A stretch of 64,000 bases of DNA from Candidatus Binatia bacterium (GTDB lineage Bacteria > Desulfobacterota > Binatia > UBA9968 > JAJDTQ01), in contig OY761465.1 in assembly GCA_963664535.1 (NCBI GenBank), positions 1,573,602-1,637,601 of the forward strand, in the 5' to 3' direction. The notes below the pieces were generated by a model. It worked only from the letters and a program-made list of their open reading frames with translations. It was not told the origin of the DNA and ran no database searches. Numbering within the stretch: position 1 is the stretch's first letter; each line of letters begins with the position of its first letter. Positions 1 through 64,000 of this stretch are shown piece after piece. The position numbers were made by a program, and so were the translations under genes.

Positions 1-699
1 GAGGCCCTGGAGCCCGGCACGGTGCGCCTCGGCGAGTCGGTCCGGAGCCTGTCCTGGAACCCCGACACCCGCCGCTGGCGAGTGGAAACCCACGGCGCCC
101 GCCTGGAGGCGGACGCGGTCATCTGCACGCTGCCGGCGTTCGCCACGGGAGACGCCCTGACGACACTCGATCCGGAGCTGGCCCGGGAGCTGAAGGCGAT
201 CTCATTCTCCTCCACCGCCACCGTCAACATCGCCTACCGCCGCGGCGACATCGCTCATCCCCTCGACGGCTACGGCTTCGTAGTCCCGCACGTGGAAGGC
301 CGGAAGATCATGGCCTGCACCTTCAGCAGCGTGAAGTATAAGGGTAGGGCTCCGGAAGACATCGCCCTGCTCCGCTGTTTCGCCGGCGGCGCCCTGCAGC
401 CCGGCCTGCTCGAACAGCCGGACGAAGCCCTGGAAGCCCAGGTCCGGGAAGACCTGGAGGCGCTGCTCGGCATATCCGGCCCGCCGATCCTCTGCCGCAC
501 CACCCGCTACACCGACGGCATGCCTCAGTACAACGTCGGGCACCTGGACCGCGTTGAGAGGATCGAGACCCGGTTACAGCGATTTTCCACCCTCGCCCTA
601 GCAGGCAAGAGCTATCGGGGAGTTGGCATCTCCAACTGCATCGCCGGCGGCGAGACGGCTGCGGACGGGATCATCGAACACCTCTCGCGGGGTCAATGA
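1..699 (+). CDS. hemY: protoporphyrinogen oxidase, C-terminal part; the 5' end lies outside the window
   Basis: The reading frame is open from nt 1. The C-terminal motif ...AGKSYRGVGISNCIAGGETAA... matches the conserved HemY/PPOX FAD-oxidase tail. Confidence 0.6.
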   Translation, partial: EALEPGTVRLGESVRSLSWNPDTRRWRVETHGARLEADAVICTLPAFATGDALTTLDPELARELKAISFSSTATVNIAYRRGDIAHPLDGYGFVVPHVEGRKIMACTFSSVKYKGRAPEDIALLRCFAGGALQPGLLEQPDEALEAQVREDLEALLGISGPPILCRTTRYTDGMPQYNVGHLDRVERIETRLQRFSTLALAGKSYRGVGISNCIAGGETAADGIIEHLSRGQ

Positions 700-720
700 G
701 GGGCCGAATCCGCCGTCTCA

Positions 721-737
721 GTCACGGCATCCGTGAC
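721..737 (+). terminator. perfect 7-bp-stem hairpin GTCACGGcatCCGTGAC just after the hemY stop
   Basis: The inverted repeat is read directly in the sequence and is followed by T-rich sequence. Putative intrinsic terminator. Confidence 0.3.
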
Positions 738-789
738 TTGGTCGTTCTCCGGGACGACAACTTTGGTTCCCAACAATTACAAACCCCAA

Positions 790-850
790 ATAAATTTTTG
801 CCAAAAAAACTATTGCCAAAAATTATTTTGTCGATTATGATGAGGATCCC
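790..850 (+). promoter_or_regulatory. AT-rich promoter-like region with a TTGCCAAAAA direct repeat upstream of the ATPase pair
   Basis: TTGCCAAAAA occurs twice (798-807 and 814-823) in the only strongly AT-rich stretch of the first 5 kb. TTGCCA is -35-like, with AATTAT/GATTAT downstream. Confidence 0.3.
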
Positions 851-878
851 TTAAGAATTGCAACAGAGAGACTCACAA

Positions 879-2081
879 ATGCGCAACATAACGGGACAGG
901 CAGTTATCGGCGACGATCTTTACGGGAGAGAGTATGAAGTCACCCGACTTTGGGAAATGCTGGAACAGGGCGAGCATATACTGATGCTTGCTCCCAGACG
1001 GGTGGGCAAGACGAGCTTAATGCTTGAGCTTCATCGCTCACCTCGCGAAAACTGGGACGTCTTCTATGTCGATGTGGAGGCCGGCAAGGGACCCGCGGAC
1101 TGCGTTGCAGCGATTCTCGCCGCGCTGGCGGCGGATCCTCAATACCGGACCCGTTTTGAGGCGATGCCATTCTCTAACGCCATCAAGGACGTTTTCGGCC
1201 ATCTGTCTGTCAACGCCGACGTCGGCGCACTTCGAGTTGAGCTCGGGAACGCCATCGGGCGGGAATGGGACCGCGCGGCGGACCAACTCCAGACACGCCT
1301 TACGAGTCTCCTGGACGTAGGACGCCGTCTTCTAATCATTGTCGATGAACTGCCCTTCCTTCTCTCGCGGATGCTCCGAGCCGGAGGGCAGGAACGAGAC
1401 ACCGAGTTACTGTTGTCGCGCCTTAGGCACTGGCGTCAGGCGCCGGAACTGCGCGGAAGGGTCCACACCCTTCTTGGTGGATCGATCGGCCTCGATGGGG
1501 TGCTGAGACGGGCCGGCCTTTCAGGCACCGTGAACGACCTCACGCCATTTCGACTGGATTCGTGGGACCCACCCACGGCAGTCAAATTCCTGAAGATACT
1601 GGGACGCGATTACAACTTCGCCCTTGGAGACGAGTCTGTTGAGCAAATCCTGGATTTGCTGGGAGATGCTGTTCCGTATCACGTACAGTTATTCTTTTTG
1701 GCCCTCCGCGATGCCTGCAAAGGCGACCCCCAAAACGTCTCGCAACACTTGATCGCGGTTTGCTTTGCGGACCAGTTGGCGGGGTCGAGTGGCACCGTTC
1801 ATCTGGACCACTACGCGACGCGCCTTGAGTTCGCTCTTGACGGGGACGAGCTCCAAACCGCGCTCGACATCCTGGGTCGTGCCTGCCGGCGCGAATGGGG
1901 TGTCAGTCTCGCGGAACTCGATGATCTGCGGCAACGGAGCGAGGCGGCGTTTCGGTCCGTGTTGCGTAACCTCCAGACCGACGGCTACCTCCGCCGACAT
2001 CCAGATGAAACCTTACGCTTCCGTTCGAACCTCTTGCGGCAGTGGTGGATGAAATATCAAGGAAGAGCAGCCGCGCGATGA
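879..2081 (+). CDS. P-loop NTPase of the archaeal-ATPase/STAND type (Arch_ATPase/COG1672-like)
   Basis: Walker A LAPRRVGKTSL and Walker B LLIIVDELP. The C-terminal part is winged-helix/DUF234-like. ATG at 879; the track ORF starts at a TTG at 858. The stop overlaps the next gene by 4 nt (ATGA). Confidence 0.6.
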   Translation: MRNITGQAVIGDDLYGREYEVTRLWEMLEQGEHILMLAPRRVGKTSLMLELHRSPRENWDVFYVDVEAGKGPADCVAAILAALAADPQYRTRFEAMPFSNAIKDVFGHLSVNADVGALRVELGNAIGREWDRAADQLQTRLTSLLDVGRRLLIIVDELPFLLSRMLRAGGQERDTELLLSRLRHWRQAPELRGRVHTLLGGSIGLDGVLRRAGLSGTVNDLTPFRLDSWDPPTAVKFLKILGRDYNFALGDESVEQILDLLGDAVPYHVQLFFLALRDACKGDPQNVSQHLIAVCFADQLAGSSGTVHLDHYATRLEFALDGDELQTALDILGRACRREWGVSLAELDDLRQRSEAAFRSVLRNLQTDGYLRRHPDETLRFRSNLLRQWWMKYQGRAAAR

Positions 2082-4945
2082 CCCGACGACGCCTCTACAA
2101 CCCCGCACAACTCACTCCCGACGAGTTACGCACGTCTTTTGTTGCGCGGGAAGACACTCTTGCGGAGATGCTCCGCTTGACCGGCGAACAGGAGCCGGGG
2201 CATCCCTGCCAGCACATGATGCTCATCGGCCCTCGCGGCATGGGGAAGACAACGCTCGGTCTGAGATTCCTCCATGAGATAGTGGACATACCTACCCTGG
2301 CGGCAATCTGGCAGCCCGTTGCCTTCCACGAGGAGAGCTACGGACTCAGCAACTTGGGCGAGTTCTGGCTCGCCGCCCTGAACCACCTGACCCGGAGCAC
2401 CGAAGATCCCAGGTGGGCTGACCGAGCAGAAGCCTTGGCAAGAGACGAACGAGACGACAGCCGGCTTGCAGCATACGCGCTGGCTGCGTTGATGGACTTC
2501 TGCCAAGCAAGCGGGAAACGATTGATTCTGTTCGTAGAGAACATCGACACGGTCTTCAAGCAACTGGGTGACGAGCGCCAAGTCCATGAGTTGCGCGCCA
2601 CCCTGATCGAACGCCCCGAGATCCTGCTCATCGGCTCCGCCAACACCGTCTTCGAAGCCATTCACAGCCACGGCGAACCGCTTTACGAGTTCTTCCGGCT
2701 CTTCATTCTCAAGGGACTAGGGCCGGAGGATACTCGGCGAATACTCGCAACCCTCGCGAACGATGAAGACAAGCCGGAAGTCATAGAACTTCTTGACCGT
2801 GAACAGGGCCGGCTCGAAACCATACGCCGTTTGACCGGTGGCAACCCGCGGTTGGTCGTGCTTGCGTGCCGGATACTGATCGAGTCGCCTCTAGGCTCCG
2901 CCTTCGACGATCTCGAACGCCTCATCGACGAACAGACACCCTACTTCAAGGCTAGGATTGAGGAATTGCCGGTCCAGGCGCGCAGAGTATTCCACTGTCT
3001 CGCGGAGGGCTGGAAGCCGATGCAAGCCAGGGAGGTAGCTGACGCAGCGAAACTCAACTCCTCCCACGCCAGTGCCCAACTCAGGCAACTGATCGAGAAG
3101 GGTTACGCGCGAGAAGTGACCGTACCCCACGCCAAGCGGACACTGTATGAGGTGGGCGACCGATTCTACAACATCTACTACGTGCTGCGTTTCTCACGCA
3201 CCGGTCGCGACCGTCTGGCGCGACTCGTCGCTTTCCTTCACGACCTCTTCGGTCCCACCGGCATTCGAACGATGTATCCGGCCGCTTTGGAAGGTCCGCG
3301 CATTGGAGCCCCGCATGGCGACGACCACTCGAGTTTGTTGGGCGTCTTGGCTGCGTATGTGGCCGAAGACGAGGACTTCGCAGGACGCGACGACTGGCTG
3401 TGGCAAGCGCTCTCCTTGGCTAAAGAGACGTGGGGTCCGAACGCTCCAGTAGTTGCGGAGATCCGCGAGTCTTTTGCCGCGTATGACCCTGCGACTCCAA
3501 CCCGATTGACTGAGTTGTTGAGCCGCAGCGCCGCACTTTCCGAGCTTGGACGTCTCCAGGAATTGGAAGTACTGTATCGGGCAATGATCGAAGAGAGGCC
3601 GAACGACGCCGGGGCGTGGACGTTTTTGGGCCTTACACTAATGGAAGTGGGACGGTATCACGAGGGCATCGAGGCCTTCAACCGGGTTCTGCGTGATCCC
3701 TTTCCCGCCGACAAGTCAGAATCGCGTTTTTTGTCTGCTGTAGCGTCGTATGGCAAGACGGAGGCTCTCTTTAAATTGAAGCAGTATGCAGAAGCTCTCG
3801 AAGTCGCAAAGTGGTTCGAAAAAAACATAACCCCAGACGACTCGGAATCCTTGCTGCACTTGGCCGCATTCGCATACGACGTGAGCGGCAGAGCTTTGGC
3901 GCAACTGGACCAGAATGAAGAGGCCATGGTCGCTTGGGAACGAGTTGCCGAATCTACACGAGGCCATGACCCCCCGTGGATAAGACGCAGGGCCGCCAAG
4001 TCACTCTGCGCCAAGGGTGCTACTCTCTATAAGTTGGACCGATCCGAGGAGGCCGTGGTTGCTTGGAAACGAGTTGCCGAGTATGTCCACGTAGACGATA
4101 CACCGGATTTGCGGGGAATCGCCGCTAGCGCCCTACGTTCAACGAGTGCTGCTCTCGACAAGCTCAGTGACCTAGACGAACTTGCCCGTGTATGCGAGCG
4201 TGCCAAGGACTATGTTGGCTTGGATGATGCTCCACTTCTGCGGTATGCGGCTGCCAATACTATACTCGCCAGATACCTTACTCTATTGGGCCTACGACGT
4301 TACGAAGAATCGAACGCCGCTTGGCGTTCGGCCGCTGACTATGTCCGCCCAGATGATCCACAGGATTTACGCAAGCCCATCGCAGCTATCCTGTCAACGG
4401 GCGCCAGCCTGCTGAATGCTTTGGGAAGATCCGCCGAGGCAGAAGAACTATGCAACAAAGCAACAGAGATTGATCCAACACATGCTGAGTCATGGCGGGT
4501 GTTTGCAGAAGCCATCCTTGATCAGGACGATTCGGCGCGTTTTGCAAAGGCCGAGGACTGCGCCAGATACGCGGTCAACTTGGCACTTGACAGTGCAGTT
4601 GCTGTCCATACGCTCTGCGATGTTCTGTCTCGTCGCGGCAACTGGACAGCGGCGCTGGATGCGTTTGAGCGCGCTCTCCGCATAGGTGGTGTTGAATTCC
4701 AGAGTAAGAAACGTCCGCATCTGGCGGTGTCGTTGTGCCAAGCCATCACCGCTGGCTATGCACCACGAGCAAAGCGGATCATGGAAGAATTCGGTCTGGC
4801 CGAATCGATGGAGCCCCTTTGGCATGCGGTACGGTTGGCGTTAGGTGAAGACCTCGGCCCCCTGCCCGCGGAGATCATGGATGCCGTGACCGACATCCGG
4901 CAATGCTTCTTCAGCAATCTCGATAGCTCTTCAGACGATACGTAG
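2078..4945 (+). CDS. P-loop NTPase (STAND-like) with a winged-helix domain and a long C-terminal TPR-repeat array
   Basis: Walker A GPRGMGKTTLG and Walker B LILFVENID. The C-terminal ~450 aa are TPR-like repeats (WxxLG, YxEA patterns). The ATG at 2078 overlaps the upstream stop as ATGA. GC is lower than the surroundings. Confidence 0.6.
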   Translation: MTRRRLYNPAQLTPDELRTSFVAREDTLAEMLRLTGEQEPGHPCQHMMLIGPRGMGKTTLGLRFLHEIVDIPTLAAIWQPVAFHEESYGLSNLGEFWLAALNHLTRSTEDPRWADRAEALARDERDDSRLAAYALAALMDFCQASGKRLILFVENIDTVFKQLGDERQVHELRATLIERPEILLIGSANTVFEAIHSHGEPLYEFFRLFILKGLGPEDTRRILATLANDEDKPEVIELLDREQGRLETIRRLTGGNPRLVVLACRILIESPLGSAFDDLERLIDEQTPYFKARIEELPVQARRVFHCLAEGWKPMQAREVADAAKLNSSHASAQLRQLIEKGYAREVTVPHAKRTLYEVGDRFYNIYYVLRFSRTGRDRLARLVAFLHDLFGPTGIRTMYPAALEGPRIGAPHGDDHSSLLGVLAAYVAEDEDFAGRDDWLWQALSLAKETWGPNAPVVAEIRESFAAYDPATPTRLTELLSRSAALSELGRLQELEVLYRAMIEERPNDAGAWTFLGLTLMEVGRYHEGIEAFNRVLRDPFPADKSESRFLSAVASYGKTEALFKLKQYAEALEVAKWFEKNITPDDSESLLHLAAFAYDVSGRALAQLDQNEEAMVAWERVAESTRGHDPPWIRRRAAKSLCAKGATLYKLDRSEEAVVAWKRVAEYVHVDDTPDLRGIAASALRSTSAALDKLSDLDELARVCERAKDYVGLDDAPLLRYAAANTILARYLTLLGLRRYEESNAAWRSAADYVRPDDPQDLRKPIAAILSTGASLLNALGRSAEAEELCNKATEIDPTHAESWRVFAEAILDQDDSARFAKAEDCARYAVNLALDSAVAVHTLCDVLSRRGNWTAALDAFERALRIGGVEFQSKKRPHLAVSLCQAITAGYAPRAKRIMEEFGLAESMEPLWHAVRLALGEDLGPLPAEIMDAVTDIRQCFFSNLDSSSDDT

Positions 4946-4989
4946 GCGGGCGCGCTTCTTACCGCGCCCCCTTTCCTCTGGATCCCGGA

Positions 4990-5424
4990 TCAAGTCCGGG
5001 ATGACAGGGAGGTGGGCTCGATCCGCTGCCGGCTCAACGTCGGCTCGTATAGCATCTGGACGACCACGCCGTCGGGATCCGCGCAGTAGAAGGAGGCGCT
5101 GCCGTCGCGGTGGCGCTTGAAGGGCTTGATGATGGTGACCTGCCGGGCGCGGAACTCGGCTTCGAGTTCCTGGACGCGGTCGATTTCGGAGACGATGAAG
5201 CCCAGGTGGTCGAGGGACGAGGTGGCGGAGGGAGCCCGGTCGCCGGGGGTCTCGTGCAGGGCGAGATTGTCCGTCCCGGAGCTGAGGTAGGCGTTTTGGG
5301 GGTCGGGCTGCCACACGACTTCCATGCCCAGAATGTCTTGGTAGAAGGCTTTGGAGCGCTCGACGTCCTTGACGTTGAGGGCGATGTGGCGCATTCCCAT
5401 CAGGCCGCTGAGCGCCTTGGGCAT
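4990..5424 (-). CDS. VOC family protein (glyoxalase/bleomycin-resistance/dioxygenase fold)
   Basis: MRHIALNVKDVERSKAFYQDILGMEV is a classic VOC N-terminal beta-alpha-beta-beta-beta signature. Confidence 0.7.
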   Translation of the reverse strand: MPKALSGLMGMRHIALNVKDVERSKAFYQDILGMEVVWQPDPQNAYLSSGTDNLALHETPGDRAPSATSSLDHLGFIVSEIDRVQELEAEFRARQVTIIKPFKRHRDGSASFYCADPDGVVVQMLYEPTLSRQRIEPTSLSSRT

Positions 5425-5484
5425 GGTGTCTTCCTTGCTGGAGTCGAGACGAGGCCGGCCGGCGGCCGGCCCCGCTTGCGGAAA

Positions 5485-6342
5485 CTAGCCGTCGAGGGCG
5501 CCCTGGATGGCGCGGGCCGTGTTGAGCCGGGCCAGATGGGAGCGGAACTCCCCGGACGCGTGGATGTCGTCCAGGGCGTCGACGCCCTCCGCAACCTGGG
5601 CCGCGGCCGCGGCGACGGCGTCGGCGGTCAGCGTCTTGCCCCTGAGCTGGTCCTCCACCGCGGTGGCCCGGAAGGGCGTGCCGGCGAGGCCGGTGACGCC
5701 GATGCCGACGTCGGTGCAGGTGTCGCCGGCGGTGCGCAGGCATACCGCGATTCCGACGATGGCGAAACCCGAAGCCTTCTGCTTGACCTTGCGGTAGGCG
5801 GCGCGGGCGCCGGCGGCGGGCACGGGAACGCTCACGCCCGTCAGGATCTCGTTGGGCTCGGCGGCGGTGGTCAGAGGTCCCAGGAAGAAGTCCCCGGCGG
5901 CCACTGAACGGGAGCCGCCGCTGCTCGTAAGCGTCACCTCCGCGCCCAGGGCCAGCAGCGCCGCGGGCCAGTCCGCGGCCGGGTCCCCGTGGACCACGCT
6001 GCCGCCGATGGTGCCGCGGTTCCGCACCTGCGGGTCGCCGATGCTGCCGGCGGTCAGGGCCAGCAGCGGACAGTTCTCGTTCACCTCGCTCGACGTCTCC
6101 ACCTGGTGGTGCGTCACCAGCGCCCCGATGCGGAGCGCGCCGCCATCCAGTTGGATCTGACGCAGGGAGTCCAGCCGCTTGAGGTCGATGACCACCGAGG
6201 GCTGCGCAAGCCGCAGCTTCATCATCGGCAGCAGGCTGTGCCCGCCGGCCATCACCTTGGCGTTTTCGCCGGCGTCCGCCAGGCTGGCGGCCGCGGCCTC
6301 GAGGCTGTCCGGGACGATATAATCGAAAGCTGCAGGTATCAT
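5485..6342 (-). CDS. coxM: FAD-binding medium subunit of a xanthine dehydrogenase/CO dehydrogenase family molybdoenzyme
   Basis: The CO dehydrogenase flavoprotein fold motifs AGGHSLLPMMKLRL and GTIGGS are present. It lies immediately downstream of coxL. Confidence 0.8.
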   Translation of the reverse strand: MIPAAFDYIVPDSLEAAAASLADAGENAKVMAGGHSLLPMMKLRLAQPSVVIDLKRLDSLRQIQLDGGALRIGALVTHHQVETSSEVNENCPLLALTAGSIGDPQVRNRGTIGGSVVHGDPAADWPAALLALGAEVTLTSSGGSRSVAAGDFFLGPLTTAAEPNEILTGVSVPVPAAGARAAYRKVKQKASGFAIVGIAVCLRTAGDTCTDVGIGVTGLAGTPFRATAVEDQLRGKTLTADAVAAAAAQVAEGVDALDDIHASGEFRSHLARLNTARAIQGALDG

Positions 6343-6362
6343 GATCGGCTCTCGCTATCTGG

Positions 6363-8690
6363 TTACTTGGTACCGCCCTGGCACAGGCGCCAGATCTTCT
6401 CGGGCTTGAGCGGCATGTCGATGTGGGTGACGCCGAACGGGGCCAACGCATCCACCACCGCGTTGACGATGGAGGGCGTGGAGCCGATGGTGCCGGCCTC
6501 GCCCACTCCCTTGACCCCCATGGGATTCACCGGCGACGGGGTCTCCGTTCGGGCGAATTCCAGCGGCGGCAGGTCTTCCGCCCGGGCCACGGCGTAGTCC
6601 ATGAGGCTGCCGGTGACGAGCTGGCCGTCCTCGTCGTAGACCACTTCCTCCAGCAGCGCCTGCCCCAGTCCCTGGGCGATGCCGCCCTGCACCTGGCCGT
6701 CCACGATCATCGGGTTGATGACCTTGCCGCAGTCGTCCACCGCCACGTACTTCTTGATCTCGATCTCGCCGCTGTGGGTGTCCACTTCCACCACGCAGAT
6801 ATGCGTGCCGAAGGGGAACGTGAAGTTCGACGGCTCGAACACGGACGTGGCCTGGAGCCCCGGCTCCATGCCCGCGGGCAGCTTGGTGGCCACGTGCGCC
6901 TGCAGGGCGACCTCCTGGATGGTGATGCCCTTGTCGGGCACGCCCTTGACCGAGAACTTGCCGTCCTCGAACTCCAGGTCCTCGGCGCTGCACTCCAGCA
7001 CGTTGGCGGCGATGGCCTCGGCCTTCTCCCGGACCTGCTGGGTCGCCATGTACACCGCGGTGCCGCCCACGGAGATGCCGCGGCTCCCGAAGGTGCCGAT
7101 GCCGTTGGGCACCACCGCCGTATCGCCGTGCAGCACGGCCACGTCCTCGATGGGAACGCCGAGATCGTCGGAGACGATCTGCGCGAAGGTGGTCTCCTCG
7201 CCCTGGCCGTGGGGCGAGACGCCCGTCAGCACGGTGGCCTTGCCGGTGAAGTCCATGCGCACGGTGCCGCTTTCCCAACCGCCCGCCGGCAGCGCCGCGG
7301 AAGGACCCATGGCGCAGATCTCGACGTAGGTGGAGAAGCCGATGCCCAGGTAGCGGCCTTCCTCCCTGAGCCGCTTCTGCTCCGCGCGAAGGTCCTGGTA
7401 GCCCACCATTTCCAGCGCCTTGTCCAGCGCCGCCTGGTAGTTGCCGCTGTCATAGGCGAGCCCGGTGGCCACCGGCAGCGGGAAATCAGTCGGCTGGGCA
7501 AAGTTCTTGCGGCGCAACTCCACCGGGTCCATGTCCAGCTCCCGCGCGATCAGGTCCATGGTGCGCTCGATCACCAGGGTGGCTTCCGGCCTGCCGGCGC
7601 CGCGGTAGGCGTCGGTGGCGACCTTGTTGGTGAAGCCGCCGGTGGAGGTGAACTTCAGGGTCGGTATCTTGTAGGAACCGCTGATCATCAACCCGGTGAG
7701 CGGCGGCATTCCCGGCGTGAGGAGCTGGTGATAGGCGCCGGTATCCAGCAGGCTGTCGTAGGTGACGCCCAGGATGGTGCCGTCCTTCTTCACCGCCGCC
7801 TCCACGGTGCCCACCTGTCCGCGTCCGTGGATGGTCGCCTGCATGTTCTCGCGCCGCCCTTCGATCCACTTCACCGTGGCCTTGAGCTTCATCGCCAGAT
7901 GGGCCAGCAGAGCCTCCTCGCGGTAGACGTTCAGCTTGCATCCGAAGCCGCCGCCCACCTCCGGGGCGATGACCCGGATGCGGTGTTCCGGGAACCCGAG
8001 CACGAGCGCCAGCATGGCCCGCAGCAAATGCGGGATCTGGGTCGAACTCCACACGGTCAACTCGCCTTCACCCGGGAAATACCGCGCCACCACGCCGCGG
8101 GTCTCCACCGGAATCGGCGCGAGCCGCTGGTGGATGAACTTCTGCTTGACGATGACGTCCGCCTCGGCGCGGGCCTTGTCCATGTCACCGGTGCCGCACT
8201 CGAAGGTGAAGGCCTGGTTGCTGTCCCACTGGGAATGGACGAGCGGCGAGCCCGGCTGAAGCGCTTTCTCGAGATCCGAAACCGCCGGCAGCGGCTCGTA
8301 GTCCACCTCGATGAGGTCCAGGGCGTCCCGCGCCGTGTAGGAGTCCTCGGCCACCACCGCGGCCACGGGCTCTCCCACGTAGCGCACCTCGCCCTGGGCC
8401 AGCACCGGGTGCGGCGGCGTGCGCAGCGTCGGATTGGCGGCGGCGCAAGGCACCGAGCCCACGCTGTCGCCGATGTCCGCGCCGGTCACGACGCTGACGA
8501 CGCCGGGCAGCGACTGGGCGGCGCCCTTGTCGATGCCGTTGATGCGGGCGTGGGCGTGGGGGCTCCGCAGGATGGCCACCTGCAGCACGTCCGCCATCCG
8601 GAGATCGTCCACATAGTGCGAGAGGCCCTGCACCAGGCGCGGGTCTTCCCGCCTCTTCACCTTGGTTCCAACAAGCTTGCTTACCGGCAT
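6363..8690 (-). CDS. coxL: molybdopterin-binding large subunit, form II CoxL-like (xanthine dehydrogenase family)
   Basis: It is 775 aa with an aldehyde oxidase/xanthine DH a/b hammerhead and MoCo-binding domains. The active-site loop is AYRGAGR (form II type, not the form I AYxCSFR). Confidence 0.85.
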   Translation of the reverse strand: MPVSKLVGTKVKRREDPRLVQGLSHYVDDLRMADVLQVAILRSPHAHARINGIDKGAAQSLPGVVSVVTGADIGDSVGSVPCAAANPTLRTPPHPVLAQGEVRYVGEPVAAVVAEDSYTARDALDLIEVDYEPLPAVSDLEKALQPGSPLVHSQWDSNQAFTFECGTGDMDKARAEADVIVKQKFIHQRLAPIPVETRGVVARYFPGEGELTVWSSTQIPHLLRAMLALVLGFPEHRIRVIAPEVGGGFGCKLNVYREEALLAHLAMKLKATVKWIEGRRENMQATIHGRGQVGTVEAAVKKDGTILGVTYDSLLDTGAYHQLLTPGMPPLTGLMISGSYKIPTLKFTSTGGFTNKVATDAYRGAGRPEATLVIERTMDLIARELDMDPVELRRKNFAQPTDFPLPVATGLAYDSGNYQAALDKALEMVGYQDLRAEQKRLREEGRYLGIGFSTYVEICAMGPSAALPAGGWESGTVRMDFTGKATVLTGVSPHGQGEETTFAQIVSDDLGVPIEDVAVLHGDTAVVPNGIGTFGSRGISVGGTAVYMATQQVREKAEAIAANVLECSAEDLEFEDGKFSVKGVPDKGITIQEVALQAHVATKLPAGMEPGLQATSVFEPSNFTFPFGTHICVVEVDTHSGEIEIKKYVAVDDCGKVINPMIVDGQVQGGIAQGLGQALLEEVVYDEDGQLVTGSLMDYAVARAEDLPPLEFARTETPSPVNPMGVKGVGEAGTIGSTPSIVNAVVDALAPFGVTHIDMPLKPEKIWRLCQGGTK

Positions 8691-8693
8691 GGC

Positions 8694-9176
8694 TTACGTC
8701 CCAGCTTTCATTTGTTCCGCGGCCTGTTGCACCGCGTCGACGATATGCTTGTACCCGGTACAGCGGCAGATGTTGCCTTCGAGCCCGTGGCGGATCTCCT
8801 CCTCCGAGGGGCTCGGATTCTCCTGGAGAAGCTGCCGCGTGGCCATGATCATGCCGGGGGTGCAGAAGCCGCACTGGAGGCCGTGGCAGTCCCAGAAAGC
8901 CTCCTGTATCGGATGCAGCCCGTCGTCGGTGGCGAGCGACTCGATGGTCTGGACCTCGCACCCGTCGGCCTGTACGGCCAGCAGCGTGCAGGACTTCACC
9001 GCCGCGCCGTCCACCATGACCGTGCAGGCGCCGCACAGGCTCGTCTCGCAGCCGATGTGGGTGCCGGTCAGGCCGAGAACATCCCGGAGATAGTGCACCA
9101 GCAGCAGGCGGGGCTGCACCTCCGCGGTCCGGCCGACCCCGTTGACTCGAACCTCGATCTTGGTCGTGTTTGCCAT
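8694..9176 (-). CDS. coxS: (2Fe-2S)-binding small subunit of the CoxSLM-type molybdoenzyme
   Basis: It carries two [2Fe-2S] motifs ([11 protein letters not shown] and CGFCTPG...CRCTGY). The start is MANTTKIE at 9176. Three nt separate it from coxL. Confidence 0.85.
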
Positions 9177-9430
9177 AGTTCCTGAACCTTTCGGGTCGAA
9201 AGAATATACTTCGCCCGATTGGAGGTCAAGGGAAAGTTGATCGTTCCGGCGCGGACCGCCCAACCGTTGCGAAGCGCGGTCGAGGGTGCCGCGGGCCGGG
9301 GCATCCTTGACGATCCGAAGCATGTGTGACAGATTCCACGGGTTTGCAGGCGGGCCCGGGCAAGCCCTTCGGGACGCCGCGCAAACGCCATCTCGACTGC
9401 AGCCGCAAACCAAGGATCTGGAGGGAATTC

Positions 9431-10378
9431 ATGAAGGTATTCATCACCGGAGCCGGAATGCTCGGATGCCACACGGCCAGGGAGCTGACGCAGAAAGGAC
9501 ACAGCGTTCACCTCTACGACCTCAGTCCCGACCCGGAATACGTCGCCGCCATCGCCGGAAAGAAACGTCTGACGACGTCGCGCGGCGACCTGCTGGATTT
9601 GCCCAACCTGCTTCGCGCTCTGGCCCAGGCCAAGCCCGACGTGTTGGTGCACACCGCCGGTTTCATCGGCGGCCAGGTGGAAAGCCCGCCCTACCGCGGC
9701 TTCCAGACCAACACGGTGGGGTCCGTGAACGTCTTCGAGGCCTGCCAGATCTCCCGGATCAAGCGGCTGGTGCACCTCAGCACGTTCGGCGTCTACGACT
9801 GGACCCAGATCCGCAAGGGGCCGGTCAGGGAGGACGCTCCGCGCTGGGGCAACCGGTTCTATCCCGCCACCAAGGTGGCCAACGAAGTGCTGCTGGACGC
9901 GTACGAGAACTACTACGGCATGGAGTGCGTCCGCATGCGGCCCACGGGGGTCTACGGCCCGGGGCACTATCGCGGCGGCTCCGGCGGCGGCATCGCCATG
10001 AACGACTTGGTGCGCGCGTGCATGGGCGACGGCCCCATCGAGCTCGAGGGCCGGCACGTGGGACCCAACGATTTCGTCTACGCCGCCGACGTGGGCCGCG
10101 GCATCGCCCTGGCCTGCACCGCCAAGGACGCGCCGGGCAAAGCCTTCCACCTGGGCGCCGGCAAGAACTACGGCCCCGCGGACTTCCTCCGGGCGCTGCG
10201 CCGGCTACTGCCGGGCCGGGACGTCAAGCTGGCCCCGGGCGCCGGCAAGAAGACCGCTCGTCCCCGCGTGGACCTGTCCGCGTCGAAACGCATCCTCGGA
10301 TACGAGCCGCAGTATTCCCTGGAGAAGGGCATCGCGGACTACATGGAAGTGGTGCGGCGTCACGGCTTCTGGCATTGA
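9431..10378 (+). CDS. NAD-dependent epimerase/dehydratase (extended SDR)
   Basis: There is a VFITGAGMLG Rossmann motif and a YxxxK-type catalytic region. A GGAGGG RBS lies upstream of the ATG at 9431. Confidence 0.75.
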   Translation: MKVFITGAGMLGCHTARELTQKGHSVHLYDLSPDPEYVAAIAGKKRLTTSRGDLLDLPNLLRALAQAKPDVLVHTAGFIGGQVESPPYRGFQTNTVGSVNVFEACQISRIKRLVHLSTFGVYDWTQIRKGPVREDAPRWGNRFYPATKVANEVLLDAYENYYGMECVRMRPTGVYGPGHYRGGSGGGIAMNDLVRACMGDGPIELEGRHVGPNDFVYAADVGRGIALACTAKDAPGKAFHLGAGKNYGPADFLRALRRLLPGRDVKLAPGAGKKTARPRVDLSASKRILGYEPQYSLEKGIADYMEVVRRHGFWH

Positions 10379-10404
10379 AGCCGTGACCGTAATGGGAAGC
10401 CGTT

Positions 10405-10428
10405 GGGGGCGACCGGGCGGTCGCCCCC
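10405..10428. terminator. strong GC hairpin (GGGGGCGACCG / CGGTCGCCCCC) between convergent genes
   Basis: It is a 10-11 bp perfect inverted repeat between the epimerase (+) end and the ferritin-like gene (-) end. Likely a bidirectional terminator. Confidence 0.4.
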
Positions 10429-10444
10429 ACGGGACAGGACACTA
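10428..10444. mobile_element. solo terminal inverted repeat of the IS630-family/MITE element (CACGGGACAGGACAC+TA)
   Basis: These 15 nt are identical to the right end of the MITE at 22120-22134 and closely match the IS630 element's left-end repeat. No partner end lies nearby. Confidence 0.45.
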
Positions 10445-11110
10445 GCCTCCGGCCGGGTCTTCGAACCGGCGCAGAATCGCGTCCACGTCGACGCCCAACT
10501 CCCGGCCTTCGCGGATCACGCCTTCCTTCTGGCTGGCCCAGCTCTGGACGAACATGTTCTCCAGGAACTCGCGGTTGGCGGGGTCCTCGGCAAAACGGGC
10601 GAGCTTTTCCATGACCATGTCCTCGTGGCCTTCCTCATCGTCCACGATGTCCTTGGCGAGTTGCCGCACCACCGGATCGGGCGTCACGTCCCGCAGGTGC
10701 TGCATGAACACCACCGCGGATTTCTCGGCGATGTTGCAGAGCCGGAACGCCCGCACGTCGCCGGTGAGGAACTGACCGAAGTAGCCGTCGTAGGCATCCG
10801 CGGGAATGTCGTCGGCGGCGCCGCGGCCGTCGAGGTAGTCCTTGATCAGGGCGTAGTGCCTGTACTCGTCGGCGGCCTGCTCGGCCACGTGGGCGCGCTC
10901 GTGGGGCTCCAGCTCGCCGTATTGCAGCAACGCCCTGGTGAAGGCCACGCCGTGGGCCAGCTCCTTCTTGGCCTGCCGCTGCATCAGGCCGACGAACTCC
11001 GCGGTCCGAGGGTTCAACTCCGCCAGCGCCTTGCGGATGGCGATGACGGGCCCCTCCAACTCATCGTGGTATCGGCTCCACAGCGATTCGACGAATTCCC
11101 TTCCGGTCAT
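10442..11110 (-). CDS. ferritin-like domain protein
   Basis: An E...EExH-type diiron-like helix pattern is present (AEQAADEYRHYALI, EEGHEDMVMEKL). The start is MTGREF at 11110. The track ORF extends further upstream. Confidence 0.5.
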   Translation of the reverse strand: MTGREFVESLWSRYHDELEGPVIAIRKALAELNPRTAEFVGLMQRQAKKELAHGVAFTRALLQYGELEPHERAHVAEQAADEYRHYALIKDYLDGRGAADDIPADAYDGYFGQFLTGDVRAFRLCNIAEKSAVVFMQHLRDVTPDPVVRQLAKDIVDDEEGHEDMVMEKLARFAEDPANREFLENMFVQSWASQKEGVIREGRELGVDVDAILRRFEDPAGG

Positions 11111-11311
11111 GGCAATGATTCCTCCACACCCAGGCTGCCTCACACTAACGGGCGGTCCGGGCGGTGTCAATTGGGTGAAGTCCTGGTTGCCCAAGGCCGG
11201 GATCCACCGGCGACTCTTTGCCGCGGGTGCACGTACTGCTACAAGAAACACGAAACAAACACTTCGACTCACGGACACACACCGGCTCGATTCCGAAAGG
11301 AGACTGGACAT

Positions 11312-11684
11312 GGCGGACGACGCGCGCAAGGCCTTCGAGGACGTATCGCTCGGGGCCACAAACAAGGCCTATGACATCATCGCCGAGTTGGACCCGGAAT
11401 ACTCCCGGCACCTTACGGGGCTCTTCGTCGACGGGACCTTCGGGCGCGAGGGGGCCCTCGACCGCAAGACCAAGGAGCTGATCATGGTGGGCATCACCTG
11501 CGCCCTGAACCGGCCCCGAGGGGTGCGGCTTCACAGCGAGCGGGCGCTCAAGCTCGGCGCCACGCCGCGGCAGGTGCTGGAGACGGTGGAAGTGTCGGCC
11601 ATACCCGGGGGCATGCCGGGGCTTTGGCTCGGGGCCGAGACGCTCGACGAGATCATGCGCGAGCAGGGGCTGGAGTTCAAGTGA
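11312..11684 (+). CDS. carboxymuconolactone decarboxylase family protein (AhpD-like)
   Basis: The CMD domain motif is KTKELIMVGITCALNRPRG. An AAGGAG RBS lies upstream of the ATG at 11312. Confidence 0.7.
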
Positions 11685-12895
11685 ATCAGGCCGCCGGTCC
11701 GCTGCACGGGGTCCGGGTGCTGGACCTGTCGCGGGTCCTGGCCGGCCCCTACTGCACCATGTTCCTGGGCGACCTGGGAGCGGAGGTGGTCAAGGTCGAG
11801 GAGCCCCGCAGGGGCGACGACACACGAAGCTGGGGGCCGCCGTTCCAGGGCGGCGAGAGCGCCTACTTCCTTTGCGTCAACCGCAACAAGCGGAGCGTCA
11901 CCCTGGATCTCCGGACTCCGGGCGGCATCGAGCTGCTGCGGCGGCTGGCCTCGGAAGCGGACGTGCTGATGGAGAACTTCCGGCCCGGCACGCTCGCGGG
12001 CTGGGGCCTGCCCGAGGCGGAGATCCGGCGACGGAACCCCCGGCTCATCTACGCGTCGCTTTCGGCCTTCGGCTCCAGCGGACCGCTGAAGGAACGGCCG
12101 GGATACGATGTGGCCATCCAGGCATGGGGCGGGCTGATGAGCATCACCGGTCCCGCCGGCGGCGAGCCGACGAAGGTGGGAGTCGCCATCGTCGACATCG
12201 TCGCCGGCCTCATGCTGGGCCAATCCATCGCCGCGGCCCTCTATGCGCGGGAGAAGACCGGCGAGGGGCAACGGATCGCAACCTCGCTCATGGAGGCGGA
12301 GGTCGCCAGCCTGATCAATGCCGGGAGCAACTATCTCGTGACCGGCGAGGTCCCGGGACGCTGGGGCAACGCCCATCCCAACATCGTGCCCTACCAGAGC
12401 TTCGCGACGGCGGACGGCCATCTCGTCGTCGCCGTGGCCAACGAGGCCATCTGGGCGCGGTTCTGCGACGGCGTCGGCAAGATGGAACTGGCGGCGGACC
12501 CCCGGTTCGACACCAATGCCCGTCGGGTGGAGAATCGTGACGAGCTCCTCCGAATCCTGGGCGAGATGTTCGGCGCGCGCCCGCGCCACGAATGGATCGA
12601 TCTCCTGAACCGCGCGGGCGTGCCGTGCTCCCCGGTCCAGGACATCCGGGAAGTGTTCGAGTCGCCCCAGGTGCTGGCAACCGGAATGTTGCAGGAGATC
12701 GACCACCCGACGGCCGGGAAGGTGCGCATGGCGGGTTTGCCGGTGAAGTTCTCCGGAACTCCGGCCTCGGTCCGGCTCCCGCCGCCGCTCCTGGGCGAGC
12801 ACAACGAACAGGTGCTGAAGGAATGGCTGGAGCTGGACGACGATGCCATCGTCGAACTCCGGAGCCAGGGGACCCTCGGGCCGCGCCCGGGGTGA
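11681..12895 (+). CDS. CoA transferase family III (CaiB/BaiF)
   Basis: GVRVLDLSRVLAGPYCTMFLGDLGAEVVKVE is the canonical N-terminal CaiB/BaiF signature. The GTG start overlaps the upstream stop (GTGA). Confidence 0.8.
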   Translation: MNQAAGPLHGVRVLDLSRVLAGPYCTMFLGDLGAEVVKVEEPRRGDDTRSWGPPFQGGESAYFLCVNRNKRSVTLDLRTPGGIELLRRLASEADVLMENFRPGTLAGWGLPEAEIRRRNPRLIYASLSAFGSSGPLKERPGYDVAIQAWGGLMSITGPAGGEPTKVGVAIVDIVAGLMLGQSIAAALYAREKTGEGQRIATSLMEAEVASLINAGSNYLVTGEVPGRWGNAHPNIVPYQSFATADGHLVVAVANEAIWARFCDGVGKMELAADPRFDTNARRVENRDELLRILGEMFGARPRHEWIDLLNRAGVPCSPVQDIREVFESPQVLATGMLQEIDHPTAGKVRMAGLPVKFSGTPASVRLPPPLLGEHNEQVLKEWLELDDDAIVELRSQGTLGPRPG

Positions 12896-12928
12896 CCGGG
12901 CGTTTCGCCGCGGCGAGGAAAATCAGCG

Positions 12929-13384
12929 ATGCAACAAGGGATGACCTGCGAGGAGTTTCGACCGGGCGACGTCCACCGAACCGCCCGGCGCACCGTGACC
13001 GAGACCGACGTGGTGCAGTTCGTCAACCTGTCCGGTCTCATCGAGCCGCTGTTCAACGACGCCGAGTACATGCGGAACGAGACCGAGTACGGCGAGCGCA
13101 TCGCGCCCGGAAGCCTCACCTTCGCGCTGGCCGAGGGGCTGACCACTCAGACCGGCATGATCCACGGCACGGGCCTGGCCTTCGTGGGCCTGGAGGGGAT
13201 GCGGCTGTTCCAGCCGGTCAAGGTCGGCGACACCATCGGCGTCGAGATCGAGGTGCTCGAGAGCCGCCGGACCAGGTCCCGCAACGCGGGCATCGTCCGC
13301 TGCCGGCACCTGGTGAAGAACCAGCGCGGCGAGACGGTCATGGAATATACGGTGAAACGCCTGATTCGCGGCAAGGATGAATAG
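12929..13384 (+). CDS. MaoC-like (R)-specific enoyl-CoA hydratase/dehydratase (hotdog fold)
   Basis: It is 151 aa with hotdog-fold MaoC motifs (FVNLSGLIEPLFND, GDTIGVEIEV). Confidence 0.75.
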   Translation: MQQGMTCEEFRPGDVHRTARRTVTETDVVQFVNLSGLIEPLFNDAEYMRNETEYGERIAPGSLTFALAEGLTTQTGMIHGTGLAFVGLEGMRLFQPVKVGDTIGVEIEVLESRRTRSRNAGIVRCRHLVKNQRGETVMEYTVKRLIRGKDE

Positions 13385-13440
13385 GAAACGTATCGGGTGG
13401 CCTGTCGAAACCCCGTTGCGGGCGGGTTCGAAACCCGTCC

Positions 13441-14490
13441 CTACGGGTTCCGGTCTTCGGCGGCGGGCTTCTCGGGGAAGAGCAGCTTGCGGAGTTGAAC
13501 GATGAACTTCGGTTCCAGCGCGAACAGGCCCTTTACGGTCTTCTCGATTTCCGCGCCGCCCAGGGGGCGGACTTCCAGCCCCTGGCTGTTGGCCTCGGCC
13601 AGGAAAGCCGGGTCCGCCACGGTGTCGGCGAAAGCCTTGCGGAGCGCCGCCACCTGCGCGTCGGGCGTCCCGGGAGGGAGGGAATAGGCGCGGGCCAGCT
13701 TGGCCGGGTCGTGGACCCCGTACACGAGAAACATGCGCGCGTCCTCGGACTTGGCCAGATCCAGGGCATTGGGCACCGACGGCAACTCGGGGTGCGGCTT
13801 GGCCATGGCCTGCAGCACCACCTGCGCTTCTCTGGCCGCGAGCATCTTCCGCCACGCCTGCTTGACCGCCTGCCAGTACCAGCAACCACCCTCCACTTCC
13901 TGATTACCGGCGGCCAGGCGCACGTTGACCGGGCCCTTGTAGCCGTCGATGAGCTTGACGGGCAGGCCCAGGGTGGCGCCCAAGACCCGCGACATGTTGG
14001 TGGCGGCATCGTTGCGGCCGATGCCTCCCAGCTTGACGGGCTTCTTGGCGCCGCTCCACGCCGCCAGATCGCCGATGCCGCTCGTCTTGGTCAGGATGCA
14101 CACCGGATGCAGGGTCGAGACAGCGCCCACCCAGGCGAACCGCCGCGTGTCGAACTGCACACCCTTGCCGCCGAATATCTGGCTGTGGATGAGGTCGCCC
14201 GCCCAGTTGCCCACTGTTCGTCCGTCGGGCTTGGCTTCGCGGTAGAGGTACTCCGCCGCCACGCTGCCGCCGCCCCCCACCATGTTCCTGACCGCGACCT
14301 TCGGGCGGTCCGGCAGGTGGCGGACAATGTGTTTGGCGAGGGTGCGGGTGGTGCGGTCGAAGACGCTTCCGGCTCCAGCCCCCACCACGAAGGTCAGGGT
14401 ACCCTGCTGCGCGTACGCCTCGCCGCCGGCGACGGGCGCCAAGGCCAGCAGCAGGACTGCCGCGAGAGTACGGGTGGAAAGCATCGGCAC
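13441..14490 (-). CDS. tripartite tricarboxylate transporter substrate-binding protein, TctC/Bug family
   Basis: There is a signal peptide. The Bug-family signatures PGGGFDRTTR and KPDGRTVGNW are present. Confidence 0.85.
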   Translation of the reverse strand: MPMLSTRTLAAVLLLALAPVAGGEAYAQQGTLTFVVGAGAGSVFDRTTRTLAKHIVRHLPDRPKVAVRNMVGGGGSVAAEYLYREAKPDGRTVGNWAGDLIHSQIFGGKGVQFDTRRFAWVGAVSTLHPVCILTKTSGIGDLAAWSGAKKPVKLGGIGRNDAATNMSRVLGATLGLPVKLIDGYKGPVNVRLAAGNQEVEGGCWYWQAVKQAWRKMLAAREAQVVLQAMAKPHPELPSVPNALDLAKSEDARMFLVYGVHDPAKLARAYSLPPGTPDAQVAALRKAFADTVADPAFLAEANSQGLEVRPLGGAEIEKTVKGLFALEPKFIVQLRKLLFPEKPAAEDRNP

Positions 14491-14554
14491 GATGATCCGT
14501 CTCGCGCGCCGCTACGACGGCAACGCGTTCGGAGAGGCTTGGGACTTCCTTGTT

Positions 14555-15697
14555 TCAGGCGCCGTTCAACCGCGGCATGACCTCCTTGTGGAAGAGGTTC
14601 AGGGAATCGATGACCTTGCCGTGGGCGAGGTTGCCGATGTGGAACATGCCCATGAAGTGGTCGGCGCCGATCTGGTTCATCTGCTGGTTGACCTGTCGCG
14701 CGACGGTGTCGGGGCTGCCGGCGATGACGAATCCCGTCTCAAGCAACTCCTCCCAGCTCATGGGGTGGAAGTTGACCCGCTCCTCGTTGCCGGGGCGGAA
14801 GTAGCTGGAAGACCTGGCGCTGACCATGGCTTCCTTGACCTTGCGCTGATCGACAGCGACTTCCGTCTTGGCTTCATTGAAGCCGCGGTTCCACAACGTG
14901 AAGAAATACCTCAACGGCGGCTCGGCGATGGCCCGGGCCTGTGCGTCGGTCTCACCCACGAAGATGTGACGGCAGAGGACGAACTTGTCGGGTGTGCTTT
15001 CCCAGCCGTCCTCCCTGGCCGCCTTGCGGTAGTAGTTGAAAGTGTCCTCGATCTGGTCGTTGGTCTGGTACACCTGCGCGATGGGGATCTTGCGCTTGAC
15101 GCACCATTCGATGGACTCGGCGCTGCGGGCCGCTACCCAGATGGGCGGGTGCGGCTGCTGCACCGGACGCGGCCAGATGGCGCAGTTCTCGAACTGGAAG
15201 AACTCGCCCTCGTAGCTCCATACCGGTTCGGTCCAGGCGGTCATGATGACATCGAATGCTTCCCCGAACCGTCCCCGGGACTCCTGGGGCTTGACGTTGT
15301 ACCAAAGGTACTCGGAGGGAATCCCCCGGACGAATCCCGCGATCAGGCGCCCCTGGGACAGGCAGTCGAGCATGGCGTATTCCTCGGCCACCCGGACGGG
15401 GTGCTGCCGCAGCGGCAGGATGTTGCCGAGGACGCCGATCTTGATGCGTTCGGTCTTCTGGCTCAAGGCCGCGGCAATGAGGTTGGGCGACGGCATGGTG
15501 CCGTAGGCGCTGTAGTGATGCTCGTTGAAGACCACGCCCTCGAACCCCAACTCCTCGCAATAGGCCATCTCGTCCAGATGCTCCTGGTAGTTGCGCGAGC
15601 CCACCGGCGGATCGAAATAGCTGCTCGGCACCGGGGTCCCGGGGACGTCCTCGGGGACCTCCGGATAGGCCAAAAGGTCGAAGTTGTAGACTTTCAT
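14555..15697 (-). CDS. LLM class flavin/F420-dependent oxidoreductase (luciferase-like monooxygenase)
   Basis: The TIM-barrel LLM motif is GFEGVVFNEHHYSAYG. It is 380 aa. Confidence 0.75.
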   Translation of the reverse strand: MKVYNFDLLAYPEVPEDVPGTPVPSSYFDPPVGSRNYQEHLDEMAYCEELGFEGVVFNEHHYSAYGTMPSPNLIAAALSQKTERIKIGVLGNILPLRQHPVRVAEEYAMLDCLSQGRLIAGFVRGIPSEYLWYNVKPQESRGRFGEAFDVIMTAWTEPVWSYEGEFFQFENCAIWPRPVQQPHPPIWVAARSAESIEWCVKRKIPIAQVYQTNDQIEDTFNYYRKAAREDGWESTPDKFVLCRHIFVGETDAQARAIAEPPLRYFFTLWNRGFNEAKTEVAVDQRKVKEAMVSARSSSYFRPGNEERVNFHPMSWEELLETGFVIAGSPDTVARQVNQQMNQIGADHFMGMFHIGNLAHGKVIDSLNLFHKEVMPRLNGA

Positions 15698-15792
15698 GCG
15701 GATCGATCTCCTTTGCGAGCGTGGACGGCGACCTGCGGAGGCTGAACGCCTAACCTAGTCCCATCCCTCGGCCACTGTCAATCACGGCAGCG

Positions 15793-17817
15793 TCAGCCCG
15801 TGAACATCTCGATGATGGTTCCCGGCGGAAACGGCAGGCTCAACGAGTAGTCGAAGACCAGGTAGAAGCCGGCCCATGCGATCAGCGTCAACAGGACGCT
15901 GATGAACCACTTCTCCCCTGCTCCCACCTTGAGGAAGAGGAAGGTGCAGAGCGGCACCGTGATGGAGAAGCCCAGCAGCCAGATGGAAACGAAAAAGCCG
16001 AGAATCCAGCCCACGATGGTCAGCGTCCGGCTGACGACCACCGGGTCCGCGCCTTCGGCGGGCGCTTCCGCCTTCCGCTGCTTCAGAAGTCCGGTGACGT
16101 CGATCTCGAGCTGCGCCAGGGTGAGCAGGATGCCGGGGATACCAATGACCCAAGGGAACAGGCTGGCGCGAAAGCCCCAGTCCTGCGCCTCCCAGACGCC
16201 CCATGCGAAACCCGCCAGGAGCACCCCCGTGAAGACGATATGCCAGGCGGTGAGAGTCTTGGGTCCCTCGACCACCTCCAGCTCCGGTACGGGGACGCTC
16301 ACGAGCGCGTCTCCGGCGGATTTCCGCTTCGCATCCCGATGCCGCTGATAGACCGGGTAGAGAATGCCGGCCAAAATGATCGATCCGATGACCAGCACGC
16401 CGGGGAACCCGACCCATCCCCAGCCATAGTTGTCCGTGGCCAGAAACAGGTTCTTTTCCGCCAGCGAGCCCAGCACCAACCCCAGCAGAAGCGGCGGGCG
16501 CGGCCAGTCGAGCTGCACCATGACCCAGCCCACCAGCCCGAAGGCCAGCACCACGATCAGATCCTCGAAGGCGTTGTTCTGGGCGAACCCGCCCAGGTAG
16601 ATGAGCACCAGCAGGAACGGCAGCACCAGACTGCCGCGCACCTCCGTGATTCGCGCCAGTTGCTTGAGGAAGATGAAGCAGATGGAGACCGTGATGATGT
16701 TCGAGATGACGACGATCCACACGAACGAGAACGTAAGGTCGAGGTGCCCTCCCCGACTGGCCGGCTCCAGCATCGGCGGTCCCGGCACGAGACCCTGGAT
16801 GATGAACGCGCCCAGCAGGATGGCCATGGTGACGCTGCCCGGGACTCCGAAGGCGATGGTGGGCACCAGGGCGCCGCCGAGGTTCGAGTTGTTGGCCGCG
16901 CCGGGGCCCAGCACGCCTTCCACCGCCCCCGTTCCGAAGCGCTCCTTGTCGGGCGAGCTTTGCACCGCGTGCGCGTAGGCCACCCATTGGGAGACGGCCC
17001 CGCCCATGCCCGGAATGATCCCGATGTAGGTGCCGATGGCGCTGCAGCGCAGCACCAGTGCCCAGTGGCGGAAGGTGTCCTTGACGCCCTCCATGACGCC
17101 GCCCAGCTTCTCGACCTTCTCCTCCGCGATGCTGGAACCCTTGACCGATAGTTCAATAACCTCGGGAATGGCGAACAGGCCGAGGGTCACGGGCACCAGC
17201 TTTATGCCGTCCCAAAGATACAGGTTGTCGAACGTGAACCGTTCTATGCCGGAGATGGGATCCAGTCCCACGGTCGCGAGCATGAGCCCCAGGGCGGCGG
17301 CGGTGAGGCCTCGGATGACGGCCTCACCGCTCAATGCAGCCAGGAAGGTCACCCCCAGGAGGGCCAGCATGAAGAACTCCGGCGAGCCGATGGCCAGCAC
17401 CAACGGACGGACGATGGGGATGGCCAAGGCCAGCGCGAAGGCACCGAAGACGGCGCCGACGAGGGAGCTCATGAGCGAGGCCCCTAGCGCGCGCCCGGCC
17501 TCCCCCTTCTTGGCCATGGGATGGCCGTCGACAATGGTGGACGCGGTAATGGCCTCCCCCGGTATGCCGAACAGGATGGAGGTGATGTCCCCGGTGGTGG
17601 CCGTGACCGCGGACATGCCCAAGAGGAAGGCGAACGCTTCCACCGCCTCCATCTTGAAGATGAACGGCAGCATCAACGCCAGAGTGACCGGCCCGCCCAG
17701 CCCCGGCAGGATGCCCACGGCGAAGCCGATCACGATACCCAGCATCATGAGCGTGAAAGTGGTCGCCGTGAAAACCTGTGCTAGGCCGGCCCCGAAGGCC
17801 TGAACCATTTCGCCCAT
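15793..17817 (-). CDS. TctA-family permease fused to a C-terminal TctB-like 4-TM domain
   Basis: The N-terminal ~500 aa is TctA (FGIPGEA motif and many TMs). The C-terminal ~150 aa has 4 TMs and the TctB-like LFPWVIGIPG motif. At 674 aa it is longer than the usual ~500-aa TctA. Confidence 0.8.
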   Translation of the reverse strand: MGEMVQAFGAGLAQVFTATTFTLMMLGIVIGFAVGILPGLGGPVTLALMLPFIFKMEAVEAFAFLLGMSAVTATTGDITSILFGIPGEAITASTIVDGHPMAKKGEAGRALGASLMSSLVGAVFGAFALALAIPIVRPLVLAIGSPEFFMLALLGVTFLAALSGEAVIRGLTAAALGLMLATVGLDPISGIERFTFDNLYLWDGIKLVPVTLGLFAIPEVIELSVKGSSIAEEKVEKLGGVMEGVKDTFRHWALVLRCSAIGTYIGIIPGMGGAVSQWVAYAHAVQSSPDKERFGTGAVEGVLGPGAANNSNLGGALVPTIAFGVPGSVTMAILLGAFIIQGLVPGPPMLEPASRGGHLDLTFSFVWIVVISNIITVSICFIFLKQLARITEVRGSLVLPFLLVLIYLGGFAQNNAFEDLIVVLAFGLVGWVMVQLDWPRPPLLLGLVLGSLAEKNLFLATDNYGWGWVGFPGVLVIGSIILAGILYPVYQRHRDAKRKSAGDALVSVPVPELEVVEGPKTLTAWHIVFTGVLLAGFAWGVWEAQDWGFRASLFPWVIGIPGILLTLAQLEIDVTGLLKQRKAEAPAEGADPVVVSRTLTIVGWILGFFVSIWLLGFSITVPLCTFLFLKVGAGEKWFISVLLTLIAWAGFYLVFDYSLSLPFPPGTIIEMFTG

Positions 17818-17994
17818 GATCCCTGACTTTCAGTGAAAAGAGGTGAGCCCGGAAAGGGAGTGGCCGGACAGCCATCCGGCAGGGCGTGCCTGACGGCAGT
17901 CCGCCGAGGCCCGCCCATCCGGCACACGGACGGAGACCGCCTCCGGCTCACGCTGAGCGCGGCCGGAAAACGGTCTCCCCCATCCAATACGCAA

Positions 17995-19029
17995 CTACTT
18001 TTTCGGCAACAGAGTCTTCTTCAACAGGGTCAACGTGGCGTCGTCCATGTCATAGAGCCCCTGCATCTTCTTCGCCACCCAGTTGCCGTCCTGCGGGTTC
18101 AACTCCACCTTCGACTTCTTGGCGGCCGCGACCAGCTCGGGGTCCTTCAAGGTATCCGCGAACGCCTTCTGGAGCGTCTTGACCCGGTCCGCGGGTACTC
18201 CGGGCGGCAGGCTGTAGGGCCGCGACAGGGCGCGGTAGACGTCAGCGGCCACCCCCAGGAGCTTCTTGCCGGTGTCACCCTTGGCCAAATCGAATGCCAC
18301 CCCCACATCCTGGAGGTCGGGGTGCTTGTCGGGGCCCACCTGGAGGATGGGCTTGACGTTGCCGCTTTCGATACCCTGGCTCCAGGTCGGCTTGATGGAC
18401 TGCCACGCCCAGCAGCCGCCGTCGATCTCGCCCTTTTCCGCCGCCAGCCGTATGAGCGCGGTACCGCCGTAACCCTCGATGATCTGTATCGGCAGGTCCG
18501 TCGCGGCCTTGATCAGCTTGGGCACGTCATCGGTGGTCGAGCCCGGACCGGTGGCGCCGATCTTGATCGGCCTCTTGGAGTCGAGCCACTCCTTGACGCT
18601 GTTGATGCCGCTGGCCTTGGTGAGCGCACAGGTGTTGTCGTCGGTAGACGGGGCGCCCAGCCAGTTGAATTTGCGCCCATCGAACTTGATGCCCTTCTTG
18701 CCGAGCACATGCTGCAGCACCAGCGGGCCGATCCAGTTGCCGATGGTCAGGCCGTCCGGTTTGGCCTTGGCGTAGATGTAGTTGGCGGCGATCATGCTGC
18801 CGGCGCCGGTCCGGTTCTGAACCACCGTTCTGGGGTTCCCGGGGACATTCTTGCCGAAGTGGCGGGCAATCAGCCGGGTGTAGGTATCGAAACCGCCGCC
18901 CGGAGAGAAACCGACCACGAAACGAATGGTCTTGCCCTTGAAGAAGTCGTCCGCTCCCATGGCGAGCGACGGAACCAACGCAAGGAAAAGCGCCGAAACC
19001 ATGACGGCACGTAAGATTCGACTGAACAT
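17995..19029 (-). CDS. TctC/Bug-family substrate-binding protein, paralog 2
   Basis: There is a signal peptide. PGGGFDTYTR and KPDGLTIGNW are present. Confidence 0.85.
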   Translation of the reverse strand: MFSRILRAVMVSALFLALVPSLAMGADDFFKGKTIRFVVGFSPGGGFDTYTRLIARHFGKNVPGNPRTVVQNRTGAGSMIAANYIYAKAKPDGLTIGNWIGPLVLQHVLGKKGIKFDGRKFNWLGAPSTDDNTCALTKASGINSVKEWLDSKRPIKIGATGPGSTTDDVPKLIKAATDLPIQIIEGYGGTALIRLAAEKGEIDGGCWAWQSIKPTWSQGIESGNVKPILQVGPDKHPDLQDVGVAFDLAKGDTGKKLLGVAADVYRALSRPYSLPPGVPADRVKTLQKAFADTLKDPELVAAAKKSKVELNPQDGNWVAKKMQGLYDMDDATLTLLKKTLLPKK

Positions 19030-19189
19030 AGCGAGCCTCCTGAGCTTTCGCGTCCCGAGACGCCACCGCTGATTTAAACTCTTCTTGTTTCACAAATACG
19101 GCCCAAAGAAAAGGGCAGGCGGGAGAAATCCGCCGCCGCAAACGGCCATTCCTCCAAAGGGGTTGACCTTGGCCCGACAATGCAATAGC

Positions 19190-19215
19190 ATGGAGCGAAC
19201 GATCGTTCGCTCCAT
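19190..19215. promoter_or_regulatory. perfect 26-bp palindrome ATGGAGCGAACGATCGTTCGCTCCAT, a candidate operator
   Basis: The sequence is self-complementary over all 26 nt. It lies ~190 nt upstream of the ferredoxin/NuoF-like operon. Confidence 0.4.
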
Positions 19216-19404
19216 CGGCGATCACGCGGGCATGCGCTACAGCGTCGACGGCGATTTGCTCTCCGAGACGGAATATGAGAAACATCTTTCCGAGGCGCTT
19301 CCCGGCGCCGGGGACGAGCGATTCCTGAACGATATACTTCAAGGACAAAGACTGGGTTCTTCAGATGAACTTGATGAACTAGCCCTGCCCACAAGGAAAA
19401 TCCA

Positions 19405-19728
19405 GTGAAGCGATTCTGCCTGGTCTGCCAGAACGTCGACTGCAAGAGCCGCGGCTCCGAAGAGCTGATGAAGGAGCTGCAGGAGCGGGTGGCGGCCAAG
19501 GGCCTGGAAGACGTGGAGGTGCGTTCCTACATGTGCTTCGGCGCATGCCAGGAAGGCCCCAACATGGTCGTCTATCCCGACAAGTGCTGGTATGCCGGTG
19601 TGAAGAAAGAGGATGTGGACGACGTCGTCGCACACCTGGCCGGAGGCCCGCACGTGGACCGGCTGGACAAGATCGACCCCTCGCTCAAGGAACTCATCTA
19701 CCAGTTGCTCGACACCGGAGTGTTTTAG
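19405..19728 (+). CDS. thioredoxin-like [2Fe-2S] ferredoxin (NuoE-like, short form)
   Basis: The Cys pattern is CX4C...CX3C (CQNVDC, CFGAC). It has a GTG start with an AAGGA RBS. It lies directly upstream of the NuoF-like gene. Confidence 0.65.
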   Translation: MKRFCLVCQNVDCKSRGSEELMKELQERVAAKGLEDVEVRSYMCFGACQEGPNMVVYPDKCWYAGVKKEDVDDVVAHLAGGPHVDRLDKIDPSLKELIYQLLDTGVF

Positions 19729-19733
19729 CGCTC

Positions 19734-20975
19734 ATGGAAGGCATCCTGTTCCCGCGAGGCGTGGCGGAGGGGATCGAGGGGCTTGACGCCTATCGCTCGC
19801 GAGGCGGCTACGACGCCCTCGGCCGGCTGAAGGAGCTGTCCCCCCAGGACGTCATCGCGAAGGTGGAGGCCTCCGGCCTGCGCGGCCGCGGAGGCGCCGG
19901 CTTCCCCGCCGGCAGGAAGCTCGCCCTCACCCTGGAATGTCCCGAAACGCCCCACTACGTGGTCATGAACGGCGGCGAGGACGAGCCCGGCAGCAAGAAG
20001 GACCGCGTGCTCATGGAGAACGTGCCCCACCTCCTCCTGGAGGGGATCATTCTCGCGGCCTACGCGGTGCGGGCGGAGAAAGCCTACCTCTACATCAACC
20101 ACGGCTATGAAGCCGCTACCGGCGCGGTGGAGACCGCCATGCGTGAAGCCCGGGAGGCGGGCTACTGGGGCGAGGATGTCGCCGGTTCCGGTTTCGCCCT
20201 CGAGCTGGTGACCGTGGCGGCCCCCTCCAACTACGTGGCCGGAGAGGACACCGCGGCGCTGGAGGTCATCGAAGGAAAAGACCCCCTGCCCCGGCAGAAG
20301 CCGCCGTTCCCGGTCACCGAGGGCCTGTTCGGCAAGCCCAGCCTGGTCAACAACGTGGAAACCCTGGCCAACATCGCGCCCATCGTCGCCAGGGGGCCGG
20401 AATGGTTCCGCTCCTTCGGCACCGGCGACAGTCCCGGCACCATGATCTTTTCGCTGGGGGACGAGATGGAAAGGCCGGGCGTCTACGAGCTGCCGTTGGG
20501 GACCCCCCTGCGGTACCTCGTGGAAGAATGCGGCGGCGGCCTGAAGGACGGCAAGCGCATCAAGGCCATTCTCCCCGGCGGCCCGTCATCGGGGTTCCTG
20601 CTGCCGGACAGCCTCGACCTGCCGCTGGATCACGACTCCCTGCGGGAGGCGGGCTCATCCATCGGGTGCGGCGTCGTCAAGCTCCTCACCGAGGACGATT
20701 CGGTGGTGGATGAGGTGGCGCGGATCGCGGACTTCTTCGCCGCGGAGTCCTGCGGCCAATGCCCGGCATGCCGCATGGAGACGAACATGCTCGCGGCGCT
20801 GATCAAGAAGGTTCAGCAGGGTGAGGGGAGCGATGCGTTGACGGAGCAGTTCGGGAAGGTAATCGCCTTCAACAAGGGGAAGGGGTTCTGCAGCCTGATC
20901 AACATGCCCGGCCCGCCCATCGAAAGCGCCGTGCGGCTCTTCCCCGAAGAGTTCCGCACGGCGGCCGCATTATAG
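19734..20975 (+). CDS. NADH dehydrogenase 51-kDa (NuoF-like) FMN/NAD-binding flavoprotein with a 4Fe-4S motif
   Basis: The FMN site GRGGAGFPAG and the C-terminal ESCGQCPACR cluster motif are present. It is 413 aa. Confidence 0.8.
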   Translation: MEGILFPRGVAEGIEGLDAYRSRGGYDALGRLKELSPQDVIAKVEASGLRGRGGAGFPAGRKLALTLECPETPHYVVMNGGEDEPGSKKDRVLMENVPHLLLEGIILAAYAVRAEKAYLYINHGYEAATGAVETAMREAREAGYWGEDVAGSGFALELVTVAAPSNYVAGEDTAALEVIEGKDPLPRQKPPFPVTEGLFGKPSLVNNVETLANIAPIVARGPEWFRSFGTGDSPGTMIFSLGDEMERPGVYELPLGTPLRYLVEECGGGLKDGKRIKAILPGGPSSGFLLPDSLDLPLDHDSLREAGSSIGCGVVKLLTEDDSVVDEVARIADFFAAESCGQCPACRMETNMLAALIKKVQQGEGSDALTEQFGKVIAFNKGKGFCSLINMPGPPIESAVRLFPEEFRTAAAL

Positions 20976-21155
20976 ATCGAGATTTTTCGTCGGCACGTTG
21001 AAGACCACGCCGTCGCCGTTTTTCACCAGGCACATGTCGTTGCTCCACTCCTTCACCACCTCCACCTCGTCTCCCGGCGAGAACTCGAACTCCTCGATGT
21101 CGGAGTTCTTGGTCGACTGATACTTGTAGGTAAACGCTTCCTTGACCGTGGCCAT
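20970..21155 (-). CDS. small hypothetical protein (61 aa, possible SH3/KOW-like beta-barrel)
   Basis: It has a strong GGGAGGGG RBS. The start is MATVKEAF. Confidence 0.4.
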   Translation of the reverse strand: MATVKEAFTYKYQSTKNSDIEEFEFSPGDEVEVVKEWSNDMCLVKNGDGVVFNVPTKNLDL

Positions 21156-21196
21156 CCGAGGCCCCTCCCTTCTCTGTCGTTCGCGTGTGTCCGCGT

Positions 21197-21889
21197 TCAG
21201 GCTTCGTGAGCGCCCCGCCAGCTTCCTCGCCGGGTGGGGTAACGCAATGTCTCCTCCAGGCGCTTCAGGAAAGCCGTCCGAGGCACCTCCCGGGCGCCCA
21301 GACTCAGCATATGCGACGTTGTAACCTGCGCGTCGATGAAATGGAAGCCCCAACCGGCGAGCCGGCCGACCAGCCGCGCCAGCGCCACCTTGGAAGCGTC
21401 CGCCTCGCGGTGGAACATCGACTCGCCGAAGAACCCCCTGCCCAAGGCAATGCCGTAGATGCCTCCGACCAAGCGCCTGCCGAGCCAGCATTCAACCGAA
21501 TGAGCCAGCCCCGCCTCATGAAGGCGGACGTAGGCCCGTTCCATTTCCGGCGTGATCCACGTCCCTTCCTGACCCGGCCGCTCCACCGATGCGCAGGCGC
21601 GGATCACACCCCGGAAGTCTTCATCGAAACCGATTCGAAACTTCCCCTGGTTCAGGACGCGCCGCAGCCGCCTGGAGACGTGAAAGTCAGTCAGGTCGAG
21701 GACGCACCGGGGGTCCGGCGACCACCACAGGATCGGTTGCCCTTCGCTATACCAGGGAAATATGCCCATGGAGTACGCCAGCAGGAGGCGCGCGCTGCCG
21801 AGGTCGCCCCCCACCGCCAGAAGCCCGTTCGGTTCCGCCTCGTGCGGGGAAGGAAAGGCGAGCTCCCGGCTCAAGCGATAGACAGGCAT
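21197..21889 (-). CDS. aat: leucyl/phenylalanyl-tRNA--protein transferase
   Basis: LLLAYSMGIFPWYSEGQPILWWSPDPR is the hallmark Aat motif. Confidence 0.85.
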   Translation of the reverse strand: MPVYRLSRELAFPSPHEAEPNGLLAVGGDLGSARLLLAYSMGIFPWYSEGQPILWWSPDPRCVLDLTDFHVSRRLRRVLNQGKFRIGFDEDFRGVIRACASVERPGQEGTWITPEMERAYVRLHEAGLAHSVECWLGRRLVGGIYGIALGRGFFGESMFHREADASKVALARLVGRLAGWGFHFIDAQVTTSHMLSLGAREVPRTAFLKRLEETLRYPTRRGSWRGAHEA

Positions 21890-21975
21890 GGATGGAACTC
21901 ATGGTGCAGAATCGAGGCAGTGGATGCAAGGAACACCCGTCATCCCGGATCCCGGGTCACGCCCGGGGCAAGCTA

Positions 21976-22134
21976 GTGTCCTGTCCCACGTAATTCTTTA
22001 CCAAGATGCGCAGGATTTCTTGTTGTCGGCAAGGCGCGATGACGAGCAGTGGCGGGCACCACGCGAGGAAGAGCAACGCAGCCGACGACAAGAAAGACAA
22101 GCAGATTGGTAAAGAATTACGCGGGACAGGACAC
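21976..22134. mobile_element. MITE (159 bp) with 29-bp terminal inverted repeats and a TA target duplication; related to the IS630-family element at 59971
   Basis: The left end is GTGTCCTGTCCCACGTAATTCTTTACCAA. The reverse complement of the right end is GTGTCCTGTCCCGCGTAATTCTTTACCAA (28/29 match). TA flanks both ends at 21974-75 and 22135-36. There is no ORF inside. Confidence 0.75.
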
Positions 22135-22273
22135 TAGGTCCGGGGTCCAGGCGACAGAGACTGGTCGGTGCATATCCCATCCGCCTTACGCGGCCTTCGA
22201 TGAGGGCGCCACGGTGATTCAAAGTTTGCGACTTCGGACCGTGATCGTGCTATATTCCCGGCAGGGTATCGCC

Positions 22274-22642
22274 ATGTTCAAGAGAATCGACCACGTAGCC
22301 CTGCATGTCGCGGACCTGGACCGCACCGTCTCCTTCTACGAGGAGAACTTCGGCTTCCGGAAGTATTTCCAGCACGAGGCGACGGCCGGGATGCAGATAG
22401 CCTACCTCAAGTTAGGGGACACGGTTTTGGAGCTGACCCACCGGAGCGAGGGCTCCATGACCGGCTTTCACTTCTGCCTGGAGACCGACAGCTTCGACGA
22501 GACCGTCGCGGAGTTGCAACGGCGTGGCGTGCCGTTGCTGCGGGAGCCTCACGGCACGGCGGCACGGGAGCCGCGGGAGGAAGGCTGGCGGCGGGTCGTC
22601 TTCGGCGGCCCCGACGGCGAGCAGATCGAGCTGCGAGGCTAG
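22274..22642 (+). CDS. VOC family protein (glyoxalase-like)
   Basis: RIDHVALHVADLDRTVSFYEENFGF is the VOC signature. Confidence 0.7.
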   Translation: MFKRIDHVALHVADLDRTVSFYEENFGFRKYFQHEATAGMQIAYLKLGDTVLELTHRSEGSMTGFHFCLETDSFDETVAELQRRGVPLLREPHGTAAREPREEGWRRVVFGGPDGEQIELRG

Positions 22643-22670
22643 CGGGCCGCGGCTCAGCAAGGGAACTCTC

Positions 22671-22979
22671 ATGGCGGACCAGGAACCCACGACGATCAAG
22701 GTGGAATGCCCGTGCTGCGGCGCGACCCTGTTCGTGGATCCGTCACTGGCGGTGGTGCTGCGGCACGAGTTGCCGCCGCCCCAGCACAAGGCGCCGGAGC
22801 TCAAGGACGCCGGCCGCCTGCTCCGGGAAGAAGCGACCCAGCGCGATCAGAAGTACCGCGACATCCTCCACGCGGAAAAGGACAAGGGGAAAGTGCTGGA
22901 CCGCAAGTTCCAGGAGTTGTTCAAAAAGGCCAAGGACGAGCCCATCGAGAAGCCCCTCAAGGACATCGACCTCGACTAG
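22671..22979 (+). CDS. hypothetical protein with an N-terminal zinc-ribbon-like segment and a Lys/Glu-rich C-terminal tail
   Basis: The Cys motif is VECPCCGATLF. There is no confident family match. Confidence 0.4.
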   Translation: MADQEPTTIKVECPCCGATLFVDPSLAVVLRHELPPPQHKAPELKDAGRLLREEATQRDQKYRDILHAEKDKGKVLDRKFQELFKKAKDEPIEKPLKDIDLD

Positions 22980-23106
22980 CCCACTACCTATCCGCGTAAC
23001 ATCCGTAGCGACGGAGATGCCGTAGGATGGCGCTTCTCTTCACCCTACGACCACGATGCCTCGCTCGGCAAGCGGCCGCACGTCAAACGTCTTCTCTGGT
23101 TTCAAA

Positions 23107-23694
23107 TCAGCCCGGCGAACGGTAATCGTACACGAGCTCCAGCAACTGCTTGACCATCCGGGCCGTGGCCCCCCAGATGTCCCAGTCCCGATACTGGAAA
23201 TGGTAGATGGGCTCCGACCTCCTGGACAGGCGGACATCCAGGGTCAGGGCGTCCTGCCGCAGCAGAGCGGCCACCGGCACGGAGAACACCTCGGCCGTCT
23301 CCCGGGGGTCGGGACGAAACTCGTACGGGTAGGGAATCAGCCCCACGAACGGGGTCACCAGGAAGTTGTAGCCCGCCACCACTTGGTCGAGCTGGCCGAG
23401 AATGCGCACGTCACCGGGGTCCACGCCGATCTCTTCCTCGGTCTCCCTGAGCGCCGTGGCCACCGCGCCATCGTCGCCCCGGTCGACGCTCCCCCCTGGA
23501 AACGCCACTTGGCCGCCGTGGGAGCTGAGGTTCTCCGAACGCAACGTCAGGATGAGGTAGTCTCCGTCCGGACGTTCCTGTATCGGCGCTAGCACGGCAG
23601 CCGGCCGGAAGTCGTCTCCGGCGACGGCCTTCGGCGTCCGGGTGCGGAGGATGTCGAATCTGTTTCGGTCAGCACCCACGGCGGTAGCAGGCAC
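23107..23694 (-). CDS. NUDIX hydrolase, CoA pyrophosphatase-like
   Basis: The NUDIX box is GGSVDRGDDGAVATALRETEEEIG. The CoA-pyrophosphatase-type upstream motif is VLAPIQERPDGDYLILTLRS. Confidence 0.7.
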   Translation of the reverse strand: MPATAVGADRNRFDILRTRTPKAVAGDDFRPAAVLAPIQERPDGDYLILTLRSENLSSHGGQVAFPGGSVDRGDDGAVATALRETEEEIGVDPGDVRILGQLDQVVAGYNFLVTPFVGLIPYPYEFRPDPRETAEVFSVPVAALLRQDALTLDVRLSRRSEPIYHFQYRDWDIWGATARMVKQLLELVYDYRSPG

Positions 23695-23710
23695 GGAGCA
23701 CTACATACGC

Positions 23711-24040
23711 CTACCCATCCCGCTTCAGCGACTCCGGGAAGTACCGGGACGGGGACCAGACCTGTGCGTTGAAGTTGGTGCAGCCGAGAATCCTCAGTTC
23801 GCGCATGATCCGGATGTAGTCTTGCGACTCGACAAAGCCCGACCACGCCTGGAGGGATTCGAACTCGATCAGAATCGCGACCTGGGGGCTGACCTCCAGG
23901 GGGTTGCGGAGATTGCGGATCTCCCGGACGCCGGGGGCGGCCAGCGTCATGGGCAGCCAGTCGTTCTTGGCCTTGTTGCTGTAGATCGTCAGGTTGGCTT
24001 TCTGGTCCGGCAGGTCCCATTGGACGATGTAGTAAACCAT
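23711..24040 (-). CDS. hypothetical protein (109 aa)
   Basis: The ORF has good coding character and no recognisable motif. Confidence 0.35.
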   Translation of the reverse strand: MVYYIVQWDLPDQKANLTIYSNKAKNDWLPMTLAAPGVREIRNLRNPLEVSPQVAILIEFESLQAWSGFVESQDYIRIMRELRILGCTNFNAQVWSPSRYFPESLKRDG

Positions 24041-24118
24041 AGCTCGTATTTCCTTGTGTTGTTGACCCTGCCTACCCTGACGTCAGCCTACCCTTTCCGA
24101 CCCCCGCCTGTCCCGACC

Positions 24119-24910
24119 CTACATGAGCGTCCTTACGAGTCCGCCGTCGATAAGCAGCGTGGTCCCGGTGATGTAGCTGGCGCGGTCGGAACCGAGAAAA
24201 ACCACCAGGTCCGCGACTTCCTCGGACTGGCCGAAACGGCCCAGGGCGATCTCGGCCTTGCTCTGCTTCTGAACCTCCTCCAGCGGCAGGTTGAGCCGCT
24301 TGGCCCGGGCCACGTTGAGGTTGTGATGGCGCTCGGTGTCGATGCGTCCGGGCATGACGGTGTTGATGAGGATGTTGTCGGGCGCCAACTCGCGGGAAAG
24401 CGTCTTGGCCCAGCCCACCACGCCGGTGCGGAAGGTGTTGGACAGAACCAGGCCCGGGATGGGCTCCTTGATGCCGTAGGAGGTGATGTTGATGACGCGC
24501 CCGGCGCCCGCTTTCTTCATGTGCGGCGCCGTCTCCCGCGTAAGCCGGACCGTGCCCATGAGGCTGAGATTGTACGCCGCCATCCAGTCGTCCTCGCTCA
24601 ACGCGTCGAACGCGCCGAACGGAGGGCCGCCGGCGTTGTTCACCACCACGTCCACCCGCCCGAAGGCATCCACGCTCCGGGCCACGAAGTTGCGGATGTC
24701 GTCGTACTTGGACATGTCCGCCACGGTGGCAAGAACGTCCCCACCCGTGGCCTGCCGAATCTCCTCGGCGGCGCCTTCCAGGGCGTCACCGCCTCTGGCG
24801 CAAATGCTCACCTTCGCGCCTTCCGCGGCGAATCCCTTGGCGATGGCCCGTCCCATTCCCTGACTCGCGCCGCCTACCAGCGCCACCTTGCCTGCCAATC
24901 CCAGATCCAT
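24119..24910 (-). CDS. SDR family oxidoreductase
   Basis: The Rossmann motif is [18 protein letters not shown] and a YxxxK-type region are present. Confidence 0.8.
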
Positions 24911-24976
24911 CCAGATCTCCTCGTTCAGGTTACGGTATCCGCGCGACGGGCCCGATAGCGCCGTCCCGGCGGATCT

Positions 24977-25222
24977 TCACTTCTGTGTCCAATAGATGTT
25001 GTCGTCGAACTCCGGATCCAGCCGCATGAGATAAAGCGACAGCATCCCGTGAGCACCCAGCGGCCGCAACTGCCGCGGATCCTTGCTCTTCAGGGCGGCG
25101 ATCTCTTCGGCGCTCAGGTCATAGTCCGACAAGGCCGTTTCCAGGTCCGAGCGCGCCTGGCTGAGGGTGTCGGGTTTCATCTTCAGGTCGAAAAGAAACC
25201 GGTTCAGGTGGTAGCGGCTCAT
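24977..25222 (-). CDS. extradiol ring-cleavage dioxygenase, LigA-like small subunit
   Basis: RYHLNRFLFDLKMKPD resembles the LigA GYNLNQFAMSL region. The start codon overlaps the LigB stop (TGATG). Confidence 0.5.
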   Translation of the reverse strand: MSRYHLNRFLFDLKMKPDTLSQARSDLETALSDYDLSAEEIAALKSKDPRQLRPLGAHGMLSLYLMRLDPEFDDNIYWTQK

Positions 25223-26085
25223 CAGATCCTCCAGCTCACGAAGCCCCACCCGGTGGCGACGTGGTCGGGCATGTAGAAGCTGTCGGAGGCCGGGGTCTCG
25301 CCCACCGCCCCGACCGTCACCATCCAGTTCAGAAACTCCGAGTTCCCCGACTGCCGCAACTGCTCCAGCGTCAGCCCGGCCAGGGCGGGCCCCTCGCCGG
25401 CGCGCATCTGCCGGAGCAGGCCCTCATCGAAGCTGGTGTCGATCTCGCCGATCCGGGGCGAGCCGGGGAAATGCGACAGTCCGCCGGTGGCGAGCATGGC
25501 CACCCGGTCGGAAGCCGCGTCCGCCACCTCCCGGATCAGGCTCCCCAGCGCGTAGCAACGGGCGGGCGTGGGGAGGGGGTCGATCCACGTGTTGACGAAG
25601 ATCGGCAGGATGGGGATGTCCGGCTCGGGCAGGAGGAAATGCAGCGGCACCATCTGGGTGTGCTGCAGCTCGATGTCCTCGCCGAAGGACAGGTCCAGCC
25701 CGGAGGCGACGCCGGCCTCGAGGATGGCCCGGCCCAGCTCCGGGTGATTCCGGTAGTGGAAGTCGTACCGGGTGAACCGGCCGCGGACCTCGTCCGACAG
25801 CGTGACGAAGAAAGTCGGGATGTTGTCGAAGAAGAAGTTCACGAACTGATCGTTGGCGACCACGATCAGCACGTCGGGCCTGGCGGCATCGAGGTCGCGG
25901 CGAAGCACCGAGAAGGCGTGCTCCGCATCGGTCCGAAGCTTCCGCTGCACTTCCAGGGACGGCTTGCCGCCGGCCGCCTGCGGCGCCATGCGGTAGTGCA
26001 GCGTCATGAACTCCTCCCACTCGGAGCCCGGGTCCAGTAGCATGTTGGGGGCGTGGCTGGCGGCCAACGCGGCGACAAACGGCAT
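25222..26085 (-). CDS. class III extradiol dioxygenase, LigB-like catalytic subunit
   Basis: The LigB fold motifs are ASHAPNM and HFPGSPRIGEID. The start is MPFVAALAASHAP at 26085. Confidence 0.7.
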   Translation of the reverse strand: MPFVAALAASHAPNMLLDPGSEWEEFMTLHYRMAPQAAGGKPSLEVQRKLRTDAEHAFSVLRRDLDAARPDVLIVVANDQFVNFFFDNIPTFFVTLSDEVRGRFTRYDFHYRNHPELGRAILEAGVASGLDLSFGEDIELQHTQMVPLHFLLPEPDIPILPIFVNTWIDPLPTPARCYALGSLIREVADAASDRVAMLATGGLSHFPGSPRIGEIDTSFDEGLLRQMRAGEGPALAGLTLEQLRQSGNSEFLNWMVTVGAVGETPASDSFYMPDHVATGWGFVSWRI

Positions 26086-26255
26086 TTTTCGGTCCCTTCC
26101 CTTGCGGTTCCTTCTAAACGCTCTGGGCAAAAGATGGTATAATCGGCGCCTGGAAATTACAACTGAACTCCGGATTTCAAGCAAGTTCAACGCACCGGTG
26201 CTCCCTGTCCCAGGGGAAAGTCGGGACCAGACACCGTGGTGATGAGGACGGCCCT

Positions 26256-27221
26256 ATGAGACTGATGGTGTGCGCTACGTTGATGGTCGCTGGGTTGGTT
26301 ACGCTGGTCCCTCCGTCCACCGCGAACGAGTGGCAGCCGGGCGACACCGTTTTCGAATATCGCGAGCCCTCGGGCGAGGGAACGGAACGCGAGCCCGGGT
26401 CCACCATCATCGGAGCCCCGCGCGTACACGTCGCGAAGTCCAGCGACACCCTCCTGGACATCGGCCGCCTGCACCACCTGGGGTACCTGGAGATCACGCG
26501 GGCGAACCCCGGCGTGGATCCCTGGCTGCCGGGCGACGGGTCGCGGATAAGCATTCCCGCCCAATGGATTCTTCCCCGCGGTCCACGGGAAGGGCTGGTC
26601 CTCAACATCGCCGAGATGAGGCTGTACCACTACCTGCCCGACTCCAGGGTCATGACCTTTCCGTTGGGGGTCGGCGTGGACGGCCAGGAGACTCCGGCCG
26701 GAGAGTACCGCGTCGGACAGAAGCGGACGAATCCTACGTGGTACGTGCCGAAATCCATCCAGGCCGAGATGGAACGCCCGCGCAAGGTCGTCCCTCCGGG
26801 GCCGGACAACCCGCTGGGCAAATACTGGATGCGTTTGTCCCACACCACTTACGGCATCCACGGCACCAACAACCCCTGGGCCATCGGCCGCCGCGTGACT
26901 CACGGCTGCATCCGGCTCTATCCCGAGGACATCGAGTACCTGTATCCGCGGGTGCCCAAAGGCACGCCCGTACGGGTGATCTACCAGCACGCCAAGGTGG
27001 GCTTGATGGACGGAAAGGCCTACGTCCAGGTGTACCGCGACGGCCGGGCGAGCGACACCGAGCTCATGGCCGACCTCATCCGGCAGATCCTGGAGCTGAA
27101 GCTGAGCGTCGATCTGCGAGCGTTGAGAGAGATGCTGCTGGAACTGCCCGACGGGGCCATGACCCCGCTGCCTCTGAAGGAAGCCGCGGTCATCGACGCC
27201 ACCGCGCACGCAGCCCCCTGA
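26256..27221 (+). CDS. L,D-transpeptidase (YkuD domain) with an N-terminal LysM-like segment
   Basis: The catalytic motif is HGTNNPWAIGRRVTHGCIRL. There is a signal peptide. Confidence 0.8.
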   Translation: MRLMVCATLMVAGLVTLVPPSTANEWQPGDTVFEYREPSGEGTEREPGSTIIGAPRVHVAKSSDTLLDIGRLHHLGYLEITRANPGVDPWLPGDGSRISIPAQWILPRGPREGLVLNIAEMRLYHYLPDSRVMTFPLGVGVDGQETPAGEYRVGQKRTNPTWYVPKSIQAEMERPRKVVPPGPDNPLGKYWMRLSHTTYGIHGTNNPWAIGRRVTHGCIRLYPEDIEYLYPRVPKGTPVRVIYQHAKVGLMDGKAYVQVYRDGRASDTELMADLIRQILELKLSVDLRALREMLLELPDGAMTPLPLKEAAVIDATAHAAP

Positions 27222-27242
27222 AGGAGCCGCCACGCGGCCGCA

Positions 27243-28112
27243 TCACGTCCGGTACTTCTCGTCCAGGGCGTACTTCTCCTCGAGCCCCACGATGTCGTGG
27301 AAGTCGTCGAACGGCAGCAGCCGGTCCATGAGGGCCTCCGCGGTGCCGGCCTCCCGGAGGTTGGTGTAGTAGCTCTTGAGCGCCTGGGCCGCTGAATAGA
27401 GCGGACCCACGGGCCAGACGATGAGGGCGAAGCCCAGCTCCCCGAGCTCCGCCGGCGTCATCAGCGGCGTGACCCCACGTTCGATCATGTTGGCCACCAG
27501 CGGACCCGGCACGTTGCGGGCGATCTCCCGCATCTCCTCGCGGCTTTCCGGAGCTTCGATGAACACGGCGTCGGCGCCGTTCTCCTTGAAGGCGATGCCG
27601 CGCCGGATGGCCTCGTCGAGGCCCAGGGCTTGGCGCGCGTCGGTGCGGGCCACGATGAAGAGGTCCCCGTCAGCCTTGGTCGCCACCGCCGCATTGAGCT
27701 TCTTGAGGTACTCTTCCAGCGGCACCACCTGCTTGCCCCTCATGTGCCCGCAGCGCTTGGGCCACACCTGGTCCTCCAGGAACATGCCCGCCGCCCCGGC
27801 CCGCATCAGCTCGTTGACGGTACGGACCACGTTCACCGCGTTGCCGTAGCCGGTGTCCGAGTCCACGATGACCGGCGTCGGCACCGCGCCGCAGATGCGG
27901 TAGATGGTGCTCAGCATCTCGGTCTGCGTGAGGATGCCGAAGTCCGGCTCGCCCAGCATGGTCGCCGAGATGCCGTAGCCGGTGGTGAAGATGACGTCGA
28001 AGCCGGCGCGTTGGGCGATGCGCGCGCTCAGGGCATCGTACACCCCGGGCATGACCAGGGTTCCGTTCCGGTCGAGGGCTTCCTTGACTCTGCTCATTTG
28101 GACCTCCAGCAT
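27243..28112 (-). CDS. isocitrate lyase/PEP mutase family protein (PrpB/carboxyvinyl-carboxyphosphonate phosphorylmutase-like)
   Basis: The ICL/PEPM barrel signatures are VMPGVYDALSARIAQRAGFDVIFTTGYG and KRCGHMRGK. An alternative start is at 28097. Confidence 0.75.
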   Translation of the reverse strand: MLEVQMSRVKEALDRNGTLVMPGVYDALSARIAQRAGFDVIFTTGYGISATMLGEPDFGILTQTEMLSTIYRICGAVPTPVIVDSDTGYGNAVNVVRTVNELMRAGAAGMFLEDQVWPKRCGHMRGKQVVPLEEYLKKLNAAVATKADGDLFIVARTDARQALGLDEAIRRGIAFKENGADAVFIEAPESREEMREIARNVPGPLVANMIERGVTPLMTPAELGELGFALIVWPVGPLYSAAQALKSYYTNLREAGTAEALMDRLLPFDDFHDIVGLEEKYALDEKYRT

Positions 28113-28548
28113 GTTTGGTTTGAAGAGAGTGACCCGAACACCAAGCAGGACGCGAAGGAAGTCATCGTCTTTCAGAGTATCCTTCTGAACTGCACGGGAG
28201 TCGAGTCTATCTCATATAGTGACGCAAGACGATGCGCGACCGCACCATTGTAAAACAGGGCTCAACCCATCGCCGTGTGGAGAACTGCGCCATTGGTTCC
28301 AGATAACCGTCAATAAAATCGGTCGGAAACCCTCTGTTCGGATCACGACTACGTAACGCAGGCTCAATTCAAAGAATCTGCTGTCTCTGGGACATGAGGC
28401 AGGAACCTTGAACCGGGTGACCTCAATCAAGTATCTTGACATCCTAGGGACCGTAGGGCGGCGGTACGGAAGACAGGTACCCTTTGGAAAAGCAGAACAG
28501 GCGTGAAAGCCCTAGCCGGGCAACCTCGGTAAGAACAGGGAGAAGAGC

Positions 28549-31245
28549 TTGAGCACGGAAGATCCGTTGGTGACAGCGTTGAGCCTCTCGTCCGGAGCAG
28601 AATTTCAGAAATGCGCGCTCCAGATCAACCCTCGGCACTATTCAGGTACGTATCGCGGCCAGCAGGCAACGCTCGGCGATGACGAATACGTCAGCGCACT
28701 AATAGACAAGGCAATGGACCTCGGAATCACAGTACTGGCGGTAACGGATCACAATCACGTAGGAGGCGTGGATGCGATCAGAATCGCGGCGCAAGAGCAG
28801 AAAATTCACGTGTTTCCTGGTTTCGAGTTGTCATCGACCGAAGGTATCCACGTCCTTTGCCTTTATTCACCAGAAACCACAGAGGAACAACTAGGTCGTT
28901 TTCTCGGCGAGTTCGGCATTCGTGCCACTACGACGTCAAGTGACTTGTGCGACAAGTCTTTCTCCGAACTCCTCGCATGCGTGCATGATCAGGGAGGCAT
29001 TTCCATCGCGGCGCATGTCACACATGACAATGGGTTGCTGCGGACCCTCCAGGGACAGCCTCGGGTCCGTGCCTGGAAGGACGAAAACCTCTACGCCATC
29101 CAAATCCCCGGACCGGTCAACGACCTTCCGGACGACATACGGCCGATCGTTCAAAATAGGAATGGCGACTATTTCCGGGAATACGCACCCGAGCCCGACC
29201 TTGCCATAGCGACAGTTAACGCAAAGGATGTCGCGGCGCCAGACGACCTCGCTGACCCATCGGCTACTTGCTGGATCAAAATGTCCGAGGTCAGCATGGA
29301 AGGCCTGCGCCAAGCATTTCTCGATCCCGGGTCGCGAGTCCGGCTGAACAGCGATCCGGTGCCTGAGGAGCACTCTGAGCTTGTCGCCATGGGATGGCAA
29401 GGGGGCTTCCTGGACGGCACAATGTTCCACTTCAATCCAAATCTGAACGTCTTGGTGGGAGGTCGTGGTGCAGGCAAGTCAACGGTAATCGAAAGCTTGC
29501 GTTATGTACTCGGACTAGAACCGTTAGGTGAAGAGGCCCAATCGGGCCATGCAGGTATTCTCCGTAACGTCCTCCGTAATGGTACCAAGGTGTCTCTCCT
29601 GGTTCGTTGCCATCGCCCAGGGCCGCGAGACTACCGCATCGAACGCACCGTCCCTAATCCGCCGGTCGTACGCGATACTCAGACAGGCGAGGTGCTAAGC
29701 GTAGCGGCGACCAACATTTTTCCCGGTGTAGAGGTCTATGGGCAGCACGAGATTTCGGAACTCACAAAGAGTCCGGAAAAGCTGACCCGGTTGCTTGAGC
29801 GGTTTGTGGAGCGAGACGATTCCGTAGGCAACCAGAAGCGCGAACTGCACCGCGAACTGGAACGCTTGCGTAGTCGGATTCTCGCGGCTCGTAAGGAGCT
29901 CAGCCAGATAGGGGAAAGACTGGACGCTCTGCCAGGACTTGAGGGGACGCTACGGCGCTATCAGGAAGCGGGGTTGGAACAGGACCTGAAAGAACAAAGT
30001 CTTCTGGTACGGGAGGAGGGTGTCCTCGAAACCATACCCGAGCGCCTACAACCGTTGCGGTCCTGCTTGGATGGGTTGCAGCAGGAGTTACCGATTGACC
30101 GGACTTTCCTCTCCCCAAAAGCTCTGGAAGATCTGCCTGGGAAAGCGATCTTGGCTGGTGCCAATCAAGTGTTAGCGAAACTGAACGCCGATCTGGAGAA
30201 AGTGTTACCCGACTTCACTCGGGCACTCGACAAGGCCGAACAGGGTCTCCAAGGTGTCCATCGACAGTTCGGCGAGCGTAGGACCGCGGTGCAAGCAGCG
30301 TACGAGAAGAAGCTTCGGGAACTCCAGAAAGCCAGGATCGACGGTGAGGAGTTCATACGGCTCCGACGTCGGATAGAAGAGTTACGACCCCTCAAAGAAC
30401 GGCAAACGACTCTAGCTCGGATGGAGACGGACCAACAAGAACGACGCCGGAATCTGTTGGCTGAATGGGAGGACATTAAGGCAGCAGAGTTCCGGGCGCT
30501 GGAACGCGCCGGCAAACGTGTCACGCGGAAACTCGAAGGCCGTGTTCGTGTACGTGTCGAGTTTGGCGGAAACCGCGAGGCATTGTTCCAACTCCTCCGT
30601 GATGAGATAGGCGGACGACTGTCCGAGACGATCGACATTCTGCGACAGTCCGACAACTTGTCTCTCAGCGCTTTTGTAAAGGCTTGTCGCCAAGGTCCGG
30701 ACATTCTTCTCACGGAATTCGAAATCTCGGGTGTTCAAGCAGATCGTTTGGCTCAGGCCCCCGACGAGATTCTCATGCAGGTTGAAGAGCTTGACCTCCC
30801 GTCCATCACAAAGATCGAGCTGAACACGGCACCTCCTGACGAAAGGGAAAACTGGCAAGCGCTCGATCAGCTCTCCACTGGCCAAAAGGCAACTGCTGTA
30901 CTGTTGCTCTTGCTACTTGAGTCCGATGCACCACTCGTCGTGGATCAACCGGAGGATGATCTCGACAACCGCTTCATCACAGAAGGAGTTGTCCCGCGTA
31001 TGCGCGACGAGAAACAGCGTCGCCAGTTTCTTTTCTCGACTCATAACGCAAACATTCCAGTCCTCGGAGATGCCGAACTCATCCTAGGTCTCAGCGCATC
31101 GGGAGAAGCGGAAGAAGGGAACGCGAAGATTGCACCGGAACACATGGGTTCTATCGATGCTCAAGCTGTGAGAGAGCTTGTGGAAGAGTTGCTCGAAGGT
31201 GGCGAGGACGCGTTCAAGCGCCGGCGGCGCAAGTACGGATTCTAG
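28549..31245 (+). CDS. PHP-family phosphoesterase domain fused to an SMC/Rad50/RecN-like ABC ATPase with a long coiled coil (Ppl-like architecture)
   Basis: The N-terminus carries PHP motifs (AVTDHNHVGG, AAHVTHDNG). The ATPase part has Walker A GGRGAGKST, a ~300-aa Leu/Glu/Arg-rich coiled coil, signature LSTGQK, Walker B/D-loop VVDQPEDDLD and an H-loop FSTHN. It has a TTG start with a GGGAG RBS. GC is lower than the flanks. Confidence 0.7.
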   Translation: MSTEDPLVTALSLSSGAEFQKCALQINPRHYSGTYRGQQATLGDDEYVSALIDKAMDLGITVLAVTDHNHVGGVDAIRIAAQEQKIHVFPGFELSSTEGIHVLCLYSPETTEEQLGRFLGEFGIRATTTSSDLCDKSFSELLACVHDQGGISIAAHVTHDNGLLRTLQGQPRVRAWKDENLYAIQIPGPVNDLPDDIRPIVQNRNGDYFREYAPEPDLAIATVNAKDVAAPDDLADPSATCWIKMSEVSMEGLRQAFLDPGSRVRLNSDPVPEEHSELVAMGWQGGFLDGTMFHFNPNLNVLVGGRGAGKSTVIESLRYVLGLEPLGEEAQSGHAGILRNVLRNGTKVSLLVRCHRPGPRDYRIERTVPNPPVVRDTQTGEVLSVAATNIFPGVEVYGQHEISELTKSPEKLTRLLERFVERDDSVGNQKRELHRELERLRSRILAARKELSQIGERLDALPGLEGTLRRYQEAGLEQDLKEQSLLVREEGVLETIPERLQPLRSCLDGLQQELPIDRTFLSPKALEDLPGKAILAGANQVLAKLNADLEKVLPDFTRALDKAEQGLQGVHRQFGERRTAVQAAYEKKLRELQKARIDGEEFIRLRRRIEELRPLKERQTTLARMETDQQERRRNLLAEWEDIKAAEFRALERAGKRVTRKLEGRVRVRVEFGGNREALFQLLRDEIGGRLSETIDILRQSDNLSLSAFVKACRQGPDILLTEFEISGVQADRLAQAPDEILMQVEELDLPSITKIELNTAPPDERENWQALDQLSTGQKATAVLLLLLLESDAPLVVDQPEDDLDNRFITEGVVPRMRDEKQRRQFLFSTHNANIPVLGDAELILGLSASGEAEEGNAKIAPEHMGSIDAQAVRELVEELLEGGEDAFKRRRRKYGF

Positions 31246-31254
31246 GGCAACAAA

Positions 31255-32631
31255 GTGACGAAGACAGAGCTTCTGGAGCTGATTGCAAACGGCGAGAACT
31301 CGGGCGTGGACTTTAAGCGCGATGTAATTGACAACCGCGCGCTCGCGAAGGTCCTCGTGGCATTCGCCAACCTGCGGGGTGGACGCCTCCTCCTCGGGGT
31401 GGACGACGATGGAACCGTCCGCGGCCTTACGCGGCAAGATCCACGGTTGGAAACAGAAGAGGATGAGACTGGTCCGCACACGTACCAAGCCCTTGAGGAG
31501 TGGGTGATGCAGGCGTGTCGCGACAAGATCCGCCCCGAGATCATCCCCTACTTCGAAACCTTCCGAGAAGTCGCGCCTGGACGTGACGTGGCTGTCGTAC
31601 AAGTCGGTCGCGGGTGGGGTGTACACCACGTGTGGCACAATCAGCATCGCACCTACTACATCCGCGTCGGGACGTTGAGCCGTGAGGCTAGCCCGGAAGA
31701 ACTGGCGCGGATGTTTCAACAGCGAGGTGCCTTTCGCTTGGAACTACAACCGGTGTCAGGCACTTCGATCGACGACTTGGACCCTCGACGCCTTACTCAA
31801 TATTTTGCGGAGATACGAGAACAGCAAGTCCCGGCATCGAATCCACCTGAGGAGTGGCGTATCGAAACAACGGCATGGGCACGGAACGAGGACCAGAAAC
31901 ATTGGCGGGAACTTGTCGATCAGAGGGAACGAGATTGGTACCGTGAACAGGCAGCCGCATGGAAATCATTGCTCGTCAACACCGAGTTTCTCGCCGAAGA
32001 TGATCCGCAACCTGGGACCGTGGCCGGACTTATGTTGTTTGGTAGCAACCCCAGTCGATTCCTACCCCAAGCGAAGATTGACGCCGCCGCCTACTTCGGT
32101 TCGGTGAAAGACTATGCCGCAAAGGAACGGCGCACGCTGCGGGGACCGCTCGTCAGTTTGAAAGGTGTCGACGGTTCCGTGCTGGAGCCTGGCCTCGTGG
32201 AACAGGCAGTGGAGTTTGTCAGACGGAACATCCAGACGGTGCATCTGGAAGGGGGGATACGCCGCCAAGAACGGTGGGACTACCCGGTCGAGGTCGTTCG
32301 TGAGGTGATCGTCAACGCGGTCGTTCACCGCGATTATCTGCTGTCGAGTTCGGACATCGAACTCAGTGTCTATTCCGACCGGCTTGAGGTCATCTCACCC
32401 GGGCGCTTGGCGAACGGCATCACCACAGAGCGAATGCGAGTCGGATGCAGAAGCGCCCGCAACGAGCTGCTGAAAGACGCCATGCGAGACTACGGTTACC
32501 TCGAGCACATGGGTATGGGCGTACCACGAAAGATCATTCGGGGTATGCAGGAGCAGAACCGCACCGATCCCGACTTTATCGAGGACGACGAACGGTTCAC
32601 TGTACGATTGTGGAAGGATCCGCGGGCCTAG
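31255..32631 (+). CDS. COG2865-type protein: Schlafen-like AlbA_2 (divergent-AAA) N-domain plus a C-terminal HATPase_c_4/RecG-C-like domain
   Basis: The N-terminal motif is ENSGVDFKRDVIDNRALAKVLVAFANLRGGRLLLGVDDDGTV. The C-terminal motif is REVIVNAVVHRDYLLSSSDIELSVYSDRLEVISPGRL. It starts 9 nt after the PHP-ATPase gene. Confidence 0.65.
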   Translation: MTKTELLELIANGENSGVDFKRDVIDNRALAKVLVAFANLRGGRLLLGVDDDGTVRGLTRQDPRLETEEDETGPHTYQALEEWVMQACRDKIRPEIIPYFETFREVAPGRDVAVVQVGRGWGVHHVWHNQHRTYYIRVGTLSREASPEELARMFQQRGAFRLELQPVSGTSIDDLDPRRLTQYFAEIREQQVPASNPPEEWRIETTAWARNEDQKHWRELVDQRERDWYREQAAAWKSLLVNTEFLAEDDPQPGTVAGLMLFGSNPSRFLPQAKIDAAAYFGSVKDYAAKERRTLRGPLVSLKGVDGSVLEPGLVEQAVEFVRRNIQTVHLEGGIRRQERWDYPVEVVREVIVNAVVHRDYLLSSSDIELSVYSDRLEVISPGRLANGITTERMRVGCRSARNELLKDAMRDYGYLEHMGMGVPRKIIRGMQEQNRTDPDFIEDDERFTVRLWKDPRA

Positions 32632-32873
32632 GCGTTCCGAGGATGGTCACAGGCACGGCTGGACTTGAGAAGATCCAATACCGCCAATATTCAAACAACA
32701 GATTTGGAGCGGTTCTGAATCGAGACACAGGCCACGAATCTTCGACAACTCGCTACTGCGTGTCCTTCACCGTTGAAGCCAGGCGAGTTCCAAGTGAACA
32801 ATCGGGCTGAAGCCCCTGACACGACGACGAGCATCCCACGCTGGCCATACGATACGCGTGACCAGTTAATCCG

Positions 32874-33158
32874 CTACTCCGCGGGAATCTCCACGATCAC
32901 GTCGCCGAGCACCTTGGCGACGCAGCCCAGACGCTCGGCGGCATCCGCGCTGAGCATGGACAGCGTCAGCTCCTCATTGTCGTCCATGGGGCTCAGGTTG
33001 TTGTCTCCGGCGAGGATCTTCACCCGGTCCGTGCCGCAGATGGCCTCGGTGCAGTCGTGGCGAAGGGTGACGCCGTTCCGTATGGCCGCCACCAGGATGG
33101 TGGTGCCGTCGTCGACCTCGAAGCTCTGTCCCAGTGGCATGAAAGTGACTCTAGGCAT
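32874..33158 (-). CDS. small hypothetical protein, ferredoxin/beta-grasp-like fold with an incomplete Cys set
   Basis: The N-terminus (RVTFMPLGQSFEVDDGTTIL, HDCTEAIC) is 2Fe-2S-ferredoxin-like, but only three Cys are present. Confidence 0.35.
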   Translation of the reverse strand: MPRVTFMPLGQSFEVDDGTTILVAAIRNGVTLRHDCTEAICGTDRVKILAGDNNLSPMDDNEELTLSMLSADAAERLGCVAKVLGDVIVEIPAE

Positions 33159-33246
33159 GGCGGGTTTGTAGGAGACGCTTGCCGGGTTGTCAAGAAGTTG
33201 CGTCCGATGGGTCGGCGCCCCATCGGCGTCTCAGGGTTTTCGTACA

Positions 33247-33269
33247 GGGGCGGGCTTGAAACCCGCCCC
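33247..33269 (-). terminator. GC-rich hairpin GGGGCGGGcttgaaaCCCGCCCC abutting the stop codon of the MBL-fold gene
   Basis: An 8-bp perfect stem immediately follows the minus-strand gene ending at 33269. There is no clear U-tract. Confidence 0.3.
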
Positions 33270-33991
33270 TACAAATCCACCACCAGGCCGTCCTCCGCCG
33301 TCTCCACCGGCAACGACCGGCGCCGGGCCAGCATCTCTTCTCCCATGTGCGTCAGGATCAGCCGCTTGCACTCCAGCCGCTCACGGCGCGCGGCGATCTC
33401 CACGTAGCTCATGTGCGAGGGAGACGGCGCGTCGTAGTGGCAGCACTCGCAGATGAACAGGTCGGCGCCCCGGCTGTGGGCGATGAACTGGTCCGTCCAG
33501 CTCGAATCCCCGGAGAAGAGCACGGTGCGGCCCGCCACCGTCACCCGCAGGCCCAGCGACACGGCGTCGGTCTGGTGCGGCACCCGGAAGCCCAGCACCT
33601 CGGCGCCGGCCACGGCGGTGACGGTGCCGGGTTGCAACTCGGTGAAGAGGGCGAAAGGCAGATCCTTCTCGCCGTACATCACCTTCATGAGATCGCGGAC
33701 GCGGGTCTCGGTGCCGGGCGGCCCGGCCACCGCGAGGGGGCGGGTCCGAGGCTTGTCGTAGAGGTAGTGGATGAAAAAGAACGGCAGTCCGCCGAAGTGG
33801 TCGCCGTGCAGATGGCTCAGGGTGACGGCGTCGACATCGGCGGGGTCCAGGCCCGCGCGCCTGAGGGCGGGGAGCGTGGAGGGGCCGCAGTCCAGCAGGA
33901 AGAGGCGCGGGCCGTCCTCCAGCAGATAGGCGGTCTGGTTTCTGCCGCCGCTGCCGAAGGCGTCCCCGCATCCGAGGAAATGGACTTTCAC
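33269..33991 (-). CDS. MBL-fold metallo-hydrolase
   Basis: The beta-lactamase-fold metal-binding motif is HLHGDHFGG. It is 240 aa. Confidence 0.75.
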   Translation of the reverse strand: MKVHFLGCGDAFGSGGRNQTAYLLEDGPRLFLLDCGPSTLPALRRAGLDPADVDAVTLSHLHGDHFGGLPFFFIHYLYDKPRTRPLAVAGPPGTETRVRDLMKVMYGEKDLPFALFTELQPGTVTAVAGAEVLGFRVPHQTDAVSLGLRVTVAGRTVLFSGDSSWTDQFIAHSRGADLFICECCHYDAPSPSHMSYVEIAARRERLECKRLILTHMGEEMLARRRSLPVETAEDGLVVDL

Positions 33992-34137
33992 GATGCCGAG
34001 ACTAACAGCGCCGGATCGACCTTGGCAACGCGTGCCGGGTCTGCCACATTCCCCTGAGTATCCCGGTCTTGTTTCGGGGCCGCGTCCGCGGCGCGGCGAA
34101 GCCCGATCGCACTAACTTCGCACATGAAGTCGACTTC

Positions 34138-37100
34138 ATGAAGATCATTCTCGGCCCCTGGCACCCCCACCTGGAACACGCCCTGGCGGACGAAATCCGC
34201 GACCGGCGCGCGCGCGACCGGCTCGCCCCGCTGCTGTTGGCGGTGCCGTCAGAAACGCTACGCCGTCGCATCAAGGTGCTACTGGCGCAAGAGCGCAACC
34301 TCCAACTCCTGAACTTCGATGCGATCACCTTCTCCCAACTCAGCCTGAAGCTCTACCACGAGACCCACGGTCCCGTGGAACCGACGTTGCGCAGCGGAAC
34401 CTTCATGGAGGAGGCCCTGAAACGCGTGCTTCCGGCCCGGGGCCGCTTCGCGGGCATCGCGGACAACGATGGCTCGTGCGCGGCGCTGTGGCAGACCCTG
34501 CGGGACCTCAAGGACGCCGGGGTGGATCCGGATGCGGCCCTGGACGCGCTGCGGGAAGGGCATTTCGGAAACCGCGACCGCGACTCCTTGCAGGCGCTCC
34601 TGGAGTTGCACCGCGAGGTGCAGCGCCGCTTTCCCGAATGGGACGCGCGGGACCGGCAGGACCTCGACGCTCGGGTCGTGCCGCGGGCGCCGTTCTCGCG
34701 CTGGCTCGGGCAGTTCGAGCGCATCTATTACTACGGCTTCTATGACCTGACCCAGACCCAGTTGGACTTGTTGCGGAGCGTCGCCGGCGCTTGGCCGGTC
34801 ACCCTGTTCTACCCGCTTGTACGGGGGGACCCGGACTGGTCCTTCGCCGAAAGATTCTTCGACCGATACCTGATGGGACTGGCGGGGGCGGACGAAGTCG
34901 TGGATCTGCTCGGCGACGCGGCGGCAGACGGCGCCGTTGCGGGCGGCGCTGAAGCCGTCGCTTCGGACGACCCTGAACACGACCCGCCGGACGGCGGCGA
35001 ACGAGCGGCGCGCCGGGCGGACAGTCACCCGACCCGGGACAGCCGGCGCGGGCGGGCGCCCCGCCGCGAGGCGCTCAGTTGCGCCGGCCCGCGCGCCGAA
35101 GTGCTCACCGCGGCCAAGCTCATCCTCGGACTTGTGGAAGAAGAGGGCTTCGAATGGCGCCGGGTGGGCGTAGCCTCGCGCACCCTGGACGGCTATCTTC
35201 CGTGGATCCGGGAGATCTTCCCCGCCCACGGCATCCCTTTCGACACGCCGGCGCGAGAGTCGCTGGCCCGGTCCCAAAGGGTGCGCGCCCTGCTGGCGCT
35301 GCTGGAGCTGCCGGCACGCGACTACCCGCGCGCCGGGGTCATCGATCTGCTCGCGTCCCACCGCTTCAACTTCAGGGCCGTGCTCGGACCCCACGCAGAC
35401 GCCCGGCCGGATCTGTGGGACGTGGCCACGCGTCTCCTGGGCATCGGGCGCGGCATGGGCGAATGGCGCCGGTTGGAGCGCTTCCTCGACACCGGGCTGG
35501 CATACCGGCGCGAACATGACGAGGATACGGACCGGCCCCGGCGCATCGAGGCGGAGGACATCCGCGCGCTACTGAAAACCGTGGAGGCGTTGCACGCGGA
35601 ACTGAGCGCGCTGCCGCCGGAAGGCGCTTGGTCGGAACTCGCGGGGCGCTGCCGAGCGCTCATGGACCGCTTCCTTGCGCCCATCCGGGATGAACGAGAG
35701 CGTGGCGTGATCGGCGCCATCGACGGCGTCCTGGACGAGTTGGCCGCCCTGGACCGCGTTGCCGACCGCGTGGCGGTCCCGGCATTCGCGGCGGCCTTGC
35801 GCAAGGGCCTGGAGCGGGGCTCGGTGCCGATCGTGGGGCAAGCCGCGGCCGGCGTCGCCGTGCTGGACGCCGCCGCCGCCCGCGGCATCCCCTTCGATGC
35901 CCTGTTTCTGCTGGGCATGAACGAAGGGACGTTTCCCCGCGCCATTCGCGAAGACCCCTTTCTTCCCGACCGAGCCCGGAACGTGTTCGAAACCGTGCTG
36001 GGCTACAAGGTGGCCTCGAAGCTGGCGGGATACGACGAAGAGAGGCTCCTGTTCGCGCTGCTCGCCGGCGCGGCGGCCGAGCGGCTCTATTGCACCTGGC
36101 CGCGCGAGGACGCGAGGGAGCGCGCGCTGGCGCCGTCGTGGTACCTGCGCGGGCTGGGCGCGGACGCAGGCCGCCCGGATGTCCTCACGCGGGTGCTGCC
36201 GAAAAACCTTCCAGGCAAACACCCGCCACCGCCCTTCGACAAGGACCGCTGGCTCTTGCCCGAAGAGCTGGCGGTACGCCGGGCGCTCTCGGGAAAGGAC
36301 CCGCGCCCGCCCATGCGCATCGCCGGCGTTTCCATGGACAGCTTCGAACGAAGCCTGCGCGCGGTCCGCGCGCTGGAAGACGGCAGCGGCGCGCCGGGAC
36401 CGTTCGACGGCGACACCGGCCCGCTGGACGAAGTCTGGGCTGACGTGATCGAGCGCGGCGTCTCGCCCTCGATGCTGGAGGCCTACGGGCGCTGCCCGTT
36501 CCAGTACTTCGCCGGCCGTGTGCTCCGCCTGGAACGGCTGGAGCGTCCGGAAGGCAAGACGCCGGTCGGGGCGCTGGAGCACGGAGCGCTCTGCCACGAA
36601 ATCCTGGAACAATTCTACAAGGACACGGAGCAGGCCTTCGGGCCGGACTGGCGCGAGCGGCTGGACCGCGTTGCCGTCCGGGTCCTGTCCGACTTCTCGG
36701 AACGCAACCCCACGGGCTACCCAGCGGCGTGGGAAGTGGCGAGGGAAGAGCTCGTGGACATGCTGCGGCGCGAGGTCGAGGCGGATCGGCGGCAAATGAT
36801 GAAACTGGGCTTCCGCCCCGTGGCGCTCGAAGTGGAACAAAGCGTTGACCTTGCCGCGGCGCTCGATGCGGACTGGCCGAAAGAACTCCGGGACATCCGG
36901 CTTCAGGGACGGCTGGACCGCGTGGACTACAGCGACGCGGACGGCCGTTACCGGATCGTGGACTACAAGTACAAGAGCGGCCGAAAGCCCCAGACCGTGG
37001 ACCAGGACCCCGCGCGCTCCGCGGTCCGCGGGCAAAGGCTGCAACTGCCCATCTACGTGCTGCTGGCGGCCGGCGGCCGCGACAACCGGCTCAACGTGCC

Positions 37101-37425
37101 TGCCGCGACCCAAGTGGACGCGTCCTGGCACTTTCTCGCCCCCCATTGGGAAGAGGGCCCCCTGTCCACCCGTGAGTTCAAGGGGCAGTCGTGGCAGGAA
37201 CCCGAAGGCGAACAGATTCGTGACACGATGACACACCTTCTGATGGGCATTCGGGCGGGGGCGTTTCCCATGGTGCCCGGCGACTATTGCGGCTATTGCC
37301 AAGTGTCGGAGATCTGCCGAAAGAAGCACTTCCCGTCGGTCACGCGCGCGCGGCGGCACCCGGCGGCGGAAGCGTTGACGCGGATGCGAAAGGCCAAGCC
37401 CCTGAAGAAGAAGGATCGGCCATGA
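34138..37425 (+). CDS. addB: double-strand break repair helicase/nuclease AddB-like (PD-(D/E)XK nuclease with C-terminal Cys cluster)
   Basis: It is 1095 aa. The C-terminal CGYCQVSEIC motif is typical of the AddB Fe-S/nuclease region. Its stop overlaps the addA start (ATGA). Confidence 0.65.
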   Translation: MKIILGPWHPHLEHALADEIRDRRARDRLAPLLLAVPSETLRRRIKVLLAQERNLQLLNFDAITFSQLSLKLYHETHGPVEPTLRSGTFMEEALKRVLPARGRFAGIADNDGSCAALWQTLRDLKDAGVDPDAALDALREGHFGNRDRDSLQALLELHREVQRRFPEWDARDRQDLDARVVPRAPFSRWLGQFERIYYYGFYDLTQTQLDLLRSVAGAWPVTLFYPLVRGDPDWSFAERFFDRYLMGLAGADEVVDLLGDAAADGAVAGGAEAVASDDPEHDPPDGGERAARRADSHPTRDSRRGRAPRREALSCAGPRAEVLTAAKLILGLVEEEGFEWRRVGVASRTLDGYLPWIREIFPAHGIPFDTPARESLARSQRVRALLALLELPARDYPRAGVIDLLASHRFNFRAVLGPHADARPDLWDVATRLLGIGRGMGEWRRLERFLDTGLAYRREHDEDTDRPRRIEAEDIRALLKTVEALHAELSALPPEGAWSELAGRCRALMDRFLAPIRDERERGVIGAIDGVLDELAALDRVADRVAVPAFAAALRKGLERGSVPIVGQAAAGVAVLDAAAARGIPFDALFLLGMNEGTFPRAIREDPFLPDRARNVFETVLGYKVASKLAGYDEERLLFALLAGAAAERLYCTWPREDARERALAPSWYLRGLGADAGRPDVLTRVLPKNLPGKHPPPPFDKDRWLLPEELAVRRALSGKDPRPPMRIAGVSMDSFERSLRAVRALEDGSGAPGPFDGDTGPLDEVWADVIERGVSPSMLEAYGRCPFQYFAGRVLRLERLERPEGKTPVGALEHGALCHEILEQFYKDTEQAFGPDWRERLDRVAVRVLSDFSERNPTGYPAAWEVAREELVDMLRREVEADRRQMMKLGFRPVALEVEQSVDLAAALDADWPKELRDIRLQGRLDRVDYSDADGRYRIVDYKYKSGRKPQTVDQDPARSAVRGQRLQLPIYVLLAAGGRDNRLNVPAATQVDASWHFLAPHWEEGPLSTREFKGQSWQEPEGEQIRDTMTHLLMGIRAGAFPMVPGDYCGYCQVSEICRKKHFPSVTRARRHPAAEALTRMRKAKPLKKKDRP

Positions 37426-40400
37426 CGACTCCGCCCCCGGACCACAGGGCACGGCTGGAGGCCGCCACCAACTTCGACCGCAACGTGGTTGTGACCGCGG
37501 GCGCCGGCACGGGCAAGACCACTCTCCTGGTGGACCGCTGCGTCAATCTGCTGATGCGCAACAAGCCGGAGGCGGTGAAGGTGACCGAGTTCGTGGCGCT
37601 GACCTTCACCAACAAGGCCGCCAACGAGATGAAGGCGCGCCTGCGGGACCGTCTGGAAAGGCTCGCCGGCGACGGCGCGGCGCCAGCGCAGGCGGCGCGT
37701 GACGCCGGGGCCGATGAAGTGGAGGCCCTGTGCCGGCGCAATGACGGACTCAAGCCCAACGACGTCCGCGAGCGCGCCGGCGAGGCGCTTCAACACCTGG
37801 AACGCGCCCATATCGGCACCATTCACCATTTTGCGGCCTCGTTGCTCCGCCTCTACCCGCTCCAGACCGGACTCGACCCCGGATTCCGGGACGGCGACGA
37901 ACGGCTGCTGAAGGGACATTTCGACACCGCCTGGGCGCTGTGGCTCGACGGCGAGCTGTCGAGCACCGGTCCCGGGACCGGCGAGTGGAAGCGCGCTCTC
38001 GCCAACTTCACCCTGGATCGGCTCGGCGCGCTCGCGCGGAAGCTCTGCGCGGAAGACGTGGACCTGGACCGGCTCCAGAGTCCAGGCGCCGGGGACGGCG
38101 CCCACCCCGATCTGCTCGTATGGCTGAGGAAGCTGGATGCCACGGCCAGAAACCTCTCCGAACGTTATCCGCCGCCCGGCGCGAACGCGCTGGAACGGGC
38201 GCTGCCCGTGGCGTTGGGAATCGTCACGGCCGCGGCCGGTGGCGGCGCCGAGGCCTCCGCCCCGACCCTGGACGATCTCCGGCTGCTCGAGGCCGACGTC
38301 AGCAGGCGGCCCAAGAATTGGACCCCGGAGGACCACGAGCGCGCTCGAGACCTCATCGCCGACGCGCGCCGACTGGCCGCGGTGGACCCGAGGGAACGGG
38401 AACGCCTGTGCGCCTTGCTGGCGCCCTTCGCCCGTGAGACCCGCGCGGACCTGACCCGCAAGGGGCTGGTGACCTTCGACGGCCTGCTGGTACGCGCGCG
38501 GGACCTGCTGCGCGACCACCCGCGCATCCGTGAGGACCTGAAGAGCCGTTTCAAGGCCATCCTGGTGGACGAGTTCCAGGACACCGATCCGCTCCAGTAC
38601 GAGATCCTGCTGTGGCTGTGCGAGGAACGCGCGCAACACGCCGGTCACTGGCGCGACATCCGCCTTACCCCGGGCAAGCTGTTCGTGGTGGGGGACCCCA
38701 AGCAATCCATCTACGGATTTCGCGGCGCCGACATCGAAGCCTACCTGAAGGTCGTGCAGGAAGTGATCGAGTTCCAGGACGGGGCAGGGTACCCCCTCAC
38801 CGCCAACTTCAGAAGCGACCCCCGGATCCTGGACGTCGTGAACGACGTCTTCGGGCGCCTGATCGAGGAAAAGGCCGGCCTCCAGCCCGAATACAACGCC
38901 CTCCAGTCGGGACTCCAGCGACCCGCCGAGACGCCGGATCCGGAACGGAACCGCCCGCCGGTGCGGGTGCGCCGGGTCACGATGAAAGGGAGAATGAACG
39001 TGGAACAGGCGCGCCTGCTGGAGGCTGCATCCCTGGCCCGCTGGCTCGACGAGGAGGTGTTGCGGGGCCGGACCCTCCTGCGCGACCGGGACGGCAAGGG
39101 CATGCCTGCCATGCCGGGGCACGTGGCCTTTCTCTTTCGCGGCCTCACCAACGTGGCCATCTACCTGGAAGCGCTTCGCCGTCGGGGCATCGGTTACGTG
39201 GTGACCGGCGAGCGGAGTTTCTTCGACGCCCAGGAGGTCCAGGGTGTCGTGAATCTGCTGAGGGCCATCGACAACCCCCAGGACCGGCTGGCGCTGGTGG
39301 GCGTGCTGCGCTCGCCTTTGGGCGGGCATGACGACAACGAGATCCACGCCCTCGGCCGCAAGCGCCTGCTGGACTACCGCGCGGTGTCGTGGACACGCGG
39401 CGCGGACCTTCCCGGCACAACCCGTGACCTGTATCGGCGGCTCCTTGAACTGCACCGCGAGGCCCCGTTCCTGGAAGCCGGGCAGGCGGTCGCGCTCGTT
39501 CTGCGGGAACTGCCGCTGTTCGTTCTGGCGGCCGGCACGGGGGCGGGCGCGCAGGCCGTCGCCAATCTCGAGAAAGTCCGCCTCGTGGCCGAGGAGACCG
39601 GCGGCACGCTCAAGGAGGTAGTCGCCGAGCTGGAGCGGCGCATGCTGGGGCGCGAGCCCGAGCCCGAGAGCCCCCTGGAAGAGGAGGGTCTGGACGCCGT
39701 GCGCATCATGAGCATCCACGCGGCCAAGGGCCTGGAATTTCCCATCATGGTGCTGGCGGACGCGCTGGCGGGGTCCGGGAGAGGCGGTCGGGAGGACGTC
39801 CAGATACAACGGGACTGGGCCACCGGCCTCACGGGCTTTCACGTCGGCGACCTGTGGGATCTCCCGGGCGTATTCATCGAGGCGAAACGGCGCCAGCGGG
39901 ATGAATACGAACGCCGCCGCCTCCTGTACGTGGCCATGACCCGGCCGCGGGACCGGTTGGTGATATCGTTCGCGAACCAGGGCGACGGAAAGGCACGGCG
40001 CGACAGCCTGCTCGCCTTGCTGGAGGACGGGGGCGAGTCCGAACTGACCCACGCCGGCCACGAGGACCGTCCCATCGTCGTCCCAACCGGCGACGGACAG
40101 ATGGAAGTCGAAGTGGTGGTGGAGGAGCCGGAAGCCCTTGGCGGCAGCCGCCACGAGGAGAGTCCGGCCGCGGATGCCGATGACGGGTCGGTGTACGAAG
40201 ATCGGTGGCGCCGGCGGCGCGAAGTATGGGAGGAACGCAATCGACAAATCGTGTTCCGCTCGCCGACCGGGTCCAGGCCCGCGGGCGAGGCAGGCGAGAG
40301 CGAAACGGAGCGGCGGCGCGGCCGCCGACGGTCCGGCGCCCGTGATTTCGATCGCGACACCGCGCTCAAGCTCGGAGTCGTGGCGCACGGCGTGCTCGAA

Positions 40401-40871
40401 CACTGGGATTTCCAAACGGCGCGCATCGCGCAGGATCTCGCCGACGCCATCGCCCTGCACACAGCCGCCCTCCCGGCCGAGGAGCGCGCGATTGTCATCC
40501 GTGAACTGAAGGACATGTGGCCCACCTTCACGGAGTCCACGATCTACGACGAGCTTCGGACCGCTCGCATCGTGGGGCGTGAGATGCCCTTCCTCATGCC
40601 CTGGAACGGGCAGCAGATCATGGAGGGACGGATCGATCTCGTCTACGAGCGCGACGGGCGGCTCTACGTGGCCGATTACAAGACCGACCGGCTCACCGCC
40701 GAAGAAATCGGACAAACCATGGACGAATACGACCATCAGGCATCGGTCTACACCGAAGCCGTCCAGCGCTGCCTGGACCGGGACGTGGCCGCGTTCCGGC
40801 TGATCCTGCTGCGGCTGGGCCGTGCCGTGGACGTGCCGCTGAAGGTGAACGGCGGAAGCCCCGTGCCGTGA
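37422..40871 (+). CDS. addA: UvrD-family helicase/nuclease AddA-like
   Basis: The helicase motifs are Walker A TAGAGTGKTT, motif II DEFQDTDPLQ and the UvrD-C region. It is 1149 aa. Confidence 0.75.
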   Translation: MTTPPPDHRARLEAATNFDRNVVVTAGAGTGKTTLLVDRCVNLLMRNKPEAVKVTEFVALTFTNKAANEMKARLRDRLERLAGDGAAPAQAARDAGADEVEALCRRNDGLKPNDVRERAGEALQHLERAHIGTIHHFAASLLRLYPLQTGLDPGFRDGDERLLKGHFDTAWALWLDGELSSTGPGTGEWKRALANFTLDRLGALARKLCAEDVDLDRLQSPGAGDGAHPDLLVWLRKLDATARNLSERYPPPGANALERALPVALGIVTAAAGGGAEASAPTLDDLRLLEADVSRRPKNWTPEDHERARDLIADARRLAAVDPRERERLCALLAPFARETRADLTRKGLVTFDGLLVRARDLLRDHPRIREDLKSRFKAILVDEFQDTDPLQYEILLWLCEERAQHAGHWRDIRLTPGKLFVVGDPKQSIYGFRGADIEAYLKVVQEVIEFQDGAGYPLTANFRSDPRILDVVNDVFGRLIEEKAGLQPEYNALQSGLQRPAETPDPERNRPPVRVRRVTMKGRMNVEQARLLEAASLARWLDEEVLRGRTLLRDRDGKGMPAMPGHVAFLFRGLTNVAIYLEALRRRGIGYVVTGERSFFDAQEVQGVVNLLRAIDNPQDRLALVGVLRSPLGGHDDNEIHALGRKRLLDYRAVSWTRGADLPGTTRDLYRRLLELHREAPFLEAGQAVALVLRELPLFVLAAGTGAGAQAVANLEKVRLVAEETGGTLKEVVAELERRMLGREPEPESPLEEEGLDAVRIMSIHAAKGLEFPIMVLADALAGSGRGGREDVQIQRDWATGLTGFHVGDLWDLPGVFIEAKRRQRDEYERRRLLYVAMTRPRDRLVISFANQGDGKARRDSLLALLEDGGESELTHAGHEDRPIVVPTGDGQMEVEVVVEEPEALGGSRHEESPAADADDGSVYEDRWRRRREVWEERNRQIVFRSPTGSRPAGEAGESETERRRGRRRSGARDFDRDTALKLGVVAHGVLEHWDFQTARIAQDLADAIALHTAALPAEERAIVIRELKDMWPTFTESTIYDELRTARIVGREMPFLMPWNGQQIMEGRIDLVYERDGRLYVADYKTDRLTAEEIGQTMDEYDHQASVYTEAVQRCLDRDVAAFRLILLRLGRAVDVPLKVNGGSPVP

Positions 40872-41653
40872 GAACCTCCTCCCACATCACCGCCGAAGGA
40901 ATGCTGGCCCGTCTCGGCGTCAAGCAAGGCGCCCTGGGTGAGGCGGCGCTGGTGGCCGGCCCGCGGGAACGGGCCGCGCGGCTGCGCGCTTCCCTGGATA
41001 ACCCGCGCGAGACCCTCGCCTTCCAGGACTACAAGATGTACACGGGCGAACTGGACGGGCACCGCGTCACCGTCGGCAACGGCGGGCGCTACTCCGCGGA
41101 CACGGCCATCACCACCGAACTGCTGTGCGCCGCGGGCGTGGAGACGCTGGTGCGAGTGGGTAGCTGCGGGTCGCTCCAGGAAACCGTGAAGCTCGGCGAC
41201 ATCGTCATCGTCACGGGCGCGGTGCGCGGCGACGGCGCGAGCCCCCGCTACGTCACCGACGACTTCGACACGCTGTTCCGCCCGAGCGCGCGGGAACCGC
41301 ACGAAGGTGAGGCCCATCTCGCCCTGCCCCACCCGCGCGTGACGGAAGCGCTCACGCGGGCCGCCGAGAGCTTGGGCGCGCCGGTGCACCACGGCGTCGT
41401 GTTCACCACCGACGCCCTGTTCCGGGAAACCCCGCGACTCCTGGCCGGCCTCGAAGAGGAGGGAACCACGGCCATCGACATGGTGACCGCCGCCTTCCTC
41501 ACCGTGGCGCAATCCCAGGGCGCCCGCGCCGGCGCCATCCTCGCGGTGTCGGACGAATGCGTCAGCGGCAAGCTGGGCTTCCAAGGCCCAGCCTTCCGCC
41601 AGGCCGAACAACGAATCATGGCAATCGCCGTCAAGACGCTGGCGTGGCTGTGA
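40868..41653 (+). CDS. PNP/UDP-family nucleoside phosphorylase/nucleosidase
   Basis: The PNP_UDP_1 signature region is RVGSCGSL. The GTG start overlaps the addA stop (GTGA); an in-frame ATG alternative lies at MLARLG. Confidence 0.6.
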   Translation: MRTSSHITAEGMLARLGVKQGALGEAALVAGPRERAARLRASLDNPRETLAFQDYKMYTGELDGHRVTVGNGGRYSADTAITTELLCAAGVETLVRVGSCGSLQETVKLGDIVIVTGAVRGDGASPRYVTDDFDTLFRPSAREPHEGEAHLALPHPRVTEALTRAAESLGAPVHHGVVFTTDALFRETPRLLAGLEEEGTTAIDMVTAAFLTVAQSQGARAGAILAVSDECVSGKLGFQGPAFRQAEQRIMAIAVKTLAWL

Positions 41654-41684
41654 CCGCCAAACAGAAGCGTACCCCGCCCCACCT

Positions 41685-41766
41685 GGATTCCCGCTTTCGC
41701 GGGAATGACGGGAGAGGGATGCGCGAATGACGGGAGAGGGAGAATGACGGAAGAGGGATGCGGGAA
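41685..41766. repeat. composite short repeat: palindromic unit GGATTCCCGCTTTCGCGGGAATGAC plus 3 tandem 17-mers GAATGACGGGAGAGGGA
   Basis: The tandem 17-mers lie at 41703-41719, 41725-41741 and 41742-41758. The palindromic core is CCCGC-ttt-GCGGG. The reverse-complement copy is at 44031-44079. Confidence 0.7.
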
Positions 41767-41977
41767 GATCATCGCCGGTTGCAGAGAGATCGAGGAATTC
41801 GTACCGTCGAGCTTCGAAGAGGAGTTCACTATGGGTCGCGTGCCGGTCATTGCCACGAAGGGCCGGCCGTCACCGATCTGCTGGCAGAGGCGGTGCGTTG
41901 CCGGCGCACGACGCCGGACGGTGCGTAACGGGCCGCAACGCGCTCCGAACCGTCGCATTACGAAAAGGAGGAACACC

Positions 41978-43021
41978 ATGAAACCGTATCTCCGCTCCAT
42001 GCTCCGTGTAGCCTTGGCGACAGGCATCGCCGTGGTCGTCACGGCCGCGACCGCGGCGTCCGCCGCGGACTTCTACAAGGGCAAGACCATCCGCATCATC
42101 GTGGGCTCGGCTCCGGGCGGCGGCTTCGATACCTACGCGCGGCTGGTGGCCCGGCACCTCCCCAAGCACATACCGGGGGCCCCGAGGACCCTGGTGACCA
42201 GCATGACCGGGGCCGGCAACCTCATCGCCGCCAACTACATGTACAACAAGGCCAAGCCCGACGGCCTCACCATCGGCCACTGGGTGGGGACCCTGGTGCT
42301 GCAGCAGGTCCTGGGGAACAAGCGTGTCCAGTTCGATGCCCGGAAGTTCGAGTGGATCACCGTCCCCAAGCCCAGCTACACGGCCTGCATCGTGGCCAGG
42401 GACAGCGGCATCGCCAACATGGACCAGTGGCTCGCGGCCAAGAAACCGCTCAAGCTCGGCGGCATGGGACCGGGCAGCTCCATCTCGGACATTCCCCGGT
42501 TGCTGGAGAACATAACCGGGGTGCCGCTCCAACTGATCGAGGGCTATGGCGGCGCCGCCAGGATCCGTCTCGCCATCGAGAAGCGGGAGGTCATGGGCGG
42601 GTGCTGGAGTCCCGACGTCATCTTCTCGTACTGGCCGAAGCGGATCCCCGCCGGAGAGCTGAACTTCGTGATACAGGTGGGCGTCGGCAGACATCCCAGC
42701 TTCCCCAACGTCCCGAACATCCTGGAGTTTGCCAAGAACGACGCACAGCGGCAGTTGACGGGCGTGGTGGGCCGCAACGCCCACGAGATCCTGCGGGCCT
42801 TCTCGCTGCCTCCGGGCACCCCCAAGGACCGCGTGGAACTGCTGCGCAAGGCCTTCGCGGCCACCTTCAAGGACCCGGAGCTGCTGGCCGAGGCCAAGAA
42901 GTCCAGGCTCATCATCAACCCCATTCCCGGCACCCGGGTGGCTCAGGCGGTGAACGAGTTCTTCGAGCTCGACGCCGAGCTGATGGCCCGGTTGAGGGGC
43001 ATCCTGGTCCCGAAACAGTGA
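41978..43021 (+). CDS. TctC/Bug-family substrate-binding protein, paralog 3
   Basis: There is a signal peptide. PGGGFDTYAR and KPDGLTIGHW are present. An AAAGGAGG RBS lies upstream. Confidence 0.85.
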   Translation: MKPYLRSMLRVALATGIAVVVTAATAASAADFYKGKTIRIIVGSAPGGGFDTYARLVARHLPKHIPGAPRTLVTSMTGAGNLIAANYMYNKAKPDGLTIGHWVGTLVLQQVLGNKRVQFDARKFEWITVPKPSYTACIVARDSGIANMDQWLAAKKPLKLGGMGPGSSISDIPRLLENITGVPLQLIEGYGGAARIRLAIEKREVMGGCWSPDVIFSYWPKRIPAGELNFVIQVGVGRHPSFPNVPNILEFAKNDAQRQLTGVVGRNAHEILRAFSLPPGTPKDRVELLRKAFAATFKDPELLAEAKKSRLIINPIPGTRVAQAVNEFFELDAELMARLRGILVPKQ

Positions 43022-43061
43022 CGCGCGTCCGGCCGGGGCGGGCGGACGCCGAAGGGCGCGC

Positions 43062-43982
43062 ATGATCGTCGAGGTCCACTGCCATCCCTTCGGGCCGCCC
43101 GCCTACCGGGACCTGCGCGGCAGGATCCGCAGCGTCCCGGACCTGATAGGCTTCCGCCGCAACCATCCCGATCTCTACCGGGCCCGGGACACCGAGCCGC
43201 TGGTGGACTACGTGGACGAGCTGATCGCCGACATGGACCGGTACGGCGTGGACAAGGCGCTGATCATGACCACCGGGGGCTGCGACGGCCCGGACGAGAA
43301 GGACGAGAAGACCGCGGCGGCCGTGGCGCGGTATCCGGAGCGGCTGTACGGGCTGGCGAGCCTGGGGGAAGACTACTCGGGCAACGGCGTCTGGGAGAAC
43401 GCGCCGGCGCTGCGGGCGGCCGCGCCCGAGCAGATCGCCGACCGCATCGGGCGGCTGGGCTTCAAGGGCATCGGCGAATCCCACGGCGGCCCTTTCACCA
43501 CCGAGACCCACCCGGTCAAGATCGCCGACGACCTGCGCCCCATCATGGAAACCCTGGCCGGCTACCGGGTGCCGCTGCTCATCGCCACCGGCTGGACCCA
43601 GTTCCCCGGCCGCATGTACTACGCCGACCCCATCTACGTGGACGAGATCGCCGGACGCTACCCCGATGTCCCCATCGTCCTCACCAAGATGGGGCGGGCC
43701 ATCCAGCACTACTTCGAGTCGGCGCTGATCGTTGCCATGCGCAACCCCAACGTGTATTTCGATACCACTTCCACCACCGCCGAGCACCTGCGGCGGGCGG
43801 TGGAGACCATTGGCGCCGGCCGCATCATGTTCGGCACCGACTGGTCACCCACTTGGCGGTGCGTGGAGGTGCCCGAGCCGCTGTACCCGGCCAGGCTCAG
43901 GGTCGTGCGGGAGTCAGGCATCTCGGAGGACGACGTGGAGCAGGTGCTGTGGAAGACGGCGGTGGAGTTGTATGGATTGTGA
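43062..43982 (+). CDS. amidohydrolase-2 family TIM-barrel metal-dependent hydrolase
   Basis: The N-terminal metal-binding motif is MIVEVHCHPF. The C-terminal motif is GTDWSP. It is 306 aa. Confidence 0.65.
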   Translation: MIVEVHCHPFGPPAYRDLRGRIRSVPDLIGFRRNHPDLYRARDTEPLVDYVDELIADMDRYGVDKALIMTTGGCDGPDEKDEKTAAAVARYPERLYGLASLGEDYSGNGVWENAPALRAAAPEQIADRIGRLGFKGIGESHGGPFTTETHPVKIADDLRPIMETLAGYRVPLLIATGWTQFPGRMYYADPIYVDEIAGRYPDVPIVLTKMGRAIQHYFESALIVAMRNPNVYFDTTSTTAEHLRRAVETIGAGRIMFGTDWSPTWRCVEVPEPLYPARLRVVRESGISEDDVEQVLWKTAVELYGL

Positions 43983-44030
43983 AAGAAGTATGGATCGTGA
44001 AGGAATGAGACCCGCGGAACGAGACCCGCA

Positions 44031-44079
44031 CCCGTCATTCCCGCCCTCCTCTCCGTCATTCCCGCGCAAGCGGGAATCC
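44031..44079. repeat. second copy (opposite orientation) of the GTCATTCCCGCGMAAGCGGGAATCC / CCCTCYCCCGTCATTC repeat family
   Basis: The sequence is CCCGTCATTCCCGCCCTCCTCTCCGTCATTCCCGCGCAAGCGGGAATCC. It is inverted relative to 41685-41766. Confidence 0.7.
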
Positions 44080-44127
44080 AGGAGGGGCGGGGAACGGGGG
44101 CCGTATCAACAAGAGGAGGATTCCATC

Positions 44128-44886
44128 ATGCGTTTGGACGGTAAAGTCGCGATCGTGACGGGCGGCGGCATCGGCATCGGCCGCGCCTACTCCAAGGGGC
44201 TGGCGCGCGAAGGCGCCAAGGTCGCCGTGGCCGACATCCAGGTGGAGGCCGCCACCCAGGTGGCGGAGGAGATCAGGAAGGAAGGCGGCGATGCCATCCC
44301 CGTGGCGGTGGACGTCGCCTCGCCCGAGAAGACCCGCGAGATGGCGGATGCGGTACTGAAGGAATACGGCCGCATCGACGTGCTGGTGAACAACGCGGCG
44401 CTATACACGGCGCTCACGAAAAAGTCCTTCATGGAGATCGATGAGGACGAATGGGACCGGGTCATGGCGGTGAACGTCAAGGGTCTGCACCTGTGCGTGC
44501 AGGCGGTCTATCCGGCCATGAAGGAGCAGGGCAAGGGCAAGATCATCAACATTTCCTCCGGCACGATCCTGGGCGGGACGCCCATGTTCCTCCACTACGT
44601 CACCTCCAAGGCCGGCGTGCTGGGATTCACCCGGGCGCTGGCGCGGGAGATCGGCCCCGACGGGATCAGCGTCAACTCCATCATGCCCGGCCTCACCATA
44701 TCCGGCGACAGCCAGGACGGCGTCACCACCCCCCAGCAACTGGAGAACCGGCGCAAGAGCCGCGCGTTCCAGCGGGACCAGTACCCGGACGACCTGGTGG
44801 GCACGGTCATCTTCCTGTCGTCCGATGACAGCGACTTCGTCACCGGCCAGTCCATCAGCGTGGACGGCGGCCAGCACATGCACTGA
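44128..44886 (+). CDS. SDR family oxidoreductase
   Basis: The Rossmann motif is GKVAIVTGGGIGIG. NNAA and S-Y-K catalytic elements are present. Confidence 0.8.
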   Translation: MRLDGKVAIVTGGGIGIGRAYSKGLAREGAKVAVADIQVEAATQVAEEIRKEGGDAIPVAVDVASPEKTREMADAVLKEYGRIDVLVNNAALYTALTKKSFMEIDEDEWDRVMAVNVKGLHLCVQAVYPAMKEQGKGKIINISSGTILGGTPMFLHYVTSKAGVLGFTRALAREIGPDGISVNSIMPGLTISGDSQDGVTTPQQLENRRKSRAFQRDQYPDDLVGTVIFLSSDDSDFVTGQSISVDGGQHMH

Positions 44887-44892
44887 CCTGTC

Positions 44893-46194
44893 ATGACGGG
44901 GCTCGAACTCGCCGCGTACCGCGTACGTGAAATCCGCCTCGGCCGCGCGACGCGCTATGCCTCCGGCGTTCTGGAAGTGGATGCCGAGCGCCTGGCGGCA
45001 TGGGCGGAGGAGGACCCGCGGGTGCGCTCCGCGAGCTTCGACGTGGTGCACCCCGGCGAGAAGGCGCGGGTCACCGGCATCCGCGACGTAGTGGAACCCC
45101 GCATCAAGACCTCCGGCACGGGGCAGGTGTTTCCGGGAGTCCTCGGACCGGTGGCTCCAGTGGGCCAGGGGCGCACCCACCGCCTGTCAGGCATGGCGCT
45201 GGTCACCGCCGTGGCCTACGAGGGCACCGTCCGGACCGGCACGACTGCCCAGCGCAGCGCCATCCTGGACATGTGGGGCCCCGGTGCCGACATGACCCCG
45301 TTCAGTTCGCTGAACAACCTGGTGCTGACCCTCGACCTGGAGGACGGACTGTCCGCGTACGAGGCGCACCAAGCCATCCAGCGGGCGGAGTTCGGCACGG
45401 CCCTGCGGCTCGCCGAGGCCACCAACGGCCTCGATCCCGATGCCGTGGAGATTCACGATCCCGACGCCGACGGAGCCGACCTCCCGTGCGCCGTGGTCAT
45501 CATCGGCTGTTTCACCGAGCCCGACAACAAGCCGTCCAACGTCGCCTACTACGGCTTCCCGGTCCAGGAATCCCTGTCCACGGTGATCCACCCCAACGAG
45601 CTGACCGACGGCGCCATCACCTCCAGCACCATCCGCACCGTCAGCTATCATCCCATCACCTGGAACTGGCAGCATCAGCCCCTGGTGCTGGGGCTCTTGC
45701 GGGACCGGCGGTACCGGTTCGCGGGAGTGATCCTCCAGCGCATCGGCTTCGAGACCTCCCGCGAGAAGGAGATCGCGGCCCACAATGCCGTGCGGGTGGC
45801 CATGTCCCTGGGAGCCGACGCCGCCCTGATCACGCGCACGGGCTCGGGCAACGCATTCATCGAGGTCATGCTGACGGTGAAAGGCTGCGAGGAGAAGGGC
45901 ATCAAGACCGTCCTCGTCACCTACGAATACGGCGGCAAGGACGGCACCGAATCTCCCCTGCTGTACTACGAAAAGGAAGCCGACGCCGTGATCAGCACCG
46001 GCAACCGCGACATCGTCGTTGAGCTACCCGCCGCGGAACGGGTGGTAGGCGCCTACGACCGGCTCCAGCTCATCAACTATCCCGGCGCGCCCTACGTAGC
46101 CGCCGGCGACCCGTTGGTGCTGGAGGCCCGCGACGTCATCGCCGGCGGCATCGACATCTGGGGCGGCCGCGACCGGCTCTGCCGGCCGTACTGA
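44893..46194 (+). CDS. glycine/sarcosine/betaine reductase component B family protein (non-selenoprotein homolog)
   Basis: The region ITRTGSGNAFIEVMLTVKGCEEKGIKTVLVTYEYGG resembles the Gly_reductase family. There is no in-frame TGA. Confidence 0.45.
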   Translation: MTGLELAAYRVREIRLGRATRYASGVLEVDAERLAAWAEEDPRVRSASFDVVHPGEKARVTGIRDVVEPRIKTSGTGQVFPGVLGPVAPVGQGRTHRLSGMALVTAVAYEGTVRTGTTAQRSAILDMWGPGADMTPFSSLNNLVLTLDLEDGLSAYEAHQAIQRAEFGTALRLAEATNGLDPDAVEIHDPDADGADLPCAVVIIGCFTEPDNKPSNVAYYGFPVQESLSTVIHPNELTDGAITSSTIRTVSYHPITWNWQHQPLVLGLLRDRRYRFAGVILQRIGFETSREKEIAAHNAVRVAMSLGADAALITRTGSGNAFIEVMLTVKGCEEKGIKTVLVTYEYGGKDGTESPLLYYEKEADAVISTGNRDIVVELPAAERVVGAYDRLQLINYPGAPYVAAGDPLVLEARDVIAGGIDIWGGRDRLCRPY

Positions 46195-46242
46195 CGCCCC
46201 GTACTCAAACCCGTTACCGTACGGAGCCGGGGGGTTGAGACT

Positions 46243-47313
46243 CTACTCCGGATACAGCGGCGCCTTGTACACCGTCCCCGGCACCACGACGCCGCCGGCC
46301 GGCCGTTCCCCTTCCTTCAGGTGGGAGAAACGGTCGCTGAACGCAGGCGGCAGCGGCCGCCCGCCGGGTGTGCCGAGCCATAGACGCAGGAGATTGCGAC
46401 GGCGCTCGGGCTCCGGGTAGTCCTCGAACTCGGTGCGCGAATGGGCGGTGACGTGGTTGTGCAATATCTGCACGTCGCCCCGCAGGAACTCCATGTCGTA
46501 CGACAGCTCATTGCACAGATCGGCGAAGAGGGTCAGCGCCTCCTTCAGGGCCTCGGTGTGGCGCGGCAACTGCTCGAACCGCTGGGCCGAACGGACATAG
46601 GTGCCTCCGGCGCTCACGGTGAGATAGTCTTCGTAGAAATTGAAAATGGCGAGCTGCCACCACGGGTCCTTGCCCTCCGGGACCTCGCCGCGGCGGTCGC
46701 GGTAGATGGGGGCGGCCAGCTCCGCCACCAGCTCGGGCCGGCGCTTCAGCATCTCGTTGTAGACGTTGAGAGTGCTCGTGAACCGGCTGCTGCCGCCGGA
46801 CTTGGCCGGGTGCAGGCACATCAGCACCACCAGGTCGCAGGCATCGCAGTGAAAGGGCAGCATGTCGTGGGTCTGGTAGCCGCGGTGCTTGGGGTTCTTG
46901 AGGGTACCGCCGAGATCGGCCACATGACCTAGCAGATGTCCCTTGGAGTTCTGGGACACGGGCTCGCCGAGGAAGAGGCCGATGCCCCAGAAGGCGATGG
47001 CGGACTGCAGGCGGCTGTAGCGATGCACCGGCACCCCGCGTATGAGCGACAAACCGCGACCGTCGACGACGTCGGAAGCAATCTCGTCGAGCCGGTCTCC
47101 CAGGGTCGAAAGCACGAAGTCGTCGCGGGTGATGTCCAGGATGTCGAGCCCGCGTTCCTCCACCCGCGCCACGGCAGCGTCCAGCTCCGCGACCTCGCTC
47201 TCGGTCAGCGGGTGTATCCAGCTCTGGTCAGAGGCCAGATCTTCCGCGGTCCAGGCCGCGGGGTCCACCACGGGCTGATTCAGCACGGCCGGTTGTCTGA
47301 TAACGTTCAGCAT
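46243..47313 (-). CDS. TauD/TfdA-family Fe(II)/2-oxoglutarate-dependent dioxygenase
   Basis: A HxD...H facial-triad context is present (THDMLPFHCDA...H). It is 356 aa. Confidence 0.65.
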   Translation of the reverse strand: MLNVIRQPAVLNQPVVDPAAWTAEDLASDQSWIHPLTESEVAELDAAVARVEERGLDILDITRDDFVLSTLGDRLDEIASDVVDGRGLSLIRGVPVHRYSRLQSAIAFWGIGLFLGEPVSQNSKGHLLGHVADLGGTLKNPKHRGYQTHDMLPFHCDACDLVVLMCLHPAKSGGSSRFTSTLNVYNEMLKRRPELVAELAAPIYRDRRGEVPEGKDPWWQLAIFNFYEDYLTVSAGGTYVRSAQRFEQLPRHTEALKEALTLFADLCNELSYDMEFLRGDVQILHNHVTAHSRTEFEDYPEPERRRNLLRLWLGTPGGRPLPPAFSDRFSHLKEGERPAGGVVVPGTVYKAPLYPE

Positions 47314-47347
47314 GGGGCTTCCTCCGAACTTCGCCCGGAATTCAATC

Positions 47348-49495
47348 TCACAGGTTCTCGACCTTGGCGATGCGGCACGGCAGCCCGCGTGTGTCCGCCG
47401 ACCCCGTCACCGGGTCCCACGGCCCATCATAGCGCATGGCGGCGTTGATGTTCACCTCCAACGCACCACGGTGAGGCGCCTCCGCCTCCGGATACCACCA
47501 GCCCATGCCGGTGCGCGCCACCCCCGGCAGCGTCGCGTCCGTGACGCGGACCTTCAGGCGGCAGCGGCCCGGCCCGCCGGCCGTCTCCACCCATACCCAG
47601 TCGTTCTCGGCGAGACGGTACCGCGTGGCGGTCTCCGGGTGCAGTTGAAGCCACGGGTCCGGCGACACCTTGCGGGCCCAGCCCTGGTCCCGGAACCGCG
47701 AGTGGTGGTAGGTGCGCTCCCGCACGCCGGTGAGCAGCGTCAACGGATAGGCGTCGCGCACCGCAAGCGTCTCGCGCTCCGCCCGGGTCGGCGTGTAGTC
47801 CGGCAGCGGGTCCAGGCCCAACTCGGCGAGGCGCTCGGAATAGAGTTCTACCTTGCCGGTCTTGGTCTTGAACCCGGCCTTCTCGAAATCCCCATAGGTG
47901 AACGGGAAGTTCGCGTACCCCTTCTCCCGCATCTGCTCCACGGTGACGCCGCAGTCGCCCAGCAGGAACTCGTTGAACTCGATCTTGGTCTCCCAAGGGA
48001 TGAAGCGCCGCGCCTCGGCGACGCCCCGGGCTTCGATGCGCCGGGCCAGGTCGCGGGCGATGCGGAAATCGCCCCGGGCCTCGCCTTGGGGCTCCACCGC
48101 CGGCTGGATCAGGCTGAGGCACGGACCGGAGCCCTCCAGCGAGACTTCCTCGTCCTCCAGCCCGGTGGTCTTGGGCAGCACGAGGTCCGCGTACTCCGCG
48201 GTCGGGTTCATCATGTGGGTGGCCACCGCGAAAAAATCCAGGGACCTGAGCGCCTCCAGGGTCTTCGGCGTATCGGGATAGGTCACCACGATGTTGACGC
48301 CGCTGACGTACATGGCGCGCACCGGGTACGGCTTGCCGCTGAGCACCGCCTCGATGACCGACGGGTTGTGACAGGCGGTCTGCCAGCCTTCGGGTCCCGC
48401 CCACAGCGGGAACCGGTCCGCGCCGATGGTCTGCTTCTCCACCTCCAGGGGCAGACGGAACTCGGGCTTGTGCAGCACTTCGATGTAGTTGGTGAATCCC
48501 GCCGGCTTCTTGGCGCGGCGATTGCCGCCCTCGCGGTCCAGGTTGCCGCTGATCGCCACCAGGCAATGGAACGCGCGAAAGGTCTGGACGCCGGCGCTGA
48601 AGGCGTCGATGCCGTGCCCGCTCACGAAGCAGGAGGGGCCGTCCGCGTAGTACTCCGCAGCCTTCTCGATGTCTGCCCGCGGCACCCCGGTCAACTCCGC
48701 GGCGCGTCCGGCAGGATACTGCGCCGCCCGCTCCACGAGCGCGTCGAAGCCGTGGCACCAGCGCTCCACGAACTCACGGTCGTAGCGGCCATGCTCCACC
48801 AGCCAGTGGATCATGGCCAACCCGATGGCCGCGTCCGTGCCCGGCCGCGGCCGCAGCCACACATCCGCCATGGTGGCCGCAGGGGTTTCGCCCGGATCGA
48901 TCACGACGACGCGCGCACCCTTCGCCTTGGCGCGCTTGAGCGCCTGCCACTGCGGCGGGTCGGCCGCATACGGATTGCGCCCCACCACGAGCGCGCAACG
49001 GGTATTGTCGATATCCTCGCCCTTGCCGATGGCCAGCCCCGTGATCCGGTCGCTCAACGCACGGCACCCGCCGCAAAGGTCCTGGTTCATCATCCAGTTG
49101 GGCGACCCGAAAGCCCGCAGGAGCAGCGCCACCATGACCCCGCGGCTGAAATGCGCGTTGCTCACCGCCCCGCAAAGCGCCTTCGGCCCATACCGCTCCC
49201 GCACGGCCAGCATCGCCTCCGCCATCTCGTCCAGCGCCTCGTCCCACGACACCCGCTGCCACCGCCCCCCGCCCCGCGGCCCGGTGCGCTTCATCGGATA
49301 GAGCACCCGGTCCGGATGATAGGTCAACTCCGGCAACCCCCGGATACCCTTCACGCAGAACGCCCCCAGCGACGCCGGATGCTCCGGGTACGGCGACACC
49401 TTGGTGACCCGCCCGTCCTCGACGGTGACCAGCGATCCGCAATGGGCGCTGCATTCCCAGCAGGTGCTGGGGATGATGGCTGTGCCGTTGTTCAT
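47348..49495 (-). CDS. molybdopterin-dependent oxidoreductase, DMSO-reductase family (cytoplasmic, N-terminal 4Fe-4S)
   Basis: The N-terminal Fe-S motif is CWECSAHCGSL...C. Mo-bisPGD domains and the C-terminal beta-barrel follow. There is no Tat signal. Confidence 0.8.
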   Translation of the reverse strand: MNNGTAIIPSTCWECSAHCGSLVTVEDGRVTKVSPYPEHPASLGAFCVKGIRGLPELTYHPDRVLYPMKRTGPRGGGRWQRVSWDEALDEMAEAMLAVRERYGPKALCGAVSNAHFSRGVMVALLLRAFGSPNWMMNQDLCGGCRALSDRITGLAIGKGEDIDNTRCALVVGRNPYAADPPQWQALKRAKAKGARVVVIDPGETPAATMADVWLRPRPGTDAAIGLAMIHWLVEHGRYDREFVERWCHGFDALVERAAQYPAGRAAELTGVPRADIEKAAEYYADGPSCFVSGHGIDAFSAGVQTFRAFHCLVAISGNLDREGGNRRAKKPAGFTNYIEVLHKPEFRLPLEVEKQTIGADRFPLWAGPEGWQTACHNPSVIEAVLSGKPYPVRAMYVSGVNIVVTYPDTPKTLEALRSLDFFAVATHMMNPTAEYADLVLPKTTGLEDEEVSLEGSGPCLSLIQPAVEPQGEARGDFRIARDLARRIEARGVAEARRFIPWETKIEFNEFLLGDCGVTVEQMREKGYANFPFTYGDFEKAGFKTKTGKVELYSERLAELGLDPLPDYTPTRAERETLAVRDAYPLTLLTGVRERTYHHSRFRDQGWARKVSPDPWLQLHPETATRYRLAENDWVWVETAGGPGRCRLKVRVTDATLPGVARTGMGWWYPEAEAPHRGALEVNINAAMRYDGPWDPVTGSADTRGLPCRIAKVENL

Positions 49496-50355
49496 GGCGT
49501 TATTGCCGGTAATCGACGGGAGCCTGAGAAGCTTCCTTGCTCCCTTTCCCTCCAGGAGAGGATCAGGTGAGGGCCGACAGCCTCCTCCGGACCTTCGATC
49601 TGGATGCCGAAGAACTCCAGCCCTCCATCGGCTTCAATCTCGACGGAATAGTCCCACCCGTGGACTTCAAACTCGAACAGCACGCCGCCCGCAAGAGTCG
49701 GAAAAACTGAAAGGGCTCCGGCCAGCGAGGGGCGTTGTCTGAGAAAAGTCTTTGCCATCTTGATGGCTTCATCGGATGGCGCAGAGCCTTCACCATCATG
49801 CCACCCGTCCTGCAGGTTTCCGAGATCGGTCAATCGTTCCATACAACGCATCAGCTGGTAAGTTTCCCGTACATGGGTGATGAGGGCTTTTCGACGGTAA
49901 CTGTCGAGAAAGACAACATTTCCGTCAGGATCACGCCGGTCTGGAAACTCGATCCTTTCCTGGTCGCGCAGACCGGCGCCAAATTTGTTAAGGGCACGGA
50001 TATGCTCAGAGGAGAGTGCTGGGAACCGGTCTTGGCCGGCGCCATCGATCAGGCCGACTAGATCCTTGAAGGACTGATCGACAATCTCTTCGATCTCGTC
50101 CGTGAAACCCGGCAATGTTGTATGCGCTTGTTCCAGGCTCCAATCGAGTTTTGGAACTGCACTCCCATCCTCGATCCCGACCAAGTCAAGTGAAATGCTT
50201 TTGTCGAACCCTTTGGGGAGGCGTTCACGGTCGGCATGCGACTGTCGCCAACGATCCTTGGCGTAGGCAACCAGCAAGTCGCGGAAAGCAGTCAGATCGG
50301 CTAGCACTGTCGTCGGCAGGCGCGGGCCTTCAAAGCGTGCCCCGACATAACGCAA
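49492..50355 (-). CDS. hypothetical protein (287 aa), lower-GC, translationally coupled to the molybdoenzyme
   Basis: The ATGA overlap with the downstream gene is at 49492-49495. There is no recognisable motif. GC is about 57% against a backbone of about 68%. Confidence 0.45.
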   Translation of the reverse strand: MRYVGARFEGPRLPTTVLADLTAFRDLLVAYAKDRWRQSHADRERLPKGFDKSISLDLVGIEDGSAVPKLDWSLEQAHTTLPGFTDEIEEIVDQSFKDLVGLIDGAGQDRFPALSSEHIRALNKFGAGLRDQERIEFPDRRDPDGNVVFLDSYRRKALITHVRETYQLMRCMERLTDLGNLQDGWHDGEGSAPSDEAIKMAKTFLRQRPSLAGALSVFPTLAGGVLFEFEVHGWDYSVEIEADGGLEFFGIQIEGPEEAVGPHLILSWREREQGSFSGSRRLPAITP

Positions 50356-50704
50356 CTCGAATATTTTCCGTCCAGTAGGCAGGTCGGTATCTCCAGACCG
50401 CGCAACTCAACTGTACCCTTAACCAGATACCACCGGACAAGCCGGACTTCAAAGTTCAGAGGCAGGCTTCCTATGTAAGGGAATGTGGTAAGGTGATCTG
50501 TAGGGTGGTTTCTCATGACAGAAATGGAGACGTGGATCCTTCATACACGCAAGTCGGCGTCTACCAAATGGCCCGAATTGCCGCCAAGGATAGCAAGTGA
50601 CCCACGAGGCTGCCGTATACGGCGACGGTTCAGTTTCGACCCTCGACGAGGCACTTGAGGCCCTCCAATCCCTCTCCTTGCCGGACGAAGACAAAGGGTA
50701 GTCC

Positions 50705-51676
50705 GTGGTCATAGACTTCCAGCACCACTACGTGCCCGAGGAACTGGCCCGAAAGAAGGGCCTCTACTCCGACAAGGTCGCCGTGGCCACAGAGGGCGGG
50801 GTGCCGCGGATGACCCTTCACGCCAAGCTCTACGACGCGGAGGCGCAGCTTCGGGACATGGACGAGGCCGGGGTGGACGTGTCGGTGGTGTCCTGCCATC
50901 TGGGGTGGGACGGGAGCCTGGAGGATTGCAGGGTCATCAATGACAGCTACGCGGGGCTGGAGCGGCGGTACGACGGACGGTTCGTCGGGCTGGCGCATGC
51001 GCCCGTCCTGGAAGGCGAAAAGGCGCTGGACGAGCTGGATCGGGCGATCCTGGAGCGCGGGCTCCACGGCGTGACCATCACTTCACAGGTGGGCGGCCTC
51101 TTTCTCGACGCGCCGGAGCTGGACCGGTTCTACGAACGGGTCGAGCGGCTTGGTGTTCCGATATTCGTGCACCCGGCGCTGGTGCCCAAGGGTTACGAAT
51201 CCATTCAGGGCTACGATCTGCCGCGCATCATCGGCAGGGAGATCGACCTGACCATCGCTACCATCCGGCTGATCGCCGGCGGGGTGTTGGACCGCCACCC
51301 GGAGATCGACTTCGTCATCGGGCACTTCGGCGGCGGCATCGCCGCGTTCAAGGACCGGCTGGTGGCCATGGCGCACCGGTTCGGCACCTTGAAACATTCG
51401 TTCGAAGAGTACTTCGATCGGCTCTATTTCGACCTCTCCGGCTTCGAGGGCGGGCTCACGGCCTTCGGTTGCGGCCTGCTGGGCATCCGGCCGGAACGGC
51501 TCGTGTTCGCCACGGACTATCCGCAGAACTTCACCGGCGTGAGCACGCAGGGCGGCAAGGGCAACCAGGCGATCCGTGAATATATCGAGGCGGTCAGGAA
51601 TCTGGAGCTTGAGGAGCAGGTCAAGGAGGACATCCTGGGGGGTACGGCCGCCCGGCTGCTGAAACTGGACGGTTGA
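50705..51676 (+). CDS. amidohydrolase-2 family protein (ACMSD-like decarboxylase/hydrolase TIM barrel)
   Basis: The motifs are MVIDFQHHYVPEE, GVPIFVHPA and FATDYP. It has a GTG start. Confidence 0.7.
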   Translation: MVIDFQHHYVPEELARKKGLYSDKVAVATEGGVPRMTLHAKLYDAEAQLRDMDEAGVDVSVVSCHLGWDGSLEDCRVINDSYAGLERRYDGRFVGLAHAPVLEGEKALDELDRAILERGLHGVTITSQVGGLFLDAPELDRFYERVERLGVPIFVHPALVPKGYESIQGYDLPRIIGREIDLTIATIRLIAGGVLDRHPEIDFVIGHFGGGIAAFKDRLVAMAHRFGTLKHSFEEYFDRLYFDLSGFEGGLTAFGCGLLGIRPERLVFATDYPQNFTGVSTQGGKGNQAIREYIEAVRNLELEEQVKEDILGGTAARLLKLDG

Positions 51677-51722
51677 AACCCCTGTCCGTCCAATCCCTGC
51701 CTGTCCAATGAACGGAGGTCCC

Positions 51723-52268
51723 ATGAAATACCTTGGACTCATTCTCCTGACTGTCTTGGTGGGCGCCCTGCTTGCCGGCCCGGGCGCGGCGGGCGAAACC
51801 GTGGAGGTCCTGCTGGTGGACCGCCTGGACGACCAGCGCGGCTTTTGCCTGGACATCCGCGGCTACAAGGAACGCGCCAGGGTCGACAGGGGCCTACAGG
51901 CACACAGTTGCTACAGCTATCAGGGGCAAGTCGGCGTCGACCAGGGATTCGACAGCGACGGCATCAAGGCGGGGCGCTTCCACATGCCCGGGTTCGACGT
52001 GTGCATGACCGCGGGCGGTGCCCACGCGGGCTCCGGGCTCGGGCTCGCGAAATGCGACGGCTCGCCGTCACAGGGGTTTTCCATGACGTCCGAGGGCGCG
52101 ATCGTTGCCAAGAGCGCGCCGAAGCTGTGCGTGACGGTGACGGGTGGCGAATCGAGGCAGGGAGGAGGCGGCCGGCCGCCGCATCTCATTCGGCGCCTGA
52201 CCCTGGAGCCTTGTGACGAGAAAACCGCCAAGTACCAGCGGTGGCGCGTCCGCACCAAAGCGGACTAG
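51723..52268 (+). CDS. secreted ricin-type beta-trefoil lectin domain protein
   Basis: There is a signal peptide. GFCLDI and QRWRV (QxW) repeats are present. A GGAGG RBS lies upstream. Confidence 0.6.
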   Translation: MKYLGLILLTVLVGALLAGPGAAGETVEVLLVDRLDDQRGFCLDIRGYKERARVDRGLQAHSCYSYQGQVGVDQGFDSDGIKAGRFHMPGFDVCMTAGGAHAGSGLGLAKCDGSPSQGFSMTSEGAIVAKSAPKLCVTVTGGESRQGGGGRPPHLIRRLTLEPCDEKTAKYQRWRVRTKAD

Positions 52269-52281
52269 CCGCACAACGACG

Positions 52282-52304
52282 AAGGGAGGTTTCAAACCCT
52301 CCCG
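52282..52304 (+). terminator. hairpin GGGAGGtttcaaaCCCTCCC after the lectin gene; its right arm begins the ~1.4 kb duplicated segment
   Basis: The stem is 6 bp. The second copy at 62292 lacks the left arm. Confidence 0.3.
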
Positions 52305-52532
52305 TCATTCAAGAGCAGCCATGCTCAGGCATACGCTTGTATCGCCAATAAACATGTGATTTAAGCAGGTTAAGATCGTTTGATACTGCCAAACCACGCC
52401 GTCTCCCACACTCCACTGCGCTCCGATTCCTTCTCTCGTGTTGATTGTGGGGTTGACTATTTCCTGGTCCACGCCTATCATACCCGTGTTTTCCGGTCTC
52501 CCAGCCGATACCCGAATTCGCGAGGTAACCCC

Positions 52533-53795
52533 ATGCAACACGCCGCAAAACTCGTCGCCAAAGTCAAGCTCATGCTGACCAAGAGAACGGTAGACGCTCT
52601 TGAGTCCGAAGACAAGCCCTGGATCGCCTGGGATGACAAGCTGACCGGATTCGGTGTGCGCGTCCACCCCTCCGGAGCCAAGTCCTTCGTCGTGAACTAC
52701 CGTGCCGGCAACGGCGGGCGCAAGGCGCCCAACAAGCGCGTGGTGGTGGGCCGTGTCGGGCGGGTTACCCCGGACCAGGCCAGGCGTCTGGCCCAGGAAC
52801 TCCTGGGGCGCGTGGCCGCGGGAAACGACCCCGCGGGGGAGCGCGCAGAGGCGCGTTCTGTGCCGACCCTGGGAGAGGCGTGCAAGGACTACATGGAGTC
52901 GGGCCATGGGCGCGCGGCCAGCACCGAGCGGGGCTATCGCCGGTATACGGCCTTGTATCTCGGCGACTGGCTGTCCCGCCCACTGGATGCCATCACCCGC
53001 CGGGAGGTGGAGAACCGGTTCAGGTTCCTTACCGAGCGCCACGGAGAGATGCCGGCCAACCAGTGCCTGTCGTTCCTTCGGTCGGTGTACCGCAGGCCCT
53101 GCGTGGACTACGAGGGTCTGCGCAATCCGGTGGAGCAGTGGCTTGCGGCCGGAGGGCGCTACCACCGGAAGACACGGCGGCGGATATCGTCTCCGGCCGA
53201 GGTGCTGCCGTGCTGGCGGAAGGGGCTGGAGGCGGAGGTGGGCAATGCGGTTCACCGGGACGTGGTTCTGTTTGGGCTCTACACGGGGATGCGGCTTGGA
53301 GAGGTCGTGCCGCTTCGGTGGGAGGATGTAGACCTGGATGCCGGGCTTTTCCGGGTGGAGGAGACCAAGACCGGGGCGCCGCTCGAGTTGCCGGTGACGC
53401 GGCAGCTTGGAGAGATACTGGCGCGGCGGCGGGCGGAGGGCCACACGGTTGGGGAGGAGCTTCGCGTGTGGGTGTTTCCGTCGCCGATGAGCGATTCCGG
53501 GCACGTGGAGGAACTCTACCGACACTACGGGGCCATCGGGCGAGCAGGCGGAGCGAAGTTCTGGTTTCACGCGTTGCGGAACTGCTTCATCACGGTGGCG
53601 GAGCGGGAGTTGATGCTGCCGCGGTCGTTGACGAAGCGTCTGGTGAACCATGCCCGGCCCGGTGACGTGACCGAGGGCTACGCCGCGGACTGGACGGTGG
53701 AGCAGTTGCGAGAGCCTGCGCAACGGGTCGCGAACCGCATCGATGAGTTGATGGCCCGACAGGTGCCGACCGTGCCTCACTCGCTTGGGAAGTGA
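52533..53795 (+). CDS. int: tyrosine-type site-specific integrase, P4-like with N-terminal DUF4102 arm-binding domain
   Basis: The DUF4102 region is DKLTGFGVRVHPSGAKSFVVNYR. The catalytic residues are present (R in GMRLGEV, HALRN, and Y in the GYAA tail). Confidence 0.85.
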   Translation: MQHAAKLVAKVKLMLTKRTVDALESEDKPWIAWDDKLTGFGVRVHPSGAKSFVVNYRAGNGGRKAPNKRVVVGRVGRVTPDQARRLAQELLGRVAAGNDPAGERAEARSVPTLGEACKDYMESGHGRAASTERGYRRYTALYLGDWLSRPLDAITRREVENRFRFLTERHGEMPANQCLSFLRSVYRRPCVDYEGLRNPVEQWLAAGGRYHRKTRRRISSPAEVLPCWRKGLEAEVGNAVHRDVVLFGLYTGMRLGEVVPLRWEDVDLDAGLFRVEETKTGAPLELPVTRQLGEILARRRAEGHTVGEELRVWVFPSPMSDSGHVEELYRHYGAIGRAGGAKFWFHALRNCFITVAERELMLPRSLTKRLVNHARPGDVTEGYAADWTVEQLREPAQRVANRIDELMARQVPTVPHSLGK

Positions 53796-54016
53796 CATGC
53801 GCGCGACGAGGCACATCCAACGGCTCCCGGAACAGCAGGTTGTGTCAAACAGGACCCTGGCGGCGTGATCCTTTACACCGGAATACACCTTACCTCCGCC
53901 GCCTCCCTGTCCCACAACCAGGACCACTTCATGATCCAACAAGAGTCTGGCGGCGGAAGGCGGTGGTTGCGCAGAGAGCCGTGGGTCAAGGGTGCGAATG
54001 GCGCCACCAGCATCGG

Positions 54017-54034
54017 GGATGCGTGGGGTGTGAG
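54017..54034. repeat. 18-nt direct repeat GGATGCGTGGGGTGTGAG (copy 1 of 2; second at 58304-58321), a candidate att core
   Basis: The match is exact over 18 nt and extends to a 28-nt near-match (GCATCsssGGATGCGTGGGGTGTGAG). It flanks the nuclease-like gene plus the two tandem integrases. Confidence 0.45.
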
Positions 54035-54259
54035 GAGAAAAGACTCCGCATGGAGTCAGATGGGCGATTGTGCCCTGCACACCGTCATTGGGTGGAACAG
54101 CCTGCGCCGCAAGAGTTTGGAGCCTTCGCGGCGATTGAGCGAGACGACCGGGCCGCAGTGTCCGAGCGAGTTCCGCATCGCCTTCCAGGCAACAGAGGTA
54201 ACAGACCGTACCGTACGGTGCAAGCACGAAGCGAGGCGTTTCACACACCGCGCACCGAA

Positions 54260-54480
54260 GGTTCGGTGTTACCGTCCGTCAACGGACGGGTTGCACTTGT
54301 TACCGCGAATCGTCAAGACGAGGTTCACATGTTACCGGAGACTTGAGTAGCGTGGTGAAGTGACCGGTGCACGAGGTCGTGCATGGTCCGGTGCACACGT
54401 TTGGAGTTACCGCGCATGAACCTGACGGTTAGGTTCTCGTTACCCGTCCTCACACTGCAAGCGGTCGTGCACTGCACGAT
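54260..54480. repeat. repeat- and palindrome-rich non-coding region (4x GTTACCG, palindromes CCGTCCGTcaaCGGACGG and CGTGCACTGCACG)
   Basis: GTTACCG occurs at 54268, 54298, 54332 and 54406. Several short perfect palindromes are present. There is no credible ORF across 53.8-54.66 kb. Confidence 0.45.
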
Positions 54481-54663
54481 GCAGACCGGCCTGCGGACAC
54501 CACTTGCATAAGCAACACCAGTTCTTCCCACGTCACTTGATGGCTTGATGGCGACTTACCCCTGATGTACCGACGTACCGCGGTGGAGGGATCGGCTTAG
54601 GCGGCGCTGGTGGCGCTTGCGGTGCCGGAGCGAGAAAAGTGGACCGCGACGGTCACGTTTTCG

Positions 54664-55536
54664 TTACTTCTCCGCACCGTGTACGCGGTCGTGGACGCCC
54701 GCTGCGAGAAGGTCTTCGATCACTTCTTTGAGTTCGACCACCGCAAGTGGACATTCTGGCCAATTGTGCTGCCAGCAGACGATCAAATCGCACTTCGCCG
54801 GGTCGTGTCCATGGTCCAAGAAGGTACGAGACATAAACTCAAACTCGATCCGCACACGCTGCCATCGGTCTTTCTTTCGATCGACGAGGCGCTTCGCCTC
54901 GCAGTCGGGGAAGGAGGCGTGTACAGCTTCGACGAGGAAGCCGAGTTCACGGCTGACCATGCCAAAGAGAAAGACGACTCCTAGCTCGTTGATCGGAGCG
55001 TGCCTCAGTCCGCGAAAGTCGATTGGGGCGCCGAACTGCGGTCCGCCACTGTTGCCCAGATGGACGTAAGGTTCCGGCGAGACAGTCTTGGTCTGTTTCA
55101 CTGGCGGTTGTCCTGATTCGTGCGATCCATCAAGTTGGCTCAACAGCGGAGACTGTGGCTCGTTTCGAACGAGCCATGCTCTGTACCTAGCCAGTAGACC
55201 ACTTCGGCCGCCGAAGCGGCGGCTAACGACTCCGTCTGAAATCAGACTGTGATGGTTGAACTGGTTCAACGTAGGGATCCGCCCAAGGCCCGATGCCACC
55301 GAATGGAACTCGCTCAGAAGTTCGTCATCCTCCAGGCGCTCGCGATGCCTGGGATGTTTCGGGATGCCAGCGCGCTCCTTGAGTTCCGACCACCCACCAT
55401 CAGGGAAGAGACGGTAGATTTGACGCTGGCTGATCCCGGAGATGCGCTCGAAGTCTGATCGCGACAGCGGTTGCCCTTGCTTCTCACTTGCGTGTTGGGC
55501 TTCCTGGATCAGATCGTTCTGTGTGAGCTGGCTCAT
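54664..55536 (-). CDS. hypothetical protein with an N-terminal HTH-like region and a C-terminal DUF559/Vsr-like (PD-(D/E)XK) endonuclease-like domain
   Basis: The C-terminus (FPDCEAKRL ... RVRIEFEF ... HGHD ... DLIVCWQHNW) parallels the DUF559 pattern (DFaClEAKL ... vEvDG.qH ... GwrVlRfwn). Confidence 0.45.
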   Translation of the reverse strand: MSQLTQNDLIQEAQHASEKQGQPLSRSDFERISGISQRQIYRLFPDGGWSELKERAGIPKHPRHRERLEDDELLSEFHSVASGLGRIPTLNQFNHHSLISDGVVSRRFGGRSGLLARYRAWLVRNEPQSPLLSQLDGSHESGQPPVKQTKTVSPEPYVHLGNSGGPQFGAPIDFRGLRHAPINELGVVFLFGMVSRELGFLVEAVHASFPDCEAKRLVDRKKDRWQRVRIEFEFMSRTFLDHGHDPAKCDLIVCWQHNWPECPLAVVELKEVIEDLLAAGVHDRVHGAEK

Positions 55537-55717
55537 GCTCCATGTCCCTCACGGCGGTCCTTGTCTAGCGCAGGCGTGTACATTCAGCGTGGCGCTTGTA
55601 CTCAGGCCACCGTCCAAGACTCGGCTGCGGGGCCTCAGAACCGCCCAAAAGGCGATCTTATTTTTTATCACACATTGTAGGGCCACGTACATTACCGATC
55701 CGTCCTCCTTCTGCGTC

Positions 55718-56977
55718 TTAATCGGATAGCTGGTGCGACGGATCGAGACCAGGAGGAACTGGTGGACCGGAGAGTCTGGCCTGTGGTTCAATCTGCGAGG
55801 GCGGCGTCTCGGCCCGAAAGCCCATGGCGCAGGCGATGACTGCAGCCGCCTGCTTGGCCGCACCCTGTAGCGCGATATCGTCGAGGTGGGCGTAGATGGC
55901 GGTTGTGGCGCGCTTGCGGTGTCCGAGCAGGCGGCCCACCGTGGTCAGCCCTACGCCGTTCATGACACCCTGGGAGGCGTAGGTGTGGCGGGTGTCGTGG
56001 ATTCGGACGCCTTGCAACCCGGCTTCCTGGCGAATCGCGCACCAGAAGCTGTAGAGCCTGCCTGGGGTGAGATCCTCGGGGAACACCCGCCCGTCGCCCT
56101 CCAGGCGGGGAAGGGCCGCGAGCACCTTTACCGCTTGCGGTCCGAGCCACAGGGTGCGCGGTCCGGTCTTGGAGTCCGGGAGGCGGACGCTTGCGCCGTC
56201 CCCGGACAGCTTCCCGATCTCGTCCCACCGGAGGTTCAACACCTCGGAGAGCCGCGCGCCGGTGAGGGTGAGGAGGTGGAGCGCAGCCACGGGCCAGGGA
56301 CGCTTCGCACGGCATGCATCAAGGACTGCGCCAAGGCGTTCCAGTTCTTCGCGGGTGAGATGGCGCGCGACCGGTCTTCTGGGGTTCATGACGATGTTGG
56401 CGCAGGGGTCGGGAGCGTCCTCGGACACCTCGCCCCACTGGCGCGCCGTGCGCAGCATGGCGCGGAGGATCTCGAAGGCGCGGTTGGCCGCGCCGGGCCG
56501 GTCGACGCTGGCGGAGTCGAACCACGCGGAGACCCGCGCATGGTCGATGCGATCGAGCCGCAGTCGGCCGAAGGCGGGCATGAGCCTCTGCCGCATGTAG
56601 CTGTCGTGGGCTTTGAGCGAGGACGGCTTGCAGCGGCTCCTGAGCCGCTCGCGGTAGCGGGCGGCGAAGTCGCCGAAGAGCGCCGGCCTGGGCCTGTGGC
56701 CGGGCACCGTGGCGTCGCCTGCCCAGATACGGGCGAGCACTTTGGCAGCCTCCCTTCGCGCATCGGCGAGGGGGGTCTCTGGGAAGCGCCCGAGGGTGAG
56801 CTTGCGCATCCGGCCCCGCACGCGGGTCTGGACGATGAAGGAGCGCACGCCCGAGGGCTGCACCCTGACTCCGAAGTGAGCGAGCGCGCCGTCCCAGAGC
56901 GTGTACTCGGTCCGCCTCGGCTTGGCGGCTGCAATGGCGCTAACGGTCAACGGCTTCTTGCCCTGCCTACGATCCAT
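55718..56977 (-). CDS. tyrosine-type integrase, P4-like (DUF4102 N-domain), downstream member of a tandem pair
   Basis: The DUF4102 region is WDGALAHFGVRVQPSGVRSFIVQ. The catalytic residues are present (R in GARLSEV, HDTRHT, and Y in AIYAHL). A GGAGG RBS lies upstream. Confidence 0.85.
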   Translation of the reverse strand: MDRRQGKKPLTVSAIAAAKPRRTEYTLWDGALAHFGVRVQPSGVRSFIVQTRVRGRMRKLTLGRFPETPLADARREAAKVLARIWAGDATVPGHRPRPALFGDFAARYRERLRSRCKPSSLKAHDSYMRQRLMPAFGRLRLDRIDHARVSAWFDSASVDRPGAANRAFEILRAMLRTARQWGEVSEDAPDPCANIVMNPRRPVARHLTREELERLGAVLDACRAKRPWPVAALHLLTLTGARLSEVLNLRWDEIGKLSGDGASVRLPDSKTGPRTLWLGPQAVKVLAALPRLEGDGRVFPEDLTPGRLYSFWCAIRQEAGLQGVRIHDTRHTYASQGVMNGVGLTTVGRLLGHRKRATTAIYAHLDDIALQGAAKQAAAVIACAMGFRAETPPSQIEPQARLSGPPVPPGLDPSHQLSD

Positions 56978-58115
56978 GACGCCCCTCCTTCCTGCTTCCG
57001 GTCATCGCCGCCTCAACGATGCCGCCGATGCGGCCCGCAGCCTCCCGGACGTGGTCGTCGGCAAGGTGAGCATAGCGGTCGGTGGAGGCGATGTCCGCAT
57101 GGCCGAGCAAGCGGCCCACCGTATAGAGGTCGATGCGGCTCATGACCGCGTGGGAGGCCAGAGTATGACGGAAGTCGTGTATGCGCACGTCCTCCAGACC
57201 CGCCAGCCTTCGCAGCTTCTGCCAGCGAAGCCCGAGATCGTTCATCGGCCCGGAGCCCGTTGTGTTGGGAAAGACGTAGCGTGAGACACGCGGCACTCCG
57301 GAGAGCACCGCTCGGGCGGGTGGCGGAAGCTGGATGGTCTTCGGGCCGGTCTTCGAATCCGGCAACAGCGCCCGGGCGCCGCGTATCCAGTCCCACCGAA
57401 GGCCGGTGATCTCGGACGACCGCGCGCCGGTGAACAGCAGGAGACGGATCACGGCGACGGCCTGACTGTCCTCGGCATGGTCGAGCACGAAGCCGAGGCG
57501 TTTCAACTCCTCCACGGAGAGGAACCGCTCCCTGGCCCCAGTCCTGTAGCGGCGCATGTTACGGCAGGGGTTGGAGCCCTGGGGGCGAATGTCCCACAGT
57601 TCGGCCTGGGCGAGCATGACGGAGAGCACGGGCAGCGCTCGGTTGGCGGTGGCGGGAGAGCTGCTCAGGGAATCGAACCAGCGCTGCACGTCGGCGCGGG
57701 AGATTTCGGGGACGCGCATGAAGCCGAAGAAGGGCAGGAGTTGGTTCTTGAGCACGGAGCTGTTGCTCTGGCGGGTGGAGGGCTTCCAGCGCCTGGACTG
57801 GCGGCGCATGAATTCGTCCGCGAAGTCCTGGAACAGGGGTCCGGCCTTGTGCTCGGCCGTGGCGGCGTCGATAGCGGCGACGGCTCGATCACGCGCCTGG
57901 GCGGCGGTCAGTTCAGCGGTCGTGCCGAGGGTGAGATTGACCGCGCTCGGGGCTCGCTTCACGCGGACGAAGAAGGTCCTCGAATCGTCGGCTGCGATCT
58001 TGAGGCCGAAGGCGGGCAGGGTGTGATCGAGGACGATGAGCGGGCGCTTCCGGTGCCTGGGCTCGGCGAACTTTCGGTTGATGGTTCTTTCATTGAGATT
58101 TGCGAAGATGCGCAT
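56967..58115 (-). CDS. tyrosine-type integrase, P4-like (DUF4102 N-domain), upstream member of the tandem pair; overlaps the next gene by 11 nt
   Basis: The DUF4102 region is LPAFGLKIAADDSRTFFVRV. The catalytic residues are present (R in GARSSEI, HDFRHT, and Y in DRYAHL). The start is MRIFANL at 58115, with a GGGAGG RBS. The track ORF extends to 58160. Confidence 0.8.
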   Translation of the reverse strand: MRIFANLNERTINRKFAEPRHRKRPLIVLDHTLPAFGLKIAADDSRTFFVRVKRAPSAVNLTLGTTAELTAAQARDRAVAAIDAATAEHKAGPLFQDFADEFMRRQSRRWKPSTRQSNSSVLKNQLLPFFGFMRVPEISRADVQRWFDSLSSSPATANRALPVLSVMLAQAELWDIRPQGSNPCRNMRRYRTGARERFLSVEELKRLGFVLDHAEDSQAVAVIRLLLFTGARSSEITGLRWDWIRGARALLPDSKTGPKTIQLPPPARAVLSGVPRVSRYVFPNTTGSGPMNDLGLRWQKLRRLAGLEDVRIHDFRHTLASHAVMSRIDLYTVGRLLGHADIASTDRYAHLADDHVREAAGRIGGIVEAAMTGSRKEGRHGS

Positions 58116-58303
58116 GTGGCTGCCTCCCATAGTTGTTCCCTCGAATGCCACCGGTTCCAAGGAAACAACGGCGGCGGTTCACGGAAGGAGATGCAGCCCG
58201 TGCAGGGACAGGGGGGTGAGTGGCCGTGACGCCCTAACGCAGCGTTAAAGCGGAAGAAATCGTCCGTATGGCTGGTCGGGAAAGTCTCGCTCAAGGCATC
58301 CCG

Positions 58304-58321
58304 GATGCGTGGGGTGTGAGA
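58304..58321. repeat. 18-nt direct repeat GGATGCGTGGGGTGTGAG (copy 2 of 2)
   Basis: It is identical to 54017-54034. It lies ~190 nt upstream of the tandem-integrase start. Confidence 0.45.
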
Positions 58322-58808
58322 ACCCTTAACGGGCGCCAGCCCGTCCAAGAAGGGGGATTGGCCGCTGGGCTACGATGTCGGGGAGGAGTGCATGGACGGT
58401 CAGCAAGGCAAAGCCGCCGTGGCGATTGAACGGTGCCGGTGTCGCGTTGCACGGGACATTGCGATTGGGCGCTGCACCGCCACGGGTACAGAGTCGGACA
58501 CGCTGCCGGGGGCGTGCCGGAGCAATTATGTCCGACGACGGGAACGACGCTCACCCGTGTCGGCATCACCGCGGACGGCGTGATGGTGGAAGATGACGAC
58601 TCGGCATCTCGCGGTTGAGATCGGCACGAGCACAGGGACGCCTGCTCATGCTTGTAGTTGTCGTCCCTGTGCTGTCCCGGCAGCGTGACAACCACGGACA
58701 CCGGCGACACGCGGGCATCCCATCCACAGGTGATTGACGCCATTGACACGCCGTGCCTGGTCGCTGTACAAATCTGGATGAATGGCAACACTCAACGGAG
58801 GCTCGGCG

Positions 58809-59210
58809 ATGAGGACGTTTCTTGTAGTACTGATTGCAGCGCTACTCATGGTTGGCGGCACGACCGTTGCTCATGCAGGGGACTGCAGTGGGATGTCTGT
58901 CGAGAAGGCCCGCAATATCCTCCTTGAAGAGAGCCCCACTCGCACAGAGTACCCCTGTGCGGCGAAGCGGGTAAAACAGGATATCAAGGCATGCCTGGAG
59001 TTTTTTAAGCAGGACGAATGTACGGGCCCAGCTAAAGTTTGGTTGAATGCATGGGACAAGTTAAAACCGCAACCCTCCGAGGAGTCAAGTTCCGTCAAGT
59101 CCTTGGCGTTGTCGACGCCGTCAATCCTGAAACCGCGTGCTCCCTTTGCGAAATCTATCACGGACTATTTGCGTGAGACGCCCTATCCGTACGGCCGTGC
59201 GCCCCGATGA
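58809..59210 (+). CDS. small secreted hypothetical protein (signal peptide, Cys-containing)
   Basis: The signal peptide is MRTFLVVLIAALLMVGGTTVAHAG. A GGAGG RBS lies upstream. GC is lower than the backbone. Confidence 0.45.
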   Translation: MRTFLVVLIAALLMVGGTTVAHAGDCSGMSVEKARNILLEESPTRTEYPCAAKRVKQDIKACLEFFKQDECTGPAKVWLNAWDKLKPQPSEESSSVKSLALSTPSILKPRAPFAKSITDYLRETPYPYGRAPR

Positions 59211-59767
59211 GCATGCCGGAACCGGCCACAAACGCATCAAACGGTTCACCATCGGGCACGGGCAACGGTACCGAGGGAGGGCGGTTCGGCCGGTTGAGCA
59301 GGGATCCAGGTGCCGTCACCCCTGGCTTGGCCGCAGCGGTCCTCGGTTTTACTGTTGGCGCGCTGACTGGCGTCTCCGGTCCTGACGCTGTAGTGCTGGC
59401 TGCGGTTCTGCCCGCAGTCCTGTCGGCTGCCGGTCCCACCGCTGTCTTTCTCGTAAGCAGAGGAGATGGTGGCACACGCCGCATGCGTGCCGTCAGTGGC
59501 CTGATCGTCCTGTTTTCCGTTGGTATCCTCGTCGGCGCCCCTTTCGGATCTTGGTACAAGGACTACAGTGAGAGAAGCGCGTTCAATGACGCGCTGAAGA
59601 AAGCGGAGGTCGCCCGGCAGGCTATCAGAGTCCGTCATTTCGAGGATCTGAGGGACTGCACAATCTTAGAACACCAAGTGAGTACTCAGCGTGATCGCCT
59701 TGATCTGCCGCCGGTCACAATCTCACAGGTTTGCCCGTTCCTCGACGATCCGAATTCCGGCAGATGA
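59207..59767 (+). CDS. hypothetical membrane protein (3-4 TM, Gly/Ala-rich)
   Basis: It is coupled to the upstream gene by an ATGA overlap. Hydrophobic helices are present (AAVLGFTVGALTGV, VVLAAVLPAVLSAAG, LIVLFSVGILVGAPFG). Confidence 0.45.
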   Translation: MSMPEPATNASNGSPSGTGNGTEGGRFGRLSRDPGAVTPGLAAAVLGFTVGALTGVSGPDAVVLAAVLPAVLSAAGPTAVFLVSRGDGGTRRMRAVSGLIVLFSVGILVGAPFGSWYKDYSERSAFNDALKKAEVARQAIRVRHFEDLRDCTILEHQVSTQRDRLDLPPVTISQVCPFLDDPNSGR

Positions 59768-59970
59768 CGAACATCTGGCCGACCTCAACCACTGCTGAGA
59801 GCTTTCCCCCAACCACAGACACGGCCTGTGACGGTCCCATGACGGTACATCAGGCCCTGACCGTGCGCTGGACCATCTCCCGGAAGCGGTGCTTTCCCCA
59901 GCGCTGGCGGATACAGGTCAGGCTCGAATGGTGGGGGCAGGCGCTCGTGCAACCCGTAATCGATGAACTA

Positions 59971-61124
59971 GTGTCCTGTCCGATTAATTAGTTGAAGAAC
60001 AATGGAGTGTGTCGTACCATGGGAAGAAAGGACAGGAGGGCACCATGGCACGACCCCCAGCGGCGATCGTTTTGAGCGAGGAGGAGAAGGCGGAGCTAGA
60101 AAGATGGAGTCGGCGGCGCAATACGCGAGCGGGTCTTCATCTACGAGCGGGCGTGGTTTTGGATTGCGCGCGAGGTTACACCGGGGAGGAGGTGGCGAAG
60201 CGACACCACACGAGCCAGCAGACGGTGTCGAAGTGGCGGGGGCGGTTCGCCCGAGAGCGACTGGCGGGACTGTCCGATGCGGTGCGAAGCGGCCAGCCGC
60301 GCAAGCACAACGACGTACGGGTGCAGGAAGTGTTGGACGCGACACTGAATCGACGGCCGAAGCATGCCACGCACTGGAGCGTTCGGAGTTTATCCGAGGA
60401 CCTGGATGTGCCACGGGATTTCGTTCATCGTGTATGGCGGGCATTCGGGCTCAAACCTCACTTGTCTCGGAACTTCAAGCTATCCACCGATCCGCACTTC
60501 ATCGACAAGGTGCGGGACGTGGTGGGTCTTTATCTGAATCCGCCGGACAACGCGCTGGTGTTGTGCGTGGATGAGAAAAGCCAGATTCAGGCATTGGACC
60601 GTACCCAACCCGGTTTACCGCTGAACTACGGCACACCCGAGACCCGGACCCATGACTATCGGCGCTATGGCACCACCACGCTGTTCGCCGCACTGGAGGT
60701 GGCTACGGGTCGAGTGGTGGGCAAGCTGCACCGCCGGCACAGAAGCCAAGAGTTCACCGCTTTCTTGCGCCACATCGACTCGCAGGTCCCGGCCGCCTTG
60801 GAAGTCCACCTCATTCTCGACAACTACGGCACCCACAAGACCACCCAAGTCAAGAACTGGCTGTTGCGACACCCCCGATTCCACTGTCATTTCATCCCCA
60901 CCTACAGTTCCTGGATGAACTTGGTGGAGCGCTTCTTCGCAACCTTGACCGAACACCAGTTACGCCGCGGCACCTACCGCTCCGTGGTCGCTCTGGAGAA
61001 AGCCATACGAAATTACCTCGACCTGCACAATCAACATCCCAAGCCGTTTCGTTGGACCAAGTCCGCTGACGCCATCATTGACTCTGTCACCAGTGTTATT
61101 AAACGAATTAACCAGACACCACAC
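59971..61124 (+). mobile_element. IS630-family insertion sequence (1154 bp) with imperfect ~21-bp TIRs and a TA target-site duplication
   Basis: The left end is GTGTCCTGTCCGATTAATTAG. The reverse complement of the right end is GTGTGGTGTCTGGTTAATTCG (16/21 match). TA flanks both ends at 59969-70 and 61125-26. It contains a single DDE transposase gene. Confidence 0.7.
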
Positions 61125-61127
61125 TAG
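60045..61127 (+). CDS. IS630-family transposase (HTH + DDE)
   Basis: The N-terminal HTH is [21 protein letters not shown]. The DDE region spans [14 protein letters not shown] ... [10 protein letters not shown] ... [19 protein letters not shown] precedes the ATG at 60045. The stop lies within the right TIR. Confidence 0.85.
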
Positions 61128-61199
61128 CATGGCCGTGGGCGCTAGGAAAAACGCCGCTTCGGTGTCTGACGGCCGTTTGCCTCTGCCGTCTCAATAGTG

Positions 61200-61660
61200 C
61201 TAGGCGGAAGGGAATCGGCTGAGAATGCGCCTTTGTTTATTGAAGCATTCGACGATGCCAGCGAGGAACTGGAGCGACGCCATTCCGAATTGGAAATGCC
61301 CGGAGTCGGACGAATCAGCCGTATCTTGACGGATGCTGGCTCGGGTTTCCAGATAGACCCGCCGAAGCTTGTCGCCGCCCGGCGGGTGGCCACAGTCCAT
61401 GACCGCTACCAGGTACAGGAAGCCAGGCCGGACGGGGATATGGGTGGTGTACGCGGTCCAGATCTGATTGGGCCGGTCGATGGCGAGGCCATGGAGAAGG
61501 ACGGGGTGGGGTTTGGTGGTCCGCGATGCCTGGTAGATGGCCTGTAGTCTCATCAACCGCAGAATTGATCGCACCCAACGGGCCAGTGTGTCGCGTCTCC
61601 GTTTCGACGCGGGAGAAACCGTGACCGATGCTGCCGCGCGTGCTATATTCCATCGGTTCC
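61200..61660 (-). pseudogene. IS3-family transposase (OrfB integrase-core) remnant
   Basis: IDRPNQIWTAYTTHIPVRPGFLYLVAVMD matches the IS3 rve core, and the C-terminal GIVECFNKQRR matches the IS3 tail. It is truncated and degraded, with no intact catalytic region. Confidence 0.55.
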
Positions 61661-61678
61661 GCTTGAGGGGAAAGAGAG

Positions 61679-61951
61679 TTGAAGAAGTCCGATGTCGTGT
61701 CCCACGTGACGAGCAGCGCCTCCCTGTCGAAGGCCGAGTCGGTCGCCGCAGTCGACGCGGTGTTCGACGCCATCTAGGACTGTCTGGCGAAAGGAGAACC
61801 GGTCGTCATCACGGGGTTCGGGACCTTCTCGACGACGAGCCGACCGGCCCGCCGGGGGCGGAACCCGAGGACGGGTGAGCGCATCGACATCGCCGCCTCG
61901 ACAGCGCCCTCGTTCAAGGCCGGCAAGGCCCTTTGCGATGCGGTGCGCTAG
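61679..61951 (+). pseudogene. HU/IHF-family DNA-binding protein gene with an in-frame amber codon at codon 33
   Basis: The 90-codon frame reads [89 protein letters not shown]. The TAG lies at 61775-61777. It has a TTG start with a GGGGAAAGAGAG RBS. Confidence 0.55.
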
Positions 61952-62291
61952 AGTTCCGCCGGGTAGAGCAGGCGGGCGGCGCCATCAGGCGGCAGGAATG
62001 CTGGGTTTACAGAAGCCACCAAGCCACCGTAAGTGTTCGGTGACGGGGTGATTGCGAAGCAAGGAAACACCGAGCATAGATAGCGCGTCGTCGTGCAGAA
62101 CCGGAATCACCGCTGTCTCGGCGCTGGCATCACCCTTTGACCGAACGAAGACAAGCCACCCGAAGCGCCGTGTTGACCATGTGTTGATTGTTCCGGCGCG
62201 AATCATCCGGTCTTTCAAGAGGAGAGTTTTACTTATTTGTTTTCAGCTAGTTACGGGCGGCGAGCGGTAGGACAAACCCCTACACGGCCAA

Positions 62292-63672
62292 GTTTCAAAC
62301 CCTCCCGTCATTCAAGAGCAGCCATGCTCAGGCATACGCGAGTCCGAAGACAAGCCTTGGATCGCCTGGGATGACAAGCTGACCGGATTCGGTGTGCGCG
62401 TCCACCCCTCCGGAGCCAAGTCCTTCGTCGTGAACTACCGTGCCGGCAACGGCGGGCGCAAGGCGCCCAACAAGCGCGTGGTGGTGGGCCGTGTCGGGCG
62501 GGTTACCCCGGACCAGGCCAGGCGTCTGGCCCAGGAACTCCTGGGGCGCGTGGCCGCGGGAGACGACCCCGCGGGGGAGCGCGCAGAGGCGCGTTTTGTG
62601 CCGACCCTGGGAGAGGCGTGCAAGGACTACATGGAGTCGGGCCATGGGCGCGCGGCCAGCACCGAACGGGGCTATCGCCGGTATACGGCCTTGTATCTCG
62701 GCGACTGGCTGTCCCGCCCACTGGATGCCATCACCCGCCGGGAGGTGGAGAACCGGTTCAGGTTCCTTACCGAGCGCCACGGAGAGATGCCGGCCAACCA
62801 GTGCCTGTCGTTCCTTCGGTCGGTGTACCGCAGGCCCTGCGTGGACTACGAGGGTCTGCGCAATCCGGTGGAGCAGTGGCTTGCGGCCGGAGGGCGCTAC
62901 CACCGGAAGACACGGCGGCGGATATCGTCTCCGGCCGAGGTGCTGCCGTGCTGGCGGAAGGGGCTGGAGGCGGAGGTGGGCAATGCGGTTCACCGGGACG
63001 TGGTTCTGTTCGGGCTCTACACGGGGATGCGGCTTGGAGAGGTCGTGCCGCTTCGGTGGGAGGATGTAGACCTGGATGCCGGGCTTTTCCGGGTGGAGGA
63101 GACCAAGACCGGGGTGCCGCTCGAGTTGCCGGTGACGCGGCAGCTTGGAGAGATACTGGCGCGGCGGCGGGCGGAGGGCCACACGGTTGGGGAGGAGCTT
63201 CGCGTGTGGGTGTTTCCGTCGCCGATGAGCGATTCCGGGCACGTGGAGGAACTCTACCGACACTACGGGGCCATCGGGCGAGCAGGCGGAGCGAAGTTCT
63301 GGTTTCACGCGTTGCGGAACTGCTTCATCACCGTGGCGGAGCGGGAGTTGATGCTGCCGCGGTCGTTGACGAAGCGTCTGGTGAACCATGCCCGGCCCGG
63401 TGACGTGACCGAGGGCTACGCCGCGGACTGGACGGTGGAGCAGTTGCGGGAGCCTGCGCAACGGGTCGCAACCCGCATCGATGAGTTGATGGCCTGACAG
63501 GTGCCCACCGTACCTCACTCGCCGGGGAAGTGACATGCGCGCGACGAGGCACATCCAACGGCTCCCGGAACAGCAGGTTGTGTCAAACAGGACCCTGGCG
63601 GCGTGATCCTTTACACCGGAATACACCTTAACTCCGCCGCCTCCCTGTCCTACAAACCAGGACCACCTCACG
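62292..63672 (+). repeat. segmental direct repeat of 52290-53930 (integrase region), ~98% identical, with a ~263-nt internal deletion
   Basis: The block 62292-62339 equals 52290-52337. From 62340 onward the sequence matches 52603 onward with scattered mismatches. Similarity ends near 63672/53930. Confidence 0.8.
62340..63497 (+). pseudogene. 5'-truncated, nonsense-mutated duplicate of the P4-like integrase gene
   Basis: It lacks the start codon and the first ~23 codons of the 52533 gene. It has a premature TGA (CGA->TGA) at 63495-63497 that removes the last 11 codons. Confidence 0.7.
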
Positions 63673-64000
63673 TAAAACTCCCCCAAATCCAGCCCGTCCA
63701 CCAGGTCGCTTACGTGGTGCGCCAAATGCCCCGCAGGTACCCACTCCGCCAAATCCGGCGGCATCAACAGCTTCTGCCCAGGTTCATACCCTCGATAGCT
63801 CGTTGGCACTCCCCTCTCCTTCCGCTCCTTGTCTCCTCCCGCTCCTCTTTATACTTTCTCCCTTGCCCGCTTTTCTACGGCGCAGACTCCTAGTTCCGGT
63901 ATGGTTATTATAAATGCAGTAGTTCGCGATTATTGCGAAAATCCGTCGGTTCATCAACTATCGACTTCTGTTGCTGTGATTGTCCCAATTCGCGTTTTCT

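Follow-up and report, generated by a model that had tools for sequence, protein, structure and literature searches.

A co-evolving pair of overlapping P4-like tyrosine integrases as the candidate recombination module of small mobile islands

Two tyrosine integrase genes with overlapping coding sequences lie in tandem in the DNA analysed here (the window, a 64,000-nucleotide stretch of a Candidatus Binatia bacterium genome), raising the question of whether they form one functional unit and, if so, how two such enzymes would serve a single element. Both open reading frames were confirmed on the same strand, with IntA (382 aa) and IntB (419 aa) followed by one cargo gene, and the pair is preceded by a left junction and a left arm of ~200 nt, with a right arm of ~450 nt and a right junction closing the element. 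The features of this locus are as follows.

58320-54010, (-): integrated element of 4.3 kb, with IntA and IntB at its left end
58321..58450, (-): left flank of the element, resembling the distal part of the right-end module R (TTCAATCGCCACGGCGGC, the hairpin ACGGGCTGGCGCCCGT, then TTAAGGGTTCTC)
58296..58320, (-): left junction, attL-like, reading CTCACACCCCACGCATCCGGGATGC, one copy of a 25-nt direct repeat
58116..58295, (-): left arm and IntA leader, conserved non-coding DNA (eight left ends aligned)
56967..58115, (-): IntA, tyrosine integrase comprising an arm-binding domain of divergent P4 type, a core-binding domain (SAM-like) and the catalytic domain
56967..56977, (-): 11-nt IntA/IntB overlap, ATGGATCGTAG, with the IntB start inside the last IntA codons
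55718..56977, (-): IntB, tyrosine integrase in which a clear DUF4102 arm-binding domain precedes the catalytic domain
54664..55536, (-): cargo gene, 290 aa, with two HNH_repeat (PF18780) units at the N-terminus and a C-terminal half without a family match
54035..54482, (-): right-end module R, candidate P arm, conserved non-coding DNA
54445-54439, 54412-54406, 54337-54331, 54305-54299 and 54274-54268, (-): five direct repeats, (G/C)GGTAAC, in R
54057-54042, (-): terminal hairpin of R, GACTCCATGCGGAGTC, followed by TTTTCTCCTC
54010..54034, (-): right junction, attR-like, reading CTCACACCCCACGCATCCCCGATGC

The 11-nt coding overlap described from the sequence alone was borne out, with the ATG of IntB at 56977-56975 and the TAG stop of IntA at 56969-56967, as was the claim that each gene has its own ribosome-binding site, GGGAGG (58128-58123) lying ahead of IntA and GGAGG (~56989-56985), which sits within the 3' end of IntA, lying ahead of IntB. 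The conserved start of IntA is the ATG at 58115 rather than the TTG further upstream, at 58160, given in the open reading frame listing. Across loci the two genes always overlap, by 4 nt (ATGA, 35 cases) or by 11 nt (21 cases), and the Shine-Dalgarno sequence falls within IntA; the recurrence of the same junction in dozens of independent loci places the pair far beyond chance. Through the overlap, translation of IntB would be coupled to that of IntA.

Both proteins score above the Pfam cut-off for PF00589 (65.1 and 55.8 bits), placing them in the tyrosine recombinase superfamily. The DUF4102 arm-binding domain that had been assigned to both genes is found in IntB outright, with 50.2 bits against PF13356 (Arm-DNA-bind_3, the DUF4102 model; cut-off 27) and a sequence match to 3ju0, whereas IntA, at 20.2 bits, falls below the 27-bit cut-off and retains the assignment only through homology to IntB, with which its N-terminus aligns, and through its fold. 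The modelled N-terminal domain of IntA (pLDDT ~80–90 over residues 1–190) superposes on the P4-like arm-binding structures 3rmp, 3jtz, and 3ju0 with TM scores of 0.73, 0.76, and 0.62 respectively, at probabilities of 0.99–1.0; only this N-terminal part of the model was used, the catalytic half being modelled poorly. At the level of the predicted fold, IntA thus appears to belong to the P4-like/IntSXT subgroup.

Alignment to the P2 integrase structure 5c6k locates the TGAR, SKTG, HDxRH, LGH, and YAH motifs, and the full catalytic sets claimed for both genes proved complete, with R232, K255, H313, R316, H339, and Y348 in IntA, and R242, K270, H327, R330, H353, and Y362 in IntB. In each family, 120 homologues show little or no variation at these six positions, and dN/dS in 12 pairs ranges from 0.12 to 0.58, mostly 0.15–0.4, for both genes, so that IntA and IntB alike are under purifying selection. 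The inactivating substitutions that the sequence-only reading named as the sign of a simple decayed duplicate are absent from the catalytic residues of both copies, and intact catalytic sets together with low dN/dS in both genes rule out such a duplicate. The C-terminal tail of IntB, past residue ~390, is variable and rich in proline.

The phylogenetic check proposed for the pair, between recent paralogues and distinct lineages, came out on the side of the latter: IntA and IntB share 39% identity, compared with ~70% within each family, and on these sequences they are old paralogues rather than recent duplicates. The order IntA then IntB, with a 4- or 11-nt overlap, was found in ~90 fetched loci from ~50 uncultured genomes of at least five phyla (by metagenome-bin labels), mostly from marine sponge or coral microbiomes, and in more distant pairs an A-like gene still precedes a B-like gene. 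The pairing was surveyed in both directions in genome and metagenome scans, with IntB directly downstream in ~70 of the 79 genome loci found with IntA, and IntA directly upstream in every close locus having upstream DNA in an independent metagenome scan started from IntB. IntA and IntB co-evolve, the divergences of the two proteins being correlated (r = 0.89, Mantel 0/2000). Gene order and overlap, two-way co-occurrence, correlated divergence, selection, and intact catalysis together uphold the view of the pair as one functional unit. Two apparent fusion proteins, P0242 and P0245, were discarded as evidence of interaction; both units of each are IntA-like, and they may be gene-call artefacts. 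Among plasmids of cultured bacteria, PLSDB matches fall below 47% identity and the two examined are single genes, IMG/VR holds no close relative among phages, and an exact look-up of the window IntA among public contigs returned no record. The full-text literature searched yielded neither a tandem DUF4102 pair nor the IntA/IntB island family, which is an absence from searchable literature and not proof.

The limits of the element are marked by a 25-nt direct repeat (58320-58296 and 54034-54010), of which 23 of 25 positions are identical, including the 18-nt identity block CTCACACCCCACGCATCC. The left boundary is sharp: in almost every locus it falls 203–205 nt ahead of the IntA ATG, with unrelated flanks beyond. 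In the window, ACACCCC (58318) opens the element-specific sequence, and the left junction holds a palindrome, GCATC-CGG-GATGC, which covaries to retain a perfect 5-bp stem in 54 of 63 distinct ends, and short covarying stems flank the crossover on both sides; these could reflect a different, structure-dependent mechanism. No clear pair of half-sites could be assigned in the core, and the exact crossover point is putative. The 58321..58450 flank may be left over from a related element that inserted earlier, or may be the preferred landing site; 43 of 69 distinct left flanks resemble the right arms of related elements.

Flank families were defined with an nhmmer profile and blastn, and locus L031 served as the reference for the right end. 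The R module is 80–87% identical to right-end segments of three other loci (L082, L083, and L085), the profile locates it in 10 other loci on the downstream side of the pair, at a variable distance of 3.3–10.7 kb and with variable cargo enclosed, and the same core follows it in six (L001, L016, L031, L064, L082, and L085), the right boundary being fuzzy in the shortest copies. R carries five clustered, phased GCGGTAAC repeats, and other elements retain their spacing (33, 67, 32, and 31 nt), the second gap being 75 nt in the window; such phased repeats with kept spacing occur in the right arms of seven elements, and related motifs occur in the left arm (GTTTCC/GGGAAC here, GTTACC/GGTAAC in relatives). 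By their sequence and phasing, the GCGGTAAC repeats are candidate arm-type integrase sites. The hairpin that ends R is terminator-like, comparison of R from the window and from five loci with Rfam gave no match, and R holds no conserved open reading frame, indels breaking the reading frames.

The shortest shared block, of ~2.5–2.7 kb, comprises IntA and IntB only, with no third conserved gene. The neighbour at 54664-55536 had been called DUF559-like, a call that does not stand, the Pfam match being to HNH_repeat (PF18780), and it has no match in PADLOC, NCBIfam, or PDB sequences. Of the survey suggested for the overlapping pair plus this gene, the pair recurs but the trio does not, no homologue of the gene being present in any of ~170 fetched loci; the trio is not conserved because the cargo between IntB and the right arm varies, and the gene is, on this comparison, variable cargo. 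Elsewhere the cargo consists of restriction-modification or toxin-antitoxin genes, in place of the HNH-repeat gene here, and the islands often carry defence genes. With a shortest unit of IntA and IntB, an R module without an open reading frame, and differing cargo, no separate excisionase or recombination directionality factor is conserved. An extra truncated integrase follows IntB in L031 and L032, and is not conserved among the remaining copies.

The family bears several marks of mobility. Up to 12 copies occur in one genome, a 2994-nt block is 99.9% identical at two loci of one genome, and copies on Mb-scale chromosomes from separate phyla, Alphaproteobacteria and Ca. Binatia, share 95% nucleotide identity. 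Mosaic copies, in which 99.9% blocks adjoin 92% blocks, are found, as are decayed and IS-interrupted copies, with the IntB of one locus (L033) cut at codon ~360 by an insertion or rearrangement. These comparisons indicate that the pair is a conserved two-enzyme module of small mobile islands, present in many copies in several phyla.

Compared with known systems, the domain composition (arm-binding, SAM-like core-binding, and catalytic domains), the position of the integrases at one island end, the direct repeats at both junctions, and the long attachment site with repeated candidate arm-type motifs are all like those of P4-like/IntSXT islands. Such islands rely on a single integrase, in most cases accompanied by a small excisionase of its own gene, whereas here there are two paralogous integrases with overlapping genes and no conserved excisionase, and no tRNA or tmRNA gene as target was found within the window. 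RIT, Tn554, SE (strand-biased circularizing integrative elements), GInt, and XerC/XerD are analogues of the pair rather than relatives. Like RIT elements, the islands have a tight, often overlapping recombinase array and are compact and multi-copy across taxa, their mobility being deduced from distribution; however, RIT elements encode three recombinases, RitA, RitB, and RitC, of subgroups classed as simple recombinases without an arm-binding domain, whereas IntA and IntB are both of arm-binding type and no third recombinase is conserved. No terminal inverted repeats of the element were found, its ends being direct repeats of the core. The kinship with RIT or Tn554 modules raised by the sequence-only reading is therefore not sustained, as the recombinases of those systems have no arm-binding domain and work with a third partner.

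Tn554, SE, and GInt require two catalytic tyrosine recombinases, show a target preference, have no mobilisation system, and bear variable cargo, and in these respects resemble the islands as proposed here. Tn554 is set apart, on its description, by TnpA, an oversized TnpB (~630 aa), and a small TnpC, in contrast to the ordinary size of IntA and IntB and the lack of a conserved third gene. SE and GInt are likewise set apart by description: four genes are essential (intA-tfp-intB-srap or ginABCD), which add to the integrases a recombinase-like but non-catalytic protein, encoded between or after them, and a fourth protein of small size, and the ends are short imperfect inverted repeats rather than direct repeats with a long arm, whereas nothing lies between the overlapping IntA and IntB, nothing conserved follows, and both are of arm-binding type. 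The bipartite module (BIM) of Cupriavidus is also a two-gene module with a tyrosine recombinase; a match was rejected, as its second gene encodes not a recombinase but a conserved, functionally uncharacterised protein given as an SMC-domain protein. On an asymmetric core, the paralogous tyrosine recombinases XerC and XerD assemble into a heterotetramer and each carries out one pair of strand exchanges; they are proposed here as the working model for IntA and IntB. In contrast to the pair, Xer proteins have no arm-binding domain, act on dif in chromosome dimer resolution, and are not encoded by the element moved, their genes usually being neither adjacent nor overlapping. NCBIfam XerC and XerD models score 46–57 bits against cut-offs of 330–335, and the integron integrase model TIGR02249 scores 31–34 bits against 265, leaving the pair outside these families.

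We consider it somewhat probable (roughly 60%), on the sequence comparisons above, that a site-specific integrative element has IntA and IntB as its recombination module and that the two act together on its core, and this joint action would probably be heteromeric. The two proteins would be made together and act together on the core CTCACACCCCACGCATCC, most likely as a mixed tetramer, with IntA and IntB each reading one side of the asymmetric core and making one strand-exchange pair, whilst assembly of the complex would rely on binding of the GCGGTAAC repeats by the arm-binding domains. Since the element has no conserved gene besides IntA and IntB, and none for an excisionase, the pair would itself supply integration, excision, and the control of both. 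The lack of assignable half-sites in the core, the covarying stems, the many left flanks that resemble right arms, and the fuzzy right boundary of the shortest copies weigh against this reading. The fuller version of this proposal, an obligate IntA–IntB mixed tetramer that combines a XerC/XerD-style split of strand exchange with lambda/P4-style arm control and has its own directionality, is put forward tentatively, at somewhat less than even odds; with such control, an excisionase would be unneeded.

Both active sites being intact and under selection is also what would be expected if IntA and IntB divided the labour without forming a heteromer, one integrating the element and the other excising it, or one moving the element and the other resolving tandem arrays or swapping cargo at R-core sites. 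The lack of a conserved excisionase also suits such a division, and the adjacency of many elements to R-like modules, as frequent array formation and resolution would predict, and the 99.9% blocks beside 92% blocks of mosaic copies point the same way. Translational coupling and tight co-evolution, however, suit a stoichiometric complex at least as well, and one type of core and one type of arm repeat were found rather than two sets of sites; we regard a division of labour as fairly unlikely. It is less probable still, and in our view distinctly unlikely, that one protein is the catalytic integrase and the other an architectural or regulatory paralogue that binds arm or core DNA and sets directionality like an excisionase, with no need for DNA cleavage, in the manner of Tfp or GinC of SE/GInt. 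The divergent arm-binding domain of IntA, under the Pfam cut-off, would fit such a role, as would the non-catalytic recombinase-like partners of known multi-recombinase elements and the arm-repeat-like motifs just upstream of the IntA start, which could serve autoregulation. The near-invariance of the six catalytic residues across the 240 homologues of both families speaks against it, and a purely architectural role is unexpected where both proteins keep these residues, Tfp and GinC having lost RHRY.

The surroundings of the pair could suggest another explanation, in which IntA and IntB are chance neighbours from nested or adjacent islands, or a recent tandem duplication in decay. Mobile DNA of several kinds is interspersed here, including a third DUF4102 integrase, its truncated copy, an IS630 transposase, and IS fragments, and tandem accretion of islands is common. 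This explanation is already refuted, on sequence grounds, by the same ordered, overlapping pair in ~90 loci, by the identity of only 39% between the two proteins, and by purifying selection on both with parallel phylogenies; since the genes overlap, there is moreover no att-like site between them. No empty site was found in the downstream truncated copy of the third integrase (62340-63670), the sequences diverging after 63670.

To our knowledge, the well-studied arm-binding integrases (those of lambda, P4, SXT, and the like) are all homotetramers with a separate excisionase, the known two- and three-recombinase elements (Tn554, RIT, SE, and GInt) all lack arm domains and have unresolved mechanisms, and XerC/XerD-style splitting and lambda/P4-style arm control are so far known only separately. 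An obligate, co-evolving arm-binding pair would, if real, solve the problems of site recognition and directionality in a new way, and the delimited candidate sites (the core, the five phased arm repeats, and the two active-site tyrosines) make the system directly testable. Genome engineering, too, could benefit from orthogonal integrases that consist of two proteins and have long, specific sites. High loads of mobile elements have been noted in sponge and coral microbiomes, the vehicles being poorly known, and the family described here appears to be an active vehicle for restriction-modification and toxin-antitoxin genes among the distant phyla of these communities. If this holds, the islands would constitute a previously unrecognised two-integrase class, shuttling such cargo across phyla in sponge microbiomes.

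The two tandem tyrosine integrase genes with an 11-nt coding overlap, as described in a sequence-only reading of this DNA, were confirmed as open reading frames, with the first gene termed IntA and the second IntB:

56967-58115, minus strand, IntA, open reading frame of 382 aa
55718-56977, minus strand, IntB, open reading frame of 419 aa

The start of IntA is placed at ATG 58115 (MRI...), which is common to all homologues, whereas the mechanical ORF list gives TTG 58160 instead. The ATG of IntB at 56977 falls within the final codons of IntA, whose TAG stop occupies 56969-56967, with the sequence ATGGATCGTAG shared by both genes. The reading had also assigned each gene its own ribosome-binding site, and this holds, with GGGAGG found 8 nt upstream of the IntA ATG, and GGAGG directly upstream of the IntB start, inside IntA. 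From their sequence, IntA and IntB are predicted to be translationally coupled.

Both proteins exceed the Pfam threshold for the tyrosine recombinase catalytic domain, and alignment with the structure of P2 integrase places the full catalytic set attributed to each, with residues R232, K255, H313, R316, H339, and Y348 in IntA, and R242, K270, H327, R330, H353, and Y362 in IntB. All six residues are invariant or nearly so amongst 120 IntA and 120 IntB homologues. The arm-binding DUF4102 domain claimed for both proteins is clear in IntB (50.2 bits, Pfam), whilst IntA matches only weakly, its 20.2 bits falling short of the cut-off of 27, and in IntA the assignment stands instead on an N-terminus alignable with that of IntB and on the modelled fold. 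The confidently predicted N-terminal half of IntA superposes on the P4-like arm-binding domains 3rmp, 3jtz, and 3ju0 with TM values of 0.62-0.76, the poorly modelled catalytic half having been left out of this comparison. By architecture, both proteins belong to the P4-like/IntSXT-type integrases.

IntA and IntB share an identity of only 39%, compared with ~70% for the hundreds to thousands of relatives of each, showing them to be distinct old paralogues rather than recent ones, and many of these relatives lie on contigs of equal size across the two match lists. With each species represented by one genome, 185 relatives of IntA were identified; the 79 loci retained belong to ~50 metagenome-assembled genomes, and IntB directly follows IntA in ~70 of the 79, the remaining loci being truncated or interrupted copies. 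An independent metagenome scan from IntB found IntA directly upstream at every close locus with upstream DNA. The overlap between the genes is the 4-nt ATGA at 35 loci and spans 11 nt at another 21, and the pairwise divergences of the two proteins are tightly correlated (r = 0.89, with 0 of 2000 permutations as high). Values of dN/dS for both genes range from 0.12 to 0.58 over 12 comparisons, mostly 0.15-0.4, and in distant pairs of 35-50% identity (loci L003 and L019) the IntA-like gene again comes first and the IntB-like gene second. The low identity between the two, their co-occurrence in both search directions, the overlaps, the conserved catalytic residues, the correlated divergence, the dN/dS values, and the gene order of distant pairs together show that IntA and IntB are old paralogues inherited together, and neither a recent duplication nor chance neighbours.

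The left boundary of the element precedes the IntA ATG by 203-205 nt and lies at ACACC(C/T)NACGCA, with copies 93-99% identical in unrelated flanks; in the window it falls at 58318. Downstream of the pair, at a distance that varies from element to element, being 3.6 kb in the window and between 3.3 and 10.7 kb at ten other loci, lies R, a conserved non-coding segment of ~450 nt carrying five direct repeats (GCGGTAAC), whose spacing of 33, 67, 32, and 31 nt is kept in divergent elements, with a second gap of 75 nt in the window. R ends in a GC hairpin and T-rich stretch (54057-54035), directly after which the core, ACACCCCACGC, recurs, giving a window copy of 4.3 kb with the following repeat at its junctions:

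58320-58296 and 54034-54010, 25-nt direct repeat, 23 of 25 positions matching, including an uninterrupted run of 18 identical nt

Judged from sequence, the junction repeats and long arms appear to be the anatomy of an integrated lambda/P4-type element. Covarying short stems flank the predicted crossover, with a hairpin ~10 nt to the left and a palindrome, GCAYC-N3-GRTGC, 9 nt to the right; amongst 63 distinct ends, the stem of this palindrome is perfect in 54, through at least six sequence variants, which 0 of 2000 shuffles reach. The stems may serve as inverted repeats for protein binding, combine a terminator with an operator, or form a folded substrate.

Left flanks resembling the distal R module of a related element were observed in 43 of 69 distinct cases, with a CTCAAKCGCCGC signature (present in only 3.7% of random 110-nt windows) followed by a hairpin and then ..TC before the boundary. 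The left flank in the window (58321-58450) is of this kind, and that of locus L065 holds a complete arm-repeat array; the 10 kb upstream seldom contain a further integrase pair. Such flanks reflect either insertion beside resident or relic elements, as tandem accretion, or an arm of the family that mimics a preferred landing site.

The DNA between IntB and R varies by element:

Cargo of the window element and of related elements (L, fetched loci of relatives)
Window: 290-aa protein with two HNH_repeat units, C-terminal half without assignment
L001: HigB/HigA and an Eco57I-type enzyme
L014: type IIG enzyme
L016: HTH, PIN, and YAcAr proteins
L064: two type II restriction-modification systems
L082: HEPN protein

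The suggested trio of the integrase pair with a "DUF559-like" gene is not a conserved feature, since none of the other fetched loci contains a homologue of the window cargo gene. The shortest shared unit, of ~2.5-2.7 kb, consists of IntA and IntB only, and the element contains no other conserved gene. Just past the stop codon of the window cargo gene, a short palindrome (GACCGCGACGGTC, 54642-54654) gives a terminator-like score on both strands.

Host labels include many Alphaproteobacteria, with Gammaproteobacteria, Ca. Binatia, Bryobacterales, Rhodothermales, and Pedosphaera, and close metagenome matches come mainly from the sponges Aplysina aerophoba (MKWU) and Sarcotragus foetidus (LXNI); several bin names, as we read them, suggest sponge or coral samples. 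Twelve copies occur in one genome and six or more in another, a 2994-nt block is 99.9% identical between two loci with different flanks, and L012 and L016, two loci carried by Mb-scale chromosomes, one alphaproteobacterial and the other of Ca. Binatia, share 95% DNA identity. All full-length close IntA relatives fall in one 50%-identity cluster of a library of 1.84 billion proteins, which fits a young, spreading family. Neither the plasmids searched, from cultured bacteria, nor viral contigs yielded a close relative.

The 12 copies in the alphaproteobacterial isolate 0756efc7 (L026, L027, L030-L036, L067, L073, and L080) occupy five replicons or contigs, several adjoining SSB and YAcAr genes and IS elements; IntB of L033 is cut just before the catalytic tyrosine, and L031 and L032 carry an extra, N-terminally truncated integrase directly after IntB. 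In L084 (277-2007 and 4199-6046), a DarTG-like DarT and Macro-domain pair lies directly upstream of the left end, and IntB is split by an IS4-type transposase insertion. Immediately beyond the right end, L082 (15064-19033) and L083 (6199-10168) carry a Gabija-like pair (OLD-TOPRIM ATPase and UvrD-type helicase), with a group II intron Rfam match nearby (L082, 19334-19408). Two library proteins, P0242 (552 aa) and P0245 (623 aa), each contain two integrase-like units in one chain, both closer to IntA than to IntB, and may be natural fusions or gene-call artefacts.

Within the window, the element is enclosed in a ~10-kb unit bounded by a perfect 48-nt direct repeat (52289-52336 and 62292-62339). 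A third DUF4102 integrase, Int3 (52530-53795, plus strand), is 27% identical to IntB, and its second copy (62340-63670, 98.6% identical) is 5'-truncated through the loss of 265 bp (52337-52601), start codon included, and abuts the 48-nt repeat; the Int3 copies and repeats suggest islands of another integrase family, arranged in tandem or nested. Also present are an IS630-family transposase (DDE_3 and HTH domains, 60009-61127, plus strand) and an N-terminal fragment of an IS1182/DUF772-type-looking transposase (~63660-63809, minus strand), which ends where the truncated Int3 copy interrupts it. The final 12 kb are a mosaic of mobile DNA. Positions 1-5000 and 28000-33000, with a G+C of 0.54-0.61 against ~0.67 around them, may be further acquired regions, and a 272-nt inverted repeat of 77% identity (18678-18948 and 42068-42338) probably represents two paralogous gene segments.

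The features observed are a co-evolving two-gene integrase module, intact active sites, bounding core repeats, and a long arm with phased repeats. We favour, with a probability of about 0.6, a model in which IntA and IntB would assemble jointly on the core, a mixed tetramer being the simplest form, with each integrase recognising one side of a core without inverted symmetry and performing one pair of strand exchanges, like XerC and XerD. The arm-binding domains would engage the GCGGTAAC repeats in the manner of lambda or P4, and the pair itself would set directionality, replacing an excisionase. A division of labour between IntA and IntB without a complex is an unlikely but credible alternative. 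That one integrase is catalytic and its partner architectural is improbable, being disfavoured by the invariance of the catalytic residues in both proteins, whilst chance adjacency or decay is refuted; a decayed duplicate in particular is ruled out by intact catalytic sets and low dN/dS in both genes.

The element resembles lambda/P4-type integrative islands in its site anatomy, and XerCD, Tn554, RIT, SE, and GInt in the use of two recombinases. Kinship with RIT and Tn554 was not borne out, and membership of either is rejected, with RIT comprising three recombinases of "simple" type, and Tn554 having an oversized TnpB as well as TnpC. The core genes of SE and GInt number four, a non-catalytic partner amongst them, and their ends are formed by inverted repeats, and BIM holds only one recombinase; these too were rejected, as were Xer and integron integrase identities, both models scoring far below their cut-offs. 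No description of a tandem DUF4102 pair was found in the full-text literature searched, which reflects the limits of that library and is not proof of absence. The window copy belongs to a family of small integrative islands that is widespread and apparently undescribed, and whose inferred driver is an obligate pair of tyrosine integrases, both arm-binding; the pair is more interesting than a local oddity.
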